Positions 1 through 64,000 of a stretch of 64,000 bases of DNA are shown piece after piece. Made by a program: the position numbers and the translations under genes. The stretch comes from Escherichia phage PECP20. Every line of letters starts with the position of its first letter. Within the stretch, counting starts at the first letter, position 1. The stretch is taken from the sequence record OQ873415.1; one strand, written 5' to 3'. Under the pieces are notes generated by a model, which had not been told where the DNA came from, made no database searches, and worked only from the letters and a program-made list of their open reading frames with translations.

Positions 1-972
1 AATACGGTTTTCATCCACGCCTTTGTTATTTTTCAGAACTAATAGGTTCTCTACTTCTAAGTGCCACATCGGATAATACGCTGTAGCAGCACCACCACGA
101 ATACCACCTTGAGAACAAGATTTTACTGCAGTTTGGAAATGTTTCCAGAATGGAATAACACCCGTATGTCGAACTTCACCCATACCGATCTTAGAACCTT
201 CTGCACGAAGCATACCAACGTTGATACCGATACCAGCTCGTTTAGAAATATATTCAATAATTGATGCTGAAGTTTTGTTAATAGATTTTAACGAATCACC
301 AGCTTCAATAACTACACAACTAGAGAACTGGCGAGTTGGAGTACGAGCACCTGCCATAATTGGAGTAGGCAACGAAACTTGATGAGTAGAAACGGCATCA
401 TAAAAACGAATAATATGTTTCAAACGGCCATGAGTTTCGTCTTGATGTAAGGCCATACCAATGGCCATGATAGCAAACTGTGGAGTTTCATAAATCTTCC
501 CAGTTGTTTTATCTTTAACCAGGTATTTTTCTTTAAGCTGCATAGCACCAGCATAAGTCAGATCAAAATCTCGCTCATGTTTAATCCGAGAATCAAGATA
601 AATGATTTCTTCTGCAGAATATCTAGACAACAACTCAGGATCATATTTGCCTTCATTAACACAATACGAGATATGGTCGATAAAAGCAGGAGGTTCAAAC
701 TGACCATACACATCTTTACGAAGTGCAAACATTAATCCTTTAGCGGCAACATATTGATAATCAGGTTCTTCGACAGAAATCGAGTTAGCTGCAACTTTAA
801 TACAAATCTTCTGGATATCTTTGGTGCTCATCCCATCAACCAGATGAGTCTTAATTTCTTCATACAATTCGTATGGGTCGATTTGTGTTCCTTCACACTG
901 CCAAGTTAAGACTTGAATAATTTTCTGTGCATCAAAATTTTGGGATACCCCACTGCTCTTAGTTACTTGCAT
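1..972 (-). CDS. nrdA: Ribonucleotide reductase large subunit NrdA, N-terminal ~324 codons; 3' end lies beyond window start
   Basis: Minus-strand frame open from window edge to ATG at 972; translation MQVTKSSGVSQNFDAQKIIQVL... matches T4 NrdA N-terminus as recalled; position upstream of td as in T4. Confidence 0.9.
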   Translation of the reverse strand, partial: MQVTKSSGVSQNFDAQKIIQVLTWQCEGTQIDPYELYEEIKTHLVDGMSTKDIQKICIKVAANSISVEEPDYQYVAAKGLMFALRKDVYGQFEPPAFIDHISYCVNEGKYDPELLSRYSAEEIIYLDSRIKHERDFDLTYAGAMQLKEKYLVKDKTTGKIYETPQFAIMAIGMALHQDETHGRLKHIIRFYDAVSTHQVSLPTPIMAGARTPTRQFSSCVVIEAGDSLKSINKTSASIIEYISKRAGIGINVGMLRAEGSKIGMGEVRHTGVIPFWKHFQTAVKSCSQGGIRGGAATAYYPMWHLEVENLLVLKNNKGVDENRI

Positions 973-1059
973 ATATTCCTCAGTATAGGTTGATAGACAT
1001 TACTCCAAACGGGATAGTATTTATCCCGTTAATTTATTATACACTTTTAAACTGAAGCG

Positions 1060-1314
1060 TTAATTATTCTTAGCAATAATTTCTTTGTATTCTTTAGGTG
1101 TCAAGACTGTGATATTGAAATAAACCAACGGTTCTTTTTCCATACCGTAACCACCACAAAATTCACGATATTCATAAATTCGTTCGTGTGAATGACAAAT
1201 GAATCGTTCACCTTTAACTGTGATTTCACTATTCGGTGAAGGGATATCCAGTTCACTTGGATTTTTCATTTCAAAAATTGTGGTGCCATATGAATTAATA
1301 AAACGTAAAATCAT
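1060..1314 (-). CDS. hypothetical small protein (T4 nrdA.1/nrdA.2 position)
   Basis: ORF track 1060..1377; internal ATG at 1314 chosen because it abuts td stop (TAATATG); no recognisable motif. Confidence 0.35.
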   Translation of the reverse strand: MILRFINSYGTTIFEMKNPSELDIPSPNSEITVKGERFICHSHERIYEYREFCGGYGMEKEPLVYFNITVLTPKEYKEIIAKNN

Positions 1315-1315
1315 T

Positions 1316-2176
1316 TTATACCGCCATTTTAGCTTTGATAGCTGGATGTGATTCGTAATTTTTAAGAATGAAATCACTCGGATTCATATGCTCTGTTACC
1401 CAATGAAGCTGTAATGTCGTGCTCCAATCAGAGAATCCTTCAGGCCAATCAATTTTAAGTTCACACAGTTCTTTAGGCTCACGACGAAGAACTTCTTTGC
1501 ATTGCTCAACATGGTTGCTGTAGATATGCGTGTTGCCGCCTGAGAACACTAAATCACCTGGGATAAGATTACACATCTTAGCCACAATATGCGTCAAGGC
1601 AGCGTACGAGGCAATGTTGAACGGCAGGCCCAAGAAAACATCTACACTGCGTTGATACCATTGTAAATCAAGATGTCCATTACGCACATTAAATTGATAG
1701 AACATATGACAAGGAGGAAGAGCCATTTGGTCAATTTCGGCAGGGTTCCAGGCAGAAACAATTTGACGACGATCAGTTGGTAATTTTTTAATACGGTCGA
1801 TTGTTTCAACTAATTGGTCCACACCACCGAAATCACGCCATTGTTTACCATATATAGGACCAAGTTCACCACTATGATAACCAAGGTCTTTTGCCTGATT
1901 TTCGTAATTATCGTCCCAAATAGTTTTACCTTCAATTAGACTACCATGAGTACGAAGACGTAATTCATTAACATTAGTAGAACCGGACATGAACCACAGT
2001 AACTCGGCAATACAAGCTTTCCATGCTAATTTCTTAGTTGTTACTGCAGGGAATCCTTTAGTCAGGTCCCAACGTAATTTAGTTCCGAACAGGGCAATTG
2101 TTCCTGTGCCTGTACGGTCGTCTGTTTCGTAGCCATTTTCTAGGATATCATTAATCAGGTATTGGTATTGTTTCAT
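1316..2176 (-). CDS. td: Thymidylate synthase, uninterrupted reading frame
   Basis: 286 aa; ThyA motifs (LPPCH-type active-site Cys region, QRSVDVFLGLPFN, DRRQIVSAWNP); same size as spliced T4 td product; ATGA overlap with frd. Confidence 0.95.
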   Translation of the reverse strand: MKQYQYLINDILENGYETDDRTGTGTIALFGTKLRWDLTKGFPAVTTKKLAWKACIAELLWFMSGSTNVNELRLRTHGSLIEGKTIWDDNYENQAKDLGYHSGELGPIYGKQWRDFGGVDQLVETIDRIKKLPTDRRQIVSAWNPAEIDQMALPPCHMFYQFNVRNGHLDLQWYQRSVDVFLGLPFNIASYAALTHIVAKMCNLIPGDLVFSGGNTHIYSNHVEQCKEVLRREPKELCELKIDWPEGFSDWSTTLQLHWVTEHMNPSDFILKNYESHPAIKAKMAV

Positions 2177-2760
2177 TTATATACGCTCTCAGTAATTTCG
2201 GTGAGTTCATCGATTCTGTAGTAATGAGATTCTACCATAGAACGTTGAAGCATAATATCTTGGATGAAATCTTTATCAAGTTGAACATCGGAATTAACAC
2301 GACATTTCTTAATGATTTTAGTCATCACAATTTCATCGGCATAAGGCAGTGCTTGTTTTAATAAGGCAGGACCGCCGATAACAGATACATCAACATGTTC
2401 AGTAGAAAGTTTAAACGGTACGTCTGTTGAAGGGCTGAACAAGTTAATTTCACTACCAGTCACCAGGGTAATAAATTCTGCTTGGGTGATATAGAACCGT
2501 GCAAGTTCATCAGTTTTAGTCCTAGGCAGTTTTCTGGCCATATCAGTGACAACCACATGAGTACGATCTGGTAGTAGACGAGGTAATGATGCAAAAGTCT
2601 TAGCACCCATAACCAATACAGTGTTTTTAGTGCGAGCAACAAAGTTACTCATATCTTGTTTGATATGCTTCCATGGAAGTCCATCACCTAATCCAAAAGC
2701 ATATTCCAGTTTATCATCAACTGTTTTAGATGGTGCGCATGCGAATACTAATTTAAGCAT
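2173..2760 (-). CDS. frd: Dihydrofolate reductase
   Basis: 195 aa, T4 frd-sized, located between td and gene 32 as in T4; DHFR-like N-terminus (GLGDGLPW). Confidence 0.85.
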   Translation of the reverse strand: MLKLVFACAPSKTVDDKLEYAFGLGDGLPWKHIKQDMSNFVARTKNTVLVMGAKTFASLPRLLPDRTHVVVTDMARKLPRTKTDELARFYITQAEFITLVTGSEINLFSPSTDVPFKLSTEHVDVSVIGGPALLKQALPYADEIVMTKIIKKCRVNSDVQLDKDFIQDIMLQRSMVESHYYRIDELTEITESVYK

Positions 2761-2762
2761 TT

Positions 2763-3074
2763 TTATTTCCTCAGATTTTTCTTAACAACCTTCCAATCAG
2801 CTTTGAACATTTCAACGTCAGAGTGGCAAATCCAGAATCCTGCACTTTCACCATCTTCATAGAGTGGACATCCATCACATTCTTCGTTCCAACCCATTTC
2901 ACGTAAAGCTTCTTCAGCTTGTTCAAGGAGTTCAGCGTCTTTACCGACGATGTTGAAGTACCATTTACCTCTAACTTCAGAATCTTTGATGCTCTGACGT
3001 TGCAATCTCATTTTATTCTCCTTCACTTTTGATTTGATAGGGCTACTATAACATAACCCTATCTGATTGTACAC
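2763..3074 (-). CDS. hypothetical protein (frd.1/frd.2-like position)
   Basis: 103-aa ORF tightly packed between frd and next ORF; contains CDGC/ICH Cys-His pairs; no assignable function. Confidence 0.5.
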   Translation of the reverse strand: MYNQIGLCYSSPIKSKVKENKMRLQRQSIKDSEVRGKWYFNIVGKDAELLEQAEEALREMGWNEECDGCPLYEDGESAGFWICHSDVEMFKADWKVVKKNLRK

Positions 3075-3466
3075 TACTTTTTAAAAGTTTTTTGCAAAAG
3101 TTCGATGATTTCGTCGACGTTGGTTTCATCTACGATACAATGGATTTTTGTTACACCTAAAGTTATACCTTCGTTAGTAGTTTGAGGCTTTACTAAATCT
3201 ACCTCAGTAAAGTATTTGAACTCGTCAGGATAAATCTCAAAATAAGTTCCAATTTCACCACCGGCAGAACATACAGTACCATCTTCCATAGTTACACTTA
3301 CTACGTTTGGCGTATCGCTATCATAATCAGGTTCCATTCCGTTTACAACAAAACTAGGCCCATGGAGTTCAATCAATTTTAACATCTTAGCGTTATTATG
3401 TGGTGCTTCTTGAACAAAGTCGTCTTTAAATAAAGGGTTAATGATATAAGATTTTCCGATTTCCAT
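3074..3466 (-). CDS. hypothetical protein (frd.3-like position)
   Basis: 130-aa ORF, 1-nt stop/start overlap with downstream ORF; early promoter upstream. Confidence 0.5.
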   Translation of the reverse strand: MEIGKSYIINPLFKDDFVQEAPHNNAKMLKLIELHGPSFVVNGMEPDYDSDTPNVVSVTMEDGTVCSAGGEIGTYFEIYPDEFKYFTEVDLVKPQTTNEGITLGVTKIHCIVDETNVDEIIELLQKTFKK

Positions 3467-3495
3467 TTTGATTTCCTCATGTTGTTGATAGGTCT

Positions 3496-3524
3496 ATACT
3501 AACACATCCATGGAAGAAGTAAAC
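3496..3524 (-). promoter_or_regulatory. Early promoter upstream of ORF 3074-3466
   Basis: Minus strand GTTTAC ...17 nt... TAGTAT; same gataggtctata start-region motif. Confidence 0.45.
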
Positions 3525-3555
3525 AACTTTTTCGGCAATTTACAGATACTCAAAA

Positions 3556-3573
3556 GGGAGACCGAAGTCTCCC
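3556..3573 (-). terminator. Rho-independent terminator after gene 32
   Basis: Minus strand GGGAGAC-UUCG-GUCUCCC followed by UUUUG, immediately after stop. Confidence 0.65.
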
Positions 3574-3579
3574 GATTTA

Positions 3580-4482
3580 TTATAGACCAGCTAACAGGTC
3601 ATCGAGGTCGCCATCATCAGAGGATGAGGTAGAGCTCATGAAGTCATCTTCAGTTTTTGCAGAACTAAAGGCTTCCATGTCTTTATCAAAATCGTCAAGG
3701 TCAGAAGCAACTTTATCTGCAACAGAAGCTGCTGCGGCTGCTGCACCACCAAGAGCGGCAGTACCAAGAACCTTAGCGAAAGATTCATTTAATTTTTCAA
3801 AGGATTTGAACTGGTCTTTAGCCGTCAAAGTAGTAAGGTCTACCATCTGGTCATATAGTTCTTTCTGGAATGCTTCGTCATTAATACGAGGAATTTCAGA
3901 TTGACCCAAGAATTTAGATTCGTCGTAGTTGCTAAAACCAGAAACCTGCTTAGCTTTCAGAACGAAGTTAGCACCTTCAAACGGACAAGTAACATCAACT
4001 GGAGTTTCACCCATTTCGGTATCAACTGCAATCATTGCATTGATTTTGTCCCAAATCTTTTTACCGAAACGATATTTAAATACTTTACCTTCGTTATCTG
4101 GAGCTTGAGGGTCTTTAACAACCAGAATATTAGCCCAATAAGAAGTTTTACGTTTCAGTTGAGAATATTCAGTTTTGTTGGTATTGTACAGGTCATTTTT
4201 ACTAATGTACTGACATACAGGACAAGAGTCGTAATCACCATGTGTAGAAGAGCAATTTTCAATATACCATTTACCATTTTTCTTGAAACCGTGGTTAACA
4301 AGAATTGCAAATGGTAGTGCATCATCAGTTTTTGCTGGCAAGAAACGAATTACCGCTTGACCATTACCTGATGCATCTAGCTTCAGCTTCCATTCGCCTT
4401 TATCTTCTGAAGAGAAACCTTTGTTACCGTTCAGTTTAGCCATTTGAGCAGCGAGGTCAGCAGTAGATTTACGTTTAAACAT
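3580..4482 (-). CDS. 32: Single-stranded DNA-binding protein gp32
   Basis: 300 aa; [23 protein letters not shown]... zinc-binding Cys/His cluster and acidic Ser/Asp-rich C-terminus as in T4 gp32. Confidence 0.95.
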
Positions 4483-4556
4483 TATATTTACCTTTATTTA
4501 AATTATTTAATTTATTTACAGTTGGTTGCTACGACACTTATACCTCGTAGCTGGTA
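4483..4556 (-). promoter_or_regulatory. Gene 32 translational operator: 5' hairpin/pseudoknot region plus A/U-rich (UUAAA/UAAA)n tract
   Basis: Minus-strand leader ...CCAGCUACGAGGUAUAAGUGUCGUAGCAACCAACUGUAAAUAAAUUAAAUAAUUUAAAUAAAGGUAAAUAUAAUG; stem GCUACGA/UCGUAGC (4528-4534 / 4545-4551). Confidence 0.6.
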
Positions 4557-4561
4557 TGATT

Positions 4562-4569
4562 TATTTATA
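4562..4569 (-). promoter_or_regulatory. Late-type promoter (TATAAATA on minus strand) upstream of gene 32
   Basis: Plus-strand tatttata = minus TATAAATA, ~80 nt upstream of gene 32 start. Confidence 0.5.
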
Positions 4570-4598
4570 AAGTAATTTTAACACACAAGAAATAAAGC

Positions 4599-5252
4599 TT
4601 AATACTTACATGATTTGATTGTTTCTATGAACAATTTCTTAGCAGCATTTCCATCGATTTGAAGTATTTTTCGATATGCCTTTAATTTGGTAGAATAATT
4701 TTGCCAGACTAAATTGTCGGTGAGTTCGTCGTGCTTATCTATAATATTCAAGAATGAATCCAACAACAAGAAGGTTTCAAATGAAATTATATTGCTTTGT
4801 AGCAATTTAAATATGTAGCTCGACTGAACTTTATTATTATAATCAAATATCTCTTGAAGCGCACTAACTTCCACTTTCTTACTGAAATAGTAGATGTTAC
4901 GTACATCTTCAGCAAACGTCTCCTTGGCTTGTTTGAGACGTCCAATATATTCCCTATAGAAAACTAATGCATCAGCGTCTGATATCTCACCAATCCACGC
5001 ATCTTGGTTAGCAACTAAGTTACTGATGAATATCAAGGTGAGTTCCTTTAACTTATATTTCTCTGCTAGTTTCTCAAAGAAATATTTATCTCGGCGTTTT
5101 TGATACGCATTATCCGAAACACGCATGCACCAGTTATATTTGATTACGTCATACCGACCATTAAAATGTTGTTTGCACATCAAGTATAGTTTGTATACCG
5201 ATTTTCCGTTAATATAACGTTCTCCGTCAGGAGGCATGCGTATTTTAATCAT
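4599..5252 (-). CDS. 59: Helicase loader gp59
   Basis: 217 aa, identical length to T4 gp59; position between 32 and 33. Confidence 0.85.
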   Translation of the reverse strand: MIKIRMPPDGERYINGKSVYKLYLMCKQHFNGRYDVIKYNWCMRVSDNAYQKRRDKYFFEKLAEKYKLKELTLIFISNLVANQDAWIGEISDADALVFYREYIGRLKQAKETFAEDVRNIYYFSKKVEVSALQEIFDYNNKVQSSYIFKLLQSNIISFETFLLLDSFLNIIDKHDELTDNLVWQNYSTKLKAYRKILQIDGNAAKKLFIETIKSCKY

Positions 5253-5587
5253 AATAAGAAATCTAACGTATTAGTTTTTTCGCCACGAGCAACTGATGGG
5301 CGAAGCATGTTTTCGTCAATTGCTTCGCTTGTAATTTTTTCAACAATTCCTGTAGGAATAAATTTAGCAAATTGTGTTTCTGGAATAGAATTTTCTTCCA
5401 AGAAAGCAGTTGTTGCTTCTAAATAAGACATACCAAATTGTTCAACCATGGATTCGATAATGAATCCGTTTTCTTGGCGGTCAAGCAATTTAGCGATATC
5501 ATCTTTATCGTGTTTTACTGCTAATTCTTGTTCAGATAAACCGGTCTCATCAACCGGTTTAATATCACTTAGTGAAAACTGTGTCAT
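5249..5587 (-). CDS. 33: Late transcription co-activator gp33
   Basis: 112 aa (T4 gp33 is 112 aa); acidic; ATGA overlap with gene 59. Confidence 0.8.
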   Translation of the reverse strand: MTQFSLSDIKPVDETGLSEQELAVKHDKDDIAKLLDRQENGFIIESMVEQFGMSYLEATTAFLEENSIPETQFAKFIPTGIVEKITSEAIDENMLRPSVARGEKTNTLDFLL

Positions 5588-5834
5588 AAAGCTCGACTAC
5601 CTCTTCGTTTTCAGCTTCAAATTGGTCACGAGCATCTTTATGATAAAGAGCTAACAAACGATTAAACATTTTTCCATCGACACCAAGCTCTTCTTTAGCA
5701 CGAGTACGAATGTCTTTAATCAGTTCATTATAACCAGAAATTTTAAGTTTGTTATCGGAAGCTTCCTTGACTAGTTTAGCCAGTTCTTCACCATGCACAT
5801 CTTGATTAAATTCAACTGCTTCTTTCTTAGCCAT
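5565..5834 (-). CDS. dsbA: dsDNA-binding protein DsbA (late transcription enhancer)
   Basis: 89 aa as in T4; position between rnh and 33. Confidence 0.75.
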   Translation of the reverse strand: MAKKEAVEFNQDVHGEELAKLVKEASDNKLKISGYNELIKDIRTRAKEELGVDGKMFNRLLALYHKDARDQFEAENEEVVELYDTVFTK

Positions 5835-5841
5835 GTTTACC

Positions 5842-6759
5842 TCAGAATTCGTTAATTACACTTGTTAATTTAGAAAGACCCGATTTTACAAAGTATGAAT
5901 AAATCTTGCCTTTAGGTTGTTGTTTATACGAGTTATAATACTCTATAATGGTTGAAGCAATATTATCAGGGATATAATCAAAATCAATGAGAACCAAATT
6001 TTCTTGATACCGTTTATATTCTTCTGCACTTAATAATACTTCAGCTTGAGAACGGTCATTGGCAATTGCTTCAATAATCGTTGTTTTCATGCTTGGAGTT
6101 CGTTCGCCTTCAACTCGAGTAAACCAGAAGTCACCACGAACTCGAACAGACGCAACACCATCTTTACGGTCGCCTTTAAGAATTTTAGTCATGCAATCAA
6201 TTTCAGCAGAACCATTCTTAATTTTAACCCATTTTTTCTGCGGTGGCGACCACTGTTTAACGTTAGGGTACTTGTGTAATTGTGTAAAGTCACCATCTGA
6301 TGCAACAATACACACCTTATGACCAGCTAATGACAAATATTTAGTTAATACACCGATATGGTCATCCGCTTCGTATTTGTCAATATCCATTACAACGTAT
6401 GGCATATATTTCTTAATCTCATCAACAACTTGATGAAGTGCAGTAAAATATCCTTCCCAATCCCACTTTGAAGCTTCACGATCGGTTTTACGATTTTTCT
6501 TATAATAGTAAGCAAAGTCACGACGCCAATATCCAGAAGTAGCGTTATCCATGCACAATACAAATTTTGTATAACCTTGCTTACGGAACATCACTACGTT
6601 TTTACGAATTGAATTCAAGACTACATGGCGAACCATCGGAACAGTAATTTTATCACCGTCTTCAAAGTTGTTTAATGCAGCTGCCAATGCAATGTTACTA
6701 AAGTCGGCAAGTGCAATACCTTCTTTGTAATCTTCATTCAACATCATTTCTAAATCCAT
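5842..6759 (-). CDS. rnh: RNase H / 5'-3' flap exonuclease
   Basis: 305 aa as in T4; FEN-family acidic motifs (VLCMDNATSGYWRR, CIVASDGDF). Confidence 0.9.
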   Translation of the reverse strand: MDLEMMLNEDYKEGIALADFSNIALAAALNNFEDGDKITVPMVRHVVLNSIRKNVVMFRKQGYTKFVLCMDNATSGYWRRDFAYYYKKNRKTDREASKWDWEGYFTALHQVVDEIKKYMPYVVMDIDKYEADDHIGVLTKYLSLAGHKVCIVASDGDFTQLHKYPNVKQWSPPQKKWVKIKNGSAEIDCMTKILKGDRKDGVASVRVRGDFWFTRVEGERTPSMKTTIIEAIANDRSQAEVLLSAEEYKRYQENLVLIDFDYIPDNIASTIIEYYNSYKQQPKGKIYSYFVKSGLSKLTSVINEF

Positions 6760-6837
6760 ATGAACCTCTTGTTCAGTTAGTCAACTTGGACTATAGTAAC
6801 ATACTAGTTCGAAAGCGTAAATAGTCTTTTACTCGTT

Positions 6838-6845
6838 TATAAATA
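6838..6845 (+). promoter_or_regulatory. Late promoter TATAAATA for gene 34
   Basis: Exact TATAAATA 35 nt upstream of ATG, followed by SD AAGAGGA. Confidence 0.7.
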
Positions 6846-6879
6846 GTAAAATAGAACACATAATGATAAGAGGACTACC

Positions 6880-9800
6880 ATGGTTGACATCAAACGTAAG
6901 TTCAGGGCCGAAGATGGTCTTGACGCAGGCGGTGATAAGATAGTTAACGTTGCGCTTGCTGACCGCACAGTTGGCACCGATGGCGTGAACGTTGACTTTT
7001 TGGTGCAAGAAAACACCGTACAGAATTATGACGATACGCGCGCGTATACAAAAGATTTTATTGTTCTTTATGATAATCGTTTTTATCAAGCTTTAAGCGA
7101 TATTCCAGCTCCGGCAGGCCCTTTCTCTTTGGCTAAATGGAAGGCAACTCGTACAGATGCAGAATGGATTACAGTTCAAGGCGGAGATTTCCAATTATCA
7201 GTAGGTAACTCTATTGCGGTTGATACTTCAGCTGGCACTGATATTAATTTCACTTTGCCTAAAAATCCTTTAAATGGCGATACAGTTATTTTGTCTGATA
7301 TTGGCGGTAGAGTAGGCTATGTAAAAGTTCAAATTACTGCAGAGGCTCAAAGTATTGTAAACTTTAGAGGACAACAGGTTCGTTCAGTTTTAATGACGCA
7401 CCCAAAATCTAAAATGGTCTTCATTTTTAGCAACCGCCTATGGCAAATGTATGTTTCTGATTACGAACGTAATGCAGTCACAGTAACTCCTGCTAAGCCA
7501 TATCAGGCGCAACCTAACGATTTTATCATTCGACGTTTTACATCAGCCGCTCCTATTAATATTACATTGCCTCGCAATGCTAATAATGGCGATATTATTA
7601 ATTTAGTTGATTTAGACAAATTAAACCCGTTATATCACACAATTGTCAAAACTTACGATGATACAACTTCTATACGAGAAGCCGGTGTTCATGTAGCAGA
7701 AGGACGTAATACTGCGGAAGCATTCTTTGTTTATGATTCTGCTAATAGCTTATGGCGTGTTTGGGAAGGTGACCAGAAATCTCGTTTACGTATAGTTCGT
7801 AATGATACTGATTTACGCCCTAATGAAGAAGTTCTTGTTTTTGGAACTAATAATGATACAATCTCGACGGTAAATCTTACTTTGCCTACAGATATTTTGT
7901 CTGGTGATACTGTTAAAATATCGTTGAATTATATGCGTAAAGGGCAAACTGTAAAAATTAAAGCTGCTGAAGGCGATACAATTGCTAGCAGTATTTCTTT
8001 ATTACAGTTCCCAAAACGTTCAGAGTATCCACCTGATGCACAATGGGTTTCTGTTAGTGAGCTGGAATTTAATGGCGATACTTCGTATGTACCTGTACTT
8101 GAGTTAGCTTATATAGAAGATTATTCATCTGAAACAAAATATTGGGTAGTTCAGCAAAACACTGTAACCGTCGAACGAGTCGATGCATCGAGCAATACAA
8201 CTCGAGCTCGTTTAGGTGTTATTGCTCTTGCTTCTCAAGCGCAAGCAAATGTCGATTTAGAAAATGCTCCTGGTAAAGAACTTGCTATTACTCCGGAAAC
8301 ATTAGCAAATCGTACAGCAACTGAAACTCGTCGTGGTATTGCTCGTATTGCAACAACTGCACAAGTTAACCAGAATACCGATTTTGCATTCCAAGACGAC
8401 TTGATTATTTCTCCTAAGAAATTGAACGAACGTACAGCAACTGAAACCCGTAGAGGTGTTGCTGAAGTTGCAACTCAGGATGAAACTAATGCTGGCATAG
8501 ATGATACCACTATTATTACTCCTAAGAAATTGGATGCCCGTCAAGGTTCTGAAGTTTTATCTGGTATTGTAAAATACACATCTACGACTGGTACTACAGC
8601 GGCTACTGTTCGTGGTAATGCTGGGACTAACGTTTATAACAAAGCCGTAGATAATTTAACTATTTCTCCAAAGGCTCTTGACCAGTATAAAGCTACCCCT
8701 ACTCAACAGGGCGCAGTAATTCTTGCTATTGAAAGTGAAGTTATCGCTGGTGAATCACAAACCGGTTGGGCTAATGCTGTAGTGACCCCTGAAACACTAC
8801 ATAAGAAAACTTCTACTGATGGACGTATTGGTTTAATTGAAATTGCTACGCAAGCAGAAACTAACACTGGAACTGATTATACTAGAGCAGTAACGCCTAA
8901 GACGTTAAATGATAGGAAAGCTACGGAAGGATTATCCGGCATAGCCGAAATTGCTACGCAAGTTGAATTTGATACTGGAACTGACGATACTCGTATCTCG
9001 TCTCCACTGAAAATTAAAACTCATTTTGATTCTTCTGACCGTACCAGTGTTAATTCTGATTCCGGACTTATTGAAGAAGGAACCTTGTGGAACCATTATA
9101 CTCTTGATATTTCTAAAGCAAATGAAACACAACGTGGTACACTTCGCGTAGCGACTCAGGCAGAATCTAATGCCGGAACTTTAGATGATGTTCTTATTAC
9201 TCCTAAAAAACTTTTAGGGACTAAGTCCACTGAAACGTCTGAAGGCGTGATTAAGGTTGCTACTCAGGCTGAAACTGTAACAGGAACTTCTGCTAATACT
9301 GCTGTATCGCCTAAGAATTTAAAATGGATTGTCCAGGATGAACCAACATGGGCTGCTACTACGGCAATTCGTGGATTCGTTAAAACTTCATCTGGTTCTA
9401 TTACATTCGTTGGTGACGATACTCAAGGTAGTACCCAGGACCTGAATCTTTACGAGAAAAATAGTTATGCTATTTCTCCATATGAATTAAACCGTGTACT
9501 TGCTAACTATTTGCCATTGAAAGCTAAAGCCGTAGATAGTAATCTGTTAGATGGTCTAGATTCTCTTCAGTTCATCCGTAGAGACATCGACCAGACGGTT
9601 AATGGTTCTTTAAGTCTTACTAAACAGACCAACCTGAGTGCTCCTTTAGTATCTACAAGCACTGCTTCTTTTGGTTCCGAAGCATCTGTTACTCGTAGAT
9701 TAACTCTTAATGACTCTAGCGGTTCCGAAATAGTTTTCACTAAAGGAACTCAATCTCTTAGTAATAAAGAGAATTTCGTTGTTAGAGCATGGGGTAATAG

Positions 9801-10713
9801 CGCTACAGATGGTGCCCGTGATACAGTATTTGAAGCGGGTGACGAAACTGGATACCATTTCTATTCTCAGCGCGCTTCTGATAATAAAGTATCATTTAAT
9901 ATTAATGGAACACTTTATTCAACAGGCATTGTTTCTACAAATGGATTAAACGTTACAGGTGTTTCTACCTTTACCGGGCCTATTAGTGCTACAGGCGAAA
10001 TTGTTTCTAGTTCTCCTATTGCATTCAGAGCTATTAACGGTAACTATGGTGTTATGCTTTATAATGCTGGTAACAGTTCTTATATTGCATTAACTAACTC
10101 AGGTGACCAGACCGGGACGTTTAATAACTTACGCCCGATCACGATTAACAATGCCACAGGCCTAGTTCGTCTTGACAACGGTGTTCAAATCACAAGTGGT
10201 GCAACAATAACTACCGGTGGGTTAACTGTAAATAACAGGATTATTTCTAACGGCGTTAAAACTGCCACGGTTTATACCGATAAACCAACAGCTTCTACTG
10301 TAGGTTTTTGGTCTATTGACATTAACGATTCTGCTGTATATAGCCAATTCCCTGGATACTGGACGCGTGATAACAAAGGTAACCGTGACCAAGAAATTAA
10401 ATATCCTGGTACTTTGACTCAATTTGGTAATAGCTTAGATTCGCTTTATCAGGATTGGATTTGTTATCCTACAGGTGCAAATGGTGGTAGTATTCGTTAT
10501 ACTCGTACCTGGCAGAAAAATAAAGATGCTTGGACTTCATTTGCAATGGTATTTGATAGTGGCAACCCACCTTCACCTAGCGATGTCGGTGCTATCCCGT
10601 CTGATAATGCTGTTATTGGAAACCTTACTATTCGAGACTTCTTACAATTAGGAAATGTGAGAATTGTTCCAGACCCGGTTAACAAAACAGTTAAATTTAT
10701 ATGGGTTGAATAA
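6880..10713 (+). CDS. 34: Long tail fibre proximal subunit gp34
   Basis: 1277 aa; late promoter TATAAATA at 6838-6845 and SD AAGAGGA upstream; internal ~36-40-aa repeats typical of T-even fibre proteins. Confidence 0.95.
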   Translation: MVDIKRKFRAEDGLDAGGDKIVNVALADRTVGTDGVNVDFLVQENTVQNYDDTRAYTKDFIVLYDNRFYQALSDIPAPAGPFSLAKWKATRTDAEWITVQGGDFQLSVGNSIAVDTSAGTDINFTLPKNPLNGDTVILSDIGGRVGYVKVQITAEAQSIVNFRGQQVRSVLMTHPKSKMVFIFSNRLWQMYVSDYERNAVTVTPAKPYQAQPNDFIIRRFTSAAPINITLPRNANNGDIINLVDLDKLNPLYHTIVKTYDDTTSIREAGVHVAEGRNTAEAFFVYDSANSLWRVWEGDQKSRLRIVRNDTDLRPNEEVLVFGTNNDTISTVNLTLPTDILSGDTVKISLNYMRKGQTVKIKAAEGDTIASSISLLQFPKRSEYPPDAQWVSVSELEFNGDTSYVPVLELAYIEDYSSETKYWVVQQNTVTVERVDASSNTTRARLGVIALASQAQANVDLENAPGKELAITPETLANRTATETRRGIARIATTAQVNQNTDFAFQDDLIISPKKLNERTATETRRGVAEVATQDETNAGIDDTTIITPKKLDARQGSEVLSGIVKYTSTTGTTAATVRGNAGTNVYNKAVDNLTISPKALDQYKATPTQQGAVILAIESEVIAGESQTGWANAVVTPETLHKKTSTDGRIGLIEIATQAETNTGTDYTRAVTPKTLNDRKATEGLSGIAEIATQVEFDTGTDDTRISSPLKIKTHFDSSDRTSVNSDSGLIEEGTLWNHYTLDISKANETQRGTLRVATQAESNAGTLDDVLITPKKLLGTKSTETSEGVIKVATQAETVTGTSANTAVSPKNLKWIVQDEPTWAATTAIRGFVKTSSGSITFVGDDTQGSTQDLNLYEKNSYAISPYELNRVLANYLPLKAKAVDSNLLDGLDSLQFIRRDIDQTVNGSLSLTKQTNLSAPLVSTSTASFGSEASVTRRLTLNDSSGSEIVFTKGTQSLSNKENFVVRAWGNSATDGARDTVFEAGDETGYHFYSQRASDNKVSFNINGTLYSTGIVSTNGLNVTGVSTFTGPISATGEIVSSSPIAFRAINGNYGVMLYNAGNSSYIALTNSGDQTGTFNNLRPITINNATGLVRLDNGVQITSGATITTGGLTVNNRIISNGVKTATVYTDKPTASTVGFWSIDINDSAVYSQFPGYWTRDNKGNRDQEIKYPGTLTQFGNSLDSLYQDWICYPTGANGGSIRYTRTWQKNKDAWTSFAMVFDSGNPPSPSDVGAIPSDNAVIGNLTIRDFLQLGNVRIVPDPVNKTVKFIWVE
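8287..9324 (+). repeat. In-frame tandem repeats (~8 units of 36-40 aa) inside gene 34
   Basis: Recurring units I(T/S)PK.L...(T/S)TE..(R/S)G(I/V)A.(I/V)ATQ.E.N.GTD; DNA-level near-identity e.g. cgtacagcaactgaaac at 8311-8327 and 8431-8447. Confidence 0.8.
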
Positions 10714-10721
10714 GAGGTTAT

Positions 10722-11846
10722 ATGGAAAAATTTATGGCAAGGTTTGGACAGGGATACGTCCAAACGCCGTTTTTATCGGAAAGCAATTCAGTTAGATTTA
10801 AGCTAAGTATAGCGGGTTCATGCCCGCTTTCAACAACTAATCCGTATATTTTGTTCCAAAACGAGCCTTTAGGGTTGCAGTCTTTTGGTATTGGACTAAA
10901 TGTTAGGGTGATAAATCCGGAAAATGGAACTATAGTTGATAGTAAATTATACAATTTTGCGCCTACAAATAATGCAACTTCAGCTGCATTTATTTCGTTT
11001 GTTAATACATACGCGGATAATTTCATTTTCGCATTTATTTCTAATAACAAATTTAATTTGCCACCAGAAATAATTGAATGGTTTAAAGCTGCTGGGAGTT
11101 CAGTTATACCGTCAATTGAAGTTGCTAGTCTTGTTGATATTTCATATTCAGCGTTTTATGTTTCAGGTAAAAATACTATTGCATTAGAACACATAAAATA
11201 CAGTAATAAGAAAACAATTTCTGATTACGCAACCCCATTAGATATTGTATATGACTCTATTGCTGATATAGGTGCTACCGGCTATCCTAGACGTACATAT
11301 GAAGCTTTAGAAACGTTTTTATCTCCTGTTGGAGGAACTAACAATGAAATAAAAAGGATGCCTACGTCATCCCTTGTTACTCCTATCGCAAACTATGGAT
11401 TAAAGCCTGCAGATTTTCTTTATTTGAAATTTCAATTAATGGCTGATGAAGAATTATTAGAGGAAGGAACCACAAGACTTTCAATTCGTTTCTTTAAGTC
11501 TCCATCTAGCTCTCCTATATCATCTAAAGATATAAACTTTGATGGAACTGCCGGGGAGTGGAAGTTATATGAAGAATACGTTGAAATACCAGCTGAAGCT
11601 GATGGCTTTACAGTATATTGTTACCGTACGGCCTCAGTCGGTCAAGGTGGACTAAGAAATGTTATTTTCACTGAAGTATCATGTAACGGAAGTATAGCAA
11701 AACCCGCCGAGTTTGGCCTAAACGGTATTCGTGCTAATTACATCGATGAATCATTAATCGGTAATGATATAATGGACTTGCCTACCCAGTTATCTAACGA
11801 CACAGGTAAGGTATTTGGGCAGGAATTTAAAGAGTACACAGAATAA
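10722..11846 (+). CDS. 35: Long tail fibre hinge connector gp35
   Basis: 374 aa (T4 gp35 372 aa); follows gene 34 with 8-nt spacer. Confidence 0.85.
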   Translation: MEKFMARFGQGYVQTPFLSESNSVRFKLSIAGSCPLSTTNPYILFQNEPLGLQSFGIGLNVRVINPENGTIVDSKLYNFAPTNNATSAAFISFVNTYADNFIFAFISNNKFNLPPEIIEWFKAAGSSVIPSIEVASLVDISYSAFYVSGKNTIALEHIKYSNKKTISDYATPLDIVYDSIADIGATGYPRRTYEALETFLSPVGGTNNEIKRMPTSSLVTPIANYGLKPADFLYLKFQLMADEELLEEGTTRLSIRFFKSPSSSPISSKDINFDGTAGEWKLYEEYVEIPAEADGFTVYCYRTASVGQGGLRNVIFTEVSCNGSIAKPAEFGLNGIRANYIDESLIGNDIMDLPTQLSNDTGKVFGQEFKEYTE

Positions 11847-11865
11847 AGGAGACTTCGGTCTCCTT
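11846..11865 (+). terminator. Stem-loop/terminator after gene 35
   Basis: AAGGAGAC-TTCG-GTCTCCTT followed by TT; directly followed by gene 36 late promoter. Confidence 0.55.
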
Positions 11866-11871
11866 TTCGCG

Positions 11872-11879
11872 TATAAATA
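11872..11879 (+). promoter_or_regulatory. Late promoter TATAAATA for gene 36
   Basis: Exact TATAAATA immediately after terminator hairpin and 27 nt upstream of gene 36 ATG. Confidence 0.7.
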
Positions 11880-11905
11880 CTTTAATATTAATAAGGAGAC
11901 ACGAA

Positions 11906-12562
11906 ATGGCCGATTTAAAAGCCGGAAGTACAGTTGGTGGTTCCGTCATATGGCATCAAGGCAATTTTCCTTTAATGCCAGCTGGCGATGACATCCTATA
12001 TAAAACATTTAAATTATACACCGAATATAACAAGCCAAAAGCGGCTGATAACGATTTCGTATCTAAAGCAAACGGTGGGACATATCTCAAAAAGGTAATC
12101 TTTAACGAAGGTGTTGCAGTCAAAACAGCAGATGACCAAACGAATGGTATTTTTTCTGGTGGTGGTGACGCCGCGACATTCGACCAAACAAACATGGATA
12201 TTGTTTCGTGGTATGGTATTGGGTTTAAATCATCTCAAGGTACAGGTGAAAGAACCGCTGTAATTGATACTCGCACCGGTAATATAAGTTCTAAAGGCGT
12301 TATTGAAGCATCTCAATTCAGAGCCACAACGTTAGCACCTTTAAATAATTACGACCTTACTCGCAAAGATTATGTTGATAGTCAAATAAATACAGTTAAT
12401 GCTAATGCAAACAGTCGTGTACTCCGTTCAGGAGATACGATGACCGGCGCGCTAACCGCCCCAAACTTTTTCTCACAGAATCCTGCATCTCAACCCTCGC
12501 ATGTTCCACGATTTGACCAAATTGTTATTAAGGATTCTGTTCAAGATTTCGGCTATTATTAA
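11906..12562 (+). CDS. 36: Long tail fibre distal connector gp36
   Basis: 218 aa (T4 gp36 221 aa); own late promoter TATAAATA at 11872-11879. Confidence 0.85.
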   Translation: MADLKAGSTVGGSVIWHQGNFPLMPAGDDILYKTFKLYTEYNKPKAADNDFVSKANGGTYLKKVIFNEGVAVKTADDQTNGIFSGGGDAATFDQTNMDIVSWYGIGFKSSQGTGERTAVIDTRTGNISSKGVIEASQFRATTLAPLNNYDLTRKDYVDSQINTVNANANSRVLRSGDTMTGALTAPNFFSQNPASQPSHVPRFDQIVIKDSVQDFGYY

Positions 12563-12570
12563 GAGGACTT

Positions 12571-15500
12571 ATGGCTACTTTAAAACAAATACAATTTAAA
12601 AGAAGCAAAACTGCAGGAGCACGTCCTGCCGCTTCAGTATTAGCCGAAGGTGAATTGGCTATAAACTTAAAAGACCGTGTACTTTTTACTAAAGATGACC
12701 AAGGAAATATTATTGATCTAGGTTTTGCTAAAGGTGGTAGTATTGACGGGAATGTTATTCATACTGGCAATTACAACCAAACTGGTGATTATACTTTAAA
12801 TGGCGTCTTCACACAGACGGGTAATTTTAATTTAACTGGTATTGCTCGAGTAACTCGCGATATTATTGCCGCCGGGCAGATTATGACTGAAGGCGGTGAA
12901 CTTATTACAAAAAGTTCAGGCACAGCACATGTTCGTTTTTTCGATAACAATAGTCGCGAACGCGGAATCATTTATGCCCCGGCTAATGATGGTTTAACTA
13001 CACAAGTACTTAATATCAGGGTTCAAGACTATGCCGCTGGTAGCGAAAGCACTTATGCATTTTCAGGCAGTGGACTATTTACTTCACCTGAAGTATCAGC
13101 ATGGAAATCTATTTCGTCTCCACAAATTCTAACCAACAAAGTCATTACTAATAATAAATCTACGGGTGATTATGACATCTATTCGATGGCAGACAATGTT
13201 CCATTGTCTGAAAGCACTACTGCTATTAATCATCTTCGTGTCATGCGTAATGCCGTTGGTTCTGGTATTTTCCATGAAGTTAAAGATAATGATGGAATAA
13301 CTTGGTATAGTGGAGATGGATTAGATGCTTATCTTTGGTCATTTACCTGGAGCGGCGGAATTAAATCAAGTCACTCAATTTCTATCGGTTTAACACCAGG
13401 TAATAAAGATTATTCAATATTAGGACCATCTAGCATTGCTTTAGGAGATAATGATACTGGATTTAAATGGCATCAAGACGGATATTATTTCAGCGTTAAT
13501 AATGGAACAAAAACGTTTTTATTTAATCCTAGCGAAACAACTAGCCTAAGAAAATTTGTAGCTGGATATTCTACTAATGGAACCGATTTAACTACTCCTC
13601 CAACTGAAAACTATGCTCTTGCTACTGTTGTGACATATCACGATAATAACGCGTTTGGAGATGGTCAGACTCTTTTGGGATATTATCAAGGCGGTAACTA
13701 TCATCATTATTTCCGCGGCAAGGGTACTACAAACATTAATACTCACGGCGGTTTGTTAGTTACTCCTGGTAATATTGACGTTATTGGCGGTTCTGTAAAT
13801 ATAGATGGTAGAAATAATTCTTCTACACTAATGTTTAGAGGCAACACAACAGGATACAGCTCGGTTGATAATATGGATATTAAAGTTTGGGGTAATACGT
13901 TTGTTGATCCAAGCGGAGGTATCCGTAAAAACATTATGGAAATTTCTGATGCAACTAGCTGGATGAGCTATATTCAAAGACTTACTACTGGCGAAGTAGA
14001 AATGAACGTTAATGGTTCATTTGAATCATCTGGTGTTACTGCTGGAGATAGAGGAGTTCACACAACAGGTGAAATTTCATCTGGAGCAATGAATGCACTT
14101 CGCATTTGGAATGCAGATTATGGAGCCATTTTTAGACGTTCAGAAGGTAGTCTTCATATTATTCCAACTGCTTACGGTGAAGGCAAAAATGGTGATATCG
14201 GTCCACTTCGCCCGTTTAGTATGGCTTTAGATACCGGTAAAGTTACTATTCCAGATTTACAATCAAGTTACAATACGTTCGCAGCGAACGGCTATATTAA
14301 ATTTGTTGGTCATGGCGCTGGCGCAGGTGGATATGATATTCAATATGCCCAAGCGGCTCCTATTTTCCAGGAAATTGATGATGATGCTGTAAGCAAATAT
14401 TATCCTATTGTTAAACAGAAGTTTTTAAATGGTAAAGCCGTTTGGTCTTTAGGTACTGAAATTAATTCGGGTACATTCGTTATTCATCATCTGAAAGAAG
14501 ATGGATCACAAGGCCATACGTCTCGTTTTAATCAAGACGGTACTGTTAACTTCCCAGATAACGTTTCTGTTGGCGGCGGTGAAGCTACTATTGCTCGCAA
14601 TGGTAATATCTGGTCTGATATCTGGAAAACGTTTACTTCTGCCGGTGATACTACAAATATTCGCGATGCTATTGCGACTCGTGTTTCGAAAGAAGGCGAC
14701 ACGATGACCGGCACTCTTTGGATTAATAAAGATGCCGCTGGAATAGTTCTTAATCCTCCTTTGACCAGTGATTCATCATTTATTCGTTCTGATACGGCCG
14801 GGGCCAATAATTGGTATATTGGTAAAGGCGGTGCCGACAATGGTCTAGGTTTTTACAGTTATGTTACACAAGGCGGTGTATATATAACAAATAACGGAGA
14901 AATATCACTTTCTCCTCAAGGCCAAGGAACATTTAATTTTAATAGAGACCGCCTCCATATAAACGGTACACAATGGGCCGCACACCAGGGCGGTGGTTGG
15001 GGAAATCAATGGAATCAAGAAGCACCGGTATTTGTAGATTTTGGTAATGTTGGTAATGATAGTTATTATCCTATTATTAAAGGAAAATCCGGTATTACTA
15101 ATGAAGGATACATATCTGGTGTAGATTTTGGTATGCGACGCATTACTAATACATGGGCACAAGGTATTATTCGTGTAGGTAATCAGGAAAACGGTTACGA
15201 CCCACAAGCTGTATATGAATTCCATCATAACGGTACTTTTTATGCTCCAAGCTTACTTAAGAGCAGTAGAGTATCAGCTGGTGGTGGTGACCCTGCATGG
15301 GGCGGGCCGTGTATTGTACTTGGAGATAACGATACCGGTTTGCTTTGGGAAAACGATGGTATTTTCAACGCATATGCAAACGGCCAAGGTGTGTTTAGTT
15401 TTAGACCTGGTTTAGCTCAGACATTCGGTGATGTTAACTTCCACTGTAATGCAGGTATGTATGTTCGTGATAACATTGATGTTAATGACGTTTATATTCG

Positions 15501-15822
15501 TTCTGATATTCGTTGTAAGTCGGAAATTAAGCTTATTAAGAACGCTCAAGAGAAATCTAAACTATTGGGCGGTTATACTTATCTGCTTAAAAACTCTGTT
15601 ACAGACGAAGTTAAACCGTCCGCAGGTTTAATTGCTCAGGAAGTTCAAGAAGTATTACCTGAACTTGTTTCTGAAGATAAAGAGACCGGACTGCTTCGTT
15701 TGAACTATAACGGTATTATTGGTTTAAATACAGCTGCAATAAACGAGCATACAGATGAAATCAAGGAATTGAAATCTGAAATTACCGAATTGAAAGCATT
15801 AATTAAATCATTGATAAAATAA
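12571..15822 (+). CDS. 37: Long tail fibre distal subunit gp37 with C-terminal intramolecular chaperone (peptidase S74-like) domain
   Basis: 1083 aa; N-terminus MATLKQIQFKRSKTAGARPAASVLAEGELAINL typical of gp37/gp12 family; C-terminal SDIRCK motif and coiled-coil tail resembling auto-cleaving chaperone domains. Confidence 0.9.
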   Translation: MATLKQIQFKRSKTAGARPAASVLAEGELAINLKDRVLFTKDDQGNIIDLGFAKGGSIDGNVIHTGNYNQTGDYTLNGVFTQTGNFNLTGIARVTRDIIAAGQIMTEGGELITKSSGTAHVRFFDNNSRERGIIYAPANDGLTTQVLNIRVQDYAAGSESTYAFSGSGLFTSPEVSAWKSISSPQILTNKVITNNKSTGDYDIYSMADNVPLSESTTAINHLRVMRNAVGSGIFHEVKDNDGITWYSGDGLDAYLWSFTWSGGIKSSHSISIGLTPGNKDYSILGPSSIALGDNDTGFKWHQDGYYFSVNNGTKTFLFNPSETTSLRKFVAGYSTNGTDLTTPPTENYALATVVTYHDNNAFGDGQTLLGYYQGGNYHHYFRGKGTTNINTHGGLLVTPGNIDVIGGSVNIDGRNNSSTLMFRGNTTGYSSVDNMDIKVWGNTFVDPSGGIRKNIMEISDATSWMSYIQRLTTGEVEMNVNGSFESSGVTAGDRGVHTTGEISSGAMNALRIWNADYGAIFRRSEGSLHIIPTAYGEGKNGDIGPLRPFSMALDTGKVTIPDLQSSYNTFAANGYIKFVGHGAGAGGYDIQYAQAAPIFQEIDDDAVSKYYPIVKQKFLNGKAVWSLGTEINSGTFVIHHLKEDGSQGHTSRFNQDGTVNFPDNVSVGGGEATIARNGNIWSDIWKTFTSAGDTTNIRDAIATRVSKEGDTMTGTLWINKDAAGIVLNPPLTSDSSFIRSDTAGANNWYIGKGGADNGLGFYSYVTQGGVYITNNGEISLSPQGQGTFNFNRDRLHINGTQWAAHQGGGWGNQWNQEAPVFVDFGNVGNDSYYPIIKGKSGITNEGYISGVDFGMRRITNTWAQGIIRVGNQENGYDPQAVYEFHHNGTFYAPSLLKSSRVSAGGGDPAWGGPCIVLGDNDTGLLWENDGIFNAYANGQGVFSFRPGLAQTFGDVNFHCNAGMYVRDNIDVNDVYIRSDIRCKSEIKLIKNAQEKSKLLGGYTYLLKNSVTDEVKPSAGLIAQEVQEVLPELVSEDKETGLLRLNYNGIIGLNTAAINEHTDEIKELKSEITELKALIKSLIK

Positions 15823-15827
15823 TAAAA

Positions 15828-15841
15828 GGGCCTTCGGGCCC
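15828..15841 (+). terminator. GC stem-loop between genes 37 and 38 (no U-tract; possible RNA stabiliser or weak terminator)
   Basis: GGGCC-TTCG-GGCCC 5 nt after gene 37 stop, followed by SD GGAGG of gene 38. Confidence 0.4.
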
Positions 15842-15852
15842 TGGAGGTTTAT

Positions 15853-16632
15853 ATGGCAGTAGTAGGAATCCCTGGTTGGATTGGGACTTCAGCCGTTGCT
15901 GAAACGGGACAAAGATGGATGACGGCTGCTTCAAGGGAACTTCGTTTAGGAAACCCTTCATGGATGTCCCAATTCGCGGGCCGTTCAAGAGAAATAATTC
16001 ACACACTTGGAGCAGACCATAACTTCAACGGTCAATGGTTCCGAGATAGATGTTTTGAGGCAGGTAGTGCACCTATAGTGTTTAATATCACCGGAAATTT
16101 GGTATCATATAGTAAAGATGTTCCATTATTCTTTATGTATGGCGATACGCCAAATGAATATGTTACTTTGAATATTCATGGTGGAGTTCATATGTGGGGA
16201 CGAGGTGGTAACGGTACTGTAAACGGAAACCCAGGCACTAATGGTGGCGATGTAATCCAAAATGATATCGGCGGAAGACTTCGTATTTGGAACTATGGTG
16301 TTATTGCATCAGGCGGTGGCGGAGGTGGTGCAGTGTCATTACAGAATAGCTGGGCGCCAAATGCTACAGCAGGTGGCGGTGGTGGTAGACCATTTGGCAT
16401 CGGCGGAGGTGGAGTTAATTGGCCGGGTGGTAATGCTAGTTATGACGCCCCGGGCGGGGCCGGTTACACTTCCCAATTCGGCGGAGGCAATGGCGGTGAT
16501 GCTGGAGGTCGTGGCGGAGATGGATGGGGTAATCACTTATCTAGATCTGGCGGTGGTGCTCCTGGCAGAGCAGTATTCGGAAGTTCACCGTCATGGGGTG
16601 CTACAGGCACAATCTACGGCTCCTGGATTTAA
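15853..16632 (+). CDS. 38: Tail fibre adhesin gp38, T2-type with glycine-rich motifs
   Basis: 259 aa; conserved N-terminus [11 protein letters not shown]...[46 protein letters not shown] followed by poly-Gly motifs and C-terminal GSWI, as recalled for T2/T6 gp38. Confidence 0.85.
16192..16560 (+). repeat. Glycine-rich motif region of gp38 adhesin (poly-GGN/GGT codon runs)
   Basis: Protein segments [36 protein letters not shown] separated by short variable segments. Confidence 0.8.
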
Positions 16633-16650
16633 ACGATAATACCTCTCAAT

Positions 16651-16658
16651 TATAAATA
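16651..16658 (+). promoter_or_regulatory. Late promoter TATAAATA for holin gene t
   Basis: Exact TATAAATA 20 nt upstream of ATG 16678, SD GGGAGG. Confidence 0.7.
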
Positions 16659-16677
16659 TTGATAAATGGGAGGTAAT

Positions 16678-17337
16678 ATGGCAGCACCAAAAGTATCATT
16701 TTCGCCTAGTGATATTTTATTTGGGTTGCTAGACCGCATTTTCAAAGATAACGCCTCTGGAAATATTCTTATTTCAAGAGTTGCTGTTGTAGTTCTTTTG
16801 TTCCTAATGGCACTAATATGGTACAAAGGGAATATTTTTATGGATTATTACGTGAGGTCGAAATATGATACTTACACAGAAGTAATTCAAAAAGAAAGAA
16901 ATACACGATTTGAATCTGCGGCTTTAGAACAACTACAAATAGTCCACGTCACATCAAGGGCGGATTTTAGTTCGGTGTATTCTTTCAGACCTAAAAATCT
17001 AAATTATTTCGTCGACCTTATTGCGTATGAAGGTAAGTTACCTAGCACAGTAACTGAAAAATCTATGGGAGGATTTCCTGTTGATAAAACGACAGCAGAA
17101 TATTCGGTCCATTTAAGTGGACTTCACTTTACTTCTAAAACAGATTTTGCTTTCTTACCTACCAAATCAAAAACTCCGGAACTGGCGTATATGTATAGTT
17201 GTCCTTACTTCAATTTGGATAACATATATGCGGGAACTGTTTCTATGTATTGGTATAAGGGATCGGATGTGCTAAATGAAGAACGCTTGGCTGCAATATG
17301 CAACCAAGCAGCAAGGATATTAGGGCGGGCTAAATAA
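16678..17337 (+). CDS. t: Holin T
   Basis: ATG at 16678 gives 219 codons beginning MAAPKVSFSPSDILFGLLDRIFKDN, near-identical to T4 holin N-terminus as recalled; single TMD; late promoter at 16651-16658. Confidence 0.9.
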   Translation: MAAPKVSFSPSDILFGLLDRIFKDNASGNILISRVAVVVLLFLMALIWYKGNIFMDYYVRSKYDTYTEVIQKERNTRFESAALEQLQIVHVTSRADFSSVYSFRPKNLNYFVDLIAYEGKLPSTVTEKSMGGFPVDKTTAEYSVHLSGLHFTSKTDFAFLPTKSKTPELAYMYSCPYFNLDNIYAGTVSMYWYKGSDVLNEERLAAICNQAARILGRAK

Positions 17338-17610
17338 TTAGTTGTTAGAATACATCGTCAAATGGCGATAAATATTTTCAAAACCTTCATTGAATTCACT
17401 AATCAGTGTTTTCTTTTCTTCGGCAGTTAAATTTGTAATTAGTTTTCTGAACGAATTCTGATTTAGCTGCCGACCATCTTTTTTAATTCCAATCTCATTC
17501 AAGAATCCGATGAAATTTGCTCGGTCTTCAACAATATCTTCCCTAGAGAATTTAATCAAAATAGAAGCAATAGTAATAATTTCACGTACGATTTCAATGT
17601 CTTTATTCAT
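17338..17610 (-). CDS. asiA: Anti-sigma70 factor AsiA
   Basis: 90 aa; MNKDIEIVREIITIASILIKFSREDIVEDRANFIGFLNEIG matches T4 AsiA closely. Confidence 0.9.
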   Translation of the reverse strand: MNKDIEIVREIITIASILIKFSREDIVEDRANFIGFLNEIGIKKDGRQLNQNSFRKLITNLTAEEKKTLISEFNEGFENIYRHLTMYSNN

Positions 17611-17656
17611 AACGTTTTATTCATTCCACTTAATTGTTAGGAGTATAGTACCATTA

Positions 17657-17818
17657 TCAGTGTTGATTGTAAACGGCTTTTTCTACACTTTTAACGTAAT
17701 CAGTGTAGTCTTCCTGTTCGTACGAGTGTAAGGCCAAGAACGTGGCTAATAGTTCATTATAGACTAAAGCCTCACGCTCACGTTCTGCCTCTACTACGTT
17801 CTGAAGATTATGGCTCAT
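17657..17818 (-). CDS. hypothetical small acidic protein
   Basis: ORF track 17657..17872 trimmed to internal ATG abutting upstream stop; overlaps asiA early promoter region. Confidence 0.3.
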   Translation of the reverse strand: MSHNLQNVVEAEREREALVYNELLATFLALHSYEQEDYTDYVKSVEKAVYNQH

Positions 17819-17819
17819 A

Positions 17820-18107
17820 TCATTCCTTATAACTATCAATGTAGTCCTGTATGTCAAAGAACGACATTTCATATTCTAGGACATTAAGAGCCCGTTCTTC
17901 AGTATAGTCAGAACCAAAGACGATAGTGATTTCACCAGGCTTCATATGATTGAAATCAACGCTAAAAGGAATACGAGAACATACTTCGTCTGCCATATCT
18001 ACGATAACACTACGACACACTTCTCGGTTAACCTGATAAAGCTCTGCAAGTTCTTCACAACGAATAACAAGTTCAGTGGCAGGATTTTCTTTGATTTTAG
18101 TAAACAT
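17820..18107 (-). CDS. arn: putative anti-restriction protein Arn-like (acidic small protein)
   Basis: ATG at 18107 gives 95 aa (T4 Arn 92 aa); highly acidic C-terminal half; position between asiA and motA as in T4. Confidence 0.4.
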   Translation of the reverse strand: MFTKIKENPATELVIRCEELAELYQVNREVCRSVIVDMADEVCSRIPFSVDFNHMKPGEITIVFGSDYTEERALNVLEYEMSFFDIQDYIDSYKE

Positions 18108-18190
18108 AGTCTTTACCCTTATGTTTTTGTTTACGCTTAGATTGAAGTTCTGATTTCTTCTTGTCCTTATGGACAGAAGCCTTATTGAAA

Positions 18191-18409
18191 TCATGTTTTG
18201 CTACAAGATTGTTCATAATGATTTATAACCTCGTTTAAACATTTGTCTGTGAAAGAAAACTTTTTAGCCACAGAACATTCGATAATGTGCTCTTTCAAAT
18301 CTTTAGAGTCAGTATAACCCATCTCAGTAATAAAGTGGCGAATTAAAGCTTTATTCTTATCATTAACAGAATTAAAATAATCTGCTTTAGAATCAATTAT
18401 TCTCATCAT
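18191..18409 (-). CDS. hypothetical protein (arn.x position)
   Basis: 72-aa ORF in tight overlapping array. Confidence 0.4.
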   Translation of the reverse strand: MMRIIDSKADYFNSVNDKNKALIRHFITEMGYTDSKDLKEHIIECSVAKKFSFTDKCLNEVINHYEQSCSKT

Positions 18410-18674
18410 CTAATTTCCTTAATTGATATTGCAACGAGCTAATAATTTCTTCGTTCATTTTAATATACATGTCACGCAAGAAAGGTTTTAACCCATCACG
18501 AATAATTGCTAACGTATCACCTTTACATAAATTAACCAAATAAGGATGATCTAAAGCGTCCCAACCAGGCTGATTAGCATACATACCATAGTTTTCTTCC
18601 ATCATATGATTAAGACGTTTGATATCTTGGATACGTGATTCAATAGCATCTTTCTGGAGTTGTTTAATATTCAT
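18393..18674 (-). CDS. hypothetical protein (arn.x position)
   Basis: 93-aa ORF; 1-nt overlap with next ORF. Confidence 0.4.
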   Translation of the reverse strand: MNIKQLQKDAIESRIQDIKRLNHMMEENYGMYANQPGWDALDHPYLVNLCKGDTLAIIRDGLKPFLRDMYIKMNEEIISSLQYQLRKLDDENN

Positions 18675-19135
18675 TAATAAAGGTCCTCTGAATAAAGTTC
18701 TTTCTCACTTCCGCCACGTTCAATACGTACCTGTCCAGCATACGTTGCAATAATCATTGCTTCTTCACGTGTCCAGTAATTAGAGTATTGGTCAATAAAG
18801 CCTTGGTCGTCACCACAAACTTGTTGCGAGACTAATTGAGGACCGACTATGTCAAGTACTTCAGCCATATCTTTAGAGTAATGACGAACTCCAGGAATAA
18901 CCAGAGTTCCACCACTCTTCAATTTAAACCTATTAGCTGCACATACTATAACACGTTGAACTTTTTGGTCATTGTTCCAATAGCACGTTTGCCAACAGAT
19001 TTCAGGAACTTCATTCATTATATCATCAGCAGAATAATTATAACCGTAGGACTGGAATTTTTCTGCTAGACTTTCAGGAGTCTCACGAGACAAGGCTAAA
19101 TCTAATAGCTCTAAACGTTCTTTAAATGATTTCAT
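18674..19135 (-). CDS. hypothetical protein (arn.x position)
   Basis: 153-aa ORF; ATGA overlap with upstream ORF. Confidence 0.45.
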
Positions 19136-19461
19136 TTAAACCATTCCTTAATACGTTGCCAAATAGATTTTTGTGCTTGTTTATTTACACCAATCGAACG
19201 AATAACCGGTTGTGACTGCTGATATTCTTTATAATCTTCTTTATAGATTTCGTAAGCTGCATCAACAAATGAACTGATCGCTGCCATGTAGTTTTTACGA
19301 AGGCCAAATGGCGCGTCATTATTTTCACGAATAACCGTATATTGGCCTGCTTTAATCTTTACAATTGTCCCTAAATAAGCCCCGTGGTACCAAATATCCC
19401 ATCCTTCCTGAGTAGGTTCTGCACATTTACGAAGTTCGTTAATAATATTCAGCTTATTCAT
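19132..19461 (-). CDS. hypothetical protein
   Basis: 109-aa ORF immediately downstream of motA. Confidence 0.45.
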
Positions 19462-19471
19462 TATGTATTCC

Positions 19472-20104
19472 TCACAGTACGTTAGTTACAAGGGTAATGA
19501 TTTCTTTGGACACATTAGGGAAGTCAATGTAAGTATATTTACCACCGATTTTAATCTTAACATCATTTTCAAGAGAAGTAAACAGCTTTGATTCAGTTTC
19601 TGACATGTTGTATGCAAAGATTCTAAGAGCGCCATCTCGTCGAATTTCAATTTGGCGAATGCCTAGAACTCGTTTAGCGAATCGAACTTCTAAGTTACTA
19701 CGGTTTTCACCAATTTCTTTAACTTCAACTTTATCTTTAATATTTTCAAAAACAAAGTTCGCTAGTTCATGCATTTCAGGAGTAACTCCACGTGCTTTTC
19801 TGGTGTTACGTTTCTGGAGAAGTTCTGGAGCATTTTCTTGAGCAAATAGGTCTGCAGCTTTTTGGATAATATCCATTGCTTCGCCGGTTGCCACAAGTCC
19901 ATCACCGGATTTTTCGACTAAACCTTTTTTAATCAATACACCAATGTTAGAGTTAACAACCGATGCATTGTATTCCGCTTTCAGAGCTTCACGGACATTG
20001 GCAGCAGTGGTGAAGTTGTTCTTAATGATATAAACCATTATTGCAGCAGTTTTTTCATTCAGAGCGTTTTCAGAAGCTTTGATGATGTAAGTAACTTTAG
20101 ACAT
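19472..20104 (-). CDS. motA: Middle-transcription activator MotA
   Basis: 210 aa (T4 MotA 211 aa); N-terminus MSKVTYIIKAS...; early promoter at 20141-20169. Confidence 0.85.
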   Translation of the reverse strand: MSKVTYIIKASENALNEKTAAIMVYIIKNNFTTAANVREALKAEYNASVVNSNIGVLIKKGLVEKSGDGLVATGEAMDIIQKAADLFAQENAPELLQKRNTRKARGVTPEMHELANFVFENIKDKVEVKEIGENRSNLEVRFAKRVLGIRQIEIRRDGALRIFAYNMSETESKLFTSLENDVKIKIGGKYTYIDFPNVSKEIITLVTNVL

Positions 20105-20140
20105 TTTATTTCTCCAAATTAGTATTTGTTTGATAGGTCT

Positions 20141-20169
20141 ATAATATCATGTTTGAAGCAAAAGTAAAC
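20141..20169 (-). promoter_or_regulatory. Early promoter upstream of motA: -35 GTTTAC, 17-nt spacer, -10 TATTAT
   Basis: Near-duplicate of the 20462-20490 promoter including flanking ttgataggtctataatatcatgtttgaagca. Confidence 0.55.
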
Positions 20170-20206
20170 TTTATTTTGGGCTCTTTTTCAAAAGCCCTGG
20201 TAAAAT

Positions 20207-20422
20207 TTACAAACTCATTTCTTTAATAAGGCTAATAAGTTTTGCCTTTTTAGAACGAAGCTTTTCTAAATGATGTCCATTTGAACCGCGAACCACTAAA
20301 GAATTGATTTCAACTTCTAAGAAATTTAATTCTTCAACAAGTGCTTTACGGAGAGCATTCATACCAGGTTTAACTTTACCGAAACGAGTAGTTGTGTTTT
20401 GGGTTAATTTCATTTTAGACAT
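20207..20422 (-). CDS. hypothetical small basic protein (motA.1 position)
   Basis: 71 aa, Lys/Arg-rich; own early promoter at 20462-20490. Confidence 0.45.
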   Translation of the reverse strand: MSKMKLTQNTTTRFGKVKPGMNALRKALVEELNFLEVEINSLVVRGSNGHHLEKLRSKKAKLISLIKEMSL

Positions 20423-20461
20423 TTTATTTCTCCAATTTGGTTGTTTTGTTTTGATAGGTCT

Positions 20462-20490
20462 ATAATATCATGTTTGAAGCACATGTAAAC
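20462..20490 (-). promoter_or_regulatory. Early (sigma70-type) promoter: -35 GTTTAC, 17-nt spacer, -10 TATTAT
   Basis: Minus strand GTTTACatgtgcttcaaacatgaTATTAT; upstream of ORF 20207-20422. Confidence 0.55.
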
Positions 20491-20517
20491 TGTTTTGTGA
20501 GAAAAAAATGCACAAAA

Positions 20518-20533
20518 GGGAGCTTCGGCTCCC
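20518..20533 (-). terminator. Rho-independent terminator after gene 52
   Basis: Minus strand GGGAGC-CGAA-GCUCCC followed by UUUUGUG. Confidence 0.6.
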
Positions 20534-20609
20534 TAATCATGTTTGTCCAACCAATACAGCCAAATCACTAGTGCAGCTATTGCACCGAGAAATCCTAAGG
20601 CTAGGGCAC

Positions 20610-21935
20610 TCAAAGTGCCTCCAAGTCTTTAGTGTACTCTGACACAACATCAGTAGACTTCCAATACTCATTTTCTTCTTTCTTAGCTTTAGCTTCTTCT
20701 GCTAGTTTACGTGCTTCGTCAGAAGTGATATGGAAGATGTTAAGACCTACCAATTTATCGATATGTTCTTTATACATTTCGATTTGTGCTAGCTCTTCAG
20801 TCAAAGCTTTACGAGTCTTGCCTTGAATCACAATTTCGCCACTGATAACTTTTTTGATGAAGTGTGCCTTAGCAAAAGCCAGTTTAAATGCTTTTTCAGA
20901 TTCAATGATTTTGTTATCAATACGTTTCTGAACGTAAGTCTTACGGACTTCAACAAAATCTTTGATTAAGTCCACTACGTTATCGTAGACCGTTAATTTA
21001 CCCTTTTCATTAATCACTGTGATGTTTTGTGAACGACGTTCGATGAGACTAAAATCTTTCATGATTTTTTCATGACGTAGCTCTTCATCATCAGGAAGCG
21101 AGTACTCTTTACGGAACTTCACCTTAAACCCAAAACCGTGTTCACCACAATCATCTTCCCATGAGATTAGACCTTTGTCTTCCAACGGGTCAAGAACCTT
21201 ACTCACATACGTTTCACGGTCGAATTTATATGGGATTTCAGTTATCTGCATTTGAGTGCGAGATGTGAACTTATATGTTCCGTGAATCTCATAACGCCCA
21301 TCAACTTCATGCACTTCACCGCGGAATTCCGGGAATTCAACTTTTGGTTTAGTGACATTTTTACCTTGAAGAGCTTGTAATACAGCCTTTTTGACCGATT
21401 TAAAACTATGAGGCAGAATATTTGTTGCGTAACCGGTTGCAATACCAGAGACACCGTTCAAAAGAACTGTCGGAATAATAGGAAGATAGAATTTTGGTGG
21501 AACGTGTTCTTTATCTTCATGAGCTGGAGCATATTCGGTATCTTTATAGACATTATAGAAATTTTTGCTTACACGAGCAAAAATATAACGAGATGCTGCA
21601 GCTTTTTGGACTGTTCGAGAACCAAAGTTGCCTTGACCATCTAATAGTGGATAGTTGTTATTCCATGTGTTAGCCATCAATGCACCTGCATCTTGTGCAG
21701 AAGATTCACCATGGTGATAACCTAAATCTGCAACACCGCCTGCAATTGACGCAAGTTTATGAAATTTTTCTTTATTACCACGAGCCAAATCTAATGCACG
21801 ATGAACCACAAAACGTTGAACCGGCTTAAATCCATCAATCATGTTTGGGATTGCACGGTTTTCAACGGTGTACATAGCATATGCTAAGGCTTCGTTATCA
21901 ATAATACTTTTTAGATTACGAGAATTCAATTGCAT
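20610..21935 (-). CDS. 52: DNA topoisomerase II medium subunit gp52
   Basis: 441 aa (T4 gp52 442 aa); GyrA-like N-terminal region with YAMYTVENRAIP... and active-site Tyr context. Confidence 0.9.
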   Translation of the reverse strand: MQLNSRNLKSIIDNEALAYAMYTVENRAIPNMIDGFKPVQRFVVHRALDLARGNKEKFHKLASIAGGVADLGYHHGESSAQDAGALMANTWNNNYPLLDGQGNFGSRTVQKAAASRYIFARVSKNFYNVYKDTEYAPAHEDKEHVPPKFYLPIIPTVLLNGVSGIATGYATNILPHSFKSVKKAVLQALQGKNVTKPKVEFPEFRGEVHEVDGRYEIHGTYKFTSRTQMQITEIPYKFDRETYVSKVLDPLEDKGLISWEDDCGEHGFGFKVKFRKEYSLPDDEELRHEKIMKDFSLIERRSQNITVINEKGKLTVYDNVVDLIKDFVEVRKTYVQKRIDNKIIESEKAFKLAFAKAHFIKKVISGEIVIQGKTRKALTEELAQIEMYKEHIDKLVGLNIFHITSDEARKLAEEAKAKKEENEYWKSTDVVSEYTKDLEAL

Positions 21936-21939
21936 ATTT

Positions 21940-22080
21940 TCACCATATTAATGAACGAATAACCATTATAACATCTGAAATGAAAAGCACTACTTGGATT
22001 AGTCCAAACATCACACCGTAGTACAGAATCGTAAACAACAACAAGAGCCCGAAGGCTCCTGCTAAGATTTTCTTAATCAT
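21940..22080 (-). CDS. small hydrophobic protein (46 aa), T4 ac/stp position
   Basis: Hand-translated: MIKKILAGAFGLLLLFTILYYGVMFGLIQVVLFISDVIMVIRSLIW; ATG overlaps upstream stop (TAATG); below ORF-track size cut-off. Confidence 0.35.
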   Translation of the reverse strand: MIKKILAGAFGLLLLFTILYYGVMFGLIQVVLFISDVIMVIRSLIW

Positions 22081-22226
22081 TACTCGCCTTTTAACACGTT
22101 AAGAAGAGCTAAGACCGCTAAGGTACCTTGTGATACGGCCTGTTGAAATACCGTTGTTTCGCCTGTAACTAAAGTGTTAACGAATAAAAACGACCAACAC
22201 AACAATGCAATAATCCATGATACCAT
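22080..22226 (-). CDS. small hydrophobic protein (48 aa), T4 ac/stp position
   Basis: Hand-translated: MVSWIIALLCWSFLFVNTLVTGETTVFQQAVSQGTLAVLALLNVLKGE; below ORF-track size cut-off. Confidence 0.35.
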   Translation of the reverse strand: MVSWIIALLCWSFLFVNTLVTGETTVFQQAVSQGTLAVLALLNVLKGE

Positions 22227-22278
22227 TTTAATTACCTCACAAATAAATTAAAGGCCTAACTTAATAGGCCTGTATAAA

Positions 22279-22725
22279 TTAGTAACTCTGCAGAATAAAT
22301 TTGAAATTATCTGCCAGAAGACGGTTCATTTCAGTGAGTGTTTGATATTCTGATGTATGGTTGCGAGTGAATGCCAGAGCCAATTGACCTTTACCATAAC
22401 CAGTAGTCAGGGGTTTCATGTTCTTGGCTGAAACAAAGATTACGTCATATTCAATATTATTAGTGCCCATGGTACGGGCTAGTTGCGAACGGCCTTGACG
22501 AATGTGAGAAAGAATTGCATCCAACCCTTGTTTAGAACGTTGACGTCCTACAAAGAATCGTGCTGCTACTTGTCGCCAGTCAGATGAACCTTTAACAAAG
22601 AAGTAAAAACCTTCACGAGAACGAAACTCTTTAGAAACTTCAGAACCGTATTCGCCATTACGAACTACTGCAACAACTTCACCGCCAACTGCCAGAAGGT
22701 CTTTACGAGTTAAATATTTGGACAT
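22279..22725 (-). CDS. ndd: Nucleoid disruption protein Ndd
   Basis: 148 aa; C-terminal half (RQRSKQG...SHIRQ.RSQLART...[38 protein letters not shown]) matches T4 Ndd as recalled. Confidence 0.8.
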
Positions 22726-22801
22726 GCTAATTTCCTCAATTGATTAATGTTTTTGTAATCCATGAGAGCATTATACTCTGCTCTCAAGAGTTTGTACAAT
22801 T

Positions 22802-23017
22802 TTATTCGGCCATATCAGAACGTTCAAAAAGCTCTTCAACAGTTAAACATTCAGTGTCATCCTCGATAAAGAATCGGGTCCAACACGTTGGGGCGATGCA
22901 GTTATGAGTTTGTCCAGCTATAGAAGCTACACGAATAAGCTGCTGTCCATTATTCAGGACAAATTTTTCACCAATTTCAACATCTTTAAAAAGCTTAGCC
23001 ATTTTTGTATTCCTCAT
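22802..23017 (-). CDS. hypothetical protein (ndd.x position)
   Basis: 71-aa ORF with its own early promoter (23032-23061). Confidence 0.45.
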   Translation of the reverse strand: MRNTKMAKLFKDVEIGEKFVLNNGQQLIRVASIAGQTHNCIAPTCWTRFFIEDDTECLTVEELFERSDMAE

Positions 23018-23252
23018 GTTTAAGTAGGACTACTATACCATAATCCTACTGTGTTGTAAACAATTAAATTACATTAAAATATGTTAAAGCCAACCATGTT
23101 CCAGTGAACGAACATGCAATGTAAAAACCGTATCACAAAATGTTCTTAGTACAATAAGAAGTGCATTTTTCATAAGTACCTCAACACAATTGAAAATATT
23201 ATACAAATCATTGGGATACTAAGCAACCATATTCCTATCCACATTTTAGAGC

Positions 23253-23516
23253 TCATATCTCAACTTCCGTGAGTTCCATATATCCTTTGTTGATAACCTC
23301 TTTAAGGTCTTTAGAAAGAATAACACCAAAATGGTCGTTCATATGTCCATTAACTAAACGAGTTATTTCGGCTTCAGATGACATATAAGGCACGTCTGAG
23401 TCCCAATGAGATAGACCTAAATGGGTATAAATCATCCCTTCGTCATCTGCCGTGTTGTACATTGAAACAAATTCGCCTGTTACTTTATGTTTTGCGTAGA
23501 AAAATTTAAATTTCAT
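23253..23516 (-). CDS. hypothetical protein (ndd.x position)
   Basis: 87-aa ORF with its own early promoter (23544-23572). Confidence 0.45.
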   Translation of the reverse strand: MKFKFFYAKHKVTGEFVSMYNTADDEGMIYTHLGLSHWDSDVPYMSSEAEITRLVNGHMNDHFGVILSKDLKEVINKGYMELTEVEI

Positions 23517-23584
23517 GATGTTATCCTCTTTTAGATAGGACTACTGTATCATAGTCCTACTTAGTTGTAAACACTTTTATGAAA

Positions 23585-24142
23585 TTAAAGATGAAGATAC
23601 CACCCGTTGTAGTTGCTCTTGCGGACGATTTTCTTTAGGTCTTCATGGTCTCCCACGAACTTTATAGAATAAGAGAAGACGTCAGGTGAGGTTTCTTTGA
23701 CATTCAATATAATAATACAGTCAGCGACTCGATGATTAAGGAAGGGCCCTATGTTGATTCCGTTGCCACCCGGATAATCACCACTGTATCCTGTGGTAAC
23801 AGAAATCCATTTAGAATCCATCTGATGTGTCTTGACTTCGACACGCAACCCGCAGTATTTAGGATGAGCTAACACGTCCCATGCATACGTATACGGGTCT
23901 TCTACATCTTCAATACCTTTATTAACATATCCGTCTAGCCAATTTGCTACTACATACTCTGCAAAGACTGCAACCTTACAACGTCGAACTACATCTTCTT
24001 TGTTTTGGTCAGGATTTTGGCTCAACGAATATCGAGCAGTGTCAGCAATCTTCACCTTCATTTCACTAGTCAAAAACTCATTCGACAGGATAAATGTCGG
24101 AAGATTCTTCAGCCTCAACAGTCCCAAGTTCGTCTTTACCAT
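23585..24142 (-). CDS. denB: putative endonuclease IV DenB
   Basis: ORF track 23585..24205; internal ATG at 24142 gives 185 aa = T4 DenB length; position between ndd and rIIB; identity by synteny only. Confidence 0.55.
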   Translation of the reverse strand: MVKTNLGLLRLKNLPTFILSNEFLTSEMKVKIADTARYSLSQNPDQNKEDVVRRCKVAVFAEYVVANWLDGYVNKGIEDVEDPYTYAWDVLAHPKYCGLRVEVKTHQMDSKWISVTTGYSGDYPGGNGINIGPFLNHRVADCIIILNVKETSPDVFSYSIKFVGDHEDLKKIVRKSNYNGWYLHL

Positions 24143-24365
24143 AGATACCTCTGATGTGTAGTTCGCCAAAATAAATGCGGTCTCCTTCTTCAAGATATTC
24201 TGCATCTACAGGCGGGATTTCAATAACAACTTCGTCGCATTCTAACCAGCCGTAGTGTGCATCACCAGGATGTTTTACCAATTTAGCACAATAAACTGAT
24301 TTACACTTATGATGACCACGAAGATTAGCAATTTTGGATTCTGATACGTCAAATGGATGAATCAT
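24078..24365 (-). CDS. hypothetical protein (denB.1-like position)
   Basis: 95-aa ORF between rIIB and denB; overlaps denB start. Confidence 0.4.
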   Translation of the reverse strand: MIHPFDVSESKIANLRGHHKCKSVYCAKLVKHPGDAHYGWLECDEVVIEIPPVDAEYLEEGDRIYFGELHIRGIYGKDELGTVEAEESSDIYPVE

Positions 24366-24385
24366 AATTACCCCTAAAGAAAAAA

Positions 24386-24401
24386 GGGGACCGAAGTCCC
24401 C
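24386..24401 (-). terminator. Rho-independent terminator after rIIB
   Basis: Minus strand GGGGAC-UUCG-GUCCCC followed by UUUUUUC. Confidence 0.65.
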
Positions 24402-24406
24402 AATTA

Positions 24407-25342
24407 TTATTCTGCAAATAATTCAGTAACGTCTGAAATTACTTCATAACGACAAGTACGCATCTTAGCATCACCGTAGTCAACCGGGATGGATACAACA
24501 TCACGTGGATGAACTTTAACCTTAACAACTTTATCTGAGCTTGAACCAAAGTGGCGAATATAAGATTTAGCACAAACATGGAGACCGCGAGAACAGGTTT
24601 GAGTATCATCGTCGTTAACTCGAGTACGAGGCATTGAAACAACTTTACCTGGGGAGTTATCAAATGTACCACTATAGCAGTCTAAATAGTCCTTACGAAC
24701 TACTTTCCATGCATAGAAATACCCATCTTCAGTGATTTCAATATCGTTTGCAACCAAGAAGTCGAATAAACGTTGTACAGCTTTTTCGCTTGGGTTTTCT
24801 AACAGGTTTTCAAGGAACGGCAGATAGAATTTAAAGTCTTCGCCTTTTTCCATAGAATCAATAATACGATTAACCAGGCCAGAACGAATCTCTATACCTT
24901 GATAAAATAAACTACCACCTTCAATAACAACATTACCATCAACAAACTTACTAATAGCTTTCTTGATGTTAATAAGTTCGACAGCTTTACTAAGGTTTCC
25001 TGCGACCAGATTAGCTTTAATTTCTTCAAAATTTGCATGACTTGATGGGGTCGCATTGTATGCTACGCGTCCTTCAATAATTGAAATAAATTTAGATGAC
25101 GCGTTCCATACGATTTCTGGACGATGTCCGCCAATAATAGGTTCATCATTTTCTTGGACTTGTTCTTCGTCTTCAAATTCAGCGGCTTTCTCTTCAGCTT
25201 TAAAATTCTTAACAATCTTACGAAGAGTGTCAGTGGAAATATTGAAGTAATCAGCAATTTCCCGACGGGTCCATTTGCCTGATTCAACCAGGCCGTAAGC
25301 TTCTAACTGTTCTTCTTGGGACAAGCATTTGATATTGTACAT
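24407..25342 (-). CDS. rIIB: rIIB protein
   Basis: 311 aa (T4 rIIB 312 aa); immediately downstream of rIIA; terminator hairpin follows at 24386-24401. Confidence 0.85.
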   Translation of the reverse strand: MYNIKCLSQEEQLEAYGLVESGKWTRREIADYFNISTDTLRKIVKNFKAEEKAAEFEDEEQVQENDEPIIGGHRPEIVWNASSKFISIIEGRVAYNATPSSHANFEEIKANLVAGNLSKAVELINIKKAISKFVDGNVVIEGGSLFYQGIEIRSGLVNRIIDSMEKGEDFKFYLPFLENLLENPSEKAVQRLFDFLVANDIEITEDGYFYAWKVVRKDYLDCYSGTFDNSPGKVVSMPRTRVNDDDTQTCSRGLHVCAKSYIRHFGSSSDKVVKVKVHPRDVVSIPVDYGDAKMRTCRYEVISDVTELFAE

Positions 25343-25351
25343 AATGTTTCC

Positions 25352-27565
25352 TTATTTGGCCGCTTCCACGGCCTTCATGAATTTAACGATTTGAGCGACC
25401 TGTTCTTTAGAAAGAGTACCACGTCGTCCCATGTATTCTGACACAATATGATAATTGGTTTCGAATTCAATAACCATTTTATCATCATTATCGTAAGCGT
25501 TATCTTTAAGCTTATCGAAAATTTTAGCACATAGTTCTAACTTTTTATTCAGTTCTCTGTTAGTAGCACCTGAGAATCGATTCCATCCCCAACGATTATT
25601 TACTGTTGAGAGTTTTGCAAAATCTTTACTGATTTCTTTGTTTTTAAAGCTAAAATACTTACTAAGGAAGTTAAGCTCTTCATTACGAGTAATATGATTC
25701 AAATAAGGTTGAGCTCTACGACTTGGTGATACATACTCATCATAATCTACTTTATCGATTAGCATAATATAGTCGTTAATTGATTTTTCAAACAAACACT
25801 CTACTTCACCAAGTTTACGAACTTTCTTAGCAATCTGTTGGCGAACTACAGTGAACTCTTTAATACCTGACAAATCGGCAATACGAGTCAAGAAATTAGA
25901 ATCATAGTTCAACCAACCTTTATCTGCGTCAAGACATTCAGCATTAGAACGATTACGAACTATAGCATAACCTTGGATTTCATCTGCTTCACTTGCCGAA
26001 ATAAAGAGGTCTTCTGATACCCAAACATCGTTTTCATTCTTAAAGAATCGATGAGCACTTGGCGATTTAGGACGAGGCTCATTAGTCCGTTTCCTGACTT
26101 CAATCCATGGCTTAACGATTTGTAAAAGCTCTGAAGTCTTGTACATGTTAATGTTGTCGCCATCAAAGATAACTTTAAGGCGTTCCAGAAGTTTCATTGC
26201 ATCTTCGTCTGTAGGGTCAACGAATAGTACACTTTTACCAAAACCGCGTGGAACTTTACCAGTTAATTTAACCTCGTCTTTAGACATTTCAATTGAATTA
26301 AGAGCTCGCATTAATGGAACGCGTCCCTTAACGTCGTCAATAACAATTTCAACGTTTTTAATGTTAATGCCAATCAAACTGTTAATTGAAATGGTTGTCG
26401 TTGAGCTACCACTTTCACGAATACGACGAAGACGAGGGGATTCAACGATATCGTATACGACGCCAAGATTACACCACTCAGGCCCCATTTTAAAACGTTT
26501 GTACAACTCAGAATAAGTTAGTTGTTCTTTAGAGTATTTCAGTGATTCAATATTGGACCCGGCCTTTTCCATGTATTTACGAGCGGTATAGCCAAGAGAA
26601 TCAATTTCACGGAACACATGGCGTGGGTATTTACAATCAATCCATTTCTTAGAATCTTCAGCGAACAATTTAGCATCGATTTCTGCAACACGTTTATGGA
26701 TATTTGCTACTGTACGTTTATCAAATGACAATGCTTCACGAGACGGGGCTACATCTAGTTCACCCATAGGGAATTTAATATAAGCTGTAGTGCATCGCGT
26801 CATCATCCATGTTTGTTCTTTAATAACACTTCCGATCGGATATACAATACCACCATAAACAGCCATGATATTACCACGTTCACCCCATGGAGCTTCCTTG
26901 GCCAAATATACATCGTCAAATTCCGGGAAGTATTTGATATCTTTAACACCACGAACTTCTGCAATATCACCTAGAGGACGCATAACATATGCAATTTCGG
27001 ATGCAAACTTTTCAAAATCTTCCGGGTTAACCGGTACGACTACTTCTACACCCGTACGGTCATCAGGACCCATCTTATCTACAAAGGTCGGCTTAATTTG
27101 TGGACCCGTGTCATCTTGGTAGATTACGTAACCACGAACTTCACCATTGTGATAAGACGTAAGGTTAAACGTATCGGTATATGCTAGCGGAGCTTTAGAG
27201 CCGAGTCCGAATCCACCGATGAAATCGTTACTCGATGTTTTAGTTGAAGCAAAATATGAGTTATAGATTCCTGGCTCTTCGTCATTACCTCTAATGGTGA
27301 AATCACTCATACCAGGACCAAAGTCTCGAACTACAAAACGTGGGTCTAAACGACCTGGAGCCTGAACAATAAACTTATCAGTGCAACCGTTAAGAATTTG
27401 TCCATCGATACAGTTTGTAATTAATTCACGTACACAAGCCAATTCTTTGTTTGTATAAAGGTCATTAGACAAAATCTTATAAACTTTGCTATTGCCTTGA
27501 ATAGTGAATGCTGTGCTCTTACCGCCTGAACCAATAATCGTTTCTTTAGCCGTTTCAATAATCAT
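25352..27565 (-). CDS. rIIA: rIIA protein
   Basis: 737 aa; N-terminus MIIETAKETIIGSGGKSTAFTIQGN and GHKL-ATPase-like region as in T4 rIIA. Confidence 0.9.
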   Translation of the reverse strand: MIIETAKETIIGSGGKSTAFTIQGNSKVYKILSNDLYTNKELACVRELITNCIDGQILNGCTDKFIVQAPGRLDPRFVVRDFGPGMSDFTIRGNDEEPGIYNSYFASTKTSSNDFIGGFGLGSKAPLAYTDTFNLTSYHNGEVRGYVIYQDDTGPQIKPTFVDKMGPDDRTGVEVVVPVNPEDFEKFASEIAYVMRPLGDIAEVRGVKDIKYFPEFDDVYLAKEAPWGERGNIMAVYGGIVYPIGSVIKEQTWMMTRCTTAYIKFPMGELDVAPSREALSFDKRTVANIHKRVAEIDAKLFAEDSKKWIDCKYPRHVFREIDSLGYTARKYMEKAGSNIESLKYSKEQLTYSELYKRFKMGPEWCNLGVVYDIVESPRLRRIRESGSSTTTISINSLIGINIKNVEIVIDDVKGRVPLMRALNSIEMSKDEVKLTGKVPRGFGKSVLFVDPTDEDAMKLLERLKVIFDGDNINMYKTSELLQIVKPWIEVRKRTNEPRPKSPSAHRFFKNENDVWVSEDLFISASEADEIQGYAIVRNRSNAECLDADKGWLNYDSNFLTRIADLSGIKEFTVVRQQIAKKVRKLGEVECLFEKSINDYIMLIDKVDYDEYVSPSRRAQPYLNHITRNEELNFLSKYFSFKNKEISKDFAKLSTVNNRWGWNRFSGATNRELNKKLELCAKIFDKLKDNAYDNDDKMVIEFETNYHIVSEYMGRRGTLSKEQVAQIVKFMKAVEAAK

Positions 27566-27577
27566 ATTTTTCTCTCA

Positions 27578-27778
27578 TCACAAGTTACGTTTAAAAATTT
27601 CTGCTACTTCAAGAAGTTCTTCTTTAGTAGCTGTATCGGTTTGTATTTTATATCGAATTTCTTTAAAGCGTTCTTTAAAGGACTCTGCTGATTCGATATC
27701 AAAAAATCTTTGGATAAGCCGGAATTCCCGGAGCACTGCTTTATCAAAAAGTTCCAAGTCCACGTTATACGTTCTCAT
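27578..27778 (-). CDS. rIIA.1-like small protein
   Basis: 66 aa, position immediately upstream of rIIA. Confidence 0.55.
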   Translation of the reverse strand: MRTYNVDLELFDKAVLREFRLIQRFFDIESAESFKERFKEIRYKIQTDTATKEELLEVAEIFKRNL

Positions 27779-27870
27779 AATATTCTCTTCAGTAGATTCC
27801 TAGGGCACTATTACTAAAGACCATATAATCTATCATCTTATGTGTAATAGTGCCTCAGGCGATTCAGGAT

Positions 27871-28971
27871 TTACGCTGTGAAGATTTTATCCCACATCGC
27901 AACAACTGCATCTCGGTTATACTTCTTCCATACGGCTTCAGCACGTTTAACTCGAGCTTCGTATGTGTCAGTGAATTCTAATACAGCTTTTGTGTAAAGC
28001 GCAACTACTTCTTTCTTAGGAGTAGAGGAATCAATTTCTACACGCACAGTATCTGGGTCATATTCGAATGTCGCGTGCGGATAATCCTTAAAAACTAACT
28101 GAATCACAGGGACACCTTTAGAGATGGCTTCAATAGAACTATTCTCTACCGTACCCGTGTCAGGACACGTATTGATAAGTGCTTTAGCTGTTTTAAGACG
28201 TTCCATGATTTCACTGTGTGGAGCATCAATAATAACAGGATACTTAGCCGGTGGTGCCCATTTACTAGGACAGTATCCTGCACCATTTTCGCCTAGTGCT
28301 TTAATCGCTTCAAGAGCAACATCAGTACGACGCATTTTAGTGTCATAACGTTGTGCACTAATAATCAGATCAGTCGCCGGAAGAACTTCAGGTTTCTCAT
28401 TCAAACAAATAACCGGATAATCTTCGGCTTCAAACAACGGATTTGCTCGCCAATAATCATAATCAATTTTGTCAGTCAGACCTGAAGTCATATAACAATA
28501 TTTGCGTTCAAATTCACGGAAGGCTTTAGTAGGAGCATAACTCTTACCACCGTTCTTATGAATTTGAATAGTCTGGTCCCAAATTTGAACAATACCACGA
28601 GATACCGGTTCAAATGGTGTTGCCATAAAATTCTTATGAACTTTAGAGAGACCTGCGTCTTTAATTGCCTGAACGGTTAGTTTGGTCGGTTCCATTGTAA
28701 CAACGAAATCGTACTCATTAATGCCGGCTAGTTCAACAATCTTACGAGCCATAGTATAACTCATACCTAGACTGAATTTAGTCAGATGACCAACAGGATG
28801 ATGATTAACCTTCCAATCACCAAATGTGTCATTATCAAAACCGATATAATCAATATCGGCACCGATAGAAACTAAATATTTCAACACATTTAAATGTACT
28901 GCTTCAAGACCACCTTGTACACGTTCAGGATTAAATGGGACTGCACGAGATGGGATAAACATAACTTTCAT
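27871..28971 (-). CDS. putative GT-B fold glycosyltransferase (candidate DNA hmC sugar transferase)
   Basis: 366 aa; C-terminal donor-binding motif PDTGTVENSSIEAISKGVPVI matching the E-x7-E / EAxxxGxPVI signature of GT-B (GT4-like) enzymes; occupies the gene 60/mobA slot of T4. Confidence 0.6.
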   Translation of the reverse strand: MKVMFIPSRAVPFNPERVQGGLEAVHLNVLKYLVSIGADIDYIGFDNDTFGDWKVNHHPVGHLTKFSLGMSYTMARKIVELAGINEYDFVVTMEPTKLTVQAIKDAGLSKVHKNFMATPFEPVSRGIVQIWDQTIQIHKNGGKSYAPTKAFREFERKYCYMTSGLTDKIDYDYWRANPLFEAEDYPVICLNEKPEVLPATDLIISAQRYDTKMRRTDVALEAIKALGENGAGYCPSKWAPPAKYPVIIDAPHSEIMERLKTAKALINTCPDTGTVENSSIEAISKGVPVIQLVFKDYPHATFEYDPDTVRVEIDSSTPKKEVVALYTKAVLEFTDTYEARVKRAEAVWKKYNRDAVVAMWDKIFTA

Positions 28972-28997
28972 AATTAAGCCTTATTAAAATTAAAATG

Positions 28998-29015
28998 AAG
29001 CTCCTAAAGGAGCTT
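28998..29015 (-). terminator. Stem-loop overlapping gene 39 stop, followed by U-rich tract
   Basis: Plus text aagctcc-taaa-ggagctt; separates gene 39 from the glycosyltransferase gene. Confidence 0.4.
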
Positions 29016-30831
29016 AGGACATCCATTCTTTACGAAGTTCTGAATCATCACCCAACAACATTTCAAAGAGTTCTTTCCAATTTTCAGGAAGTTTAACTAC
29101 GTCGTACACAGGGTTCTGAATCATTTCACGATACTCTGACTTTTCAAGGGAGCCTAATCCCTTGATGTATCGAATACTATGCTTAGGCAGTGTATCTTTA
29201 ACTTCTTCATACTCAGCTACAGTATAAAACCATTTTTGAGTTTTGCCAATTTGTGCAATAATTACAGGTGTTTTAACAAAGCGAATACGTCCTTGTTCAA
29301 ACAATTCAGGCCAATTACTAAAGAAAGCAAGCAAAGCCGGATAGATACTTCCAAGACCGTCATGATCGGCATCGGTCATAATTGCAATATTACGATAGTT
29401 CGTATTCTCTGCCTTTTCACCAAGAATAAGACCTGTGATAGCACAGATATCGAATAACTCTTTGTTCTTCATCATATCAGCATATGACATACCCCAGCTA
29501 TTCATCACCTTACCACGTAATGGGAATCCACCGTGTAGTTCACGGTCACGAACATCAATGAGATATCCAATTGCCGAATCACCTTCTGTTAAGAACAATG
29601 TCGTATCTGCATCTTTACCACATTGGTTAGCTTTAATATGCTTATGAACCTTAGCTTTAGTTGCCTTTTTAGCTGCTTTAGTTTCTGCAGCCTTTTCTGC
29701 TGCCAATTTACGAGCTAATGCTGCTTCAACAATAGGCATAATCAAGGCTTCGTTTTTAAGAAGTGCCTGGGCAATTTTCTTAGCATCTAATTGGATATGA
29801 TTACGAATATCACCATACGTTGACGTTAAACGTTCTTTAGTCTGAGAATCAAAACGCATGTTGCTCATGTCTCGAATAAACATCAACATTGTGAGGCATT
29901 CTTTAACACGAGCTTTAGTGACTTCAATACCCTTATATTTCTTTTTAATACCTGGCAAAAGATGTTCGCAGATATCATCCATTACACATTCAACATGATG
30001 ACCACCATTTTTAGTATGGATGTTATTCACATAAGTTAAATGACGGAAGCCATCTGGTGATGTTGTGAATGCTATAGAGACTTTATCATTTTCTTGAATG
30101 ATGTTATCTTCACCAAATTGTTTAGCAAATCGTTTAAAATTACCATCGACCTTTTTACCATTAAATGTGAACTTGATATCAGGATAAACGACTGCCAATG
30201 TTTGAAGTCGATCTAAAGTAATATCTAAATAAATTTGAGATAAATTATGCTCTTCAAATGAAGTGAAATCAGGAGTGAAGATTACTTTAGTGCCTTTACC
30301 TTTAGATTTCTTAGAAGACCATGATTTGTTTTCCATTCCGTTTGAACAGTTAACAGTGATTTCATTTTCGCCATCTGACGTGATGCCTGTAAACAACGTA
30401 GAGAAGATATTAGTTAAACTACTCCCGACGCCGTTCATACCACCAGTCTTGCGTTCAGAGTCATCACCAAAGTTACCACCGGCCTTTGGAATAGTCCAGG
30501 CTGCTACAGGCCCAGGAATTTGTTCACCTGTTTGGTCGGTAACTAAACCTTGAGGAATACCACGTCCGTTATCTTCCACCGAAACTTGATTATTTTTAAT
30601 TTGCACATCAATTTTATTTGCAAACTTAAATGATGTACGAATAGCTTCATCAACCGAGTTGTCAATAATCTCATCGATTAATTTAACCAGGCCAGGAACA
30701 TATTCAACTTGTTGATATTTACCAAACAAAAAACGCTCGTGGGCTTCTTTAGCAGAAGAACCAATATACATACCACTACGTTTCTTAATATGTTCTACAT
30801 CTGACAATACCTTAATTTCATTTTTAATCAT
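29014..30831 (-). CDS. 39: DNA topoisomerase II large subunit, unsplit 39+60 fusion
   Basis: 605 aa single ORF; GyrB-like ATPase N-terminus plus TOPRIM/C-terminal region that in T4 is encoded by separate gene 60. Confidence 0.9.
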   Translation of the reverse strand: MIKNEIKVLSDVEHIKKRSGMYIGSSAKEAHERFLFGKYQQVEYVPGLVKLIDEIIDNSVDEAIRTSFKFANKIDVQIKNNQVSVEDNGRGIPQGLVTDQTGEQIPGPVAAWTIPKAGGNFGDDSERKTGGMNGVGSSLTNIFSTLFTGITSDGENEITVNCSNGMENKSWSSKKSKGKGTKVIFTPDFTSFEEHNLSQIYLDITLDRLQTLAVVYPDIKFTFNGKKVDGNFKRFAKQFGEDNIIQENDKVSIAFTTSPDGFRHLTYVNNIHTKNGGHHVECVMDDICEHLLPGIKKKYKGIEVTKARVKECLTMLMFIRDMSNMRFDSQTKERLTSTYGDIRNHIQLDAKKIAQALLKNEALIMPIVEAALARKLAAEKAAETKAAKKATKAKVHKHIKANQCGKDADTTLFLTEGDSAIGYLIDVRDRELHGGFPLRGKVMNSWGMSYADMMKNKELFDICAITGLILGEKAENTNYRNIAIMTDADHDGLGSIYPALLAFFSNWPELFEQGRIRFVKTPVIIAQIGKTQKWFYTVAEYEEVKDTLPKHSIRYIKGLGSLEKSEYREMIQNPVYDVVKLPENWKELFEMLLGDDSELRKEWMS

Positions 30832-30853
30832 GTTGTCTCCTCGTTATGAAGGT

Positions 30854-30880
30854 ATTCTATCATCCGAAATCTAAAGCAAA
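30854..30880 (-). promoter_or_regulatory. Middle (MotA-dependent) promoter for gene 39: MotA box TTTGCTTTA, 12-nt spacer, -10 TAGAAT
   Basis: Minus strand TTTGCTTTAgatttcggatgaTAGAAT; matches (a/t)(a/t)(a/t)TGCTT(t/c)A consensus; ~20 nt upstream of gene 39 ATG. Confidence 0.45.
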
Positions 30881-30882
30881 AA

Positions 30883-30894
30883 GGGCCGAAGCCC
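30883..30894 (-). terminator. Terminator hairpin whose U-tract overlaps the MotA box of the gene 39 middle promoter
   Basis: Minus strand GGGC-UUCG-GCCC followed by UUUUUGCUUUA. Confidence 0.5.
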
Positions 30895-31317
30895 TTATTT
30901 AAATTTAATTTTCTGAAGTGCATCAATTGCAGCCAAACGCCCTTGTTCACTTTTAACCGTAATGACCACATCACCTGATACGATCACTGAACCATCAACA
31001 AATTCTATAGAGCCTTTTTTGAAATCGACAGCTGTATCTGATTCCGGAACTTCTTCAAAGAATTTAAATTCTGCACCATAAATCAGAATATCACCTTGCA
31101 TACTAATGATTGTACGTCCAGGTCCATCGGTTTCAGCGGCAATCATTGAAACACCGTAGCCAATCATCTCTTCTACAATAAAATCTCTTGATAATAAAAC
31201 TGTATGCAGAGTAGTGTTAAGACGTTTACCAGTTGTATTAAGAATTCTCAAGAAATTATCTTCTTGACCTTTGATAATACGATATTTCTTACCAACTTCA
31301 AAACCTTTAAAAGCCAT
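30895..31317 (-). CDS. hypothetical protein (39.1/goF region)
   Basis: 140-aa ORF; terminator hairpin directly after stop. Confidence 0.5.
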   Translation of the reverse strand: MAFKGFEVGKKYRIIKGQEDNFLRILNTTGKRLNTTLHTVLLSRDFIVEEMIGYGVSMIAAETDGPGRTIISMQGDILIYGAEFKFFEEVPESDTAVDFKKGSIEFVDGSVIVSGDVVITVKSEQGRLAAIDALQKIKFK

Positions 31318-31319
31318 AA

Positions 31320-31499
31320 TTATCCCTTCTTAAGTAAGTCGTAAAAACCACCATTCACATGTTTAGGAGCAGAAACCCGACGAGTAGACAGACGATGACA
31401 TTCAGGGCAAACATCGTTTTCTCGTTCAGAAATCCTTTTAATTTTTTCATATTCATGGCCACAATCTTCAGATTGACATTTATAGTCGTATAACGGCAT
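31320..31499 (-). CDS. small zinc-ribbon protein (59 aa)
   Basis: Hand-translated: MPLYDYKCQSEDCGHEYEKIKRISERENDVCPECHRLSTRRVSAPKHVNGGFYDLLKKG; CxxC...CxxC; not in ORF track (below size cut-off). Confidence 0.45.
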   Translation of the reverse strand: MPLYDYKCQSEDCGHEYEKIKRISERENDVCPECHRLSTRRVSAPKHVNGGFYDLLKKG

Positions 31500-31501
31500 T
31501 A

Positions 31502-31924
31502 TTATTCCTTAAAATGTGCTTTCAACATTTGATACAAAGACCATGCCTGGTCGTTATTTTCGATAGTAACTTTCATTACTGGGAATTCTGTGAAATCTTC
31601 TATCTGTTCTTGCTCTTCAGATGCTTGATATGGATTTCCAACTTCATCAAAAAACTCTGCTTCACTAGTAGAGAGCCAGATAAAGTTTTCATCAAGAATA
31701 TCACCACCAGTTGCGTATCCAACCATGCCAGTAGATGTCACAATTTTAGTAGGTCGTCCAAGATGGTCAACATCTAATACTTTAAATGGTTCCATGCCAA
31801 GACGTCGTGCATAAATCCCATTATCAGTGTGGTTTTTAATAAACTCTTCTTGGGCACGTTTATCTTTAAATTGGTACCATGAGTTAACGCGGAATTTATT
31901 AGCCATTAGTAAGTTTCCTTCCAA
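31502..31924 (-). CDS. hypothetical protein
   Basis: 140-aa ORF, coupled to flanking ORFs. Confidence 0.5.
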
Positions 31925-32178
31925 TAAGTTGTACCGTTTTCAGTGATTTCACGGAAGATACCATAGATAGGCATTTCATCACCGAGTTTTTCGTAAACGT
32001 AAACCACTTCAGTGTAGCATAAAAATTCAGTCCAGTTTTTCTGTACAACAACTAAATCAGGATTAAACAGAACATCTTCAAACTCATCGATGTTTGAATC
32101 AGTAGTTACGTTTTTAATGATTTGACGTTTCATAATATTCTCCTCTTGTTTTGATAGGTCTATAGTATCATAGACCAT
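31906..32178 (-). CDS. hypothetical protein
   Basis: 90-aa ORF with early promoter at 32161-32190. Confidence 0.45.
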
Positions 32179-32190
32179 AGTTGTTGTACA

Positions 32191-32715
32191 TCATTTTAGC
32201 AAAATAAAATCAACTTGTTCTGCCAATGAACGTCTAAACATTAATTGACAACTTCCGAGGATGAAATCAGGTGCTTCATAGACCGCGATGTAGTATCCTT
32301 TAGCTTTCAAGAGTTCAACATCCACCTGGTCATCAAACCATGCATAAACCGCGTCAACGCTTTCAAATCCAAAATAGAACCCTTGAGCCCAATCTTCACT
32401 CAATTCAAATGTGTACTCAATTCTATGGTATCTTAAGATATTTTGTTCAAGAAGTTTGTCTTCATTTACTGTAGGACGATTAGGGACATTATAGTTGTCG
32501 CCGTGATGGTAGAAGTTACCTGAGATTATTCCATGTTTATCAAGGAACTCCCATGTTTCTTCAGAGTTGTCAGTGCCAGACCAACCGTAAGGTGAGCGTG
32601 GTTCTTTATTCCAAGAGGTTTCCCAAATTCTGACGGCTTTACCGTCTTCGATAGCAATTCCTGGTAATGATTCACGTTGAGTACAAAAACTACGTTCTAC
32701 GCGGTAAACTAACAT
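32191..32715 (-). CDS. hypothetical protein
   Basis: 174-aa ORF, Trp-rich. Confidence 0.5.
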   Translation of the reverse strand: MLVYRVERSFCTQRESLPGIAIEDGKAVRIWETSWNKEPRSPYGWSGTDNSEETWEFLDKHGIISGNFYHHGDNYNVPNRPTVNEDKLLEQNILRYHRIEYTFELSEDWAQGFYFGFESVDAVYAWFDDQVDVELLKAKGYYIAVYEAPDFILGSCQLMFRRSLAEQVDFILLK

Positions 32716-32774
32716 ATTATTCTCCTCTGGTTAATATGGTTATAATATCAAAACCAGAGGAGAAGTAAACAACT

Positions 32775-33194
32775 TTATGCGAAAGCAGCTGGGCTATATT
32801 TTTTAATTTGGAATTCAGGAACTACCATGAACTGTCCAGCGAAAACGATGTTATAAAGCTTAACACCATCTTCTACCCAACGGTCGCTAATAAAACCAGC
32901 AATTTGCTTAGTTTTCCATGGCGTTCCATCAGTTGCCGCAGCAATAGTGAATTCATGGTCTTTTTCAACAGAAACTGATCTGCATAGTCCCCATTTGAAC
33001 GCTTTTTCTTCCGGTTCAATGAATTGGCCTGAGACATAGCCAATGTTACCATCGGCGTCACGAACTTTAACTTCATTACGTCCAAAAACCGGATCGCTCA
33101 CAGAAAGAACTTCAACCAACTTCCCGGCAACTTTAGAGCGAGAAGCAACAGATACATATACGTAATCACCTGTAGAGAGATTTACAATATTCAT
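32775..33194 (-). CDS. hypothetical protein, member 1 of tandem paralogue triplet
   Basis: 139 aa; shares SRSK.AGKLVEV, FKW.LC and GFISD.WVEDG.KLYNIVF.G.F.VV motifs with next ORF. Confidence 0.5.
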   Translation of the reverse strand: MNIVNLSTGDYVYVSVASRSKVAGKLVEVLSVSDPVFGRNEVKVRDADGNIGYVSGQFIEPEEKAFKWGLCRSVSVEKDHEFTIAAATDGTPWKTKQIAGFISDRWVEDGVKLYNIVFAGQFMVVPEFQIKKYSPAAFA

Positions 33195-33203
33195 AATAAT
33201 TCC

Positions 33204-33689
33204 TTAAGCTTTACGAGGAGACACATAGCGAGTGATTTCAGATTCTTTAACAACTCGGAAGTCACCTAAGAATACGATATTGTATAACTTTTCACCATCT
33301 TCTACCCATTGGTCACTAATGAAGCCACACATAGTATCAGTTTTGCTTGGATAACCGTATTCATCGATGAAGTCAAATTCTTTATCAGTCTGGAATTCAA
33401 CACCTTTACACAAGGCCCATTTGAACTGTGCATTAGGCTCTGTGGATTCAACTTTTTCTCTTGAAGCAAAAGCACCACTCACAGGAGTTTCCAAGAACTT
33501 TGCACGAACATAAGCAAATTGGGTTTCCATTGACCCAAGACTAGGAATAATACGAACTTTTACCTCAGAATCTTCATCTTTAACACCTTCTTTAAGTTGA
33601 ATACTTACAACTTCGACCAATTTTCCTGCTGCTTTAGAACGAGATTTGTTAGATACGCGAACGATTTCACCAATAATACCAAGATTCAT
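33204..33689 (-). CDS. hypothetical protein, member 2 of tandem paralogue triplet
   Basis: 161 aa; same motifs as 32775-33194. Confidence 0.5.
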   Translation of the reverse strand: MNLGIIGEIVRVSNKSRSKAAGKLVEVVSIQLKEGVKDEDSEVKVRIIPSLGSMETQFAYVRAKFLETPVSGAFASREKVESTEPNAQFKWALCKGVEFQTDKEFDFIDEYGYPSKTDTMCGFISDQWVEDGEKLYNIVFLGDFRVVKESEITRYVSPRKA

Positions 33690-33750
33690 AATTTTCTCTC
33701 TTTGTTTAAGTTGAATTCATTATACTCCATCCGTCCTTGGATGTACAACA

Positions 33751-34245
33751 TTAATTAAGGATATTAACCACAGCACTACGTGGAACTACACTAAAATCAC
33801 CTGCATGAACAACGTTCAGAAGTTCAACACCGTCTTCAATCCACTGATCAGTCACCCATCCATTTACTGGACCAGCGAATGGGCGTCGAATTGAAACATA
33901 TTTACACAACAAATCGGTAGGCTCAATAGGCTTAATCAGAGTACCGTACATACAAGCGATATCCATATCAATACAGATATCTTTAACGGGTTCTACTTCT
34001 TCAATCAACAGTTCAAAGTCGGTGCTTGGAAGGGCGGTGGTAGAAATTGTACCATATGAATTTTTAATTTCTAAGAATAACCAAGGGCCTTCAACTTGTT
34101 TGATGAAGTTAACAATAGTGAAACTATTACCTTGAGTGGCACCTAAAATTTCGCAAAACTTTTCATAAGCTCGCACTGAAGCACTGTACCAGTTGATTTG
34201 TTTTTCGTCTTTCAGGATATAAGTAGCCGTAGTATTGATATTCAT
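33751..34245 (-). CDS. hypothetical protein, member 3 (divergent) of tandem paralogue triplet
   Basis: 164 aa; shares C-terminal GWVTDQWIEDGVELLNVVHAGDFSVV with the other two. Confidence 0.5.
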   Translation of the reverse strand: MNINTTATYILKDEKQINWYSASVRAYEKFCEILGATQGNSFTIVNFIKQVEGPWLFLEIKNSYGTISTTALPSTDFELLIEEVEPVKDICIDMDIACMYGTLIKPIEPTDLLCKYVSIRRPFAGPVNGWVTDQWIEDGVELLNVVHAGDFSVVPRSAVVNILN

Positions 34246-34276
34246 AATGTTTTTCCTGTTTGGTTAAGATAGAAAG

Positions 34277-34306
34277 ATTATACTCCAACCATCCTTGGTT
34301 GTAAAC
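34277..34306 (-). promoter_or_regulatory. Early promoter upstream of ORF 33751-34245
   Basis: Minus strand GTTTAC ... GTATAAT (plus text attatact ... gtaaac). Confidence 0.45.
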
Positions 34307-34311
34307 TGATT

Positions 34312-34989
34312 TTATCGCTGTTTTACACTTAACGGGTCAGGATTCTCAGGGACATCTTCAAGGCCAAGCGCATAACGCTGAGCATATTTTAACATCAAAA
34401 TATCTTTAGCACAATCATGAACACTATCATGGGCAACGAATCCTTTTAGCGTACCCATTGGTAACGGACACATACTTAATCCTCGCGTCAACGAGTAAGC
34501 TTCGATTGCCGTACGAATATCGCGTTGAGCCCAGAATTTAACCGGTTCTAATTTATCAGTATCAATATCTGGTTCAAGAACACCTTCATCACGATAGAGG
34601 TCACGAATCAAATCGACCAAGATTGGGAAGTCAAAACTCATACCACGGCACCACATTTGTGATTTCCATTGGTCAACTTTATTAGCTCGACAATAATCTA
34701 AAAAGATTTTAATGCCATCAAGCGTAGTGACATCGTCTTCAGATGGGGCCAAGTTTTTACGTGCTTCAGCCGATTGTTCTTTCCACCATTTCATGGTGGA
34801 TTTAGCGAAAACTCGCTTCCCTTTTTGAGAAGCTAAATTAAATTTAATTCGCTTACCTCGTTGAACAAGTTCTTCGAATGATTCAACAACTTCAGGGTCT
34901 GAATTATATGCAATAACCGCAAGGTCAATAACAGCCGCTTTTGATGTATTGCCGAATGTTTCAAAGTCTATAATAACATCAGTGCTCAT
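34312..34989 (-). CDS. dexA: Exonuclease A (DEDDh 3'-5' exonuclease)
   Basis: 225 aa (T4 DexA 227 aa); N-terminal IIDFETFG motif and C-terminal H-x4-D motif. Confidence 0.8.
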   Translation of the reverse strand: MSTDVIIDFETFGNTSKAAVIDLAVIAYNSDPEVVESFEELVQRGKRIKFNLASQKGKRVFAKSTMKWWKEQSAEARKNLAPSEDDVTTLDGIKIFLDYCRANKVDQWKSQMWCRGMSFDFPILVDLIRDLYRDEGVLEPDIDTDKLEPVKFWAQRDIRTAIEAYSLTRGLSMCPLPMGTLKGFVAHDSVHDCAKDILMLKYAQRYALGLEDVPENPDPLSVKQR

Positions 34990-34998
34990 AATTTTCTC

Positions 34999-36312
34999 TC
35001 AAATAAAATGGACGTCAAAACGACCACGAGTTGTGCCGACATACAATAGCTGTTTAGCTAATTCTGAATCGGCATAATGGATACACGGTGTATAAACAAA
35101 GGCCGTGTCAACAGACATACCCTGAGCCTTATGGAAGGTTGATACAGGTAGCGCCTTCACCTTAGTGAACATGCGTTTAGCATCCCAGAATTTACTCCAT
35201 GGAGCTTTACCACCTTTATTCCAGAATTTGTATGTTTCTGCGGTCTTAGCCAAAAACAAATTGAATTTATAAAGCTCTTCTTCGGAAGAAATAACCTTTA
35301 TATCCTCGCGGACGTATTCTTCATCATCCCCATATGTTTCTACTGTAAGATTCCAGTATCGTATCATATATTCGCCTGAAACACCACGTGCTTTAACGAA
35401 TGTAGACGTTTCTACAGCATCTCGAATACGAACGAATTGCCCGTTATTGAAAAGCATTTCGGTCATATTTTTGCCATCTAGCTTATACGTCTTGGTAAAC
35501 GGCTCTTGTAGAACAATGACTTCGTCTTTAATAAATGGCTTTTCTGTTTCAAGAAGTTTTCGGCGAATAATTGAATTTAACTTGTCCACCGACTTATTTG
35601 TGAATGCCATCATTCGATTTTCGAAAAGGTCTTCAGGAGTTTTAACGACATTAAAATAGTTCATCATATACGATTTAAGGTCTGTATATCCATGAACACC
35701 GTGCCCATCAACTACTTTATCATAAATCCATTTGCCATTACGAATATCAGTCGCAACATCAATAATTGGTGCATTGCTACGTTTAACTTCTGTAAGGTTG
35801 CATTGCACGAAGTCTTTGTGAGTGAAGAAAGGACTTAGATACGCAGTGGATTCGCCTGGGTCTACCGGACGAATCTGGCATCGGTCACCAATTCCAATTA
35901 CTGTGCACCATTTAGGGATACTAGCTAACATTATTTTAAACAGAGAACGGTCACACATTGATGCTTCATCAAATAACAGTACACGACACAAGGCTAAGTC
36001 GGGAACCTTTTTCTGTTCAAATAATACGTTTTCTTCGTATGTAGTTGGGTTGATTTTAAGAATGCTATGAATAGTCGATGCTTCTTGACCCGCAAGTTTG
36101 CTTAGAACCTTTTTAGCAGCATGTGTAGGGGCTGCTAAAATAATACCTGATTCTCCGGCAGAAATAAGGGCTTCAACGATGAATCTAGTAAGGGTTGTTT
36201 TACCTGTACCAGCAGGCCCGTTAATAGTTACGTGATGTTTCTTTTCTTTAATAGCTTTCATAACAACGTTGAAGGCGTTTTTCTGGCCTTCGGTCAAATC
36301 ATCAAATGTCAT
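34999..36312 (-). CDS. dda: DNA helicase Dda (SF1B)
   Basis: 437 aa (T4 Dda 439 aa); Walker A GPAGTGKTT, N-terminus MTFDDLTEGQKNAFN. Confidence 0.9.
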   Translation of the reverse strand: MTFDDLTEGQKNAFNVVMKAIKEKKHHVTINGPAGTGKTTLTRFIVEALISAGESGIILAAPTHAAKKVLSKLAGQEASTIHSILKINPTTYEENVLFEQKKVPDLALCRVLLFDEASMCDRSLFKIMLASIPKWCTVIGIGDRCQIRPVDPGESTAYLSPFFTHKDFVQCNLTEVKRSNAPIIDVATDIRNGKWIYDKVVDGHGVHGYTDLKSYMMNYFNVVKTPEDLFENRMMAFTNKSVDKLNSIIRRKLLETEKPFIKDEVIVLQEPFTKTYKLDGKNMTEMLFNNGQFVRIRDAVETSTFVKARGVSGEYMIRYWNLTVETYGDDEEYVREDIKVISSEEELYKFNLFLAKTAETYKFWNKGGKAPWSKFWDAKRMFTKVKALPVSTFHKAQGMSVDTAFVYTPCIHYADSELAKQLLYVGTTRGRFDVHFI

Positions 36313-36620
36313 CGTAAAGTCCCTGCAATTGGAATACTAACAATACGGCCAGTATCTAGAATTCGTTGATACAATCTTTGCGTCTCCGCATCTAGTTTAA
36401 TGTGTTTCATTTCAAGCTTATTAAACCAGAACTTACGCGGAGTTTCGACCATTCTTAGAACTCCCATTTTTAAATCTGTTTTATACTGTGTTTTCAAAGT
36501 ATCGAAAACTTTATCTGCAATATCCTTTCTAAAAAATACTGCAGGACGATGTTCATCAAGTGGAACTGGGACAGTAAATCCTTCCATATCTCGATAAACT
36601 ATTGCATATACATAAACCAT
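36309..36620 (-). CDS. hypothetical protein (dda.1 position)
   Basis: 103-aa ORF, ATGA overlap with dda. Confidence 0.45.
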   Translation of the reverse strand: MVYVYAIVYRDMEGFTVPVPLDEHRPAVFFRKDIADKVFDTLKTQYKTDLKMGVLRMVETPRKFWFNKLEMKHIKLDAETQRLYQRILDTGRIVSIPIAGTLR

Positions 36621-36622
36621 AA

Positions 36623-37369
36623 TTAACCTTTAATCAGTTGGAATAATGATGCGCTAAGTGGTAGGCCACGTTTCAATTTTAATTTACCAATGAAACCAAT
36701 CTTTTCAAAACGTTGCAGACCTTGGATAACTTTATCATATGTATCGAAAAGCGATTCAGCGTCAGTTAATTTAGTTTTAGTTTTCCAGTCAGAGCCTTTA
36801 AGAAGAACGTTGAGTTTAGTAAGTTCATGGCCTTCTGCTTGATGCGAGCCATTAATGCGTGCTTTCAAAGCAACAATTCTAAGTTTAGATTCGTTAGATA
36901 AAGGTTGATTTTTCATCATGTTCGTCATATGCTTAACACGATTTTCACGTTTTGCTCGGATTTTTAAAATAGTATCATAAACCTTTTTGATTTGGGCCCA
37001 TTTCTTCTCGTCGAGATTAAGTTTCTCTACTTTACGGGCAGAAGGATTAGCGATACGCCTTGCAATGGCATCACGTTTCTCGATAAGTTCTTCTAATGTT
37101 AAATCGGAACGAGCCGTGTTATATTTTTTCTTAACTGGGATAACATTACCTTTAATGTAGCCGATATCGTTATCAAAACGTTCTAAGGATAATTTCTCAC
37201 CTTCAACAGAGTTATTGAAAGATTCACCTGAGTAAGCGCAGACCTTTTGATCAAGAATGTTTTTAAGGTAATTAAAGTCTAAGTTAAAATCCTTAGAGCG
37301 TCTCTTCGCAGAAGCTCTGGTGTGGTCAAGACGACGATTGATTTTGTTAATTTTATTATTTGATAACAT
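36623..37369 (-). CDS. srd: Srd-like protein (by position)
   Basis: 248 aa (T4 Srd 250 aa), between dda.1 and modB as in T4; basic, Lys/Arg-rich. Confidence 0.45.
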   Translation of the reverse strand: MLSNNKINKINRRLDHTRASAKRRSKDFNLDFNYLKNILDQKVCAYSGESFNNSVEGEKLSLERFDNDIGYIKGNVIPVKKKYNTARSDLTLEELIEKRDAIARRIANPSARKVEKLNLDEKKWAQIKKVYDTILKIRAKRENRVKHMTNMMKNQPLSNESKLRIVALKARINGSHQAEGHELTKLNVLLKGSDWKTKTKLTDAESLFDTYDKVIQGLQRFEKIGFIGKLKLKRGLPLSASLFQLIKG

Positions 37370-37426
37370 AATATTTTCCTCTGTCTTACGGACGTTAAGG
37401 TCATTTAGCTGATAAGCTTATAATAT

Positions 37427-37448
37427 CATGCCCTCAGGTAGTGTACAC
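37427..37448 (-). promoter_or_regulatory. Early promoter-like element upstream of srd-like gene
   Basis: Plus text cttataatatcatg...gtgtacac; same family as other early promoters. Confidence 0.4.
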
Positions 37449-37522
37449 TCTTTTTTCGTAAAATGCTTTAATTTTTTATGTGTTATAATGGTTCTGAGTT
37501 CCATCCGGTTATTCCAATCCAG

Positions 37523-38131
37523 TCAGTAACCGACAATAGACAGATTCCAGATTGTATAATTTCCATCTTGAATAATAGAATCTACACGCAGTGTAGTCCC
37601 TATAGGGAGCATAAATTCACATTCGTCAGATATAAGTCTAGCATTAGACCGTCTTGTCGCTTCAGGGAAAGCTCCATTGAACTCACAAGATGGCGCAGCC
37701 AGAATCATGTTAAGCATATGTTCACGGAAGTTGAAAGCAAATGGTGCATCTTTGATGCAGAACATATTAAATGTTCCGTAAAAATTATACGAAGCAAAGT
37801 TACGTGCTACACCGAACACTGGACTAAAGCTCATTACTCTGTCAAATTTAATAATACTACCAATGCCTTTATCATCGAGTGTGGCCATAGTTTTCTTAGA
37901 GATTCCACGATACATTGTCTCAGGAACAGAAGACGTCCAATTTCTACGAACAATTGCACTTAAATCTTGTTGGATGCTATCAGGCTTGTTTTCCATACAC
38001 TGCCATAGTACACTTTGTTCAATGTCGCTGAATTGACTATCAATTTCGTACTGCAATTCATCTTGATATTCAGGGCATTGAGCACGACGAACCATTTCTT
38101 CAATTTCACACTCGTTATACGGCATAAACAT
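37523..38131 (-). CDS. modB: ADP-ribosyltransferase ModB
   Basis: 202 aa; R-S-E triad context (MYRGI ... SFS ... ECEF) typical of Alt/Mod ARTs; position as in T4. Confidence 0.6.
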   Translation of the reverse strand: MFMPYNECEIEEMVRRAQCPEYQDELQYEIDSQFSDIEQSVLWQCMENKPDSIQQDLSAIVRRNWTSSVPETMYRGISKKTMATLDDKGIGSIIKFDRVMSFSPVFGVARNFASYNFYGTFNMFCIKDAPFAFNFREHMLNMILAAPSCEFNGAFPEATRRSNARLISDECEFMLPIGTTLRVDSIIQDGNYTIWNLSIVGY

Positions 38132-38188
38132 TTAGGTTTCTCCTGTGGTTGATAAAGGTATAGTATCATCATCGGAAGAGTTTGTACA

Positions 38189-38770
38189 CTAAAAATTCAA
38201 CATTTTCAAATGAATGATTTTGTATAACCGAGATAAAGGGTCATATTCTAAGTCTTCAATTTCTACAATCTCAAATCTAGAGATACCTGAGACCATGTAT
38301 TCTTGTTCAGATTCAATCATATCTAGGACGTCAACACGTTTTTCTTCCATAACATGCTTAGGGTTCTTTCCGGCGAGTACAATGTTAACCATGTTTTGGT
38401 AGTAATCGAAAATGAACGGAGCATTCCTGAGACTAAGAATAGTGTACGTTTGATATTCCCAACTCCCAGAGAACTGTCTGGCCGTACCAAAGTCTGTTGT
38501 AAACGATGTTACTCGTCCAGGAGACCAATGGCATCCTACAGATAACAATGAAAGATGTTCTACTTCTTCTGGAGTTACACCACGGTAGAGTTCTACTGGT
38601 ACTGTAGAAGTCATATGCTTACGAACAAGACGGTCTAATTCATAGTGGAAATCTGGGTCTTCCTTATAATCAGTGCAAGCCCAGAGAATGTTTTGTTCTT
38701 GTTTAGTGAATTTATCATCAATTAGTGCTGCGAGATATTCGCGTTCTTGAAGTTCAGATTGACATGTCAT
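38189..38770 (-). CDS. modA: ADP-ribosyltransferase ModA
   Basis: 193 aa; LYRGV ... TSFTT ... EQEYMV motifs; paralogous to modB. Confidence 0.6.
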   Translation of the reverse strand: MTCQSELQEREYLAALIDDKFTKQEQNILWACTDYKEDPDFHYELDRLVRKHMTSTVPVELYRGVTPEEVEHLSLLSVGCHWSPGRVTSFTTDFGTARQFSGSWEYQTYTILSLRNAPFIFDYYQNMVNIVLAGKNPKHVMEEKRVDVLDMIESEQEYMVSGISRFEIVEIEDLEYDPLSRLYKIIHLKMLNF

Positions 38771-38986
38771 GATAGACCTCCATTTAAAGATAAGCCTATC
38801 ATAACACGAGAGGAGGGAATGTAAACTACTTTTTAAGCTTTCCTACTAAAGGTCCATCAGGGCCAGGTTGTTCTAACATGAATAACGATGCTTTAAAAAG
38901 CAATGTTAACCCTTTCACCATTCGATACCATGTCTCAAAGTCTTTTTCCTTGATTTCTAGTAAGAATTTCTCTTTAAATTTCTCTT

Positions 38987-39175
38987 TCATTTCCAAGGAC
39001 TCCATGGTGGAGGGTCGTCATAATAAGAGGCAAGGTCTTTCAGGGCTTCAACAGGTAAACTAAAGCCGTGTCGTTGTATAATACTATCTAGTTCATCAAC
39101 AAGTTCACTACGATGCACTTTAGGAGCCTTGACTTCAGGCTCATCAAACATACTCATAAGGTCCATCTTATTCAC
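38987..39175 (-). CDS. hypothetical small protein
   Basis: 62-aa ORF, modA.x region. Confidence 0.35.
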   Translation of the reverse strand: MNKMDLMSMFDEPEVKAPKVHRSELVDELDSIIQRHGFSLPVEALKDLASYYDDPPPWSPWK

Positions 39176-39632
39176 CTAAATAAAAACTAGCAGGTTCAGA
39201 GAATGTTTCTAGTGCTACACCTTTTGTCTTAAAAAATTTCCAAATAGCTCGTTGCAAATGGATTAAATCTGCTAATGATGTAATAAAGTATTTTTTGGCA
39301 AAATACGTATGGTCTCGCTTTTCAAACAGGTCTAAACGCTTTTCAGGATTCACATAAACAGCATTTTCTGTAGATTCATAACCTAAGTCCTTTATGCCTT
39401 CTTCAAGACTAAACGGAGAATTTTTAGAATGAGTAATAGCTCCAACTCGCTCTACACGAATTTTGTAACCTTTAGGAATCTGCAATTTGCAGAATTCTTC
39501 TACGATATATTGCGGATTATTTAGACTTTTGTTAATGAGAATAGCTATTTCTAGTGGAGTCTTATCTTCTACTGGTATATGTTTAAATGACTTGGCTTCA
39601 AGCAAATACATTTTAAATAACATAGCATCCAT
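39168..39632 (-). CDS. hypothetical protein
   Basis: 154-aa ORF; upstream small ORF stop overlaps its ATG. Confidence 0.45.
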   Translation of the reverse strand: MDAMLFKMYLLEAKSFKHIPVEDKTPLEIAILINKSLNNPQYIVEEFCKLQIPKGYKIRVERVGAITHSKNSPFSLEEGIKDLGYESTENAVYVNPEKRLDLFEKRDHTYFAKKYFITSLADLIHLQRAIWKFFKTKGVALETFSEPASFYLGE

Positions 39633-39810
39633 TATAATTTCCTCGATGGTTCACCCATATAAAGTTTTACAATACGTTCGCCTTCATCTTCGACGAGCTT
39701 TTCTTCATGTTTCTGGAATTCTTTAGCCATATTCTCTTCAAGAACATCTAACCAATCTTCTGGTCCGACTCCATCATTCCAGCTTTTAAACCATTTTACT
39801 ATTCTGTTCA

Positions 39811-40122
39811 CTAATCACAACTCCCAGAGTCCGAACTACAATCGGAATAACTTGAACCAGAATCTCCAGACCAGGATGATACGTAAGAATGATTATAACT
39901 TGAAGAGTTTGAAGCAGACTTAGGACGAATAACTTCTTCCATCACGCCGTCACCAATATATTCCCAACTTTTTTCATGTGTATCAGGAATAGGCATCATA
40001 CCTTCGCCTGGTTTAACAACAAATAACTTCTTCAGCATCGTAAGCATTAATTGTTCCTCGAACAAAACGAACACCACCATCATCCCAACGGATTTCGGCA
40101 TTAAATTTGACGTCTTCACCAT
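39811..40122 (-). CDS. hypothetical protein with Ser-rich low-complexity C-terminus; true start uncertain
   Basis: ORF track 103 aa; C-terminus KSASNSSSYNHSYVSSWSGDSGSSYSDCSSDSGSCD; overlaps upstream ORF in another frame. Confidence 0.3.
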   Translation of the reverse strand: MVKTSNLMPKSVGMMVVFVLFEEQLMLTMLKKLFVVKPGEGMMPIPDTHEKSWEYIGDGVMEEVIRPKSASNSSSYNHSYVSSWSGDSGSSYSDCSSDSGSCD

Positions 40123-40240
40123 CCATCATGAATGAGTGTACGACTACGTCATCATAATATCCAAGACCGTATTTCAGCGAAACTTCTTGTGCAATCAAAG
40201 CGCCTAATGTGTTATTAGGTTTAATCCAACGATTTAACAT
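40013..40240 (-). CDS. hypothetical small protein
   Basis: 75-aa ORF ending in CC; overlaps 39811-40122 ORF. Confidence 0.3.
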   Translation of the reverse strand: MLNRWIKPNNTLGALIAQEVSLKYGLGYYDDVVVHSFMMDGEDVKFNAEIRWDDGGVRFVRGTINAYDAEEVICC

Positions 40241-40314
40241 ATTGTTCTCCTCTTGAGTAAGTAAGAATATCTTAACATAGTTTTTAGTGGATGTAAACTC
40301 TAGAAACGAAAAAA

Positions 40315-40332
40315 GGAATCCCGAAGGATTCC
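40315..40332 (-). terminator. Rho-independent terminator after soc
   Basis: Minus strand GGAAUCC-UUCG-GGAUUCC followed by UUUUU. Confidence 0.6.
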
Positions 40333-40341
40333 TTAAATTAT

Positions 40342-40578
40342 TTAACCACTTACTGGTGTAGGGGTAAACATTGCAGCGTTCTTAGTACGCCAATCTGCTG
40401 CGTCAGTCACCACAGTAGTGTAAGCAGCTTTTTCAGACGGGAAAGTCTGATAATGAGAATCTGCAATCCGATGTTCGTTTGAATAAATCTCAAACGGAAC
40501 AGAAACTTCCATACCTTTAACTTCTTTGCCTTCACCAGCAGGATGCGTAAAGGTTTTGATGTTTACATAACCACCCAT
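40342..40578 (-). CDS. soc: Small outer capsid protein Soc
   Basis: 78 aa; GYVNIKTF ... HYQTFPSEKAAYTTV matches T4 Soc as recalled. Confidence 0.8.
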   Translation of the reverse strand: MGGYVNIKTFTHPAGEGKEVKGMEVSVPFEIYSNEHRIADSHYQTFPSEKAAYTTVVTDAADWRTKNAAMFTPTPVSG

Positions 40579-40623
40579 AATTAACTCCTTTGTTGTTTAA
40601 TTACAGGTGTATTTATAACTTAA

Positions 40624-41145
40624 TTAGTAACCATTATCCTGACGTTCAAAGTTGTGTTGGTTTTTCAAGTAGTAAAGTTTAAAGATTTCTTCAGCAGAAA
40701 GACCAAGACCTTGGAACATATTTAGAACGAAATGCAGAATATCAATCATTTCAAATTTAATTTCAAGCTGGTCTTCAGGAGACAGTTCATCGATACGACG
40801 ATTTCGATATTCAGCATGTTGTGCTTTCCATGGCTTCCATACACTGCTAGCGGCTTTTTCACCATTGCTCATACCACCAAGTGAAGTCAGCAGTTCACGG
40901 AATTCATCATCAATATAATCTTTCTGATTACGCAGCCAATCAACAACATCACCAGCAGTAGCCAATTCATCAGGATGTTTGTTATGTTCAGGCTTGTCAT
41001 TTGCCAGACGAACCTGTAAAGATTTCTGCATATCAAGCATTACCTGCAGTGGGTCTTTATCTTCGTGAATCAGAGCATTAAAATAAGCTTCTTCTGCTTT
41101 ATCAACACCAGAAATAAGTTGTGAACATTCATTAAAGTGCGCCAT
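40624..41145 (-). CDS. 56: dCTP/dUTP pyrophosphatase gp56 (MazG-like)
   Basis: ATG at 41145 with SD AAAGGAAAAATA upstream gives 173 aa (T4 gp56 171 aa); MazG-type E-rich motifs. Confidence 0.8.
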   Translation of the reverse strand: MAHFNECSQLISGVDKAEEAYFNALIHEDKDPLQVMLDMQKSLQVRLANDKPEHNKHPDELATAGDVVDWLRNQKDYIDDEFRELLTSLGGMSNGEKAASSVWKPWKAQHAEYRNRRIDELSPEDQLEIKFEMIDILHFVLNMFQGLGLSAEEIFKLYYLKNQHNFERQDNGY

Positions 41146-41233
41146 TATTTTTCCTTTCAATTCAGTATAAGAGAGTTAATTCTAACATTAATTTTATAAA
41201 GCGTAATAAATAATAGGTAACTAAGGAGATATT

Positions 41234-41431
41234 ATGTTTAAACTTCCATCGTTAATCAACGCTATTAAAGGCAATAAAAAGAAAACTGCTATCGCCGCAA
41301 TAGTTGTAGGTGGCATTATTTCATGGAACTTCGGGATTGCACCATTGTTAGTTGCCCATGGTATTATAGTTCCTTCTGTTCCATTGGATACTGTAGTTGA
41401 TTTGGCCTTTGCTATTATAGGGCTTGTTTAA
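41234..41431 (+). CDS. small membrane protein (65 aa) on opposite strand between genes 56 and 61
   Basis: Strong SD TAAGGAG 7 nt upstream of ATG; two hydrophobic segments; no minus-strand ORF of comparable size in this gap. Confidence 0.4.
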   Translation: MFKLPSLINAIKGNKKKTAIAAIVVGGIISWNFGIAPLLVAHGIIVPSVPLDTVVDLAFAIIGLV

Positions 41432-42450
41432 ATCTTCGAATAACGAGATAATCTCATTTTAGCATGCAACCCACTTGAAATATTCTGTTTCATATATTCT
41501 AAAATTTCTTGTGGTGTTGCATTTTCTTTCATTACCATATCATTCACATCCTTTGAACTCCATGGAGCTCGGTCCCAGAACATAACACGTTCGCCTGCAT
41601 CTACTAATCGCTTCATACGAGCTATAGTATCCGGATGCCTAGGTTCATTATCCATCACCCATACCCGACGTTCTTTAAATGGTACCACATCTAAATCTAT
41701 TGAACCGCCTGTAATAGCGATTGCATTGGGTATGAATAAACTATCAATAGGGCCTTCCATTACCCAGACGTCTCCTTCCTTAACACGTTCAACACCATAA
41801 ATTTTTGTTGCAGACTCAAACGCTTTAATAGTTATATATTTCTGAGGAGCATCTTTGCGAAGTGCACGTCCTTGAAATGACTCAGCCTTCCCGTCTTTAT
41901 TAAAAATAGGAATCACTAAACGCGGTTCTGGAATCTCTTTCTTATACGTGCCTGGTTGAATCTTGTTGACCAATTTAGGCCATTCTAATGTGAACCATAA
42001 TCTGTTCCACGATTCTTTAGGAATACACCGAGACTTAACATATTTCACAATAGGATGCTCTTCAGGCAACTTGTCCAGACGAGAACAAGACGGCAAAGAA
42101 TTTATAGTCTTTTTCTCCGGTTCTGGTTTATGTTCAGGAACCTTTTCAATCTTTGGTTCCATTCTAGCTTTTTCTTTACGAACTTCCATTAGATATTCAC
42201 GATAAAGCTCTTCGTCATACTCTTTTAAGTATCCGGAAATCGTATTATGATATTGACAGTTATAGCAATGCACATTACCTGGAGTACCGCCATAATACCA
42301 TCCGCGGGCTTTCATTGCATCTGTCTGAGAGTCGCCACAAACTGGACAACGAAACGTTAATTTAAATGTGCTTGAATTATTGATTTGTCTAAAACGAGGT
42401 AGGTGAGAAAACGCACGATAAGCAAATTCATTATCTATCCATTCAGCCAT
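41428..42450 (-). CDS. 61: DNA primase gp61
   Basis: 340 aa (T4 gp61 342 aa); N-terminal zinc ribbon CPVCGDS...CYNC and TOPRIM region. Confidence 0.9.
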   Translation of the reverse strand: MAEWIDNEFAYRAFSHLPRFRQINNSSTFKLTFRCPVCGDSQTDAMKARGWYYGGTPGNVHCYNCQYHNTISGYLKEYDEELYREYLMEVRKEKARMEPKIEKVPEHKPEPEKKTINSLPSCSRLDKLPEEHPIVKYVKSRCIPKESWNRLWFTLEWPKLVNKIQPGTYKKEIPEPRLVIPIFNKDGKAESFQGRALRKDAPQKYITIKAFESATKIYGVERVKEGDVWVMEGPIDSLFIPNAIAITGGSIDLDVVPFKERRVWVMDNEPRHPDTIARMKRLVDAGERVMFWDRAPWSSKDVNDMVMKENATPQEILEYMKQNISSGLHAKMRLSRYSKI

Positions 42451-42489
42451 AGTATTCTCCAGAGGCCTTAAATTAATAAGGCCATCATA

Positions 42490-42984
42490 TCACAACTTAT
42501 TGATATTTACTTTAATTCGCTTTCTTTTCTTGGAAGGAATTTGTTCTGGACCTTTATTTACGACTGCACCTGTAGTTGTTCCTGATGCAATAGCTTGAGG
42601 GCTGCCACCTGAATCACCGGCCACCATATCCTCAAATAAAGGGAGTTCTTTAAATATTTCTTTCTGCTGTTCTTCCGTAATGTTATAGCGTGAAGCTACA
42701 GCACTCCAGGCAGACATCATTGAGGCCATTCCATTAAGACCTGGAACAGTACTCATCATTCGCTTCATTGAACGAACTGAAGCGTGAAAAGGTGTATAAG
42801 CCGCTTTCTCTTCGGGAGTAGAAGGACGTTTAAGAACACTTCCACGTTCGTCGATTATTTTGGCTTCGTACGCTTTCCATTCGGTAAAAGGTTTTTGCAT
42901 TAGTCGAATAAACTTATATGCGTAAACAGAATCTATTGCAGTGTTAATAATACCCATAGGTACCTCCTGAGTATATTTAATCAA
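42490..42984 (-). CDS. hypothetical protein (61.1 position)
   Basis: 164-aa ORF. Confidence 0.45.
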   Translation of the reverse strand: MIKYTQEVPMGIINTAIDSVYAYKFIRLMQKPFTEWKAYEAKIIDERGSVLKRPSTPEEKAAYTPFHASVRSMKRMMSTVPGLNGMASMMSAWSAVASRYNITEEQQKEIFKELPLFEDMVAGDSGGSPQAIASGTTTGAVVNKGPEQIPSKKRKRIKVNINKL

Positions 42985-43174
42985 TCACAAAGATCGCTTT
43001 ATCACCGTTCGCATCTGTGACTTCATATGTAGTGTCTTCATAGTGTGGAATATTCCAAATTACACCATCATTAGCTTTTACGCTAATATGGTATTGGTGT
43101 TTTGAAACAACTTCATAATCTTCAAAACTTGTAAAAACACTAATTTTAGAACCAGTGCAAATTGCAGTAGTCAT
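42977..43174 (-). CDS. hypothetical small protein
   Basis: 65-aa ORF in overlapping array. Confidence 0.35.
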   Translation of the reverse strand: MTTAICTGSKISVFTSFEDYEVVSKHQYHISVKANDGVIWNIPHYEDTTYEVTDANGDKAIFVID

Positions 43175-43175
43175 T

Positions 43176-43835
43176 TTAACCTCGATTCATAAATGCATTA
43201 AATATTTGGTCATCAACAGAAATTTCTAATTCGGCTTCAATTGCTTCAGCCTTTTCTTCAGGTGGTAATTCGTATCCACACACTACAATTTTTTCATCGA
43301 TATCAAAATATACAGAAGCAATACGATTAATGTTACTTTCAGTTAAGTCTAAATCAACATCAACATCTTTTTGACCTACACTTAAAGGATAACTAATACG
43401 GGTTATTTTATTATCTTTAACAAAGAGTCCACCAACATACTCTGTACTACGTTTGAAGTTTACACGTTTCCGAATTGAAAGATATGATACATCTTTACCG
43501 TGAGCTCGGCTCATAGGACATAATGAATAGCTAGAATAAGAGATGTCAAATCCTACACCTTCAATATGAGCCAACGTGTCATGAGTAAACCAATTATAAT
43601 CATATGCCAAATCCATTAAATTATAATATGTGAAAGGCACTGGATTAACATCATATGTTGTACCTTTAAAATCAGCCCAGGCAACGATTTCGTTATCTTT
43701 AACAATTACAAAAATTACACCAATATGGTATCCGTTATTATTTTCATTCGGCGTTATATTATAACATTGTGCATTAGGAAATTTACCATATTTAAATGGT
43801 GCGTTTTTGTGCATGTAATAAATCATATTATTCAC
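43176..43835 (-). CDS. hypothetical protein (61.2 position)
   Basis: 219-aa ORF. Confidence 0.45.
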   Translation of the reverse strand: MNNMIYYMHKNAPFKYGKFPNAQCYNITPNENNNGYHIGVIFVIVKDNEIVAWADFKGTTYDVNPVPFTYYNLMDLAYDYNWFTHDTLAHIEGVGFDISYSSYSLCPMSRAHGKDVSYLSIRKRVNFKRSTEYVGGLFVKDNKITRISYPLSVGQKDVDVDLDLTESNINRIASVYFDIDEKIVVCGYELPPEEKAEAIEAELEISVDDQIFNAFMNRG

Positions 43836-44121
43836 CTGTGATTTCGGTTACGATATCTTTGTTATCGAAATTAGGGTCACAATACAAAACATAGTTGTAC
43901 TGCATGATACCGCCAGACTTAAGTTGTTCAACAACTTTATTAACCATATTAGGACGGTCTCGTTTAGTGATGTTCATGATATCAGAGAAGATTTGTTGTT
44001 CAACATCTTCTTGATTTGCAGTCATTGACCACTCACAGAGGTCTTTATCATAACCTGCTGTAACTGGAGCTGGTGCACATGATACTGCGAGTAAGATTGC
44101 TGCCAATGATAACTTTTTCAT
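43828..44121 (-). CDS. sp: Spackle periplasmic protein (superinfection exclusion; lysozyme inhibitor)
   Basis: 97 aa with signal peptide; AGYDKDLCEWSMTA ... KRDRP ... QLKSGG.MQYNYVLYCD.NF.NK.I matches T4 Sp as recalled. Confidence 0.75.
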   Translation of the reverse strand: MKKLSLAAILLAVSCAPAPVTAGYDKDLCEWSMTANQEDVEQQIFSDIMNITKRDRPNMVNKVVEQLKSGGIMQYNYVLYCDPNFDNKDIVTEITGE

Positions 44122-44150
44122 TTTAACTCCTTAGTTGATTTGATAGGACT

Positions 44151-44180
44151 ACTATACTATAGACCATCTATAATGTAAAC
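44151..44180 (-). promoter_or_regulatory. Early promoter upstream of sp
   Basis: Minus strand GTTTAC ... TATAGT with gataggactactata motif. Confidence 0.45.
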
Positions 44181-44184
44181 AAAT

Positions 44185-44433
44185 TTATTCTTTTTCGCGA
44201 ATAATAATTACTTGTTGAGGCTGCTGAGCAGATTTCTTTTCGGCAACGATAGACCAAATTAAAGTTCCAATCCAACCAATCATCGTCCAGTTAAAGAGTA
44301 AAGATACAAAGAAGATTGCTGTTGTGCTTTTTGTGCCACGAATAAGTGCGATTACCCAAGGCAACATGTAAATGATGATTGAACCAATACCTGCGATTAA
44401 AACTGCCACTGAACTAGCTACGAATAATTCCAT
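44185..44433 (-). CDS. small integral membrane protein (61.4 position)
   Basis: 82 aa, two predicted TM helices, Trp-rich. Confidence 0.45.
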   Translation of the reverse strand: MELFVASSVAVLIAGIGSIIIYMLPWVIALIRGTKSTTAIFFVSLLFNWTMIGWIGTLIWSIVAEKKSAQQPQQVIIIREKE

Positions 44434-44494
44434 GTTAATTTCCTCTTGATTTGTTATGTTTATAATATCTCGTTTTAACTTTGGCGTAAACCAA

Positions 44495-44863
44495 TTAATT
44501 AAATTTGTTTAAACGTTCAATACACTGGACGTAGTTATTCGCGATTTGTTTCTGGGAAGGCTCTTTGCCAGTTGTTTCAACATAGCGAATGAATGCGATT
44601 TCAGTAGCCTGTAAGCAATGTTCTTTAACGCGTTGTTCTTTTGACAATGCTACAGTATCAGAGTCACGATAACGTTGAGCATGGGCATCAGCTTGAATCA
44701 TTCGATTACCTACAGTAACCGGGTCTTCCACTTCGACTTTAGGTTGGTTGTACTGTTTAACATTCGGGTTATAAATCAATTGGCCAACATTATTAGGGAT
44801 AAAGCCATGAGCACCACATCCAGTTAATCCGAATACCATTGCTAAAGCTATTAATTTTTTCAT
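44495..44863 (-). CDS. putative lipoprotein
   Basis: 122 aa; signal peptide with lipobox LTGC. Confidence 0.5.
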   Translation of the reverse strand: MKKLIALAMVFGLTGCGAHGFIPNNVGQLIYNPNVKQYNQPKVEVEDPVTVGNRMIQADAHAQRYRDSDTVALSKEQRVKEHCLQATEIAFIRYVETTGKEPSQKQIANNYVQCIERLNKFN

Positions 44864-44923
44864 TTCAATTTCCTCTGTAGTTGATAGAAAGATAGTAACA
44901 CAGTATGTGGTGCTTGTAAACAG

Positions 44924-45136
44924 CTATTTTAAACTTTTGCGAAATTTGCGTTTTTCTTGACGAATCTGTCGTTTAGTCGGACGTACAGCAAATTTAACGA
45001 AGTCCACTTTGCCGTGTGGAAACTTTTCAGATGCTTCACAGTCCATCATTAGTTCCCATCCTTCTAGAATAAGAGCTTTCCATTGTGTAGTTGATGCAAA
45101 TTCGTATGTTGATGGTTTAAACACAGTTGAATACAT
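44924..45136 (-). CDS. hypothetical small protein
   Basis: ORF track 44924..45175 trimmed to internal ATG abutting dmd stop. Confidence 0.35.
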   Translation of the reverse strand: MYSTVFKPSTYEFASTTQWKALILEGWELMMDCEASEKFPHGKVDFVKFAVRPTKRQIRQEKRKFRKSLK

Positions 45137-45137
45137 A

Positions 45138-45329
45138 TTATCCTCTGAAATCAGCTTCAAAAACTTTCTCGTCATTAATAAATGCTTTAACTAATGCATT
45201 GTTCACTTCAGCAAGTTGTACCGTAACCCACTCGATTTCTTCGCGATCACCTGATAATATGATATCTTTAGTGAACATCTCGCCGCTTTTAAACCAGCCA
45301 ATAAAAGTAACTTTAGTTAATTTGCTCAT
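45138..45329 (-). CDS. dmd: putative Dmd-like antitoxin (inhibitor of RnlA/LsoA-type host toxins)
   Basis: 63 aa from ATG at 45329 (ATGA overlap); GWFK...MFTK...AEVN.ALVKAFI.D.KV.EAD.RG resembles T4 Dmd as recalled; correct map position upstream of gene 41. Confidence 0.45.
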   Translation of the reverse strand: MSKLTKVTFIGWFKSGEMFTKDIILSGDREEIEWVTVQLAEVNNALVKAFINDEKVFEADFRG

Positions 45330-45643
45330 ATTTCCTCGCAAAATGCCCATTCAGCATGATAAACTGTAGCACCTTTAGTATCATTCATTTGAACTACATC
45401 TACCGGAGAAATTACTCGATAGAGACGTGGTTCACCTCCATAAGAGCGTGCTGCTCGTCCTGCGTAAATCTTTGCTAAACCGATATCTTCAGTAAAGAAT
45501 ACACGATTCAAGTTTTTCTTACGTCCGGTTTCAGACAGAACTCCTGTTTCTTCAGGAGGACAAAGCATGTTTTCGATTTTAGCTGAACTACTTGAACCGT
45601 GATAAAAAATCTTAAATTCTGCTTTACAATCGATGGTTTTCAT
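45326..45643 (-). CDS. hypothetical protein
   Basis: 105-aa ORF with early promoter at 45668-45698. Confidence 0.4.
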   Translation of the reverse strand: MKTIDCKAEFKIFYHGSSSSAKIENMLCPPEETGVLSETGRKKNLNRVFFTEDIGLAKIYAGRAARSYGGEPRLYRVISPVDVVQMNDTKGATVYHAEWAFCEEI

Positions 45644-45698
45644 TTTGTTCTCCAGTAGTTGATAGGTCTATAATAACACAACTACTGGAGAAGTAAAC

Positions 45699-46073
45699 TT
45701 AAAAACGTAATTTAGATATATCTGCGTTGATTTCGTTTTGGTTTGCGTCGTATGCAATTAAACGAACCGCTTTAGATGGGTCATTCAATGCATAGAAATG
45801 ATGGAACATTGCTCGAACGATATCACCATTTACGAGTTCTACCTGGATAGGAGAACCTTTTTCGAGTTGGAAATGTTCATAAGCTTTGATGGTTCGCAGA
45901 TAATCAAGTTTTTGATTTCCAGCTCCAACTATTTGTACGATACGTTTGCCCATGTTTTCCATACGAGATACAATAGTTTTAGGAGCAAGAATAACGTAGG
46001 TTGCCAGTGGAGAAACTACTTCAACAGTTGTGTTTTCGGTGATTGCAGTAAAAATTGCTTGAGACATATTCAT
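45699..46073 (-). CDS. hypothetical protein
   Basis: 124-aa ORF with early promoter at 46104-46132. Confidence 0.45.
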   Translation of the reverse strand: MNMSQAIFTAITENTTVEVVSPLATYVILAPKTIVSRMENMGKRIVQIVGAGNQKLDYLRTIKAYEHFQLEKGSPIQVELVNGDIVRAMFHHFYALNDPSKAVRLIAYDANQNEINADISKLRF

Positions 46074-46136
46074 AATGTTTTCCTCTTGGTTGGTGTAAGT
46101 TCATCATATCATGCCTAGAGGAAGATGTAAACCCCG

Positions 46137-46158
46137 AAAGGAGACCGAAGTCTCCTTT
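46137..46158 (-). terminator. Terminator after gene 41 (bidirectional-looking: A-run/stem-loop/T-run)
   Basis: Plus text aaaggagac-cgaa-gtctccttttt. Confidence 0.6.
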
Positions 46159-46161
46159 TTA

Positions 46162-47604
46162 TTAAAATTTTAACTCATTGGCTAAGCTATCTAGGTCAGC
46201 ACGTGTTGCTTTGGCTTTACCTACGCGTTCCGTACGATTCACCTCTGCCTGACGCATCTGAGCACCTGCGTTTTCATTTACCGTGTTAGGTGTGTTCATG
46301 CCTTCTTGCTCAATCTCAACCCATTTCTGATTGCCTTTACGTACACCCATCAAGAACTTGTTCCACTTATTCTTATCACCGTATCGTGATTTGATTTGTT
46401 TGATAAGTTGTTGTTCAGCTTGTGCAAGTTCTTCGGTTTCAATTACAGCCAACATGAAATCTGCCGTTGCTGGTAAACCTGCTGATTCTGCGATATCACT
46501 CATGTTCATGTCTGAAGCATCCCATGCTGCACGTCCTACTTGAGCTGCAGTCCATAGAACTGTTTCAGATTCTACTGCTAATGCACGAAGTTCTTCTGCG
46601 ATAGCTTTAACTAATGTGTAGCTATTTTCAGTGTAAACTCTGATACGACAAGACCCACAAATACCTAAGTAATCGACTATGATTACAGACGGCACAAAGT
46701 TCTTCTTGAGTTTCAATTCATTAAGCAATGCACGGAATGTATTAGCATTAGCTCCACCAGTAGGATACTGTTTGACTACTAAACGTCCTAATGTTGATTT
46801 TGAACGCCATTTTTCCATCTTGGCTTTATATTCAGCATAAGATACATTACCATCATCGATATCATCGAGTGATACGTCAAGCATGTTTGCATCTATACGC
46901 TTAGCACAAACTTCTTCAGCCATTTCCATGGAAATATAAAGAACATTATGTCCTGTTTGAAGATAATCTGCAGCAAGTGAACAAAGGCCTAAAGATTTAC
47001 CAACGTTAACACCAGCCATTAAAACGTTCAGTGTACCTGTTTCTGCACCGCCTTTGGTGATTTTATTCAAAATGTTTAATTTGAACGGGACCTTACGTGC
47101 TTTATTTAGATAAGAAAGCCAGCGTGCTTCATAGTCTTCCATCCAGTCATGACCAACATAACTATCAAACGAAATTGAAAGTGCTTGACGCATAATATCA
47201 GGAATAGCTCCTACGTCAGGCATTTTCTTGTTACGTTGTTCTGGAGGTAGTTCAGCATTAGACTGAATCTCAATGATTTTGGATGTAGCATTATACATCG
47301 CTTTTTGCTGGACATATTTCTCAGTTTCTTTAACCAACCATTCGTGGTCTTCAGGAGTATCAGCCAATTTTTCAATTAGGTCCGAAGTTCCTTTATATTC
47401 GGCTTCAGTTAAAGAACTGTTATCTAAAGCCACCTTTAATGCATTGATAGATGGCATTGCATTATATTCGTTAACGTGGCTCTTTATAATTTTAAAGACA
47501 TTTTTTGCCGGTCCACGCTCAAAATACTCAGAATCCATATAAGGCCAGACCTTAGAAAAATAAGCCTGGTCATATACTAGATGAGACAAAATAATTTCTA
47601 CCAC
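46162..47604 (-). CDS. 41: Replicative DNA helicase gp41 (DnaB family)
   Basis: 480 aa (T4 gp41 475 aa); Walker A GVNVGKS, RecA-like core. Confidence 0.9.
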   Translation of the reverse strand: MVEIILSHLVYDQAYFSKVWPYMDSEYFERGPAKNVFKIIKSHVNEYNAMPSINALKVALDNSSLTEAEYKGTSDLIEKLADTPEDHEWLVKETEKYVQQKAMYNATSKIIEIQSNAELPPEQRNKKMPDVGAIPDIMRQALSISFDSYVGHDWMEDYEARWLSYLNKARKVPFKLNILNKITKGGAETGTLNVLMAGVNVGKSLGLCSLAADYLQTGHNVLYISMEMAEEVCAKRIDANMLDVSLDDIDDGNVSYAEYKAKMEKWRSKSTLGRLVVKQYPTGGANANTFRALLNELKLKKNFVPSVIIVDYLGICGSCRIRVYTENSYTLVKAIAEELRALAVESETVLWTAAQVGRAAWDASDMNMSDIAESAGLPATADFMLAVIETEELAQAEQQLIKQIKSRYGDKNKWNKFLMGVRKGNQKWVEIEQEGMNTPNTVNENAGAQMRQAEVNRTERVGKAKATRADLDSLANELKF

Positions 47605-47613
47605 GATAACTCC

Positions 47614-47955
47614 TTAAAAGAATTTAAATTTTTTCTTGGTCCGTTCATTAAAAGCTTGTTGTACTTGCATTGTAACACATTTTTCAACATGTGGTGCAAG
47701 TTCTGCTTTTCTGTCCTGGTCAAGAACTGCAAAGTCCATTACGATTTTACCATCAACCCAGTCTAGTTTTGTAATATAGACTATATGATGAGAACCATCT
47801 TCAAGTGTAATCAGAATCTCTTGAATGACATTTTCCATTGCTGAACGGATAATTTTAAGAGATTCATTAAACACTCGTTCTTTGCGAATGTCTTCCCCTT
47901 CCGAAGAAGGGGATTCATCAACGATTTCTAGATTTAAATCATCGAGATTATTCAT
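47614..47955 (-). CDS. 40: gp40-like head assembly protein (by position)
   Basis: Internal ATG at 47955 gives 113 aa (T4 gp40 ~114 aa); lies between uvsX and 41. Confidence 0.5.
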   Translation of the reverse strand: MNNLDDLNLEIVDESPSSEGEDIRKERVFNESLKIIRSAMENVIQEILITLEDGSHHIVYITKLDWVDGKIVMDFAVLDQDRKAELAPHVEKCVTMQVQQAFNERTKKKFKFF

Positions 47956-49120
47956 CGAAATCTTCCATTTCGTCAAGGTCGTTTTCAATATCTGCTGCAG
48001 ACGGAGCATCAGAAGCTTTAACCGGAACTTTAGTTGTTGCTTTGCAATTAATAAGGTCGTTAACAGCGTCATCAACTTCTTTAATAGAAGAGATAGCGCC
48101 TAGTTTATATTTAGTTTCAATTGCATCTCGGAAAGGTTTGTGTTTAAACAACGGTCCCCAGAATTCTACACAATCAGTAGCTTTAGCACGCCACGATTTC
48201 TCTTCACGAATCATTTCACCTGTTTCTTCGTCAAGGAATTCACGAGCATACCAACCAGCTTTAGGCTTAACAACAAATCCAATTTCAGTTGCCATTTCTA
48301 ACAAGCCACTGAATGGATCGATACCGCCGTCAAAATTAACCGTGATTGGGAAAGTAGATTTCTCTTTAACTGTACGAGATTTTTCTGCTTTCAACGTGAA
48401 GTCATAACCGGTCAATTCTGTACCTTCTTTAACCTGACGTTTAGAGATAAAGAATACAGTGTTAGCAGAGTAAAGAATACCTGTACCACCACCCATAATC
48501 TCTTTAGGATATAGTCCGCCGATTTCCATTGCTGTATGGTTGATTGCAACACACGGAATATCTTTAATAGTCAGATAAGGAGTCACAATACGGAACAGAG
48601 ATTTAAGTGCCTTAGCACGAGACATATCACCTACGACTTTCTCGTTCAATGCATCTTCGGTTTCTTTCTTAGATGCAGTATTACCGATTGAATCGATAAA
48701 GATAATAACTTTATCACCGCGTTCAATAGCGTCAAGCTGATTAGTCATATCAACTTTAAGTTGTTCTACAGATTGAATCGGAGTATGAACTACACGGTCT
48801 AAATCAACACCCATTGAACGAAAATAAGATTCTGAAGCACCGAATTCCGAGTCATAAAACAAACAGATTGCATCTTTATATTTCTTCATATACGCTGCAA
48901 CCATAGTCAGCCCAAACAATGTTTTAAAGTGTTTAGAAGGAGCAGCAAAAATAGTTAAGCCTGATTGCAATCCTGCATTCAGAGCACCACCTAGTGCGAT
49001 ATTCAACATCGGAATACGAGTAGGGACTTCATCACGATTATTAAACAGCTTAGACTTAGTCAAGTCTGCAGTCATTTTAGAAGTAGAAGCTTTAATCAGA
49101 CGAGATTTTAAATCAGACAT
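47948..49120 (-). CDS. uvsX: Recombinase UvsX (RecA/Rad51 family)
   Basis: 390 aa (T4 UvsX 391 aa); Walker A and acidic C-terminal tail. Confidence 0.9.
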   Translation of the reverse strand: MSDLKSRLIKASTSKMTADLTKSKLFNNRDEVPTRIPMLNIALGGALNAGLQSGLTIFAAPSKHFKTLFGLTMVAAYMKKYKDAICLFYDSEFGASESYFRSMGVDLDRVVHTPIQSVEQLKVDMTNQLDAIERGDKVIIFIDSIGNTASKKETEDALNEKVVGDMSRAKALKSLFRIVTPYLTIKDIPCVAINHTAMEIGGLYPKEIMGGGTGILYSANTVFFISKRQVKEGTELTGYDFTLKAEKSRTVKEKSTFPITVNFDGGIDPFSGLLEMATEIGFVVKPKAGWYAREFLDEETGEMIREEKSWRAKATDCVEFWGPLFKHKPFRDAIETKYKLGAISSIKEVDDAVNDLINCKATTKVPVKASDAPSAADIENDLDEMEDFDE

Positions 49121-49218
49121 TGTATTTTTCCATAGGCATCATTATATTTTACTCATGTTTAAAAGATAAGACGATTATATACTAAGGGTTATACAGCATT
49201 TAAAACTTTAAATGGCTC

Positions 49219-49767
49219 TTAACGAGCCCATTTGATGATTTCTGTAATCAAACCATTACGTTCGCTTGCATTAAATCCTATAATTTTGTTAGCACCATCA
49301 TGATTAAGTAATTGATACGTTTGGATTTTGTTATGAATTGCAAACTCTTCAAAATGTGAAATGACTGTATTAAAACCGAATGAAGACAAAGTAATAAGGT
49401 CGTCTTCAAAACTTTCAGTCATTTCATTACGTGTTAAAATAATTGTGAACACATCATGGTTTTGGCAAAGACGAACATAGTCCTGTTCATAAACATCAAG
49501 AACAGAGTCCGCATCTTGCCGAATACGTCCATAAACCCAGTTACTAATATATCCACGGTCTAACAGATAAATCTTAGTAGGGTCTAAATAATTCAACATC
49601 GTTTCGAAACAGCCAACTTCATTTCGAGACTTAACATCGAAACGTCCATCAACTGTTCGTTTAGGAAAATCAATCTTTACATATCTTTCACTAATTTCCA
49701 TTATGTCATTAATGAAAGTTGTTTTACCAGCATTATCTGGGCCGTCTACTAAAATAATTTTAGCCAT
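49219..49767 (-). CDS. P-loop kinase-like protein (unknown substrate)
   Basis: 182 aa; Walker A GPDNAGKTT at residues 9-17; size and layout of small nucleoside/nucleotide or sugar kinases; not a T4 gene at this locus. Confidence 0.5.
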   Translation of the reverse strand: MAKIILVDGPDNAGKTTFINDIMEISERYVKIDFPKRTVDGRFDVKSRNEVGCFETMLNYLDPTKIYLLDRGYISNWVYGRIRQDADSVLDVYEQDYVRLCQNHDVFTIILTRNEMTESFEDDLITLSSFGFNTVISHFEEFAIHNKIQTYQLLNHDGANKIIGFNASERNGLITEIIKWAR

Positions 49768-49768
49768 T

Positions 49769-50668
49769 TTATTCCTCGATTACGACATCTTCGTATTTAG
49801 GTATATTATATGGTGAAGAAATTAAAGCATTAAAGTAGATGAACTCACCAAGACCTGGATGGAATACTTCTTCAGGATTTTCGAAATATTGAATCTTCGG
49901 GCGTCCTTTAAGAATTTGATAGTACTCAGTTTTAGTTGGTTTAAAAATTCGAATCAGCGCTTCTTCAGGATACTTATTTCTGTCGAAGCTATTATTTGGA
50001 TCGGTTATATAAAGCGGTTGACCTAATTGAATTGCACATTCAACCACTTGTTCAAAACGATAACATGGGTCACTAATTCGAAATGGATGAAAAATACCAT
50101 CTAGATGAATAGGAGCCAAATCACCTACAAGACGCTGCATGATGGAAGGACGTATAACTTTCTGAGTTACGATAATCTTATTACCATCTGCACCTGCGTT
50201 AACCAGCACTTCTTTTTGACGTTCATTCAACACGGTAGTTTGAAGTGAACGATTAACTGACAACATATCGGTTTTTAAGAATTCGTCAATATAAAAACGT
50301 TGTTTATTAGGGTCTGCAGTGATATTGAAATTGAATTCTACATCAAAAGCGCCGCCATAACCAGTGATATCTGTGATTAGAAAATCACAATCATAATAAT
50401 CAATTAATGAATCAACCACAAATTCATTTTCAGTCCAGAAATATTTACGAGTGTTATACGCGTTATCTTTATACCATAATGGAACAAACTTAAATTCTGG
50501 GAAAAGACGTTCGCATTCTTTAATATCAGATGCATTACGTGGATATGTAATCACATCACCCGGATTAGCACGGTGCAAATGAAGTTGGAAGTTGCCATCC
50601 TTAAGGATAGCATACTGTCCAGTTTCATAAGACCGCATACTCAAGATTGGTACGCGGAAAATAGCCAT
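49769..50668 (-). CDS. hypothetical protein occupying T4 beta-gt locus (possible transferase)
   Basis: 299 aa; no confident motif (a DCD tripeptide after a hydrophobic stretch could be a DxD); translationally coupled to flanking genes. Confidence 0.45.
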   Translation of the reverse strand: MAIFRVPILSMRSYETGQYAILKDGNFQLHLHRANPGDVITYPRNASDIKECERLFPEFKFVPLWYKDNAYNTRKYFWTENEFVVDSLIDYYDCDFLITDITGYGGAFDVEFNFNITADPNKQRFYIDEFLKTDMLSVNRSLQTTVLNERQKEVLVNAGADGNKIIVTQKVIRPSIMQRLVGDLAPIHLDGIFHPFRISDPCYRFEQVVECAIQLGQPLYITDPNNSFDRNKYPEEALIRIFKPTKTEYYQILKGRPKIQYFENPEEVFHPGLGEFIYFNALISSPYNIPKYEDVVIEE

Positions 50669-51384
50669 TAGTCAAGGAATCCTTTAACATAATCAAAATC
50701 ACGTTCAAACACATGGGCGCTTACCATGGTATGAGTATAATCACCAACTTCTACACCGCATTCGTTAGCGATATAATGAAGTAATTTTCCTTGGAGATAA
50801 AAATCCAACTGCATAACAACAGCACAGTTCTGAGAACGCATATGACAGTGGGTATAAAGCTTACCATCACGAATATAATAAGTTACTGAGTCAGTACATG
50901 GATATTCAAGTGTTTCGTCCGAATCAAGCAAAGCCTGATCAGAACTTTCTAGAATTTGGAACACAACTCTTCGAGAGTTAGGTTTTTCTTTAAGTTCTTT
51001 TAGAAGAGTTGGTAATTGGGCCGCAATGCGAGGGCCATAGAAAGTGTTGAAGTTCGCCGGCAAAACATCTGATTTTGGTTTAGAAATAAATTTAGCGACA
51101 TTAGGATATGCCTTAAACGCTTCTTCTGCGTTGGTACCACCAGAAATCATAAACTTCCAGAAGTCTTCGGCATATTCATAAGAGATGCGGTTAATACGTG
51201 GGTCGGTCATTTTGAATGATGATGGAGTGTCAACAACTACTGTCATAGACCCAATTTCATTACAACGTCCAATACGAGAATCAGTTACGAATTCGGGGTT
51301 TTCTAAAATTTCACGATTGACTGCTTTAAATGCGGTTTGAAAATCTGCGGCTTTGATATATTTCATTGTGTTATGTTTTCCCAT
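50668..51384 (-). CDS. 42: Thymidylate-synthase-fold pyrimidine hydroxymethylase, gp42-like (dCMP hydroxymethylase)
   Basis: 238 aa; motifs NSRR, PCTDS (catalytic Cys), MRSQN and C-terminal SAHVFERDF parallel T4 gp42 NPDSRRG / MCTNT / MRSND / SLHVYSRHF as recalled. Confidence 0.6.
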   Translation of the reverse strand: MGKHNTMKYIKAADFQTAFKAVNREILENPEFVTDSRIGRCNEIGSMTVVVDTPSSFKMTDPRINRISYEYAEDFWKFMISGGTNAEEAFKAYPNVAKFISKPKSDVLPANFNTFYGPRIAAQLPTLLKELKEKPNSRRVVFQILESSDQALLDSDETLEYPCTDSVTYYIRDGKLYTHCHMRSQNCAVVMQLDFYLQGKLLHYIANECGVEVGDYTHTMVSAHVFERDFDYVKGFLD

Positions 51385-51426
51385 GTTTACCTCAATACAA
51401 TTTATTATATACTCAATTCATAAAGC

Positions 51427-51666
51427 TTATTTGAATTTCTTGACAATGTTGATATAACGTAAAGCTTCAGAATCTATACTTCCAAGAACACTATGAAGGA
51501 ATGCATCAGTGTAGTATTCCAATTGAACAGGTTCTTTAATCACTTTAGCCGCTTTGGTTTCAAACAGGCCCATAAGGGCCTTTTTAAGAATTTGTTCGTT
51601 AGTGTTCAGTTTCATAGTCAAAATCTCTTCGTTAAGTTTATAATTAAAACTTTTTCTAGAAATCAT
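51427..51666 (-). CDS. hypothetical small protein
   Basis: 79-aa ORF, coupled to upstream gene (ATGA-type overlap). Confidence 0.35.
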   Translation of the reverse strand: MISRKSFNYKLNEEILTMKLNTNEQILKKALMGLFETKAAKVIKEPVQLEYYTDAFLHSVLGSIDSEALRYINIVKKFK

Positions 51667-52823
51667 TCCGGGTACCTCAAAGCGTCATCAGAGTTAGTTA
51701 TATCAATAATAGATATGGAGTTTTCTGCTAACCCGTTTTTAGATAATTGACGTTTATAATACCTTTCACAATATGTACACGTTGACCCACAGATTTCATT
51801 AGCACAATCAAAATCTGGATGTCTGAACCACCTTTTTTCTAAAAAGCCATCTAACAAAGAGGTTTCAATATTTACTGTATGTGAAAACTCAGTCTCATTT
51901 TCAAGAGTGAAAATAGTCTCTAAAGGCTTCCACAGTTCTAACAAATTACCTTCAAACTTTTCAGAAGCGTATGCTTCAAGAACTTTCAAAATGTAGTCTG
52001 TGCTACCTGTACGTCCTGAAACTTTGAATTGAGTGATACCAATATCATTATAAAGTTTCAAATCTTGAGGACGAACAAAACGAGTTCTCAACCAGTTAAA
52101 TGGGTCTGTATCACGAGCTTTAATACAGTGCTGCATAGGATATCCATTTAAGGATTTAGCATCATCAGCGGTAACATCAGTACTATGGAAAATATAGCAA
52201 GAGTCACGATAACTACAATGTGTTGTATACCCTTTACCAGCATTAGAACAGAACTCATTTACAAGAACTTCAAATATTATATTGTTCTTATTGCAAAACT
52301 CTGCTGCACGCTTCAGGAAAGAAACTGAACGGTTCTTATGAATTCCGCAACAGACCTTTTTGATGTTATATTGGTCATGTAAGTATTTGATTTGAGTTAC
52401 CGCATCGACATGTAGAATTGTTGAAACTTCAATCTCAATATCTTTATTGACTTCACGAACAATTTCCATAACAACAGGGTTAGCGATAGTAATACGCCAT
52501 ACGCCTATTGACCAAAGATACTGAACATAATCCTGAATAGCTTTCTTCTTCCACTCAACTAGTTCTCTTTTTGAACCAGGATTTATCGTGTTGAGTGTAT
52601 AGTTAAAGCAAATACCTAATTCGTTACAACGTTTAACGTAGTCTTCTAACATCTTTTTGTCAACGTCAGGAAGCCTAAAATCAGGTCTGGCTGCTACAAA
52701 AGCCATTTCTCTTGTAGAGCCATATACTTCGTTTATCAAGCTATTAGGATAGGTTTTATTGAGCTCTACGATTTTATCAAGAAGAGCTAAATCAAAATTC
52801 GTTCCGATTTTAAAAGTATTCAT
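51663..52823 (-). CDS. Cys-rich putative metalloenzyme (possible Fe-S enzyme, U32-like?)
   Basis: 386 aa; many Cys including C-terminal CANEICGSTCTYC (C-x4-C-x3-C-x2-C) and HCSYRDSC resembling the U32 signature CxSYxxxC; assignment speculative. Confidence 0.45.
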   Translation of the reverse strand: MNTFKIGTNFDLALLDKIVELNKTYPNSLINEVYGSTREMAFVAARPDFRLPDVDKKMLEDYVKRCNELGICFNYTLNTINPGSKRELVEWKKKAIQDYVQYLWSIGVWRITIANPVVMEIVREVNKDIEIEVSTILHVDAVTQIKYLHDQYNIKKVCCGIHKNRSVSFLKRAAEFCNKNNIIFEVLVNEFCSNAGKGYTTHCSYRDSCYIFHSTDVTADDAKSLNGYPMQHCIKARDTDPFNWLRTRFVRPQDLKLYNDIGITQFKVSGRTGSTDYILKVLEAYASEKFEGNLLELWKPLETIFTLENETEFSHTVNIETSLLDGFLEKRWFRHPDFDCANEICGSTCTYCERYYKRQLSKNGLAENSISIIDITNSDDALRYPE

Positions 52824-52879
52824 TTTTTTGCATCTCGCGTTAATTGATGCGATGGTTTTTGCAGGTCTTACTTAAATTA

Positions 52880-53281
52880 TTATAGATTTGGTTTATATGA
52901 TTTAAATGTTTCGAATTCGCCTTTATTCATAAGAGCTTTGAATTCGTCAGGACGCATAGCTTTGTCGTCGATAATCCAATCATATACTGGTTTATGTGTT
53001 AGCAAATTATGGTACTTCAAACCAATGTTTTCCAAGTTCTGAATCAGACTTGGGAGAATGTCAATTGCTATACGACCAGGACCTACCGACTTCATACCAC
53101 GGGCAGTGTAAAGCGTTATGGTATGCCCTGCATCATACAGGGCATTAATGGCAGACACCATTTCGACGTCTGGTTTGAAGTTCACGTAATCACGATTGTT
53201 ATTCCACTCTGTTATACAATCATCGACATCAAAACAAAGATTAAGCATGTTTTCTACACGGTGCATTAGATTCGTTCCCAT
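52880..53281 (-). CDS. putative HAD-superfamily phosphatase-like protein
   Basis: 133 aa; N-terminal FDVDDC (DxDx motif I-like) followed by TLYTARG; weak. Confidence 0.4.
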   Translation of the reverse strand: MGTNLMHRVENMLNLCFDVDDCITEWNNNRDYVNFKPDVEMVSAINALYDAGHTITLYTARGMKSVGPGRIAIDILPSLIQNLENIGLKYHNLLTHKPVYDWIIDDKAMRPDEFKALMNKGEFETFKSYKPNL

Positions 53282-54951
53282 TGATGAGTGATATCGCCGC
53301 CGATTGGACGATAGGAAACACCAGTTTCTTTATCAGTTAGTACCCATTTACCAGGATTTTTTGTAATCAGAGTAGCCGTTACAGGTTCTGCTACGTCATA
53401 ACTAATAGAGCCGTCTTGAAGTACACGGCCCATGTTACGTAATTGCTTAGTCAGAAGTTCCATACCTTTATAATATGCGGCAACCGCTTTAAGTGGATTA
53501 TTCTTGAAATAACCACCTAATGCAATCCAGATAATTGCTACTGCCAAATGATGATACTCGTTAAACGAACTCATCTTTCCATATTTGTAAACTAATGGAT
53601 TGATGTTAATAGTCAAATTACAAGTTGTTTCATCAATAGTAAACTGACCCCAGGTCGGATTAGCATTGAATTCATCATAACCTGAAACAGCATAAAGCAC
53701 TTTAGCTTCATCATACAATTTTGGCCCGTAAATCTTGGTTTCACCAAAATATCCACGAGGGTCGATAAACTTGACTTCGCCGTTATCGGTAATCATAGTA
53801 TTACTGAAGTTCGGGTCACCATGAATAACAGAGTACTGTCCCTGAGAACGGTTATGATAACGAATAAGATGTTCTAAAGCTTGTTTCAACATTGGCTTCA
53901 GACGTCCAATCTTAGTGTAGTTCACATGTGTGATTTTACCAAATGAATCAATCAATGGCTGAATGCTTTCACAACGATCAATAACTTTCGTATAGAACTC
54001 TTTAGTGAAATCACGGCGAACAGTTTCAGGACTTACAAAATAAGTGTCCGTGCTGAATTTCAGTGCATCTAAAATTGCATCAACAATTTGTGGACGAGCA
54101 AGACTTGATTTGGATTTAATATATTCAAATGCCGGCTTACCTTTAATACGTTCCATTTCAAAATTATTTTCATTTACCGAAACTAACTGAGGAACTGAAT
54201 CTGATTTCACTTTCAAATACCATGAAATCTCATCTTTTTGAAGAGCTCGACCTTGTTCGGTTAACGCGAATTTAGTTACAGTTTCTTCGCCAATTTCAAC
54301 TGCATTAAAACTACGATTCAGTTCACGAACTTCATGAGCCTTTTCAAGTTTAGGCATATCACCTAAATCAATTAGATTCATAAGCTCTGATTTATTGAAT
54401 GCACTGCCGTAAAGGAATTCTACGAAATCACGACCTTTGCAGTATTCGTGAATTTCCTCATCAGTAGAACCCATGTAGAATTCCCAGTCTTTGAACTGAT
54501 AAATTCCTACAACATTACCACCTGTTGAACCTACGTTAGTGATATTTTCACCATCGAAATTATATCGACATTCATCACCCTTAACATAGATTGCGTTAAC
54601 ATTCCAAGACCATGAACCAAAGTCAGGAATAATATCACACCAGTTAACAATTACGTTATGGCCATCTAAATCTTTGTATAATTTAGCAAGAGCATAAGCA
54701 GAACCATACGCTTCATCAACTGTACGAATAGTCACATTGAACCCTTCTTGCTCGCAATAAGCTCGAACAGTTTCAGCAAATTTTGAATGAACTACTACAA
54801 TAATTTCATCTGCGCCAAGGTCAGAATAAATTGTATACAAATTGCTCAGAATAGTGTCTTGTTTATAGTTAACAAGCACCTTAGGAATATGGTGAGTAAT
54901 TGGATATAAACGAGTTGCTAATCCAGCACCAAGAATAACAGCTTTTTTCAT
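53266..54951 (-). CDS. Bifunctional sugar-1-phosphate nucleotidyltransferase (N-term) / APH-like anomeric sugar kinase (C-term)
   Basis: 561 aa; N-terminal MKKAVILGAGLATRLYPIT (G-x-G-T-R-L nucleotidyltransferase motif); C-terminal VIHGDPNFSNTMITDNGEVKFIDPRGYFG (HxDxxxxN catalytic loop plus IDxR of choline-kinase/APH fold). Confidence 0.6.
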   Translation of the reverse strand: MKKAVILGAGLATRLYPITHHIPKVLVNYKQDTILSNLYTIYSDLGADEIIVVVHSKFAETVRAYCEQEGFNVTIRTVDEAYGSAYALAKLYKDLDGHNVIVNWCDIIPDFGSWSWNVNAIYVKGDECRYNFDGENITNVGSTGGNVVGIYQFKDWEFYMGSTDEEIHEYCKGRDFVEFLYGSAFNKSELMNLIDLGDMPKLEKAHEVRELNRSFNAVEIGEETVTKFALTEQGRALQKDEISWYLKVKSDSVPQLVSVNENNFEMERIKGKPAFEYIKSKSSLARPQIVDAILDALKFSTDTYFVSPETVRRDFTKEFYTKVIDRCESIQPLIDSFGKITHVNYTKIGRLKPMLKQALEHLIRYHNRSQGQYSVIHGDPNFSNTMITDNGEVKFIDPRGYFGETKIYGPKLYDEAKVLYAVSGYDEFNANPTWGQFTIDETTCNLTININPLVYKYGKMSSFNEYHHLAVAIIWIALGGYFKNNPLKAVAAYYKGMELLTKQLRNMGRVLQDGSISYDVAEPVTATLITKNPGKWVLTDKETGVSYRPIGGDITHQWERI

Positions 54952-54992
54952 GTTGAAGTCCTCATTGGTAAGTAGGTGTATTGTACACTATT

Positions 54993-55136
54993 CTAGTTAA
55001 AGCATTCATACTTTGCCTGTAGACCAATCATAATCCATCCAATTACAAGTGTTGGAATCATTACTGGAGCCGTTAAGCCCCAGTAGATAGTCATGGCAAG
55101 CATCAATAGTAAAAGTCCTATTGTTATTGCTTTCAT
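54993..55136 (-). CDS. small hydrophobic protein (47 aa)
   Basis: Hand-translated: MKAITIGLLLLMLAMTIYWGLTAPVMIPTLVIGWIMIGLQAKYECFN; ATG overlaps stop of SIS gene; possible Imm-like membrane peptide. Confidence 0.3.
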   Translation of the reverse strand: MKAITIGLLLLMLAMTIYWGLTAPVMIPTLVIGWIMIGLQAKYECFN

Positions 55137-55768
55137 TGTTCGCCTCGTAACATGGCACCTAGTGCACCACCAGGGTGGAACTTAAGGAAGTCATTAGAGG
55201 TAAATCCACGTTCAGACGAAAGGTTGATAGCAAACGTATCGATAAGCGCTAACAACAATGTAGTGGACATGGTCGGAGCCAGAGAATTCTCATCAACCTC
55301 TACCGCGATGCCTGTACAGAACGTATAATCAAAAAGAGCTTCGTATTCTTGCGGAATGTCAGGGTTACAATGTAACAGAATCTGTTTAACCTGAGGACGA
55401 ATCATACGAAGATGTTTAGCAACACCTATCATTTCTTCAGTCTTACCAGAACGACTGATGTGAACTAATACATCATTAGGTGCAATAAATCCTGCGTCGC
55501 CATGAGAATAATGCCCGGTGTTCAAATACATGCTAGGAATACCTAGTGAAGCAAAAGTCTCGGAAGCTTTAGTTGCGATATTAGCGTTCTTACCAACACC
55601 TGTAATAATTACTCGGCTTTCATAATTACTCAGTCCAGGGCGACGAAGAGTTTCAAGAATAGCATTATATCGGGCAGAGTTTTGACTAATTACTTTAGCC
55701 ATAGTGGCAAGAGATGAAGCTTGTTTTACGATTGCGTCAATAGCGATAGTGATTGGTGTAGTTTTCAT
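55133..55768 (-). CDS. SIS-domain sugar-phosphate isomerase (arabinose-5-phosphate isomerase KdsD/GutQ-like, no CBS domains)
   Basis: 211 aa; ITGVGKNANIA...HGDAGFIAPNDVLVHISRSGKTEE...APTMSTTLLLALIDTF...FLKFHPGGALG parallels the KdsD SIS domain motifs as recalled. Confidence 0.65.
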   Translation of the reverse strand: MKTTPITIAIDAIVKQASSLATMAKVISQNSARYNAILETLRRPGLSNYESRVIITGVGKNANIATKASETFASLGIPSMYLNTGHYSHGDAGFIAPNDVLVHISRSGKTEEMIGVAKHLRMIRPQVKQILLHCNPDIPQEYEALFDYTFCTGIAVEVDENSLAPTMSTTLLLALIDTFAINLSSERGFTSNDFLKFHPGGALGAMLRGEQ

Positions 55769-55808
55769 ATTTCTCTCATTTAATTAGTTTACCGTCCATG
55801 GCATTATA

Positions 55809-58520
55809 TCAAAAATCGAACATATCGAACAGAGATGCTTTCTTCTCGTAATCGAGTTTCGCTGCTGATGTGAATCCTTCAAGTGGTTTAATAAATGTCT
55901 TCTCAAGGAGAACAGTGTAGTCCATCCAATGAAGTACGTCGTCTTTAATTAAATCTGTGATTTCAGTACCAGAAGGCCATGCGATACATTTATCACCGAA
56001 CGGGTTTCCATCACGTAAAGGCAGAACGTATACCTTTTCGCCTTCTACAACTTGTGGAGCATCAATATTACCTTTGATAGCTCTGTTATATGTCAGAATT
56101 CCACGAATATGGAACGGGCATTTAGGACCAGGGAATCCACCAACGTCATATTTAGCAATGTTATTCGCAGAAGATACTGACGCGATGCTAATATAATTCA
56201 ATTGACGGAATTCTTTTTCAAACTCTTTAAAATATTCTTGTAATGATTCTTCACCTTCTTGAAGCATACGACGAATACATTCTTTAAGAGCTTTCTGTAC
56301 TGCTTTAGGGGTCGAAGATTTCTGTGTTTCGAGACCCATGATTTTGAGTTTAGGCTCAGCGTATCTGGTTCCTTCCATATCCCACACGTTTAATGCATAA
56401 CGTTTCTTACCAGTCCAGAATCCACCAATACCTTTAGAACCGAGTGGAGGACCAGCAATAGCTTCTCGGTCCATGAACATCAAATGTTGCTTATTATTCA
56501 TGTATTCACACATTTCACGGAAACCTCTATCAATAGCCGGTTCCATACGTTCACGAGCGAACTTATCTAAGAAGTCTACCCAATGGTTGGTATCACGGAA
56601 TTTAGATTCACCAACCTTATCAATAATTTTATCTGCAGATACGTAAATAGAGTCTGTATCACCATAAAGAACGAAAGCTTCACCTTCTGTACCACAAACT
56701 TCGTTCAGATATTCATTAACTTTACGTTCAATCCACTGTAAAGCCATTTGACCAAATGTTGTGATTGCAGTTGCATTACGCAAATCGTAATAACGGAACC
56801 AAACGTTACCAAGTGCACCATAAAGCGAGTTGATGAGCAATTTACGGTTAATTTGTGCAGTCATACCTGCAACTTCAGTACGTTGAGCTCTAAACAACAT
56901 TTCATTAAGAGATTTAGCAGACAACTTTTTAATCTTTTCTTTAATCTCATCGCTGAAGTCGAAACGATAATCAACATCTAATGGTTCGTCAACAGAAAGA
57001 TTAGGATTATGCAACGCCTCTTTAATTATTTCACCATTACGTTGAGCCGCAAGCATGTAACCTTTATGTTCTTTACGTTGATTAAAGACCTTAGTGATTT
57101 CAGTTGGAACTACACCATCACGGTCTTTATAATACATCATGCCATTAGGAGAACAACTGTACACATCTGAAGGACGTTCAGCGATTGCGTTAATATAATC
57201 ATGCAGTGGAGCTACTTTAAACGTTCCTGCTATTGTTTCCGGGCTAATATTCACTTGGCGAATAATACTTGGATACAGGGATGTAAGGTCGAAACTCATT
57301 ACATATTTGTATCGATTTGGAATAGGTTCCTTAACAAAAGCGCCAGGATAAGGTTGAACCGGGTGAGAACGACCTTGTGGAATCACCTTGTTCTGCTCTT
57401 TAAGGCTATTAAAAATAATAGCATCCCATGTTTTAATTGGGCTAAACACAGATTGAATCTGTATCTTAGCATAATAACCCATGTCCAAACTCAAGTTGAT
57501 GAACTGACGCTTAGCATCAATTTGCAATACACGATACACGTCGATAATGTTATAAGAAATATATCGTTGGTGATTGCTTTCACGAAGCTTAGAAATAGGG
57601 CCGTCATATTTCAGTTTACCAACGTTCAATTCAAATTCTGAAATGTAATCCAGAGAATACGACGGTTGATTGGTAAAAGAGAATTTTTTGTAAAGGTCAA
57701 TGTAATCAAGAACAGAGATACCGAACAATGTAATGATTTCACGAGAACCATACATGTTTTCGATAACTTTAACACGAGTTTTACGATGTGGTGATAAACG
57801 TTTTGCTGTGGATTCACCAAAAATATTCTTGATTCTGTTATACACATATGGAATATCAAATGACTCAACGTTCCATCCAGTCAAAATGACAGGAGTTTTC
57901 TGTTGCCAGAAGTTGAGATATTCCATCAACAATTCTTTTTCGTTATCGAACGGCATATAAATGATTTTATCGATAATTTCGGATGGAACTTCATCACCAC
58001 CTTGTTCTTGAAGCTTAGCAGCGATTTCAATAGACCATTCTTCTACATTACCATATGGAGAATTCAATAGATCAAATACGTAGAACCTGTCGTCAATTGA
58101 GTCATAATGAGTGATAGCATCAATCGGATGTTTTGCTTGTGACGGCTCAGGGAACCCATCCGGAGATGTTACTTCGATGTCGAAGTTAGCCACACGAATT
58201 TTTGTATGGTCGTATTTGATTTCATAGTTATAAGTGTCAGACAAATACGCCAATTTGAAATCGTCCATGCCAAGTGCTTCAAGTCCGATATCTTCCATGC
58301 GTTTAATCCATTGGGAGGCATCACGCATATTAGCGAACAACTTACGAGTACACGGCTTACCGTAGATATCGAAATATTTCGTAGCCTGACTTTCTGGACA
58401 ATGTGCAAACAACGATGGCTTATACTCTACTTCACGAGTACGTTCACGGCCATTAGAATCGATGTAACGTTCAAAAATTGAATCACCAATCTGTTCAACC
58501 GTTAAGTAAAATTCTTTCAT
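55809..58520 (-). CDS. 43: DNA polymerase gp43 (family B, with 3'-5' exonuclease)
   Basis: 903 aa; N-terminus MKEFYLTVEQIGDSIFERYIDSNGRERTREVEYKPSLFAHCPESQATKYFDIYGKPCTRKLF and exo motif NFDIEV match RB69 gp43 as recalled; pol motifs SLYPSII, YGDTDS. Confidence 0.95.
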   Translation of the reverse strand: MKEFYLTVEQIGDSIFERYIDSNGRERTREVEYKPSLFAHCPESQATKYFDIYGKPCTRKLFANMRDASQWIKRMEDIGLEALGMDDFKLAYLSDTYNYEIKYDHTKIRVANFDIEVTSPDGFPEPSQAKHPIDAITHYDSIDDRFYVFDLLNSPYGNVEEWSIEIAAKLQEQGGDEVPSEIIDKIIYMPFDNEKELLMEYLNFWQQKTPVILTGWNVESFDIPYVYNRIKNIFGESTAKRLSPHRKTRVKVIENMYGSREIITLFGISVLDYIDLYKKFSFTNQPSYSLDYISEFELNVGKLKYDGPISKLRESNHQRYISYNIIDVYRVLQIDAKRQFINLSLDMGYYAKIQIQSVFSPIKTWDAIIFNSLKEQNKVIPQGRSHPVQPYPGAFVKEPIPNRYKYVMSFDLTSLYPSIIRQVNISPETIAGTFKVAPLHDYINAIAERPSDVYSCSPNGMMYYKDRDGVVPTEITKVFNQRKEHKGYMLAAQRNGEIIKEALHNPNLSVDEPLDVDYRFDFSDEIKEKIKKLSAKSLNEMLFRAQRTEVAGMTAQINRKLLINSLYGALGNVWFRYYDLRNATAITTFGQMALQWIERKVNEYLNEVCGTEGEAFVLYGDTDSIYVSADKIIDKVGESKFRDTNHWVDFLDKFARERMEPAIDRGFREMCEYMNNKQHLMFMDREAIAGPPLGSKGIGGFWTGKKRYALNVWDMEGTRYAEPKLKIMGLETQKSSTPKAVQKALKECIRRMLQEGEESLQEYFKEFEKEFRQLNYISIASVSSANNIAKYDVGGFPGPKCPFHIRGILTYNRAIKGNIDAPQVVEGEKVYVLPLRDGNPFGDKCIAWPSGTEITDLIKDDVLHWMDYTVLLEKTFIKPLEGFTSAAKLDYEKKASLFDMFDF

Positions 58521-58568
58521 TTAATTTCCTTTAGACGAGTTATTGTCTTTTGTTTGTTGATGAACTTA

Positions 58569-58588
58569 TTATACTCCAAATGGGACCG
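58569..58588 (-). terminator. Stem-loop after regA, upstream of gene 43
   Basis: Minus strand AAUGGGAC-UUCG-GUCCCAUU followed by UGGAGUAUAAU. Confidence 0.5.
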
Positions 58589-58601
58589 AAGTCCCATTGC
58601 T

Positions 58602-58970
58602 TTAATTACCAATTGTATATTTTGCTTTCAAAGTCCAGTCATCTTTCTGTTTAAAAGAGATAACACGGAAGTTATTAGTCAGGCTAAATAGATCTTCACG
58701 AGCAGAGTCTTCAATAACAATTAACCCCCAGTCTTCAAGCAACTGGGCAATCGAATCACGTCGCTGATAGTCTTCACCGTCGATATCAACTTGTCGTCCG
58801 TCCATACGCAGCATTTCTTTAAAGTGGACGATGTAGTATTTACCTTGCTTTTGGAGGATATGACAGGACTGATAAAGAACTTTATCCTTGTTATTAGCGA
58901 TGCCCATACGGGTCAGAGTCTCTTTGACTTTCAGAAAATCTTCGGGGTTCTTCAATTTAATTTCGATCAT
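58602..58970 (-). CDS. regA: Translational repressor RegA
   Basis: ATG at 58970 gives 122 aa beginning MIEIKLKNPEDFLKVKETLTRMGIANNKDKVLYQSCHIL, matching T4 RegA. Confidence 0.85.
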   Translation of the reverse strand: MIEIKLKNPEDFLKVKETLTRMGIANNKDKVLYQSCHILQKQGKYYIVHFKEMLRMDGRQVDIDGEDYQRRDSIAQLLEDWGLIVIEDSAREDLFSLTNNFRVISFKQKDDWTLKAKYTIGN

Positions 58971-58972
58971 TT

Positions 58973-59536
58973 TTACCATTCCAATGCTAATTTTTTAAAT
59001 TGTTTTTGTTCTTTCACATTTTTTGTAACTTCTTTGAGAAACTCATCAGTGACCATGGCCTTCAGTTCTTTAAGGACTATTGGCAGCTTGTTATTTTTTT
59101 CAAGGAGCCGTTTATACTCGGTGGCATCATTCATGTTGATTGTGTAATGTTTCATCAACAATTTGATAACTAGTAACTCTGAAGTGTCTTCGACTAGTTT
59201 AGCCCATTTAGAGAATCGACGACCACGCGGAATTGCCGCCATCATATAGTTGAAGTGCGCTTCATCACTTAATTCAGAACCGACTAAGTTCATCATGTAA
59301 ACAGCTGGCATACATTCCGGGAACTGGGATAATGAGTTCTCAACCATAAATTTTGAGTAGTCGACCTGAGCAATTGACATAGATTTCTTTTCATTAATAG
59401 CATTAACGATTTTAAAGAATTCATTCTCAGGTTTTTCTTTAAACATATCAGCACATTTTTGAATCGCATCAGCGTCATTAGACTTCCATGCAATTTGGTG
59501 CTCGTTAAGCTGGACGTCATCATCGAATAAGTTCAT
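58973..59536 (-). CDS. 62: Clamp loader small subunit gp62
   Basis: 187 aa, identical length to T4 gp62; between 44 and regA. Confidence 0.8.
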
Positions 59537-59537
59537 A

Positions 59538-60500
59538 TTATTTCCAAGTCAGTTCGCAGGTCAGTTGAAGAAGCATATACATAACATGTAATTCAATATT
59601 ACTTGCTAGTCCATGAAACTTATTATTTTCGCCTGCAATTTCGTAAAGCGAAATAATACTTTTACCAGGTGCAACTTGGTCATAACATTCTGAAACTAAT
59701 TTATCGATGAACCATGAATAATCTGCAGCATATTTTGGAGCTAATGCACGAAGTTGTTTGATATCTTTGTTCTTCATTGCTTCGATAACATCAGAGACTG
59801 TGCCACGATCATTGGTTACAATCGACAAAATACCCGCATCAAGAACACCTTTAGACGAGTACTGGTCTAATTGACCAATTGTACGACGAAAGTCTGGGAA
59901 GTTCTTTTTAACCAGAGCTGCAACAACTTTCATATCAGCGATTTCGATATTTTCGTTCTTACAGATTTCAACCATGCGATGAATCATTTTCTTCATCATT
60001 GAGATTTTATCTTCTTCAGTCGGACGACCGAATTCGATAACTCGACAACGGCTACGTAATGGTTCAATAATTCCATCAATATTGTTAGCAGTGATAATAA
60101 TAGAGCAGTTACTAGAGAATTCTTCCATAAACGTACGAAGGTGACGTTGTGATTCGGCAAGGCCACTACGGTCAAATTCATCAATAACAATAACTTTCGG
60201 CTTGCCTTCCATTGAGACTGAACGAGCGAATGCAGTTAACGGACCACGCACAAAATCAATTTTACAATCAGAACCGTTGACGAACATCATTTCAGCGTTG
60301 ATATCGTTACATAATGCTTTTGCTACGGTTGTTTTACCGGTACCAGGAGATGGAGAGTGTAAAATAATATGAGGAAGTTTTCCTTTAGTAACCAAAGACT
60401 TGAATGTTTCATGGTCGTAGGCAGGCAGAATACATTCGTCAATGGATGAAGGACGATATTTCTGTTCTAGAATGTGTTCTTTGGAATTGATAGTAATCAT
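59538..60500 (-). CDS. 44: Clamp loader large subunit gp44 (AAA+)
   Basis: 320 aa; Walker [14 protein letters not shown]-type motif (SRCRVIEF). Confidence 0.9.
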
Positions 60501-60575
60501 GTAATTTTCCTCATTATCATTAATCTGGAGGATTTCTCCTCCATAATCGTACTACATTAAACGTAAAGCTTTGTC

Positions 60576-61262
60576 TTAGAAGTCGTGAGTAGAATCGGCT
60601 TCCATTGCAATAACATAACTTACTTGAGAGCTTTCAAACTTGGCTGCAACTTTATCACCAGCTCCCCACAACATTACTTTATAGTTACCTGGCTGGATTT
60701 TCATATTAGCCATATTGATTACGAAGTTAAAGTTGTTAGAACCGTCATAATCGGTAAGAGTCAAAGAATACTTAGGACGAGTTAGTCCAGAATCTTCAAC
60801 TTTATTGTAACCATTGATAACAATTTTACCATCTTTATTTGTAATAGCAATTGTATCAATCTGGAGACCACGTGAAACTCGAAGCAATTGTTGAAGGTCT
60901 TCAGCTTTAATTTCAGTAATCACAGAAGCCACCGGGAATTGAATTGGCTTATTAGGAAAAACAATAGTGCTCTTGTCGGCAGCAGGCCAATAAACTGTGG
61001 AACGTGTATCTGCAATTTTAATATTGCCATCGGTGTGCATTGAAATTTCAGCATCATCAGACACTAGACTCAAAATGCTTAAGAAGCTATTCAAATCATA
61101 AAGTGCTACGTCAAAATCAATTTCATCAGAGATATTTGCTTCCGCATAAGTGGTGCCATTAACTGCACGGGTCATAATAAATTTACCTTGACTCAGCAGA
61201 ATACCGGAGTTAATAGAGGCAAAGTTTTTCAGAATAGCGATAGTATCTTTAGACAGTTTCAT
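60576..61262 (-). CDS. 45: Sliding clamp gp45
   Basis: ATG at 61262 (SD GAAAGGAAAT) gives 228 aa beginning MKLSKDTIAILKNFASINSGILL and ending ALEADSTHDF, as T4 gp45. Confidence 0.9.
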   Translation of the reverse strand: MKLSKDTIAILKNFASINSGILLSQGKFIMTRAVNGTTYAEANISDEIDFDVALYDLNSFLSILSLVSDDAEISMHTDGNIKIADTRSTVYWPAADKSTIVFPNKPIQFPVASVITEIKAEDLQQLLRVSRGLQIDTIAITNKDGKIVINGYNKVEDSGLTRPKYSLTLTDYDGSNNFNFVINMANMKIQPGNYKVMLWGAGDKVAAKFESSQVSYVIAMEADSTHDF

Positions 61263-61304
61263 TTTATTTCCTTTCAAGACAATTCAAAGTTTATAACAAA
61301 TTTA

Positions 61305-61721
61305 TTATGCAGCAACCATCTGCTTTTTAATAGCTTCAGGCAGTGATTCAATATATTCTGGAATTTTAGAAGCAACAATTTCGCCGGCTGCAATTAATTG
61401 TTCGTCGGCATCAACACAGTAGAAATCTTCCAGACGCTCAGAACCGTCTTTATCAAGAACGATTTTTCCACCTGCTTCAATAGAATCTTTATAGTGCTTA
61501 CGCATCAGATGAATCCACATATCAGATACATCGTTATCAATAAAACCATAAATCATAAAACGAGTTTCTTGTGGCAAAGATTGAAGCTTTTTAGCACTTG
61601 CGTCATCACAATGCAGGACCCATGCTTTACGAACACGATTATGGTTATGCGGGTTAGCGTCAGTACGGATAGAAGTAACTTTCAGATCAGCAGCAGTGAA
61701 ACCTTTAGCAGTAGTAAACAT
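61305..61721 (-). CDS. rpbA: RNA polymerase-binding protein RpbA-like (by position)
   Basis: 138 aa (T4 RpbA 129 aa) immediately upstream of gene 45. Confidence 0.55.
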   Translation of the reverse strand: MFTTAKGFTAADLKVTSIRTDANPHNHNRVRKAWVLHCDDASAKKLQSLPQETRFMIYGFIDNDVSDMWIHLMRKHYKDSIEAGGKIVLDKDGSERLEDFYCVDADEQLIAAGEIVASKIPEYIESLPEAIKKQMVAA

Positions 61722-61733
61722 ATTATTTCTCTC

Positions 61734-61934
61734 TTATTCGTAGAAGTCAGTAACTGTCCATGCGGAATTGCGATTAGACATTATTTTATTATACTCATCT
61801 TTAAAAGCAGATTTGAGCATTTGTTCAGTAACAATATGTTCTTCACCTGAAAACGTATTGGTCAAAACATATTTTTTAATTTCAGGGACAACGAGAAGAT
61901 GTTGTCCGGTTGAATACTCCATGTTGTTCTCCAT
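61734..61934 (-). CDS. hypothetical small protein (45.2 position)
   Basis: 66-aa ORF. Confidence 0.4.
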   Translation of the reverse strand: MENNMEYSTGQHLLVVPEIKKYVLTNTFSGEEHIVTEQMLKSAFKDEYNKIMSNRNSAWTVTDFYE

Positions 61935-61976
61935 TTAATTTGATGTGGTCATTATAACCACATCGTGTTAAAGCGT

Positions 61977-63665
61977 TTATGAAACAGTCATCACAGTAAA
62001 TCGTCCAACTTTGCTCATTTGAAGATGTTGTCCATAAGCTTGTGGGTCATGGTCTCTGTGACTAATTATAAACACGTTTGCATCGGTTAGAGAGTTAAGA
62101 ATTGTTGAAATAGCTTTAATACCTTCAGAATCAGTCGCGGAATCCATGACTTCGTCCATAATTAATGTATTGATTCTAACACCAGAGACTTTTTCAGCAA
62201 TATCTCGCCATGTAAACAACAATGCGATATCGATACGTGCCTTTTCACCTTGACTAAATGAAGCATAACTGAACTCTTCACGGCCACGTGATTTTATAGA
62301 TTCATTGAATTCTTCATCAATAGAAAACACGTAATCGGCTTCCATGATTTTAAGATAATGGTTAATCTGCTTGTTGAACAGAGGCACATATTTTTTAATG
62401 ATAGCACCTTTAATACCAGAATCTTTTAACATATCTGTGATAATACCACGATGGTATTTTTCAAGAACGATATCTGATTTTGTTTTAATGATTTTATCAA
62501 GTTCTTTTTGAAGCAAAGCTATCTCATCGGCATGGTCGATAAATTCTGCCGAGGCTTGCTCTATTGCAGCTTTAACTTTCTTAGCTTTATCAATAGTGGC
62601 AATCATTGCTTGTTTCTTGGTACGAATATCAGATGCAAGGTCCTGCTTAGTCTTAACATTAGCTCTATATTCGTCCACTAGGACACTCAGATTATCTCTG
62701 TGACAGGTAAGTTGCTCGAATGAGTGATTACATTCATGAAGCTTATCGGTAATCTTAGAGACAATAGGATCACCCTGGTGCAACTGTGATGCACAAGTAG
62801 GACATGTACCGCCATCATGATACATCTTAATAACTTTGTTATATGAGTCAATTTTAGATTTAATCAAGAATGCTTCTTGTCCTATCTTGTTGAATGCCTC
62901 AGTAGGGTCTTCGTCAAGAACGATATTAAGTAGACGCTCATTGGCTTCTTCAATTTCTGCTTTTAATGAACGAGCTTCTTTGGCTAGGTCGTCATACATA
63001 TTCTGTAGACGTGCTACATTATCGCCAGATAATTTCTTTTGGCGTTCGATATTCTCGTTATAAATCTTAATTTGTTGGATAACACCATCTTTCTTGGCAT
63101 CGAGAACTTGTCCCTGGGAATTAAGTTCTCGAACTTGAGACTTATTGATTTTATCCATTTCAGCGAGTGTTCCAACTTCTAATAAGTCTTCAACAAGCTT
63201 TCTGCGAGCAGGGGTGCTAAGAGCCATGAAAGGGGTATACCCTGCCGTCCCAAGCACAACGATCTGTTTAAAAGACGCGTATGACATTCCGATGCTACGT
63301 TCAAATTCTTCTTGGAAGTCACGACTGCTGGCAGATTCATCAAGACGAACACCGCCAACGGAGATTTCGAAAATATTGGGCTTTTGGCCACGTTTAATGA
63401 AGTATTTTTTATCATCAAATTCCATCCAAAGCTCAACTAAGAGCTCTTTCTTGTTCGTGCTATTAATGATTTGTCCTTTCTTAACATCACGAAATGGTTT
63501 ACCGAAAAGTCCGAAAGTAATGGCTTCTAACATCGTAGATTTACCACCGCCATTTTTACCAGTGATTAATGTCTTTTGGACTTTATCTAATTGGATATCA
63601 ATAGGATTCCCACCTACCGACATGATGTTTTGATAACGAACACGATTTAATTTAAATGATTTCAT
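61977..63665 (-). CDS. 46: Recombination endonuclease subunit gp46 (Rad50/SbcC-like ATPase)
   Basis: 562 aa (T4 gp46 560 aa); Walker A GKNGGGKST, zinc hook CPTC, signature/Walker B region near C-terminus. Confidence 0.9.
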   Translation of the reverse strand: MKSFKLNRVRYQNIMSVGGNPIDIQLDKVQKTLITGKNGGGKSTMLEAITFGLFGKPFRDVKKGQIINSTNKKELLVELWMEFDDKKYFIKRGQKPNIFEISVGGVRLDESASSRDFQEEFERSIGMSYASFKQIVVLGTAGYTPFMALSTPARRKLVEDLLEVGTLAEMDKINKSQVRELNSQGQVLDAKKDGVIQQIKIYNENIERQKKLSGDNVARLQNMYDDLAKEARSLKAEIEEANERLLNIVLDEDPTEAFNKIGQEAFLIKSKIDSYNKVIKMYHDGGTCPTCASQLHQGDPIVSKITDKLHECNHSFEQLTCHRDNLSVLVDEYRANVKTKQDLASDIRTKKQAMIATIDKAKKVKAAIEQASAEFIDHADEIALLQKELDKIIKTKSDIVLEKYHRGIITDMLKDSGIKGAIIKKYVPLFNKQINHYLKIMEADYVFSIDEEFNESIKSRGREEFSYASFSQGEKARIDIALLFTWRDIAEKVSGVRINTLIMDEVMDSATDSEGIKAISTILNSLTDANVFIISHRDHDPQAYGQHLQMSKVGRFTVMTVS

Positions 63666-63910
63666 ATGTATTCTCTTCGAATGAAGTCCTCTACATATTT
63701 TAACATGTCATTTCTATCAGCAAAATATTCATCTAGTTCTGCATACATAACAACACCTGGTGCGTACTCACAGGTAACATACATTGTTCCAAAGAAACGA
63801 GGAGTTGATTCCTCGTAATTCTCAGTCCATTCAACGATACCAATATAACCGTCGCCAATACTAAATTCGTGACGATGGATTTCATAGTCAGTCTTCGTCA
63901 TTATACGCAT
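63662..63910 (-). CDS. hypothetical small protein (46.1 position)
   Basis: ORF track start at 63916 is a TTG; first ATG at 63910; ATGA overlap with gene 46. Confidence 0.4.
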   Translation of the reverse strand: MRIMTKTDYEIHRHEFSIGDGYIGIVEWTENYEESTPRFFGTMYVTCEYAPGVVMYAELDEYFADRNDMLKYVEDFIRREYI

Positions 63911-64000
63911 CCTCAATACACGCTTCAGCCATTTTAAGAATAGAGCCAGGAGTATCGTTGTCCATTATATTAAAGCTAAATTCAATAGCCCAGTCGGTGC
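63888..64000 (-). CDS. 3'-terminal fragment of upstream ORF, possibly gene 47 (Mre11-like) or 46.2
   Basis: Open minus-strand frame from window edge to TGA at 63888-63890 (...ILKMAEACIEDAYNDED*); too short to identify. Confidence 0.3.
   Translation of the reverse strand, partial: TDWAIEFSFNIMDNDTPGSILKMAEACIEDAYNDED

Follow-up and report, generated by a model that had tools for sequence, protein, structure and literature searches.

A probable gene 32 translational operator of RB69 type in the leader of a Mosigvirus gp32 mRNA

In the DNA analysed here (the window, a single stretch of 64,000 nucleotides), the gene 32 mRNA of an RB69-like (Mosigvirus) phage very probably carries the translational operator of that gene in its 5' leader. 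The element occupies positions 4483-4557 on the gene 32 sense strand and consists of an H-type pseudoknot followed by an A/U-rich tract that runs through the Shine-Dalgarno sequence as far as the AUG. The operator is already known, and the version described here is a one-base variant of the one studied experimentally in RB69; the finding is a further instance of a textbook autoregulatory element, in a phage closely related to the one where it was characterised. We found no later comparative survey of the element in the searchable literature. The identification is useful for annotation, as the pseudoknot hairpin is entered as a terminator in one or more deposited Mosigvirus genomes and Rfam gives no relevant match, either locally at E values up to 10 or over the whole window at the gathering score. 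Since Rfam appears to hold no gene 32 pseudoknot model, its silence says nothing against the assignment.

Architecture of the gene 32 leader

A spacer of 116 nt separates gene 59 from gene 32 on the minus strand. Read as RNA, 5' to 3', it runs ...UUAUAAAUAAAUC-AUACC-A-GCUACGA-GGUAU-AAGUG-UCGUAGC-AACCAACUGUAAAUAAAUUAAAUAAUUUAAAUAAAGGUAAAUAUA-AUG, and its parts are listed in Table 1. The initial annotation of this leader had recognized the hairpin GCUACGA...UCGUAGC, which is indeed a perfect 7-bp inverted repeat (4551-4545 / 4534-4528) and the core of the nested minimum free energy (MFE) structure. It had also invoked a pseudoknot, leaving stem 1 unidentified, and had suggested folding that allows for pseudoknots. 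A scan of the window by pseudoknot geometry finds a single H-type pseudoknot, in which AUACC (4557-4553) pairs with GGUAU (4544-4540) to form the missing stem. The range first given, 4483-4556, is thus right to within one base, omitting stem 1 base 4557.

The complete pseudoknot spans 30 nt (4557-4528), with a stem 1 of 5 bp, a loop 1 of 1 nt, a stem 2 of 7 bp and a loop 2 of 5 nt, dimensions that lie within the range taken for T4-type gene 32 operators (about 28-32 nt overall, with 4-5 bp in stem 1 and 3-7 nt in loop 2). Loop 1 in the NMR work of Du, Holland and Hoffman on the T2 pseudoknot is reportedly also 1 nt. Stem 1 is weak, at about -3 to -4 kcal/mol.

Table 1. Features of the gene 32 locus and related sites, in window coordinates; negative offsets are counted from the gene 32 AUG
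Feature	Position	Strand	Remarks
Gene 59 (gp59, 217 aa)	4599..5252	-	upstream ORF
T4-type late-promoter box TATAAATA	4562..4569	-	4 nt upstream of stem 1
Stem 1, 5' arm AUACC	4553..4557	-	-75 to -71; pairs with GGUAU
Loop 1, single A	4552	-	invariant in 10/10 aligned pseudoknots
Stem 2, 5' arm GCUACGA	4545..4551	-	perfect inverted repeat with 4528-4534
Stem 1, 3' arm GGUAU	4540..4544	-	directly abuts stem 2; G(-61) = 4543
Loop 2, AAGUG	4535..4539	-	same letters in T4; 3-7 nt among lineages
Stem 2, 3' arm UCGUAGC	4528..4534	-	ends at -46
A/U-rich tract	4483..4527	-	45 nt, -45 to -1; proposed site of cooperative gp32 binding
ACUGU motif (...AACCA-ACUGU-AAAU)	4518..4522	-	between pseudoknot and first UAAA unit
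Six UAAA units	4518-4515, 4514-4511, 4509-4506, 4500-4497, 4496-4493, 4490-4487	-	
UUAAA units (two of the six)	4510-4506, 4501-4497	-	
Shine-Dalgarno AAGGU	4490..4494	-	-12 to -8, inside tract; read from sequence
Gene 32 (gp32, 300 aa)	3580..4482	-	AUG 4482-4480; proposed repressor and regulated gene
Intrinsic terminator GGGAGACUUCGGUCUCCC then UUUU	3556..3573	-	3' end of gene 32 transcription unit; terminator scan
Other TATAAATA copies	6838-6845, 11872-11879, 16651-16658	+	8-35 nt upstream of ORFs 6880, 11906, 16666; tail-fibre region
Fifth TATAAATA copy	40610-40617	-	

We considered whether this structure could be a functionless chance hairpin in an AT-rich intergenic spacer. Inverted repeats of 7 bp are common in 64 kb, and the hairpin alone lies within chance; the nested fold of the leader has a z-score of -0.43 relative to shuffles, a value that does not discriminate because nested MFE folding cannot represent a pseudoknot. 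The pseudoknot geometry, in contrast, is not expected here. A strict scan for pseudoknots with 5 + 7 Watson-Crick base pairs finds one in the window, compared with an expectation of 0.23 for 128 kb of sequence shuffled by dinucleotides, and the probability of meeting such a structure by chance inside the 116-nt spacer is about 2e-4. A further point against chance is that the densest UAAA cluster of the window comes next. The question is settled by the comparison with other phages, which refutes a chance origin and leaves it next to impossible.

Covariation among gene 32 leaders

For this comparison, gene 32 loci were gathered from IMG/VR and from annotated phage genomes, and leaders were chosen solely by the motif CCAG-N5-AGG, so that pairing was not a criterion of selection. 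The alignment contains ten distinct pseudoknots from seven lineages, namely Mosigvirus (two), T4, T2, the Klebsiella phages PWKp18 (Marfavirus) and K65_evo7, EcS1 and the IMG/VR loci L016, L020 and L022. Standard base pairs are present in all 113 of the 113 cells examined; with shuffled partners the figure is 78.8 +/- 2.8%, and none of 500 shuffles reaches 100%. Changes on both sides are found in seven of the 12 pairs, three of five in stem 1 and four of seven in stem 2, and the covariation score of 0.607 compares with 0.210 +/- 0.040 in the shuffles (0/500 reach 0.607). When the 3' partners are slid by 1-3 columns, 22-52% of the cells are paired and at most one compensatory pair is seen. RNAalifold, which draws no pseudoknots, arrives at stem 2 on its own and marks four of its pairs as covarying. 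Both stems are therefore fully paired, with compensatory changes, across lineages whose gp32 proteins are only about 62-85% identical. The alignment to known operators that had been proposed as a check on the pseudoknot accordingly bears it out, with pairing 100% conserved relative to T4, T2 and five further lineages and compensatory changes in both stems.

By the strict scan, a canonical pseudoknot is absent from the CC31-like and S16-like loci (L003-L015), from the Gaprivervirus UPEC07, Dhakavirus and Krischvirus leaders, and from those of RB43, Acj133, Aeromonas phage 31 and Proteus phiP4-3. Leaders of this kind were excluded from the covariation alignment.

A larger pseudoknot is found in the Acinetobacter T4-like phages PhT2 (L088) and phi1_092060 (L098) and in L029/L030, about 30-100 nt upstream of gene 32. 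It has a stem 1 of 8 bp, a loop 1 of 5 nt, a 4-nt junction, a stem 2 of 7 bp and a loop 2 of 9-13 nt. Stem 1 is CUCUUAUA/UAUAAGAG in one lineage and ACAAUGAA/UUCAUUGU in the other, so that all eight of its pairs differ between the two lineages with pairing kept, and stem 2 (GGUGUAC/GUACAUC vs GGUGUAG/CUACAUC) shows one compensatory change.

The gene 32 locus and its protein

Many coliphages of the genus Mosigvirus, to which RB69 belongs, are 95-97% identical to the DNA around the locus, and on this identity we assign the window to that genus. The upstream 217-aa ORF matches both Pfam domains of gp59 (E 1e-50 and 1e-44), and the 300-aa ORF matches gp32 (PF08804, E 9.8e-61). In BLASTP comparisons the latter protein shows 93% identity to RB69 gp32 (278 residues aligned) and 83% to T4 gp32, and it matches the solved gp32 structures 8GME, 2ATQ, 2A1K and 1GPC, with PDB E values down to 1e-158. 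By these matches the ORF 3' of the operator is identified as a bona fide gp32. Within residues 1-180, three positions differ from RB69 gp32. The alignment shows the N-terminal MFKRKST, H64 and C77/C87/C90, along with the core and an acidic C-terminus; after T4 gp32, we take MFKRKST to be the cooperativity residues and H64, C77/C87/C90 the zinc ligands. The cognate gp32 is thus predicted to have both the N-terminal cooperativity domain and the Zn-containing core.

Two further features of the coding region were observed. At gp32 residues ~193-237 (window 3772-3904), where RB69 and T4 are the same, the protein carries a cluster of about 17 differences from RB69 gp32, the rest being almost identical to RB69; this stretch looks like a mosaic or recombination patch, judging from the protein alignment. 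The window's version of gp32 is common to about 97 deposited phages at 99% identity or more. In several other lineages (L007, L010, L011, L017-L019, L022, L026, L027, L029 and L087), gene 32 opens with a pair of in-frame AUGs spaced 6 nt (AUGUCNAUG, translated as MSMFKRK...), and the true gene 32 start and the operator-to-AUG distance are therefore ambiguous in those phages.

Comparison with characterised operators

The closest relative of the element is that of RB69 (NC_004928), a phage of the same genus. Over the 81 positions that start one base 5' of stem 1 and run to the AUG, the two sequences agree at 80; the pseudoknots are the same base for base, and the 116-nt spacer between genes 59 and 32 is laid out in the same way, with a few further changes upstream, outside the operator. 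Because the A/U-rich tracts are equal in length, RB69 numbering transfers directly, such that -1 to -45 corresponds to 4483-4527 and G(-61) to 4543. The sole difference within the operator is at -19, where RB69 has C and the window has U (4501, minus strand). This U creates the second UUAAA unit of the tract. A small hairpin from U(-8) to A(-21) at the ribosome-binding site (RBS) has been proposed for RB69 (PMC535899), and in the window the substitution turns the C(-19)-G(-10) pair of this RB69-specific hairpin into a U-G wobble, weakening it. A megablast search with the 81 nt returned 150 Mosigvirus records, the best full-length matches being 98.8% identical. Because these best matches all carry one mismatch, U(-19) appears to be rare or absent among deposited genomes.

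The RB69 operator has been studied directly. Borjac-Natour, Petrov & Karam (2004, PMC535899) showed autogenous repression by RB69 gp32 both in vivo and in vitro; their in vivo expression assays included RBG32Δop, a construct without the pseudoknot elements, and control is reported to be lost when a deletion takes such elements out. In the RB69 leader, the segment from A(-1) to A(-45) shows hypersensitivity to DMS and DEPC and no sensitivity to RNase V1, whereas the pseudoknot segment is RNase-V1-sensitive, and strong protection by RB69 gp32 extends from U(-14) to G(-61), covering pseudoknot and tract (PMC535899).

The T4 operator (pseudoknot from -67 to -40 followed by UUAAA repeats) shares the architecture and the order of its parts with the window. 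Its pseudoknot, UGCC-A-GCUAUGA-GGUA-AAGUG-UCAUAGC, has the same loop 1 (A), the same loop 2 (AAGUG) and a stem 2 of 7 bp, and is likewise followed by ACCAACUGU. It differs in having a stem 1 of 4 bp that includes a G-U pair (UGCC/GGUA), compared with 5 bp in the window, a U-A pair in stem 2 where the window has C-G, and a tract that is 6 nt shorter. In T4, moreover, the upstream neighbour is the homing-endonuclease gene segG, which overlaps the 5' arm; in the window, gene 59 and a TATAAATA box are directly upstream. The T2/T6 pseudoknot (NMR, 2TPK, cited in PMC3014915) is H-type with coaxially stacked stems, and its loop 1 of 1 nt and stems of 5 and 7 bp are sizes shared with the window. The T2 sequence, UGACC-A-GCUAUGA-GGUCA-UACAUCG-UCAUAGC, has stem 1 UGACC/GGUCA and a loop 2 of 7 nt (UACAUCG) in place of 5 nt, and the TATAAATA box is 17 nt rather than 4 nt upstream. 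Relative to T4 and T2, the window shows compensatory changes in both stems.

A more distant parallel is the translational operator of E. coli rpsO, where a pseudoknot is likewise bound by the encoded protein, S15 (PMC3014915). The two are not homologous, and they differ in design: in rpsO, pseudoknot and RBS overlap and the ribosome is trapped, whereas the pseudoknot described here lies 45 nt upstream and repression would proceed by cooperative spreading.

The A/U-rich tract and the ribosome-binding site

The second claim of the initial annotation, an A/U-rich stretch with UAAA/UUAAA repeats leading to the start codon, holds: the stretch is 45 nt long, above the minimum of 40 nt taken for operators of this type, with six UAAA units, two of them within UUAAA, and its composition of 26 A, 13 U, 3 C and 3 G amounts to 87% A+U. 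Mononucleotide shuffles contain 2.4 +/- 1.05 UAAA units (P ~0.001 for six). The tract is the densest UAAA cluster of the window: nowhere else in the 64 kb, both strands considered, do six or more TAAA fall within a 42-nt span. The AAGG of the Shine-Dalgarno sequence is kept in nearly all gene 32 leaders compared. Since the predicted pairing probability of the tract is 0.41, which is not especially low, we take 4527-4483 to be unstructured by analogy with the chemical and enzymatic probing of RB69.

The gene 59 stop region, UAUUAAGCUUUAUUU (4590-4604), is complementary at 13 of 15 positions to the Shine-Dalgarno region, AAAUAAAGGUAAAUA (4485-4499), in the minus-strand RNA, and on read-through transcripts this pairing could sequester the RBS. 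In phage phi25-307 there is a change on the Shine-Dalgarno side without compensation in the gene 59 stop region, and the complementarity may therefore be a low-complexity coincidence.

A model for repression by gp32

In T4 and RB69, gp32 prefers single-stranded DNA; as free gp32 accumulates, it nucleates at the pseudoknot and extends cooperatively along the unstructured UUAAA/UAAA tract, so that the RBS is blocked (PMC535899, PMC3014915). We suggest that the gp32 of this phage binds and represses as in RB69, because the operators are identical at 80 of 81 positions and the N-terminal segment and core of the protein differ from those of RB69 gp32 at three residues. In this model, gp32 in excess over the available single-stranded DNA would bind the pseudoknot first and then polymerise cooperatively in the 3' direction along the 45-nt UAAA/UUAAA tract (4527-4483), so that it would come to cover the Shine-Dalgarno sequence (4494-4490) and the AUG (4482-4480) and exclude ribosomes. 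The self-repression architecture of T4/RB69 type that had been read from the letters of this leader is thereby supported, both by the identity with the RB69 operator and by the confirmation of gp32 as the downstream gene product.

The 5' end of the gene 32 transcript

A T4-type late-promoter box lies just upstream of the pseudoknot (Table 1). The box TATAAATA occurs five times in the window and is under-represented, 7.7 copies being expected. The three copies on the + strand are placed as would be expected of T4-type late promoters, and the record of phage SA79RD annotates the same box as a late promoter. In T4, the distance from the box downstream to the late transcript start is about one helical turn (PMC2988020). 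With TATAAATA at 4569-4562, this spacing predicts a late gene 32 mRNA start at about 4557-4555, which would fall at the 5' arm of stem 1 or 1-2 bases within it. A late transcript may thus start inside stem 1, with 3-4 bp left. A scan that covers sigma-70 promoters, and not the T4 late type relevant here, gave matches no commoner than in shuffles, and the minus strand of the spacer had none.

A similar arrangement is found in other lineages. TATAAATA lies 4-5 nt upstream of stem 1 in L020, L021 and L022, TATAAT lies 7-9 nt upstream in L016, L031 and K65, and in T4 RNase E cuts at -71, leaving the pseudoknot (-67 to -40) 5'-terminal (PMC3014915). In L091, too, a promoter -10-type element is immediately 5' of stem 1. 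In lineages with such an element, a monocistronic gene 32 mRNA would begin at the 5' arm of stem 1 or even within it. With a promoter -10 element (TATAAATA or TATAAT) or the T4 RNase E site always a few nucleotides 5' of stem 1, we infer that the pseudoknot is at or very near the 5' end of gene 32 mRNA.

This position invites a reading in which the pseudoknot serves only as a 5'-terminal stabiliser or processing landmark, protecting against RNase E, and the tract only as a translation-initiation region, with no autoregulation by gp32. T4 has no mRNA more stable than that of gene 32 (PMC3014915), and the T4-like phages RB49, RB43 and Acj133 are without the pseudoknot. RB69, however, whose operator differs by one base, does autoregulate, and its gp32 footprints both pseudoknot and tract (PMC535899), which makes a purely stabilising element very unlikely in the window. 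The two roles are not mutually exclusive, and a 5'-terminal structure that helps to confer the unusual stability of gene 32 mRNA is a plausible second role, compatible with that of operator.

The hairpin has also been read as a rho-independent terminator that ends gene 59 transcripts. It lies 47 nt past the gene 59 stop codon, and the SA79RD record (OL960576.1, L001 1650-1683) labels the homologous hairpin 'rho-independent terminator' (WebGeSTer). The bases that follow the stem (AACCAACUGUAAAUAAAUU; AACCAACUGUAAAU) nevertheless form no U-run, and a terminator scan of 3400-5400 makes no call at the hairpin, calling only the site after gene 32. Termination would leave the covariation of stem 1 with the hairpin loop unexplained, and in T4 the gene 32 mRNAs include polycistronic upstream transcripts that are processed by RNase E at -71 (PMC3014915). 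We therefore reject the terminator, which we regard as exceedingly improbable. Because no U-run follows the hairpin, the SA79RD label probably mistakes the gene 32 operator for a terminator.

A conserved ACUGU motif between pseudoknot and tract

The junction between the pseudoknot and the first UAAA unit contains the motif ACUGU. It is not mentioned in the operator literature consulted (PMC535899, PMC3014915). We consider it possible, though doubtful, that the conserved core of gene 32 leaders across T4-like phages is AACUGU(U/A)AA, in which ACUGU runs into the first UAAA/UUAAA unit, and not the pseudoknot. Were AACUGU(U/A)AA a sequence-specific determinant of gp32 nucleation or of mRNA processing, it would explain autoregulation of gene 32 in phages that have no pseudoknot.

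Across the window, AACTGTWAA is not enriched (five found, 2.7 expected), and it is therefore not a genome-wide motif. The RB49, RB43 and Acj133 leaders contain no copy of ACUGU. The motif was surveyed in the 80 nt upstream of gene 32 in loci L003-L031 and L083-L098. It is kept in 31 of 41 distinct gene 32 leaders, in most T4-like lineages and in the context AACUGU[U/A]AA, and 24 lineage representatives contain 30 copies, compared with 3.8 +/- 1.8 in dinucleotide shuffles. In these representatives AACUG and ACUGU are as widespread as UUAAA. Lineages without the pseudoknot (CC31-like, S16-like, L024) have 3-4 ACUGU copies spaced 10-13 nt apart, which fall in the 3' coding end of gene 59 in three different reading frames.

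Follow-up and report, generated by a model that had tools for sequence, protein, structure and literature searches.

We argue that genes 37 and 38 of Escherichia phage PECP20 very probably encode the distal half and the tip of a long tail fibre of the T2/T6/S16 type, with a gp37 that would end in a self-releasing intramolecular chaperone (IMC) and a gp38 that would serve as the receptor-recognising adhesin, its most likely receptor being the porin OmpF. Both genes lie within the window, that is, the whole stretch of 64,000 nucleotides that was analysed (sequence record OQ873415.1). Domain identities, conservation of motifs, predicted folds, the pattern of variability and the near-identity of gp38 to receptor-assigned adhesins were computed directly, and none of this sequence evidence contradicts a fibre tip of the T2/T6/S16 type. 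The architecture as such is already known and belongs to well-described T-even biology, and near-identical copies of the locus have previously been sequenced and tested: the backbone of PECP20 is Mosigvirus-like, and its nucleotide identity to Escherichia phage CAU_ECP01 is 99.9%.

Organization of the locus

Gene 38 follows gene 37 after 30 nt, on the same strand and in the same reading frame, and is itself followed by the holin gene t. The main features are listed below, the hairpin and the promoter consensus being read from the sequence:

12571..15822, + strand: gene 37 (gp37), long tail fibre distal subunit, 1083 aa plus stop, from the ORF listing
15827-15842, + strand: intercistronic GGGCC-UUCG-GGCCC hairpin
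15843-15847, + strand: GGAGG ribosome-binding site for gene 38, directly after the hairpin
15853-16632, + strand: gene 38 (gp38), 259 aa plus stop, putative receptor-recognising tail-fibre tip adhesin
16651..16658, + strand: TATAAATA, T4-type late-promoter consensus in the spacer between genes 38 and t

The intercistronic hairpin folds as RNA with -12.3 kcal/mol, but its z-score against shuffled sequences is only -1.03, so that these values are descriptive only. The promoter consensus TATAAATA, with an equivalent among the annotated predicted late promoters of phage fPS-2, marks the apparent downstream boundary of the fibre operon.

The assignment of gp37 to the family phrog_1699 ("long tail fiber protein distal subunit") comes with E = 0. 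Its N-terminal ~640 residues share 34% identity with gp37 of T4, and the gp34 trimerisation domain (Pfam PF21446) is recognised at residues 418-561.

Domains and fold of gp38

Both sequence and model support gp38 being of the adhesin type. The initial annotation described it as an N-terminal attachment domain followed by polyglycine motifs, and both elements were recovered, together with a central beta-helix that sits between the attachment domain and the polyglycine sandwich and that had not been described there:

15853..15978, + strand: N-terminal attachment domain, residues 1-42 (Pfam Gp38_N), with the tryptophan prongs W9, W22 and W37
15991..16629, + strand: beta-helix and polyglycine-II sandwich, the predicted receptor-binding domain, residues 47-259 (AF2 model)

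Specifically, residues 1-42 match Gp38_N (PF21721; 74 bits, E 8e-21) and residues 47-259 match GP38 (PF05268) over the full length of the profile (positions 1-218 of 218; 279 bits, E 4e-83). The protein also matches phrog_2056 ("tail fiber protein; host specificity", E 1e-109) and, among the proteins of known structure, gp38 of PP01 (PDB 9V85, E 3e-73) and gp38 of S16 (6F45_D, E 2e-48). The three prongs align to tryptophan residues of the S16 protein and are conserved in 109, 110 and 95 of the 111 homologues, respectively. The AF2 model (mean pLDDT 86.9) superimposes on the receptor-binding domain of PP01 with a target-normalised TM score of 0.91 and an rmsd of 1.5 A over 217 columns, and on the S16 adhesin with a TM score of 0.80-0.83, so that the alignment to S16 that had been suggested as a check holds at the levels of both sequence and fold; besides these two structures, the comparison of the model with the PDB yielded no fold with E below 3. 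Glycine makes up 35% of residues 110-259, as compared to 10% of residues 1-109, and forms five runs (G6, G5, G4, G3 and G3); the GC content is 0.48-0.50 across the glycine-rich stretch of the gene versus about 0.36-0.40 around it. Like the PF13884 match of gp37 (see below), these features greatly exceed chance expectation.

When entropy and indels were computed per segment across the 111 homologues, the glycine runs proved invariant and five hypervariable segments, or loops, emerged between them, just as had been anticipated from the PECP20 sequence:

16216..16242, + strand: loop A, residues 122-130, entropy peak and indel hotspot
16330..16371, + strand: loop B, residues 160-173, highest entropy in the protein (mean 2.5 bits)
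16408..16428, + strand: loop C, residues 186-192, entropy and indel peak
16459..16485, + strand: loop D, residues 203-211, entropy and indel peak
16516..16554, + strand: loop E, residues 222-234, entropy peak and largest indel hotspot

Loop B, for instance, is flanked by the invariant runs G154-G159 and G174-G178. The further proposal that the variable segments determine the host range is in agreement with their coincidence with published receptor-binding loops (PMC12892980, PMC6851490, PMC3157838).

The receptor

The identity of gp38 to its counterparts is 98.8% for Bas38, 98.5% for Bas47, 95.8% for Bas46, 95.0% for fPS-2 and 93.8% for FL33, and OmpF has been experimentally demonstrated to be required by Bas38, Bas46 and Bas47 (PMC8594841 S5 Table), by fPS-2 (PMC7917993) and by FL33 (PMC12032242). 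Since the adhesins of these five OmpF-dependent phages are 94-99% identical to that of PECP20, OmpF appears to be the most likely receptor for this gp38 allele, a detail that adds to the initial annotation.

It is rather unlikely that PECP20 employs another receptor (e.g. OmpC, FadL, Tsx or OmpA), or a second one along with OmpF. Such a possibility deserves consideration inasmuch as a few substitutions suffice to alter the specificity of gp38, T2 uses both FadL and OmpF (both PMC3157838), a minor effect of TolC was seen in FL31, FL33 and FL34 (PMC12032242), and an identical gp38 is found in a phage that was isolated on E. coli O157:H7. Against it stand the five independently tested phages, all of them OmpF-dependent, and the sequence of the loops themselves. 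In comparison with Bas47, only 4 of the 259 residues differ (A54T, S72G, I183L and R220W); the first two are located nearer to the N-terminus, so that from residue 83 on I183L and R220W are the sole differences, and both are outside the hypervariable segments, all five of which are identical in the two proteins. Still, single-residue changes in the loops of gp38 switch receptors, e.g. in SV76 and T2 (PMC3157838), and therefore I183L and R220W could matter. The gp38 of CAU_ECP01 is 100% identical. A specificity of the allele with I183 and R220 that is broadened or dual, covering, for example, OmpF variants of O157:H7 or a second receptor, would explain its occurrence in the O157:H7-isolated phage; we consider this unlikely. 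OmpF remains the preferred receptor.

A separate observation concerns the distribution of the adhesin modules. The attachment domain of gp38 co-varies with the type of the gp37 tip and IMC, and the same OmpF-type receptor-binding cassette of gp38 (from about residue 37 on) is found on two unrelated cassettes of gp37 tip, IMC and attachment domain, in Mosigvirus and Tequatrovirus backbones, with the breakpoint at the edge of the attachment domain, at about nt 15960. Modular exchange itself has been described previously (Trojet 2011; Tetart 1998).

The C-terminal chaperone of gp37

The distal part of gp37 comprises the following elements:

15295..15501, + strand: distal beta-helical tip of the mature fibre, residues 909-977, aligned to S16 gp37 (6F45_A)
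15502..15819, + strand: IMC (Peptidase_S74) domain, 106 aa, residues 978-1083 (Pfam PF13884), predicted to be released after trimerisation
15502..15519, + strand: S978-D979-I-R-C-K983 (SDIRCK), predicted autoproteolytic Ser-Lys dyad, with the scissile bond between R977 and S978
15706..15816, + strand: long C-terminal helix of the IMC, residues 1046-1082 (AF2 model)

An S74-type chaperone of about 110 residues, beginning with SDIRCK, had been proposed for this end of gp37. The domain is borne out by Pfam, motif and fold; its length is 106 residues, from S978 to K1083. The IMC is the extreme C-terminal module of the 1083-residue protein, which ends with KALIKSLIK at 15819, the stop codon occupying 15820-15822. 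Position 15490, from which the region was initially delimited, is codon 974 (V974), four codons 5' of the predicted scissile bond.

Assignment of this C-terminus to the Peptidase_S74/IMC domain is supported by both sequence and modelling. PF13884 matches residues 978-1033 with 45.5 bits (cut-off 22; E 9.6e-12) over profile positions 1-57 of 58. Residues 909-1083 match S16 gp37 as crystallised with gp38 (6F45_A, E 1.4e-30), and the IMC alone still does so with E 2e-24; the search of PDB sequences with the IMC alone returned only this protein and a marginal match to MyRF (E 0.034). In the PHROG comparison, the IMC stretch hit numerous distinct tail-fibre families at their C-terminal ends. In the AF2 model (pLDDT 84-97), the IMC comprises a small beta/alpha core and, after it, a single long helix (fragment residues 146-182, pLDDT 87-97), the heptad I/L pattern of which, EIKELKSEITELKALIKSLIK, with the spacing taken from the letters themselves, presumably fits a trimeric coiled coil. 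Foldseek related the model to the ICA domain of MyRF (7DC3; E 8e-6, TM 0.63-0.70 normalised to the target) and, as had been expected from the comparison with endosialidase chaperones, to the endosialidase IMC (3GW6; E 1.5e-3, probability 0.97-1.0). As a global superposition the latter match is weak (rmsd about 16 A, TM 0.34-0.50), since the model represents a monomer whereas 3GW6 contributed one chain of a trimer.

Autocleavage is predicted from the homologues. S16 gp37 is reported to lose its last 113 residues by autocleavage at DLNVS^SDRRIK, and a DVYIR^SD motif, reported for the fPS phages as the site of both cleavage and docking, is aligned to it (PMC7917993); gp37 of T2 and T6 is also C-terminally processed (PMC3157838). 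SDIRCK of PECP20 aligns to the S16 site, so that the predicted cut, DVYIR977^S978DIRCK, would release 106 residues, and the strand DVYIR977, at the end of the tip, would become the docking surface for the N-terminal domain of gp38. In an alignment of 44 sequences (PECP20 and 43 homologues), neither D979 nor K983 varies, and S978 shows a conservation of at least 90%. The gp37 chains in 6F45, as modelled, comprise only 68-72 residues of the 204-residue construct, as would be expected had the IMC been lost.

That the domain instead stays on the mature fibre, or is cut off by another protease, appears improbable. Cleavage of this particular gp37 is deduced from its relatives, and in one of the aligned homologues proline replaces the serine of the catalytic motif; therefore, not every member of the family need be active. 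However, PECP20 carries a complete and conserved Ser-Asp-x-x-x-Lys motif, the crystal model of S16 lacks the homologous domain, for which autocleavage has been reported, and docking of gp38 requires an exposed tip (PMC6851490). Self-cleavage of gp37 is, accordingly, the preferred reading.

It is hardly credible that gp38 is, as in T4, an assembly chaperone or catalyst of gp37 folding that is absent from virions: near-identical genes in CAU_ECP01, Shf125875, OLB35 and other phages are labelled "long tail fiber assembly chaperone" or "assembly catalyst", and gp38 of the T2 type has been described as acting also as a chaperone before remaining attached (PMC7917993), but BLASTP of gp38 against T4 gp38 detected no similarity (E = 2), the T4 protein matches no Pfam family whereas that of PECP20 is a full-length GP38 adhesin, the predicted fold equals that of crystallised adhesins, and the RefSeq record of T4 states that the "gp38" of the T2 subfamily is unrelated to T4 gp38. 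The chaperone and catalyst labels are carried-over annotation. T4 gp37, in turn, carries Collar and Phage_fiber domains without S74, and PECP20 gp37 shows the reverse, so the initial choice of the T2/T6 type over the T4 type was sound.

A scenario of assembly

The maturation of the fibre tip can be envisaged as follows. Three gp37 chains would trimerise from the C-terminus, with the 106-residue IMC serving as the nucleus and the terminal helices forming a coiled coil. After folding of the beta-helical tip, the chains would each cut themselves between R977 and S978, with S978 as the nucleophile and K983 as the base, and the chaperone domain would depart. The exposed triangular tip of DVYIR strands would then be capped by a single gp38 molecule, the N-terminal helical domain of which would plug the three conserved tryptophans (W9, W22 and W37) into gp37, while the remainder would form the short beta-helix and the polyglycine-II sandwich of invariant glycine runs. 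The five hypervariable loops, projecting from the distal face, would bind the receptor of the host, most likely OmpF for this allele. We infer the cleavage, the 3:1 stoichiometry, the presence of gp38 in virions and the binding of OmpF by analogy with the homologues, those of S16, PP01 and T2 serving as models for the position of gp38 at the fibre tip and for receptor binding.

Comparison with known systems

The closest relatives, AlbertHofmann (Bas47, Mosigvirus), CAU_ECP01, Shf125875 and AugustSocin (Bas38), share the architecture and nearly the whole sequence with PECP20. In the Bas47 group, gp37 is likewise 1083 aa long and shows 100% identity over the last 83 residues (1001-1083), within the IMC; this group is distinguished from PECP20 only by point differences and by brief stretches of reduced nucleotide identity within gene 38.

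The gp37-gp38 pair of S16 (6F45) has the same SDxRxK motif of the IMC and a gp38 with three tryptophan prongs, beta-helix and polyglycine-II sandwich, but this gp38 is 45% identical, carries other loops and binds OmpC of Salmonella, and the S16 gp37 tip diverges before the cleavage site from that of PECP20, as it does from those of the fPS phages (PMC7917993). PP01 gp38 (9V85) has the same fold as the predicted model (TM 0.91, rmsd 1.5 A), with 61-64% identity; its loops D and E, however, contact loops 5 and 7 of O157 OmpC (PMC12892980), whereas the loop sequences of PECP20 are of the OmpF-group type. T2 and T6 likewise have a C-terminally processed gp37 with, as its cap, a gp38 of GRM/HVS organisation and about 260 aa (PMC3157838), gp38 of T6 being 64% identical over 99% of its length, but differ in the hypervariable segments and in the receptors (Tsx for T6, FadL and OmpF for T2).

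T4 has the same gene order, 34-35-36-37-38-t, and the N-terminal two-thirds of its gp37 are homologous, but this gp37 possesses a receptor-binding C-terminus of its own (Collar and fibre repeats) in place of S74, and T4 gp38 is an unrelated chaperone of 183 aa. Finally, the IMC of the K1F endosialidase (3GW6) and the ICA domain of MyRF (7DC3) resemble the gp37 IMC in belonging to Peptidase_S74, in the Ser-Lys motif, in the C-terminal position and in the fold, as predicted for gp37, with its terminal helix, whereas sequence identity is 13-23% and the passengers differ: an enzymatic tailspike and a transcription factor, respectively, as opposed to a thin beta-helical tip that would be capped by a separate adhesin.

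Predicted autocleaved C-terminal chaperone of the distal tail-fibre subunit

The fibre tip is encoded at the end of a T-even long-tail-fibre operon which is present in the window in the canonical gene order, with the following features.

6880-10713, gene 34, 1277 aa
10722-11846, gene 35, 374 aa
11906-12562, gene 36, 218 aa
12571-15822, gene 37, 1083 aa
15853-16632, gene 38, 259 aa
16666/16678-17337, holin t, 223 aa counted from 16666

The initial annotation proposed that the last ~110 residues of the distal subunit gp37 form an intramolecular chaperone (IMC) of the peptidase S74 type. The identity of the domain holds: Peptidase_S74 ("chaperone of endosialidase") is matched in Pfam by gp37 residues 978-1033 (score 45.5 bits, threshold 22, E 9.6e-12), but its length needs correction, as 106 residues follow the predicted scissile bond. 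Nucleotide 15490 corresponds to codon 974 of gene 37, S978 (nt 15502) is the first residue of the SDIRCK motif, and ...ELKALIKSLIK closes the protein. Residues 909-1083 align to the crystallised gp37 construct of Salmonella phage S16 (6F45_A, E 1.4e-30), the alignment taking in VSSDRRIKKDIK of the window gp37 opposite IRSDIRCKSEIK of S16, as well as the entire C-terminal helix. A homologue search with residues 901-1083 yielded only 43 proteins, all with PF13884 and mostly short or fragmentary, a set fit for judging motif conservation, though not for surveying the family. D979 and K983 do not vary among them, S978 is conserved in at least 90%, and the GLIAQEV...LPELV core is likewise conserved.

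In the AlphaFold2 model of residues 901-1083, the IMC part is confident (pLDDT 84-97) and a single long helix, 1046-1082, closes the chain. One of the best PDB fold matches of this model is the intramolecular-chaperone auto-processing domain of MyRF (7DC3, E 8e-6, target-normalised TM 0.63-0.70). The endosialidase intramolecular chaperone 3GW6, with which a comparison had been proposed, is among the best fold matches (E 1.5e-3), albeit with a poor global superposition; it was reached by fold search only. A sequence search of the PDB with the IMC alone returned just S16 gp37 and a marginal MyRF match (E 0.034). In PHROGs, matches to the IMC stretch lie at the very C-terminal end of many different tail-fibre families, as expected of a portable C-terminal folding module.

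For S16 gp37, autocleavage at DLNVS^SDRRIK is reported to remove the C-terminal 113 residues and so to lay open the docking surface for the tip adhesin gp38; DVYIR^SDGRLK is given for the fPS phages (PMC7917993). The counterpart in the window is DVYIR977^S978DIRCK, so that mature gp37 is predicted to comprise 977 residues. In 6F45, only 68-72 residues of the 204-residue construct are modelled in the gp37 chains, which fits the loss of the IMC.

Further upstream, gp37 residues 418-561 (window 13822-14253) match the trimerisation domain from the C-terminus of the proximal fibre protein gp34 (PF21446, E 6.5e-7; PDB 4UXE/5NXF, E ~1e-11). The same match is present in gp37 of T4 and of phage FL33, and it indicates a shaft module common to the proximal and distal half-fibres.

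Gene 38 encodes an adhesin and not a T4-type chaperone

The attachment domain ascribed to the N-terminus of gp38 was recovered as Gp38_N (residues 1-42, Pfam E 8e-21), followed by the GP38 adhesin family at residues 47-259, with the whole profile covered (E 4e-83). Sequence searches of the PDB identified the receptor-binding domain of phage PP01 gp38 (9V85, E 3e-73) and S16 gp38 (6F45_D, E 2e-48). The AlphaFold2 model, computed from 111 homologues (mean pLDDT 86.9), superimposes on 9V85 with a TM of 0.91 and an rmsd of 1.5 A and on 6F45_D with a TM of 0.80-0.83; besides these two, no further PDB fold matched the model below E = 3. In S16, gp38 inserts three tryptophans into pockets of the gp37 tip (PMC6851490). 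These residues align to W9, W22 and W37 of the window protein, which are kept in 109, 110 and 95, respectively, of the 111 homologues.

The reading of gp38 as a T4-type chaperone is rejected by direct comparison, as BLASTP against T4 gp38 gives E = 2 and T4 gp38 has no Pfam family match. Moreover, T4 gp37, which is homologous to the window gp37 only across approximately the first 640 residues, ends with Collar and Phage_fiber repeats and lacks the S74 domain, so that the assignment to the T2/T6 type stands. In several GenBank records (PQ572755, KM407600, MH992122, OR525701, HQ829472), near-identical gp38 genes bear the name "long tail fiber assembly chaperone" or else "assembly catalyst". Such names derive from T4, mislead and are ill-suited to the adhesin family; gene 38 should be annotated as a host-range adhesin.

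Glycine accounts for 35% of gp38 residues 110-259 vs 10% of residues 1-109, with runs of G6, G5, G4, G3 and G3, and the GGN codons raise the local GC content of this part of the gene up to 0.48-0.50. These values and the motif positions in gp37 bear out the original observation as accurate, and its interpretation is supported. Column entropy over the 111 sequences delineates five variable, indel-rich segments, 122-130, 160-173, 186-192, 203-211 and 222-234, which are divided by invariant glycine motifs (G116-R-G-G, G154-G159, G174-G178-R-P, G185 and others), in accord with the poly-glycine arrangement described initially. Loops A-E of PP01 gp38 are the counterparts of these segments, which also agree with the scheme of hypervariable segments and glycine-rich motifs of Trojet et al. 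(PMC3157838), a correspondence that upholds their proposed role as likely host-range determinants. In PP01, OmpC was cross-linked to loops D and E, and specificity is governed by loop E (PMC12892980). The corrected annotation of the fibre tip is of use for host-range prediction in phage therapy and for engineering, in which the loop segments would be the place to swap.

OmpF as the predicted receptor

The gp38 of Escherichia phage CAU_ECP01 is 100% identical to that of the window, and five phages with experimentally assigned OmpF dependence carry close relatives.

Identity of gp38 to the window protein and receptors of the respective phages
AugustSocin (Bas38): 98.8%; primary receptor OmpF (PMC8594841 S5 Table)
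AlbertHofmann (Bas47): 98.5%; OmpF, with ompF complementation (PMC8594841 S5 Table)
ChristianSchoenbein (Bas46): 95.8%; OmpF (PMC8594841 S5 Table)
fPS-2: 95.0%; OmpF and LPS core (PMC7917993)
FL33: 93.8%; OmpF, minor TolC effect (PMC12032242)

From residue 83 on, the window protein differs from that of Bas47 only by I183L and R220W, the remaining differences, A54T and S72G, lying nearer the N-terminus; the receptor-binding region of FL33 differs by I183L, Y197L, D198T, A199S and G202S. Given this near-identity, OmpF is the best receptor prediction and, judging from sequence, quite probably the primary receptor, with the caveat that gp38 specificity can shift with one or two loop substitutions (PMC3157838).

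Mosaic structure of the fibre tip

The window gp37 is >90% identical to its counterparts in FL33 and fPS-2 over approximately the first 600-700 residues, after which identity falls to 11-59% in the distal shaft, tip and IMC. The IMC of FL33 and fPS-2 belongs to another S74 subtype in which SDxRLK is retained (FL33 Pfam E 2.9e-14). In the comparison of these phages with window 15300-15960, one subtype ends with ...KALIKSLIK and the other with ...ISKYFKF, while the gp38 receptor-binding domains are nearly alike; each subtype goes with a separate variant of the N-terminal domain of gp38, where FL33 and fPS-2 have ten substitutions in common. Nucleotide identity is ~45-73% up to approximately nt 15960 (gp38 codon ~36) and then jumps to 85-98% through the rest of gene 38. 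The attachment domain of gp38 thus moves with the tip and IMC of gp37 in a single cassette, and the receptor-binding part moves in a second one.

Genes 37 and 38 share a reading frame, with 33 nt from stop to start (window 15820-15853). Hairpins of the C(UUCG)G type are classic in T4 intercistronic regions, and the 30-nt spacer contains one, GGGCC-UUCG-GGCCC, with a GGAGG ribosome-binding site directly after it (window 15827-15847). Its role as a regulatory element was considered and set aside, because its folding energy of -12.3 kcal/mol is indistinguishable from that of shuffled sequences (z -1.03). One 303-aa database protein (an "E. coli" record) combines Peptidase_S74, Gp38_N and GP38 and appears to be either a read-through of the type IMC::gp38 or an artefact of gene calling.

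Phage lineage and other genes of the window

Over region 15400-16700, CAU_ECP01 is 99.9% identical, and CCU7, TH12, AugustSocin, Shf125875, KMB38, AlbertHofmann and PHB12 are 95-99% identical. Since Shf125875, the nearest classified relative at the fibre locus (97.6%), and AlbertHofmann are both classified in the genus Mosigvirus, the phage backbone is judged to be Mosigvirus-like; an assignment to Tequatrovirus was dropped on these grounds and because the DNA polymerase gene shares 98% identity with those of E. coli O157 typing phages 3 and 6 and similar phages. Other genes are as follows.

1316-2176, minus strand, thymidylate synthase (td), uninterrupted 286-aa ORF, full Pfam profile
27871-28971, minus strand, 366-aa ORF flanked by rIIA (25352-27565) and the gene for the topoisomerase large subunit; phrog_8302, unknown function, E 1.6e-222
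29014-30831, minus strand, topoisomerase II large subunit, single 605-aa ORF; HATPase_c, DNA_gyraseB, TOPRIM_C
36623-37369, minus strand, 248-aa ORF, match to the Srd anti-sigma factor; phrog_1400, E 6e-100

The topoisomerase ORF is the fused gp39+gp60 form, T4 having split genes 39 and 60. Window td (1316-2176), a single ORF over the full profile, has no intron, unlike td of T4. The 366-aa ORF has no Pfam match, and the N-terminal half of the Srd ORF shows weaker PHROG matches of HNH and endonuclease VII type. Residues 58-131 of the hinge protein gp35 (window 10722-11846) match the ILEI (interleukin-like EMT inducer) domain weakly, barely over threshold (score 30.2 bits, cut-off 27, E 6.7e-7). 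Neither Rfam (gathering thresholds) nor a tRNA scan gave a match anywhere in the window.

Comparison with known systems

Everything found belongs to a known system, without a new mechanism, in a phage lineage that has already been sequenced; the added value is confined to a precise cleavage-site prediction, the prediction of OmpF as receptor, and the recognition that many database annotations of gene 38 are wrong. It has long been known of T2 and T6 that the C-terminus of gp37 is cleaved proteolytically and that gp38 then caps the fibre (Drexler 1986, cited in PMC3157838), and the subtype pairing described above is the "lock-and-key" association of Trojet et al. (PMC3157838).

Follow-up and report, generated by a model that had tools for sequence, protein, structure and literature searches.

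The region at positions 17,657-19,461 of the 64,000-nucleotide stretch of DNA analysed here (the window) is the known arn cluster, here from a T-even-type phage that belongs to the RB69 lineage. Remote sequence matches and a predicted structure give good support to its 95-aa gene product being a very divergent homologue of T4 Arn. On this comparative analysis, the gene is probably the lineage's orthologue of T4 arn and would encode an acidic DNA mimic, with the type IV enzyme McrBC as the default candidate for its target.

Nucleotide identity assigns the window to an RB69-like phage (Mosigvirus), being 99.7% to phages CCU7 and LF82-4 and 97.8% to RB69. An earlier note, made from the letters alone, had described six small ORFs between asiA and motA; this array is real, and its coordinates and minus-strand orientation were right, but the genes number seven, the one missed being a 39-aa gene of Pfam family DUF7230 (Table 1). 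The seven tightly packed genes encode an AsiA.1-like protein, an Arn-like protein, the basic 39-aa protein and Arn.1 to Arn.4, all from the minus strand, and each is preceded by a Shine-Dalgarno sequence. In the RB69 annotation, arn.1 to arn.4 bear these names, and two further ORFs, 258c and 259c, are hypothetical. Overlaps of 4 nt (arn.4/arn.3), 1 nt (arn.3/arn.2), 17 nt (arn.2/arn.1), 26 nt (arn.1/39-aa gene) and 11 nt (39-aa gene/Arn-like gene) join successive genes, and a gap of 1 nt separates the Arn-like from the AsiA.1-like gene. Such packing of seven small genes would suit translational coupling. Gene order is the same as in the T4 reference, and the succession DUF7230, Arn-like, AsiA.1-like, AsiA, holin is common to the window, T4, phage 113, JS10 and the metagenome contig L004. 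An Rfam scan gave no real match, and NCBIfam gave none for any array gene.

Table 1. Genes of the arn cluster, its flanking genes and nearby transcription-signal-like sites (window coordinates).
Feature	Position	Strand	Basis or remark
AsiA.1-like, 53 aa (= RB69ORF258c)	17657..17818	-	AAGGA Shine-Dalgarno, phrog_5245
Arn-like, 95 aa (= RB69ORF259c, phrog_8202)	17820..18107	-	divergent Arn homologue (well supported)
39-aa basic protein	18097..18216	-	Pfam DUF7230 (PF23876), phrog_1359
Arn.1, 72 aa	18191..18409	-	BLASTP vs T4 Arn.1, phrog_4452
Arn.2, 93 aa	18393..18674	-	BLASTP vs T4 Arn.2, phrog_1844
Arn.3, 153 aa	18674..19135	-	BLASTP vs T4 Arn.3; N-terminal module 19046-19135
Arn.4, 109 aa	19132..19461	-	BLASTP vs T4 Arn.4, phrog_1594
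asiA (anti-sigma-70), downstream flank	17338..17610	-	Pfam AsiA E 7e-33
motA (middle-transcription activator), upstream flank	19472..20104	-	Pfam MotA_activ E 2e-39, MotCF E 2e-8
T4-early-type promoter-like site upstream of motA	20141..20168	-	GTTTACT, 16 nt, TG-n-TATTAT
T4-early-type promoter-like site upstream of asiA	17673-17645	-	sequence match
Terminator-like hairpin, 28 nt downstream of asiA	17284..17310	-	12-bp stem, 6 GC pairs, T-rich tail

The arn operon described for T4 and T2 (bioRxiv 10.64898/2026.06.19.733364) shares with the window the gene order arn.4-arn.3-arn.2-arn.1-arn, the orientation and the tight packing. By contrast, where arn.2 and arn.1 of the window overlap, a 70-nt 'intergenic region' is described there, and the extra 39-aa gene goes unmentioned. 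The window also lacks CCAGGGAAAT, the 10-nt ArcZ pairing site of that operon. The array would probably be co-transcribed with motA from the motA early promoter; promoter-like sites as a whole are at chance level (12 found versus 12.2 expected). No MotA-box middle promoter was detected before any array gene, the single relaxed match lying inside motA (20,048), and the hairpin beyond asiA is the sole terminator-like site on the minus strand within 17,200-20,600.

Next to the Arn-like gene, the remaining ORFs turned out to be of the arn.x type, as the earlier note had supposed: BLASTP, gene order and the RB69 names make them orthologues of T4 AsiA.1 and Arn.1 to Arn.4. For the AsiA.1-like gene, the maximal ORF of 71 aa lacks a Shine-Dalgarno sequence and was rejected in favour of the 53-aa form, which starts with MSHNL and has its Shine-Dalgarno sequence 5 nt upstream. 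Its product is acidic (pI 4.7), matches phrog_5245 (E 5e-31) and shows weak N-terminal similarity to T4 AsiA.1 (BLASTP E 1e-4); the same slot is also filled in T4, JS10 and L004. The BLASTP matches to the T4 namesakes were E 4e-22 for Arn.1 (74% identity over 42 aa), E 1e-20 for Arn.2 (41% identity), E 9e-88 for Arn.3 and E 3e-37 for Arn.4 (75% identity over 67 aa), and T4-type Arn.3 and Arn.4 are 73-76% identical to those of the window. Arn.1 has its full 72 aa and an ATG start in the window, whereas the T4 annotation gives the C-terminal 43 aa only; when extended to a TTG start, the T4 arn.1 ORF also yields 72 colinear residues. Similarly, Arn.4 is intact here, whereas T4 retains a 68-aa remnant, frameshifts having broken the upstream part. 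PADLOC matched Arn.2 to 'Hp1' (E 2e-3), but three orthologues did not give this match, which was discarded; PDB sequence searches with Arn.1 to Arn.4 returned nothing meaningful. No function has yet been given in the literature for AsiA.1 or Arn.1 to Arn.4 (bioRxiv 10.64898/2026.06.19.733364).

The overlooked gene encodes a protein of pI 10.1, residues 2-37 of which match DUF7230 with 49.3 bits (cut-off 27; E 5.2e-13). It is missing from the annotation of RB69, LF82-4 and the T4 reference, and appears in some records as RB32ORF249c. Orthologues are present in T4 (L003, 2081-2200), JS10, Shigella phage 113 and L004, and in all of them the 11-nt overlap onto the Arn-like gene is constant. Across the non-overlapping centre of the gene, T4 and JS10 differ by 1, 2 and 13 changes at codon positions 1, 2 and 3, respectively (11 synonymous versus 3 non-synonymous). 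With most substitutions at third codon positions, this sequence comparison shows that the 39-aa gene is under purifying selection.

For the Arn-like gene, the 95-aa frame is correct: it has an AAGGG Shine-Dalgarno sequence, which an extended form of 124 aa lacks. The product contains 20 Asp/Glu against 9 Lys/Arg, giving a net charge of -11 and a pI of 4.37, close in acidity and length to T4 Arn (92 aa, net charge -9, pI 4.55). The acidic C-terminal half that had been noticed earlier was confirmed (net -8 there), as a matter of overall composition rather than of the spatial pattern of charge. The slot is also that of T4 Arn, with the 39-aa DUF7230 gene on one side and asiA.1/asiA on the other.

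Direct BLASTP and a PDB phmmer search gave no match between the 95-aa protein and T4 Arn, which are ~14% identical. The earlier note, in proposing an alignment with T4 Arn, had named a lack of similarity as grounds for giving up the Arn-like assignment, and BLAST alone, being negative, would have led to that outcome; the homology is remote, and it emerged through an intermediate sequence, profiles, fold and synteny. A word-indexed search with the 95-aa protein returned only six clusters, all at least 80% identical to it. An exhaustive HMMER search found two genuine relatives only, P0127 (62% identity) and the metagenomic P0130 (29% identity, library-wide E 8.6e-5); P0128 and P0129, giant repetitive proteins that scored by summed repeats, were discarded. 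P0130 matches both the 95-aa protein (E 5e-15) and T4 Arn (E 7e-11, 33% identity over 90 aa), each over its full length. Its gene sits in the equivalent slot, followed by the AsiA.1-like, AsiA and holin genes and preceded by DUF7230, and tblastn with P0130 against all phage records recovered RB69-type and T4-type arn genes alike.

Profile comparisons pointed the same way. The 95-aa protein belongs to a PHROG (8202, 'unknown function') separate from that of T4 Arn (phrog_3151, 'inhibitor of McrBC'), yet T4 Arn matched phrog_8202 (E 5e-3) and P0127 matched phrog_3151 (E 4.6e-6); the JS10 homologue also gave a cross-match (E 2.6e-3). hhalign aligned 79 colinear columns with P 8.9e-4, at a probability of 23%. 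T4 Arn scored 16.3 bits against the family HMM and 27.9 bits once P0130 was added, whereas none of 3000 shuffled sequences exceeded 12.4 bits. Both proteins share L-x-x-LY ... S-[IV]-[IV] ... [DE]-E-[VL] in the first helices and [FY]-[DE]-I-[QE]-DY towards the C-terminus. Most related genomes, like RB69, annotate the 95-aa protein as hypothetical, and our literature search found no papers on RB69ORF259c, DUF7230 or PF26092, the Pfam family of the Arn.3 homologues.

An AlphaFold model of the 95-aa protein, built from the single sequence, reached a pLDDT of 75.6. Its best Foldseek match in the PDB was the T4 Arn crystal structure 3WX4 (probability 0.99, TM 0.57), the second-best having a probability of only 0.35, and the 95-aa protein is thus predicted to adopt the same alpha/beta fold. 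The phage DNA mimics T7 Ocr, ArdA, lambda Gam and Ugi, early products that block DNA-binding defence proteins of the host, are likewise small and highly acidic, but they are related to the 95-aa protein in neither sequence nor fold, and none rose above generic background in the fold searches. A match to the PP7 coat protein (E 4e-4) came from the tandem-dimer chain only; we took it as chance because a single copy gives E 0.76. Collectively, the transitive matches through P0130, the reciprocal profile matches, the modelled fold and synteny support the proposal that the 95-aa product is Arn-like.

By extension from T4 Arn, the 95-aa protein would act as an acidic DNA mimic, occupying the surface with which a DNA-targeting defence protein of the host binds DNA. 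McrBC, which would cleave hydroxymethyl-C DNA before its decoration by the phage is complete, is the default candidate. The T4 record annotates Arn as an inhibitor of McrBC, and the T2 preprint states the same (bioRxiv 10.64898/2026.06.19.733364). T4 Arn also inhibits PUA-Cal-HAD, with single-residue specificity (PMC12871103): N70 is required, and of the only three positions at which T4 and T2 Arn differ, N70S decides inhibition, so that the specificity of Arn shifts easily. The residue aligned with N70 in the 95-aa protein is Thr.

At 14% identity, the target of the 95-aa protein may well be different from McrBC, and its extreme divergence would fit an arms race or a target shift. Taken to its conclusion, this would make it a retargeted descendant of Arn, still an acidic decoy but one that no longer inhibits McrBC, which we consider somewhat unlikely. 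Candidate targets would then be H-NS, whose DNA binding T4 Arn reportedly inhibits (title of Ho et al. 2014, J Biol Chem 289:27046), a system like PUA-Cal-HAD, a further type IV enzyme such as GmrSD/BrxU, or RNA polymerase. Besides the ease with which N70S moves specificity, two observations argue for retargeting. While Arn is 14% and AsiA.1 25% identical to the T4 protein, DUF7230, Arn.1, Arn.3, Arn.4 and AsiA keep 72-79%. Moreover, DNA of RB69-type phages carries arabinose rather than glucose on hydroxymethyl-C (PMC6024577), which may bring different host nucleases into play. Nevertheless, all four lineages examined keep the gene's slot, its coupling to the DUF7230 gene, and the length and charge of its product, which suggests a conserved role, and the data indicate no particular alternative target. 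We retain an Arn-type DNA mimic, with McrBC as the default candidate, as the probable reading.

The earlier note had also listed the other ORFs as candidate anti-defence or host-takeover factors; a concrete lead exists for Arn.3 only, in an N-terminus resembling CmdA, the antitoxin of the toxin-antitoxin-chaperone defence system CmdTAC (PD-T4-9). Arn.3 consists of an N-terminal two-helix module (residues 1-30) and a conserved core (about residues 44-153), and its homologues carry precomputed Pfam PF26092. Its AlphaFold model places helices at residues 4-16 and 20-29, and the PDB offers no structural neighbour for the core (pLDDT about 97). The PADLOC profile PD-T4-9_B matched residues 1-30 (E 1.9e-7, profile positions 1-30 of 77) and six of the seven N-terminal modules of Arn.3 homologues (best E 4.1e-10). 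We located a CmdA sequence, via primer sequences in the supplement of PMC11618068, in the bona fide CmdTAC locus of an E. coli P2-like prophage (L007; PADLOC A/B/C E 4e-97, 3e-38 and 7e-61); a genome scan with CmdT found a single near-identical locus. This CmdA is identical to the Arn.3 N-terminus at 16 of 30 residues (53%, BLASTP E 1e-7) and to JS10 Arn.3 at 18 of 32 (E 1e-8), and none of 5000 shuffles reached the real score for Arn.3. The module is separable, being absent from many homologues and duplicated in P0010.

It is possible, though unlikely, that counter-defence by the array depends mainly on Arn.3 and that the helix pair of Arn.3 mimics the toxin-binding end of CmdA. According to the CmdTAC paper (PMC11618068), CmdA has two N-terminal helices, as the Arn.3 model does, followed by a disordered tail that ends in LAA. 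Arn.3, ending in ...YSEDLY rather than ...DLAA, has neither the chaperone-addiction tail nor the LAA degron, and because of this it could go on neutralising a CmdT-type mRNA ADP-ribosyltransferase once the host antitoxin is degraded. Unlike CmdA, the module is fused to a conserved globular core of 110 residues, and its gene neighbours are arn.4 and arn.2 rather than the genes for the CmdT ADP-ribosyltransferase and SecB-like CmdC. A protease-resistant antitoxin decoy, encoded by the phage, combining the toxin-binding helices of CmdA with a conserved domain of seemingly new fold and either neutralising CmdT-type enzymes or hindering the assembly of TAC-type complexes, would be consistent with these similarities and with T-even phages being specific targets of CmdTAC. 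However, T4 has Arn.3 and is still strongly restricted by ECOR22 CmdTAC, and escape-mutant selections yielded alt.-3 rather than arn.3 mutants (PMC11618068). In addition, the similarity to CmdA spans just 30 residues, a reverse scan of PHROGs with CmdA did not recover the Arn.3 family, and the contact between CmdA helix and CmdT is inferred from the published model and not stated in the accessible part of the paper. We regard such a decoy as unlikely. Searches with the N-terminal module gave no match by blastn in E. coli genomes or by tblastn in plasmids, and two trivial matches only in the protein database; across the whole window, tblastn with CmdT and CmdC gave nothing below E 0.8, and arn products are absent from the IP-MS tables of the CmdTAC paper (PMC11618068).

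Lastly, a coincidental resemblance to Arn, with an unrelated small acidic alpha/beta protein filling a variable slot and no DNA mimicry, is very unlikely: the missing pairwise similarity and the low hhalign probability would favour it, but the full-length matches of P0130 to both proteins, the reciprocal PHROG matches, the shuffling control and identical synteny down to the 11-nt overlap stand against it.

The cluster itself was already known; what is new is the 95-aa protein as a divergent member of the Arn family. RB69-type phages had been thought to lack Arn, as only arn.1 to arn.4, and not arn itself, are named in the RB69 record. With the 95-aa protein, the family spans four or more highly divergent lineages (T4-type, RB69-type, JS10-type and a metagenomic type), and these variants offer natural material for studying how the specificity of a DNA mimic evolves, a timely subject given that a single residue decides whether Arn blocks PUA-Cal-HAD defence. 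The gene models of this heavily used region are corrected as well: arn.1 and arn.4 are full-length, and a conserved 39-aa gene, coupled to arn, had been overlooked. For Arn.3, the connection with the CmdTAC antitoxin provides the first concrete testable hypothesis; if it is true, the arn cluster would be a multi-target anti-defence island of which Arn is only one member.

Over the 2.9 kb around the array, identity is 99.7% to Escherichia phages CCU7 and LF82-4 and 97.8% to RB69; these phages all belong to the genus Mosigvirus. At varying levels, 727 phage records match this region. On the strand corresponding to the minus strand of the window, the RB69 record reads asiA, RB69ORF258c, RB69ORF259c, arn.1, arn.2, arn.3, arn.4, motA, and the T4 order is the same (asiA, asiA.1, arn, arn.1 to arn.4, motA). 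Because the RB69 annotation and the T4 gene order both match, the array is the T-even 'arn cluster', which is itself already known. gp38 and holin gene t lie upstream, a small ORF and topoisomerase gene 52 downstream; the gp38 homologue is rich in glycine and contains runs of the GGGGG type. The motA.1 slot holds a small basic gene (71 aa, phrog_6200) that is unrelated to T4 MotA.1 (49 aa, hydrophobic), a further case of a conserved position occupied by a non-homologous gene.

Next, we investigated whether the 95-aa product is Arn-like, as the earlier note had proposed. BLASTP against T4 Arn gave no match, phmmer over all PDB sequences did not return the T4 Arn structure (3WX4), and a word-indexed homologue search found near-identical proteins only. 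An exhaustive HMMER search (1.8 billion representatives) returned two genuine relatives, namely P0127 at 62% identity and the metagenomic P0130 (91 aa; 29% identity at a library-wide E of 8.6e-5); two giant repetitive hits were discarded as artefacts. P0130 could be aligned end to end with both the 95-aa protein (E 5e-15) and T4 Arn (33% identity, E 7e-11), and it occupies an identical genomic slot (DUF7230 fragment, P0130, MSHNL... AsiA.1-like ORF, AsiA, holin). As a tblastn query against all phage records, it matched RB69-type genes at E 1e-7 and arn-annotated T4-type genes at E 3e-4 to 8e-4. In profile searches, T4 Arn (phrog_3151, 'inhibitor of McrBC restriction') matched phrog_8202, the family of the 95-aa protein, over its full length (E 5e-3), and phrog_3151 was matched by P0127 (4.6e-6), the JS10 homologue (2.6e-3) and P0130 (1.8e-7). 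With P0130 left out, hhalign of the RB69/JS10-type family against T4-type Arn gave 79 colinear columns (P 8.9e-4) at a probability of only 23%. T4 Arn scored 16.3 bits under the family HMM and 27.9 bits after P0130 was added; the highest score among 3000 shuffles of the Arn sequence was 12.4 bits.

A single-sequence AlphaFold model of the 95-aa protein (pLDDT 75.6, pTM 0.60) has the order beta-alpha-alpha-beta-beta-alpha-alpha, and a Foldseek search of the PDB with it ranked 3WX4 first (probability 0.99, TM 0.57, 94 columns; next hit 0.35). The net charge is -11 (pI 4.37) vs -9 (pI 4.55) in T4 Arn, and the C-terminal half is indeed the more acidic of the two. Hence the anticipated alignment with T4 Arn fails in BLASTP but is obtained through the P0130 intermediate, profiles and hhalign. 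Collectively, the P0130 link, slot, profile cross-matches, HMM scores against shuffles, Foldseek ranking and composition support the Arn-like assignment, and the 95-aa protein is very probably the Mosigvirus orthologue of arn.

The protein is a new, highly divergent Arn relative. RB69 and almost every related genome list it as hypothetical, one BASEL-collection record applies the name 'anti-restriction nuclease' to a homologue of 81% identity, and a literature search found no paper mentioning RB69ORF259c. Placing RB69ORF259c/phrog_8202 in the Arn family appears to have no prior record and is an annotation-level advance. T4 Arn inhibits McrBC (T4 record annotation; T2 preprint 10.64898/2026.06.19.733364), H-NS DNA binding (going by the title of a paper, Ho et al. 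2014, that PMC12871103 cites) and the PUA-Cal-HAD system, the last activity being abolished by a single N70S change (PMC12871103). Whereas T4 Arn has N70, the window protein has Thr at the aligned position. By analogy, RB69-type Arn would follow the same acidic-decoy principle, with an uncertain target; RB69-type DNA carries arabinosyl-hmC, not glucosyl-hmC (PMC6024577).

Coordinates of features and protein identity, window vs T4-type (L003, T4 locus; L005, JS10 locus; L007, E. coli N2250 CmdTAC locus)
Feature	Coordinates	Strand	Identity
gp38 homologue	15853-16632	+	
Terminator-like hairpin	17310-17284	-	
asiA early-type promoter	17673-17645	-	
AsiA			73%
AsiA.1			25%
Arn (95 aa)	17820-18107	-	14%
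39-aa gene (Pfam DUF7230, well over threshold)	18097-18216	-	79%
Arn.1	18191-18409	-	72%
arn.2/arn.1 junction	18393-18420	-	
Arn.2			39%
Arn.3			76%
Arn.3 residues 1-30	19046-19135	-	
Arn.4			73%
Arn.4 residues 5-36	19354-19449	-	
T4-early-type promoter ahead of motA	20168-20141	-	
MotA			50%
motA.1-slot gene	20207-20422	-	
T4 39-aa ORF	L003 2081-2200	-	
T4 arn.1 from TTG	L003 2175-2393	-	
T4 arn.4 upstream fragments	L003 3335-3467	-	
JS10 additional gene; arn.1 absent	L005 1295-1645, 2392-2511		
N2250 CmdA	L007 2531-2764		

The ORF listing and sequence confirmed an unbroken minus-strand gene run from 19461 to 17657, but the earlier count of six overlapping ORFs misses a 39-aa gene. A Shine-Dalgarno sequence (AAGGA, AAGGG, GAGG or GAGGA) lies 5-11 nt upstream of every proposed start; the longer maximal ORFs of the first gene (71 aa) and second gene (124 aa) lack one, therefore the real products are 53 and 95 aa. 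The 39-aa gene shares 26 nt with arn.1 and 11 nt with the Arn-like gene; the other junctions are overlaps of 4, 1 and 17 nt plus one 1-nt gap, an arrangement usual for translational coupling. Its orthologue is an unannotated ORF in the T4 reference, is annotated RB32ORF249c in Shigella phage 113 and is also present in JS10; a metagenome contig holds part of it with the 11-nt overlap retained. Between T4 and JS10, its non-overlapping centre has 1, 2 and 13 changes at codon positions 1, 2 and 3 (11 synonymous, 3 non-synonymous), with almost only non-synonymous changes in the other two frames. Because substitutions are mainly synonymous and third-position in its own frame only, the ORF is, judged by sequence comparison, a real protein-coding gene. 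The T4 reference, RB69 and LF82-4 records carry no annotation for it. Very basic (pI 10), it sits directly upstream of arn, with the 11-nt overlap kept across four divergent phage lineages. Given its basic charge and its translational coupling to the gene for an acidic DNA mimic, this mini-protein may be the partner of that mimic.

Other gene models also differ among T-even phages. In T4, arn.1 has an annotated length of 43 aa, yet its frame is open as far as a TTG start that has a Shine-Dalgarno sequence ahead of it, giving 72 residues colinear with the window Arn.1; the extension has 7 synonymous vs 5 non-synonymous substitutions (4:10 and 0:13 in the other frames). Since this frame extends with a synonymous bias, the stretch examined in T2 as a '70-nt intergenic region' carrying an RNase E site (10.64898/2026.06.19.733364) is probably coding sequence. 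T4 arn.4 (68 aa) is a remnant: upstream of it, the N-terminal 40 residues survive as frameshifted fragments, whereas the window, JS10 and Shigella phage 113 encode them intact in proteins of 109-114 aa. In JS10 (Dhakavirus), an additional 116-aa gene (phrog_14178) separates arn.4 from arn.3, and arn.1 is missing; cassettes are thus gained and lost between genera in the arn cluster.

Putative T4-early-type promoters precede motA and asiA, the sole minus-strand terminator-like hairpin within 17200-20600 lies just beyond asiA, and no MotA box was found before the array genes. The cluster would probably be transcribed from the promoter ahead of motA. In T2, it was reported as a single transcript and termed a middle gene cluster, with a 10-nt ArcZ pairing site, CCAGGGAAAT, at the arn.2 3' end, complementary to ArcZ AUUUCCCUGG (10.64898/2026.06.19.733364). 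This site is found in T4 and is absent across the window's whole arn cluster, where the homologous position reads TTAAGGAAAT; RB69-type phages may therefore lack ArcZ-dependent stabilisation.

Arn.1, Arn.2 and Arn.4 gave no informative match in protein family and PDB searches, in keeping with the earlier view that they have no assignable function. 'Anti-restriction nuclease' labels on Arn.1/Arn.3 homologues (PHROGs, UniRef, GenBank) look like gene-name propagation, not evidence. Near its N-terminus, Arn.4 weakly matches a type II restriction-enzyme profile of PADLOC. The match is reproduced across three orthologues at the same profile positions, 62-93 (E 0.002-0.02), but these are close kin and not independent, and it may be chance.

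Arn.3 is widespread (130 homologues), with a confident AlphaFold model (pLDDT 88, core ~97) and a strongly conserved core signature, QRxIVxAANR ... RH ... QGFIDQ ... R..EA ... GQ ... L[YF]SE[DN]LY. Family and PDB searches were uninformative apart from a PADLOC match of its first 30 residues to PD-T4-9_B (E 1.9e-7), a model also matched by six of seven N-terminal modules of Arn.3 homologues (best 4.1e-10). PD-T4-9 is CmdTAC, a toxin-antitoxin-chaperone defence with which P2-like prophages restrict T-even phages (PMC9519451; PMC11618068). We located a CmdTAC locus in E. coli N2250 via primer sequences in the PMC11618068 supplement and confirmed it with PADLOC. Its antitoxin CmdA (77 aa, starting MLSFEQRMALLNKALQQYNPESLYEKLSSY... 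and ending LAA) is identical to Arn.3 at 16/30 of the first residues (53%, E 1e-7) and to JS10 Arn.3 at 18/32 (E 1e-8), scores that shuffled sequences never attained. Arn.3 and CmdA thus do share a module, which is missing from many Arn.3 homologues and duplicated in one (P0010). PMC11618068 describes CmdA as a pair of N-terminal helices with a disordered chaperone-addiction tail behind them; the Arn.3 model also has the two helices but then runs into a globular core, without tail or degron. With no CmdT or CmdC neighbours found in the whole window either, we rejected Arn.3 as a CmdA family member. A decoy-antitoxin role for Arn.3 is attractive though speculative, yet T4 has Arn.3 and is still restricted by the ECOR22 system, with escape via alt.-3 mutations, not arn.3 (PMC11618068). 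The Arn.3-CmdA lead would be notable if confirmed.

By the window vs T4-type identities tabulated above, Arn is by far the fastest-evolving gene within an otherwise conserved block. At least four deeply divergent Arn lineages were found: T4-type, RB69-type (178 phage records), JS10-type (32% identity to the window protein) and P0130-type. A protein that directly antagonises host factors would be expected to diverge this rapidly.
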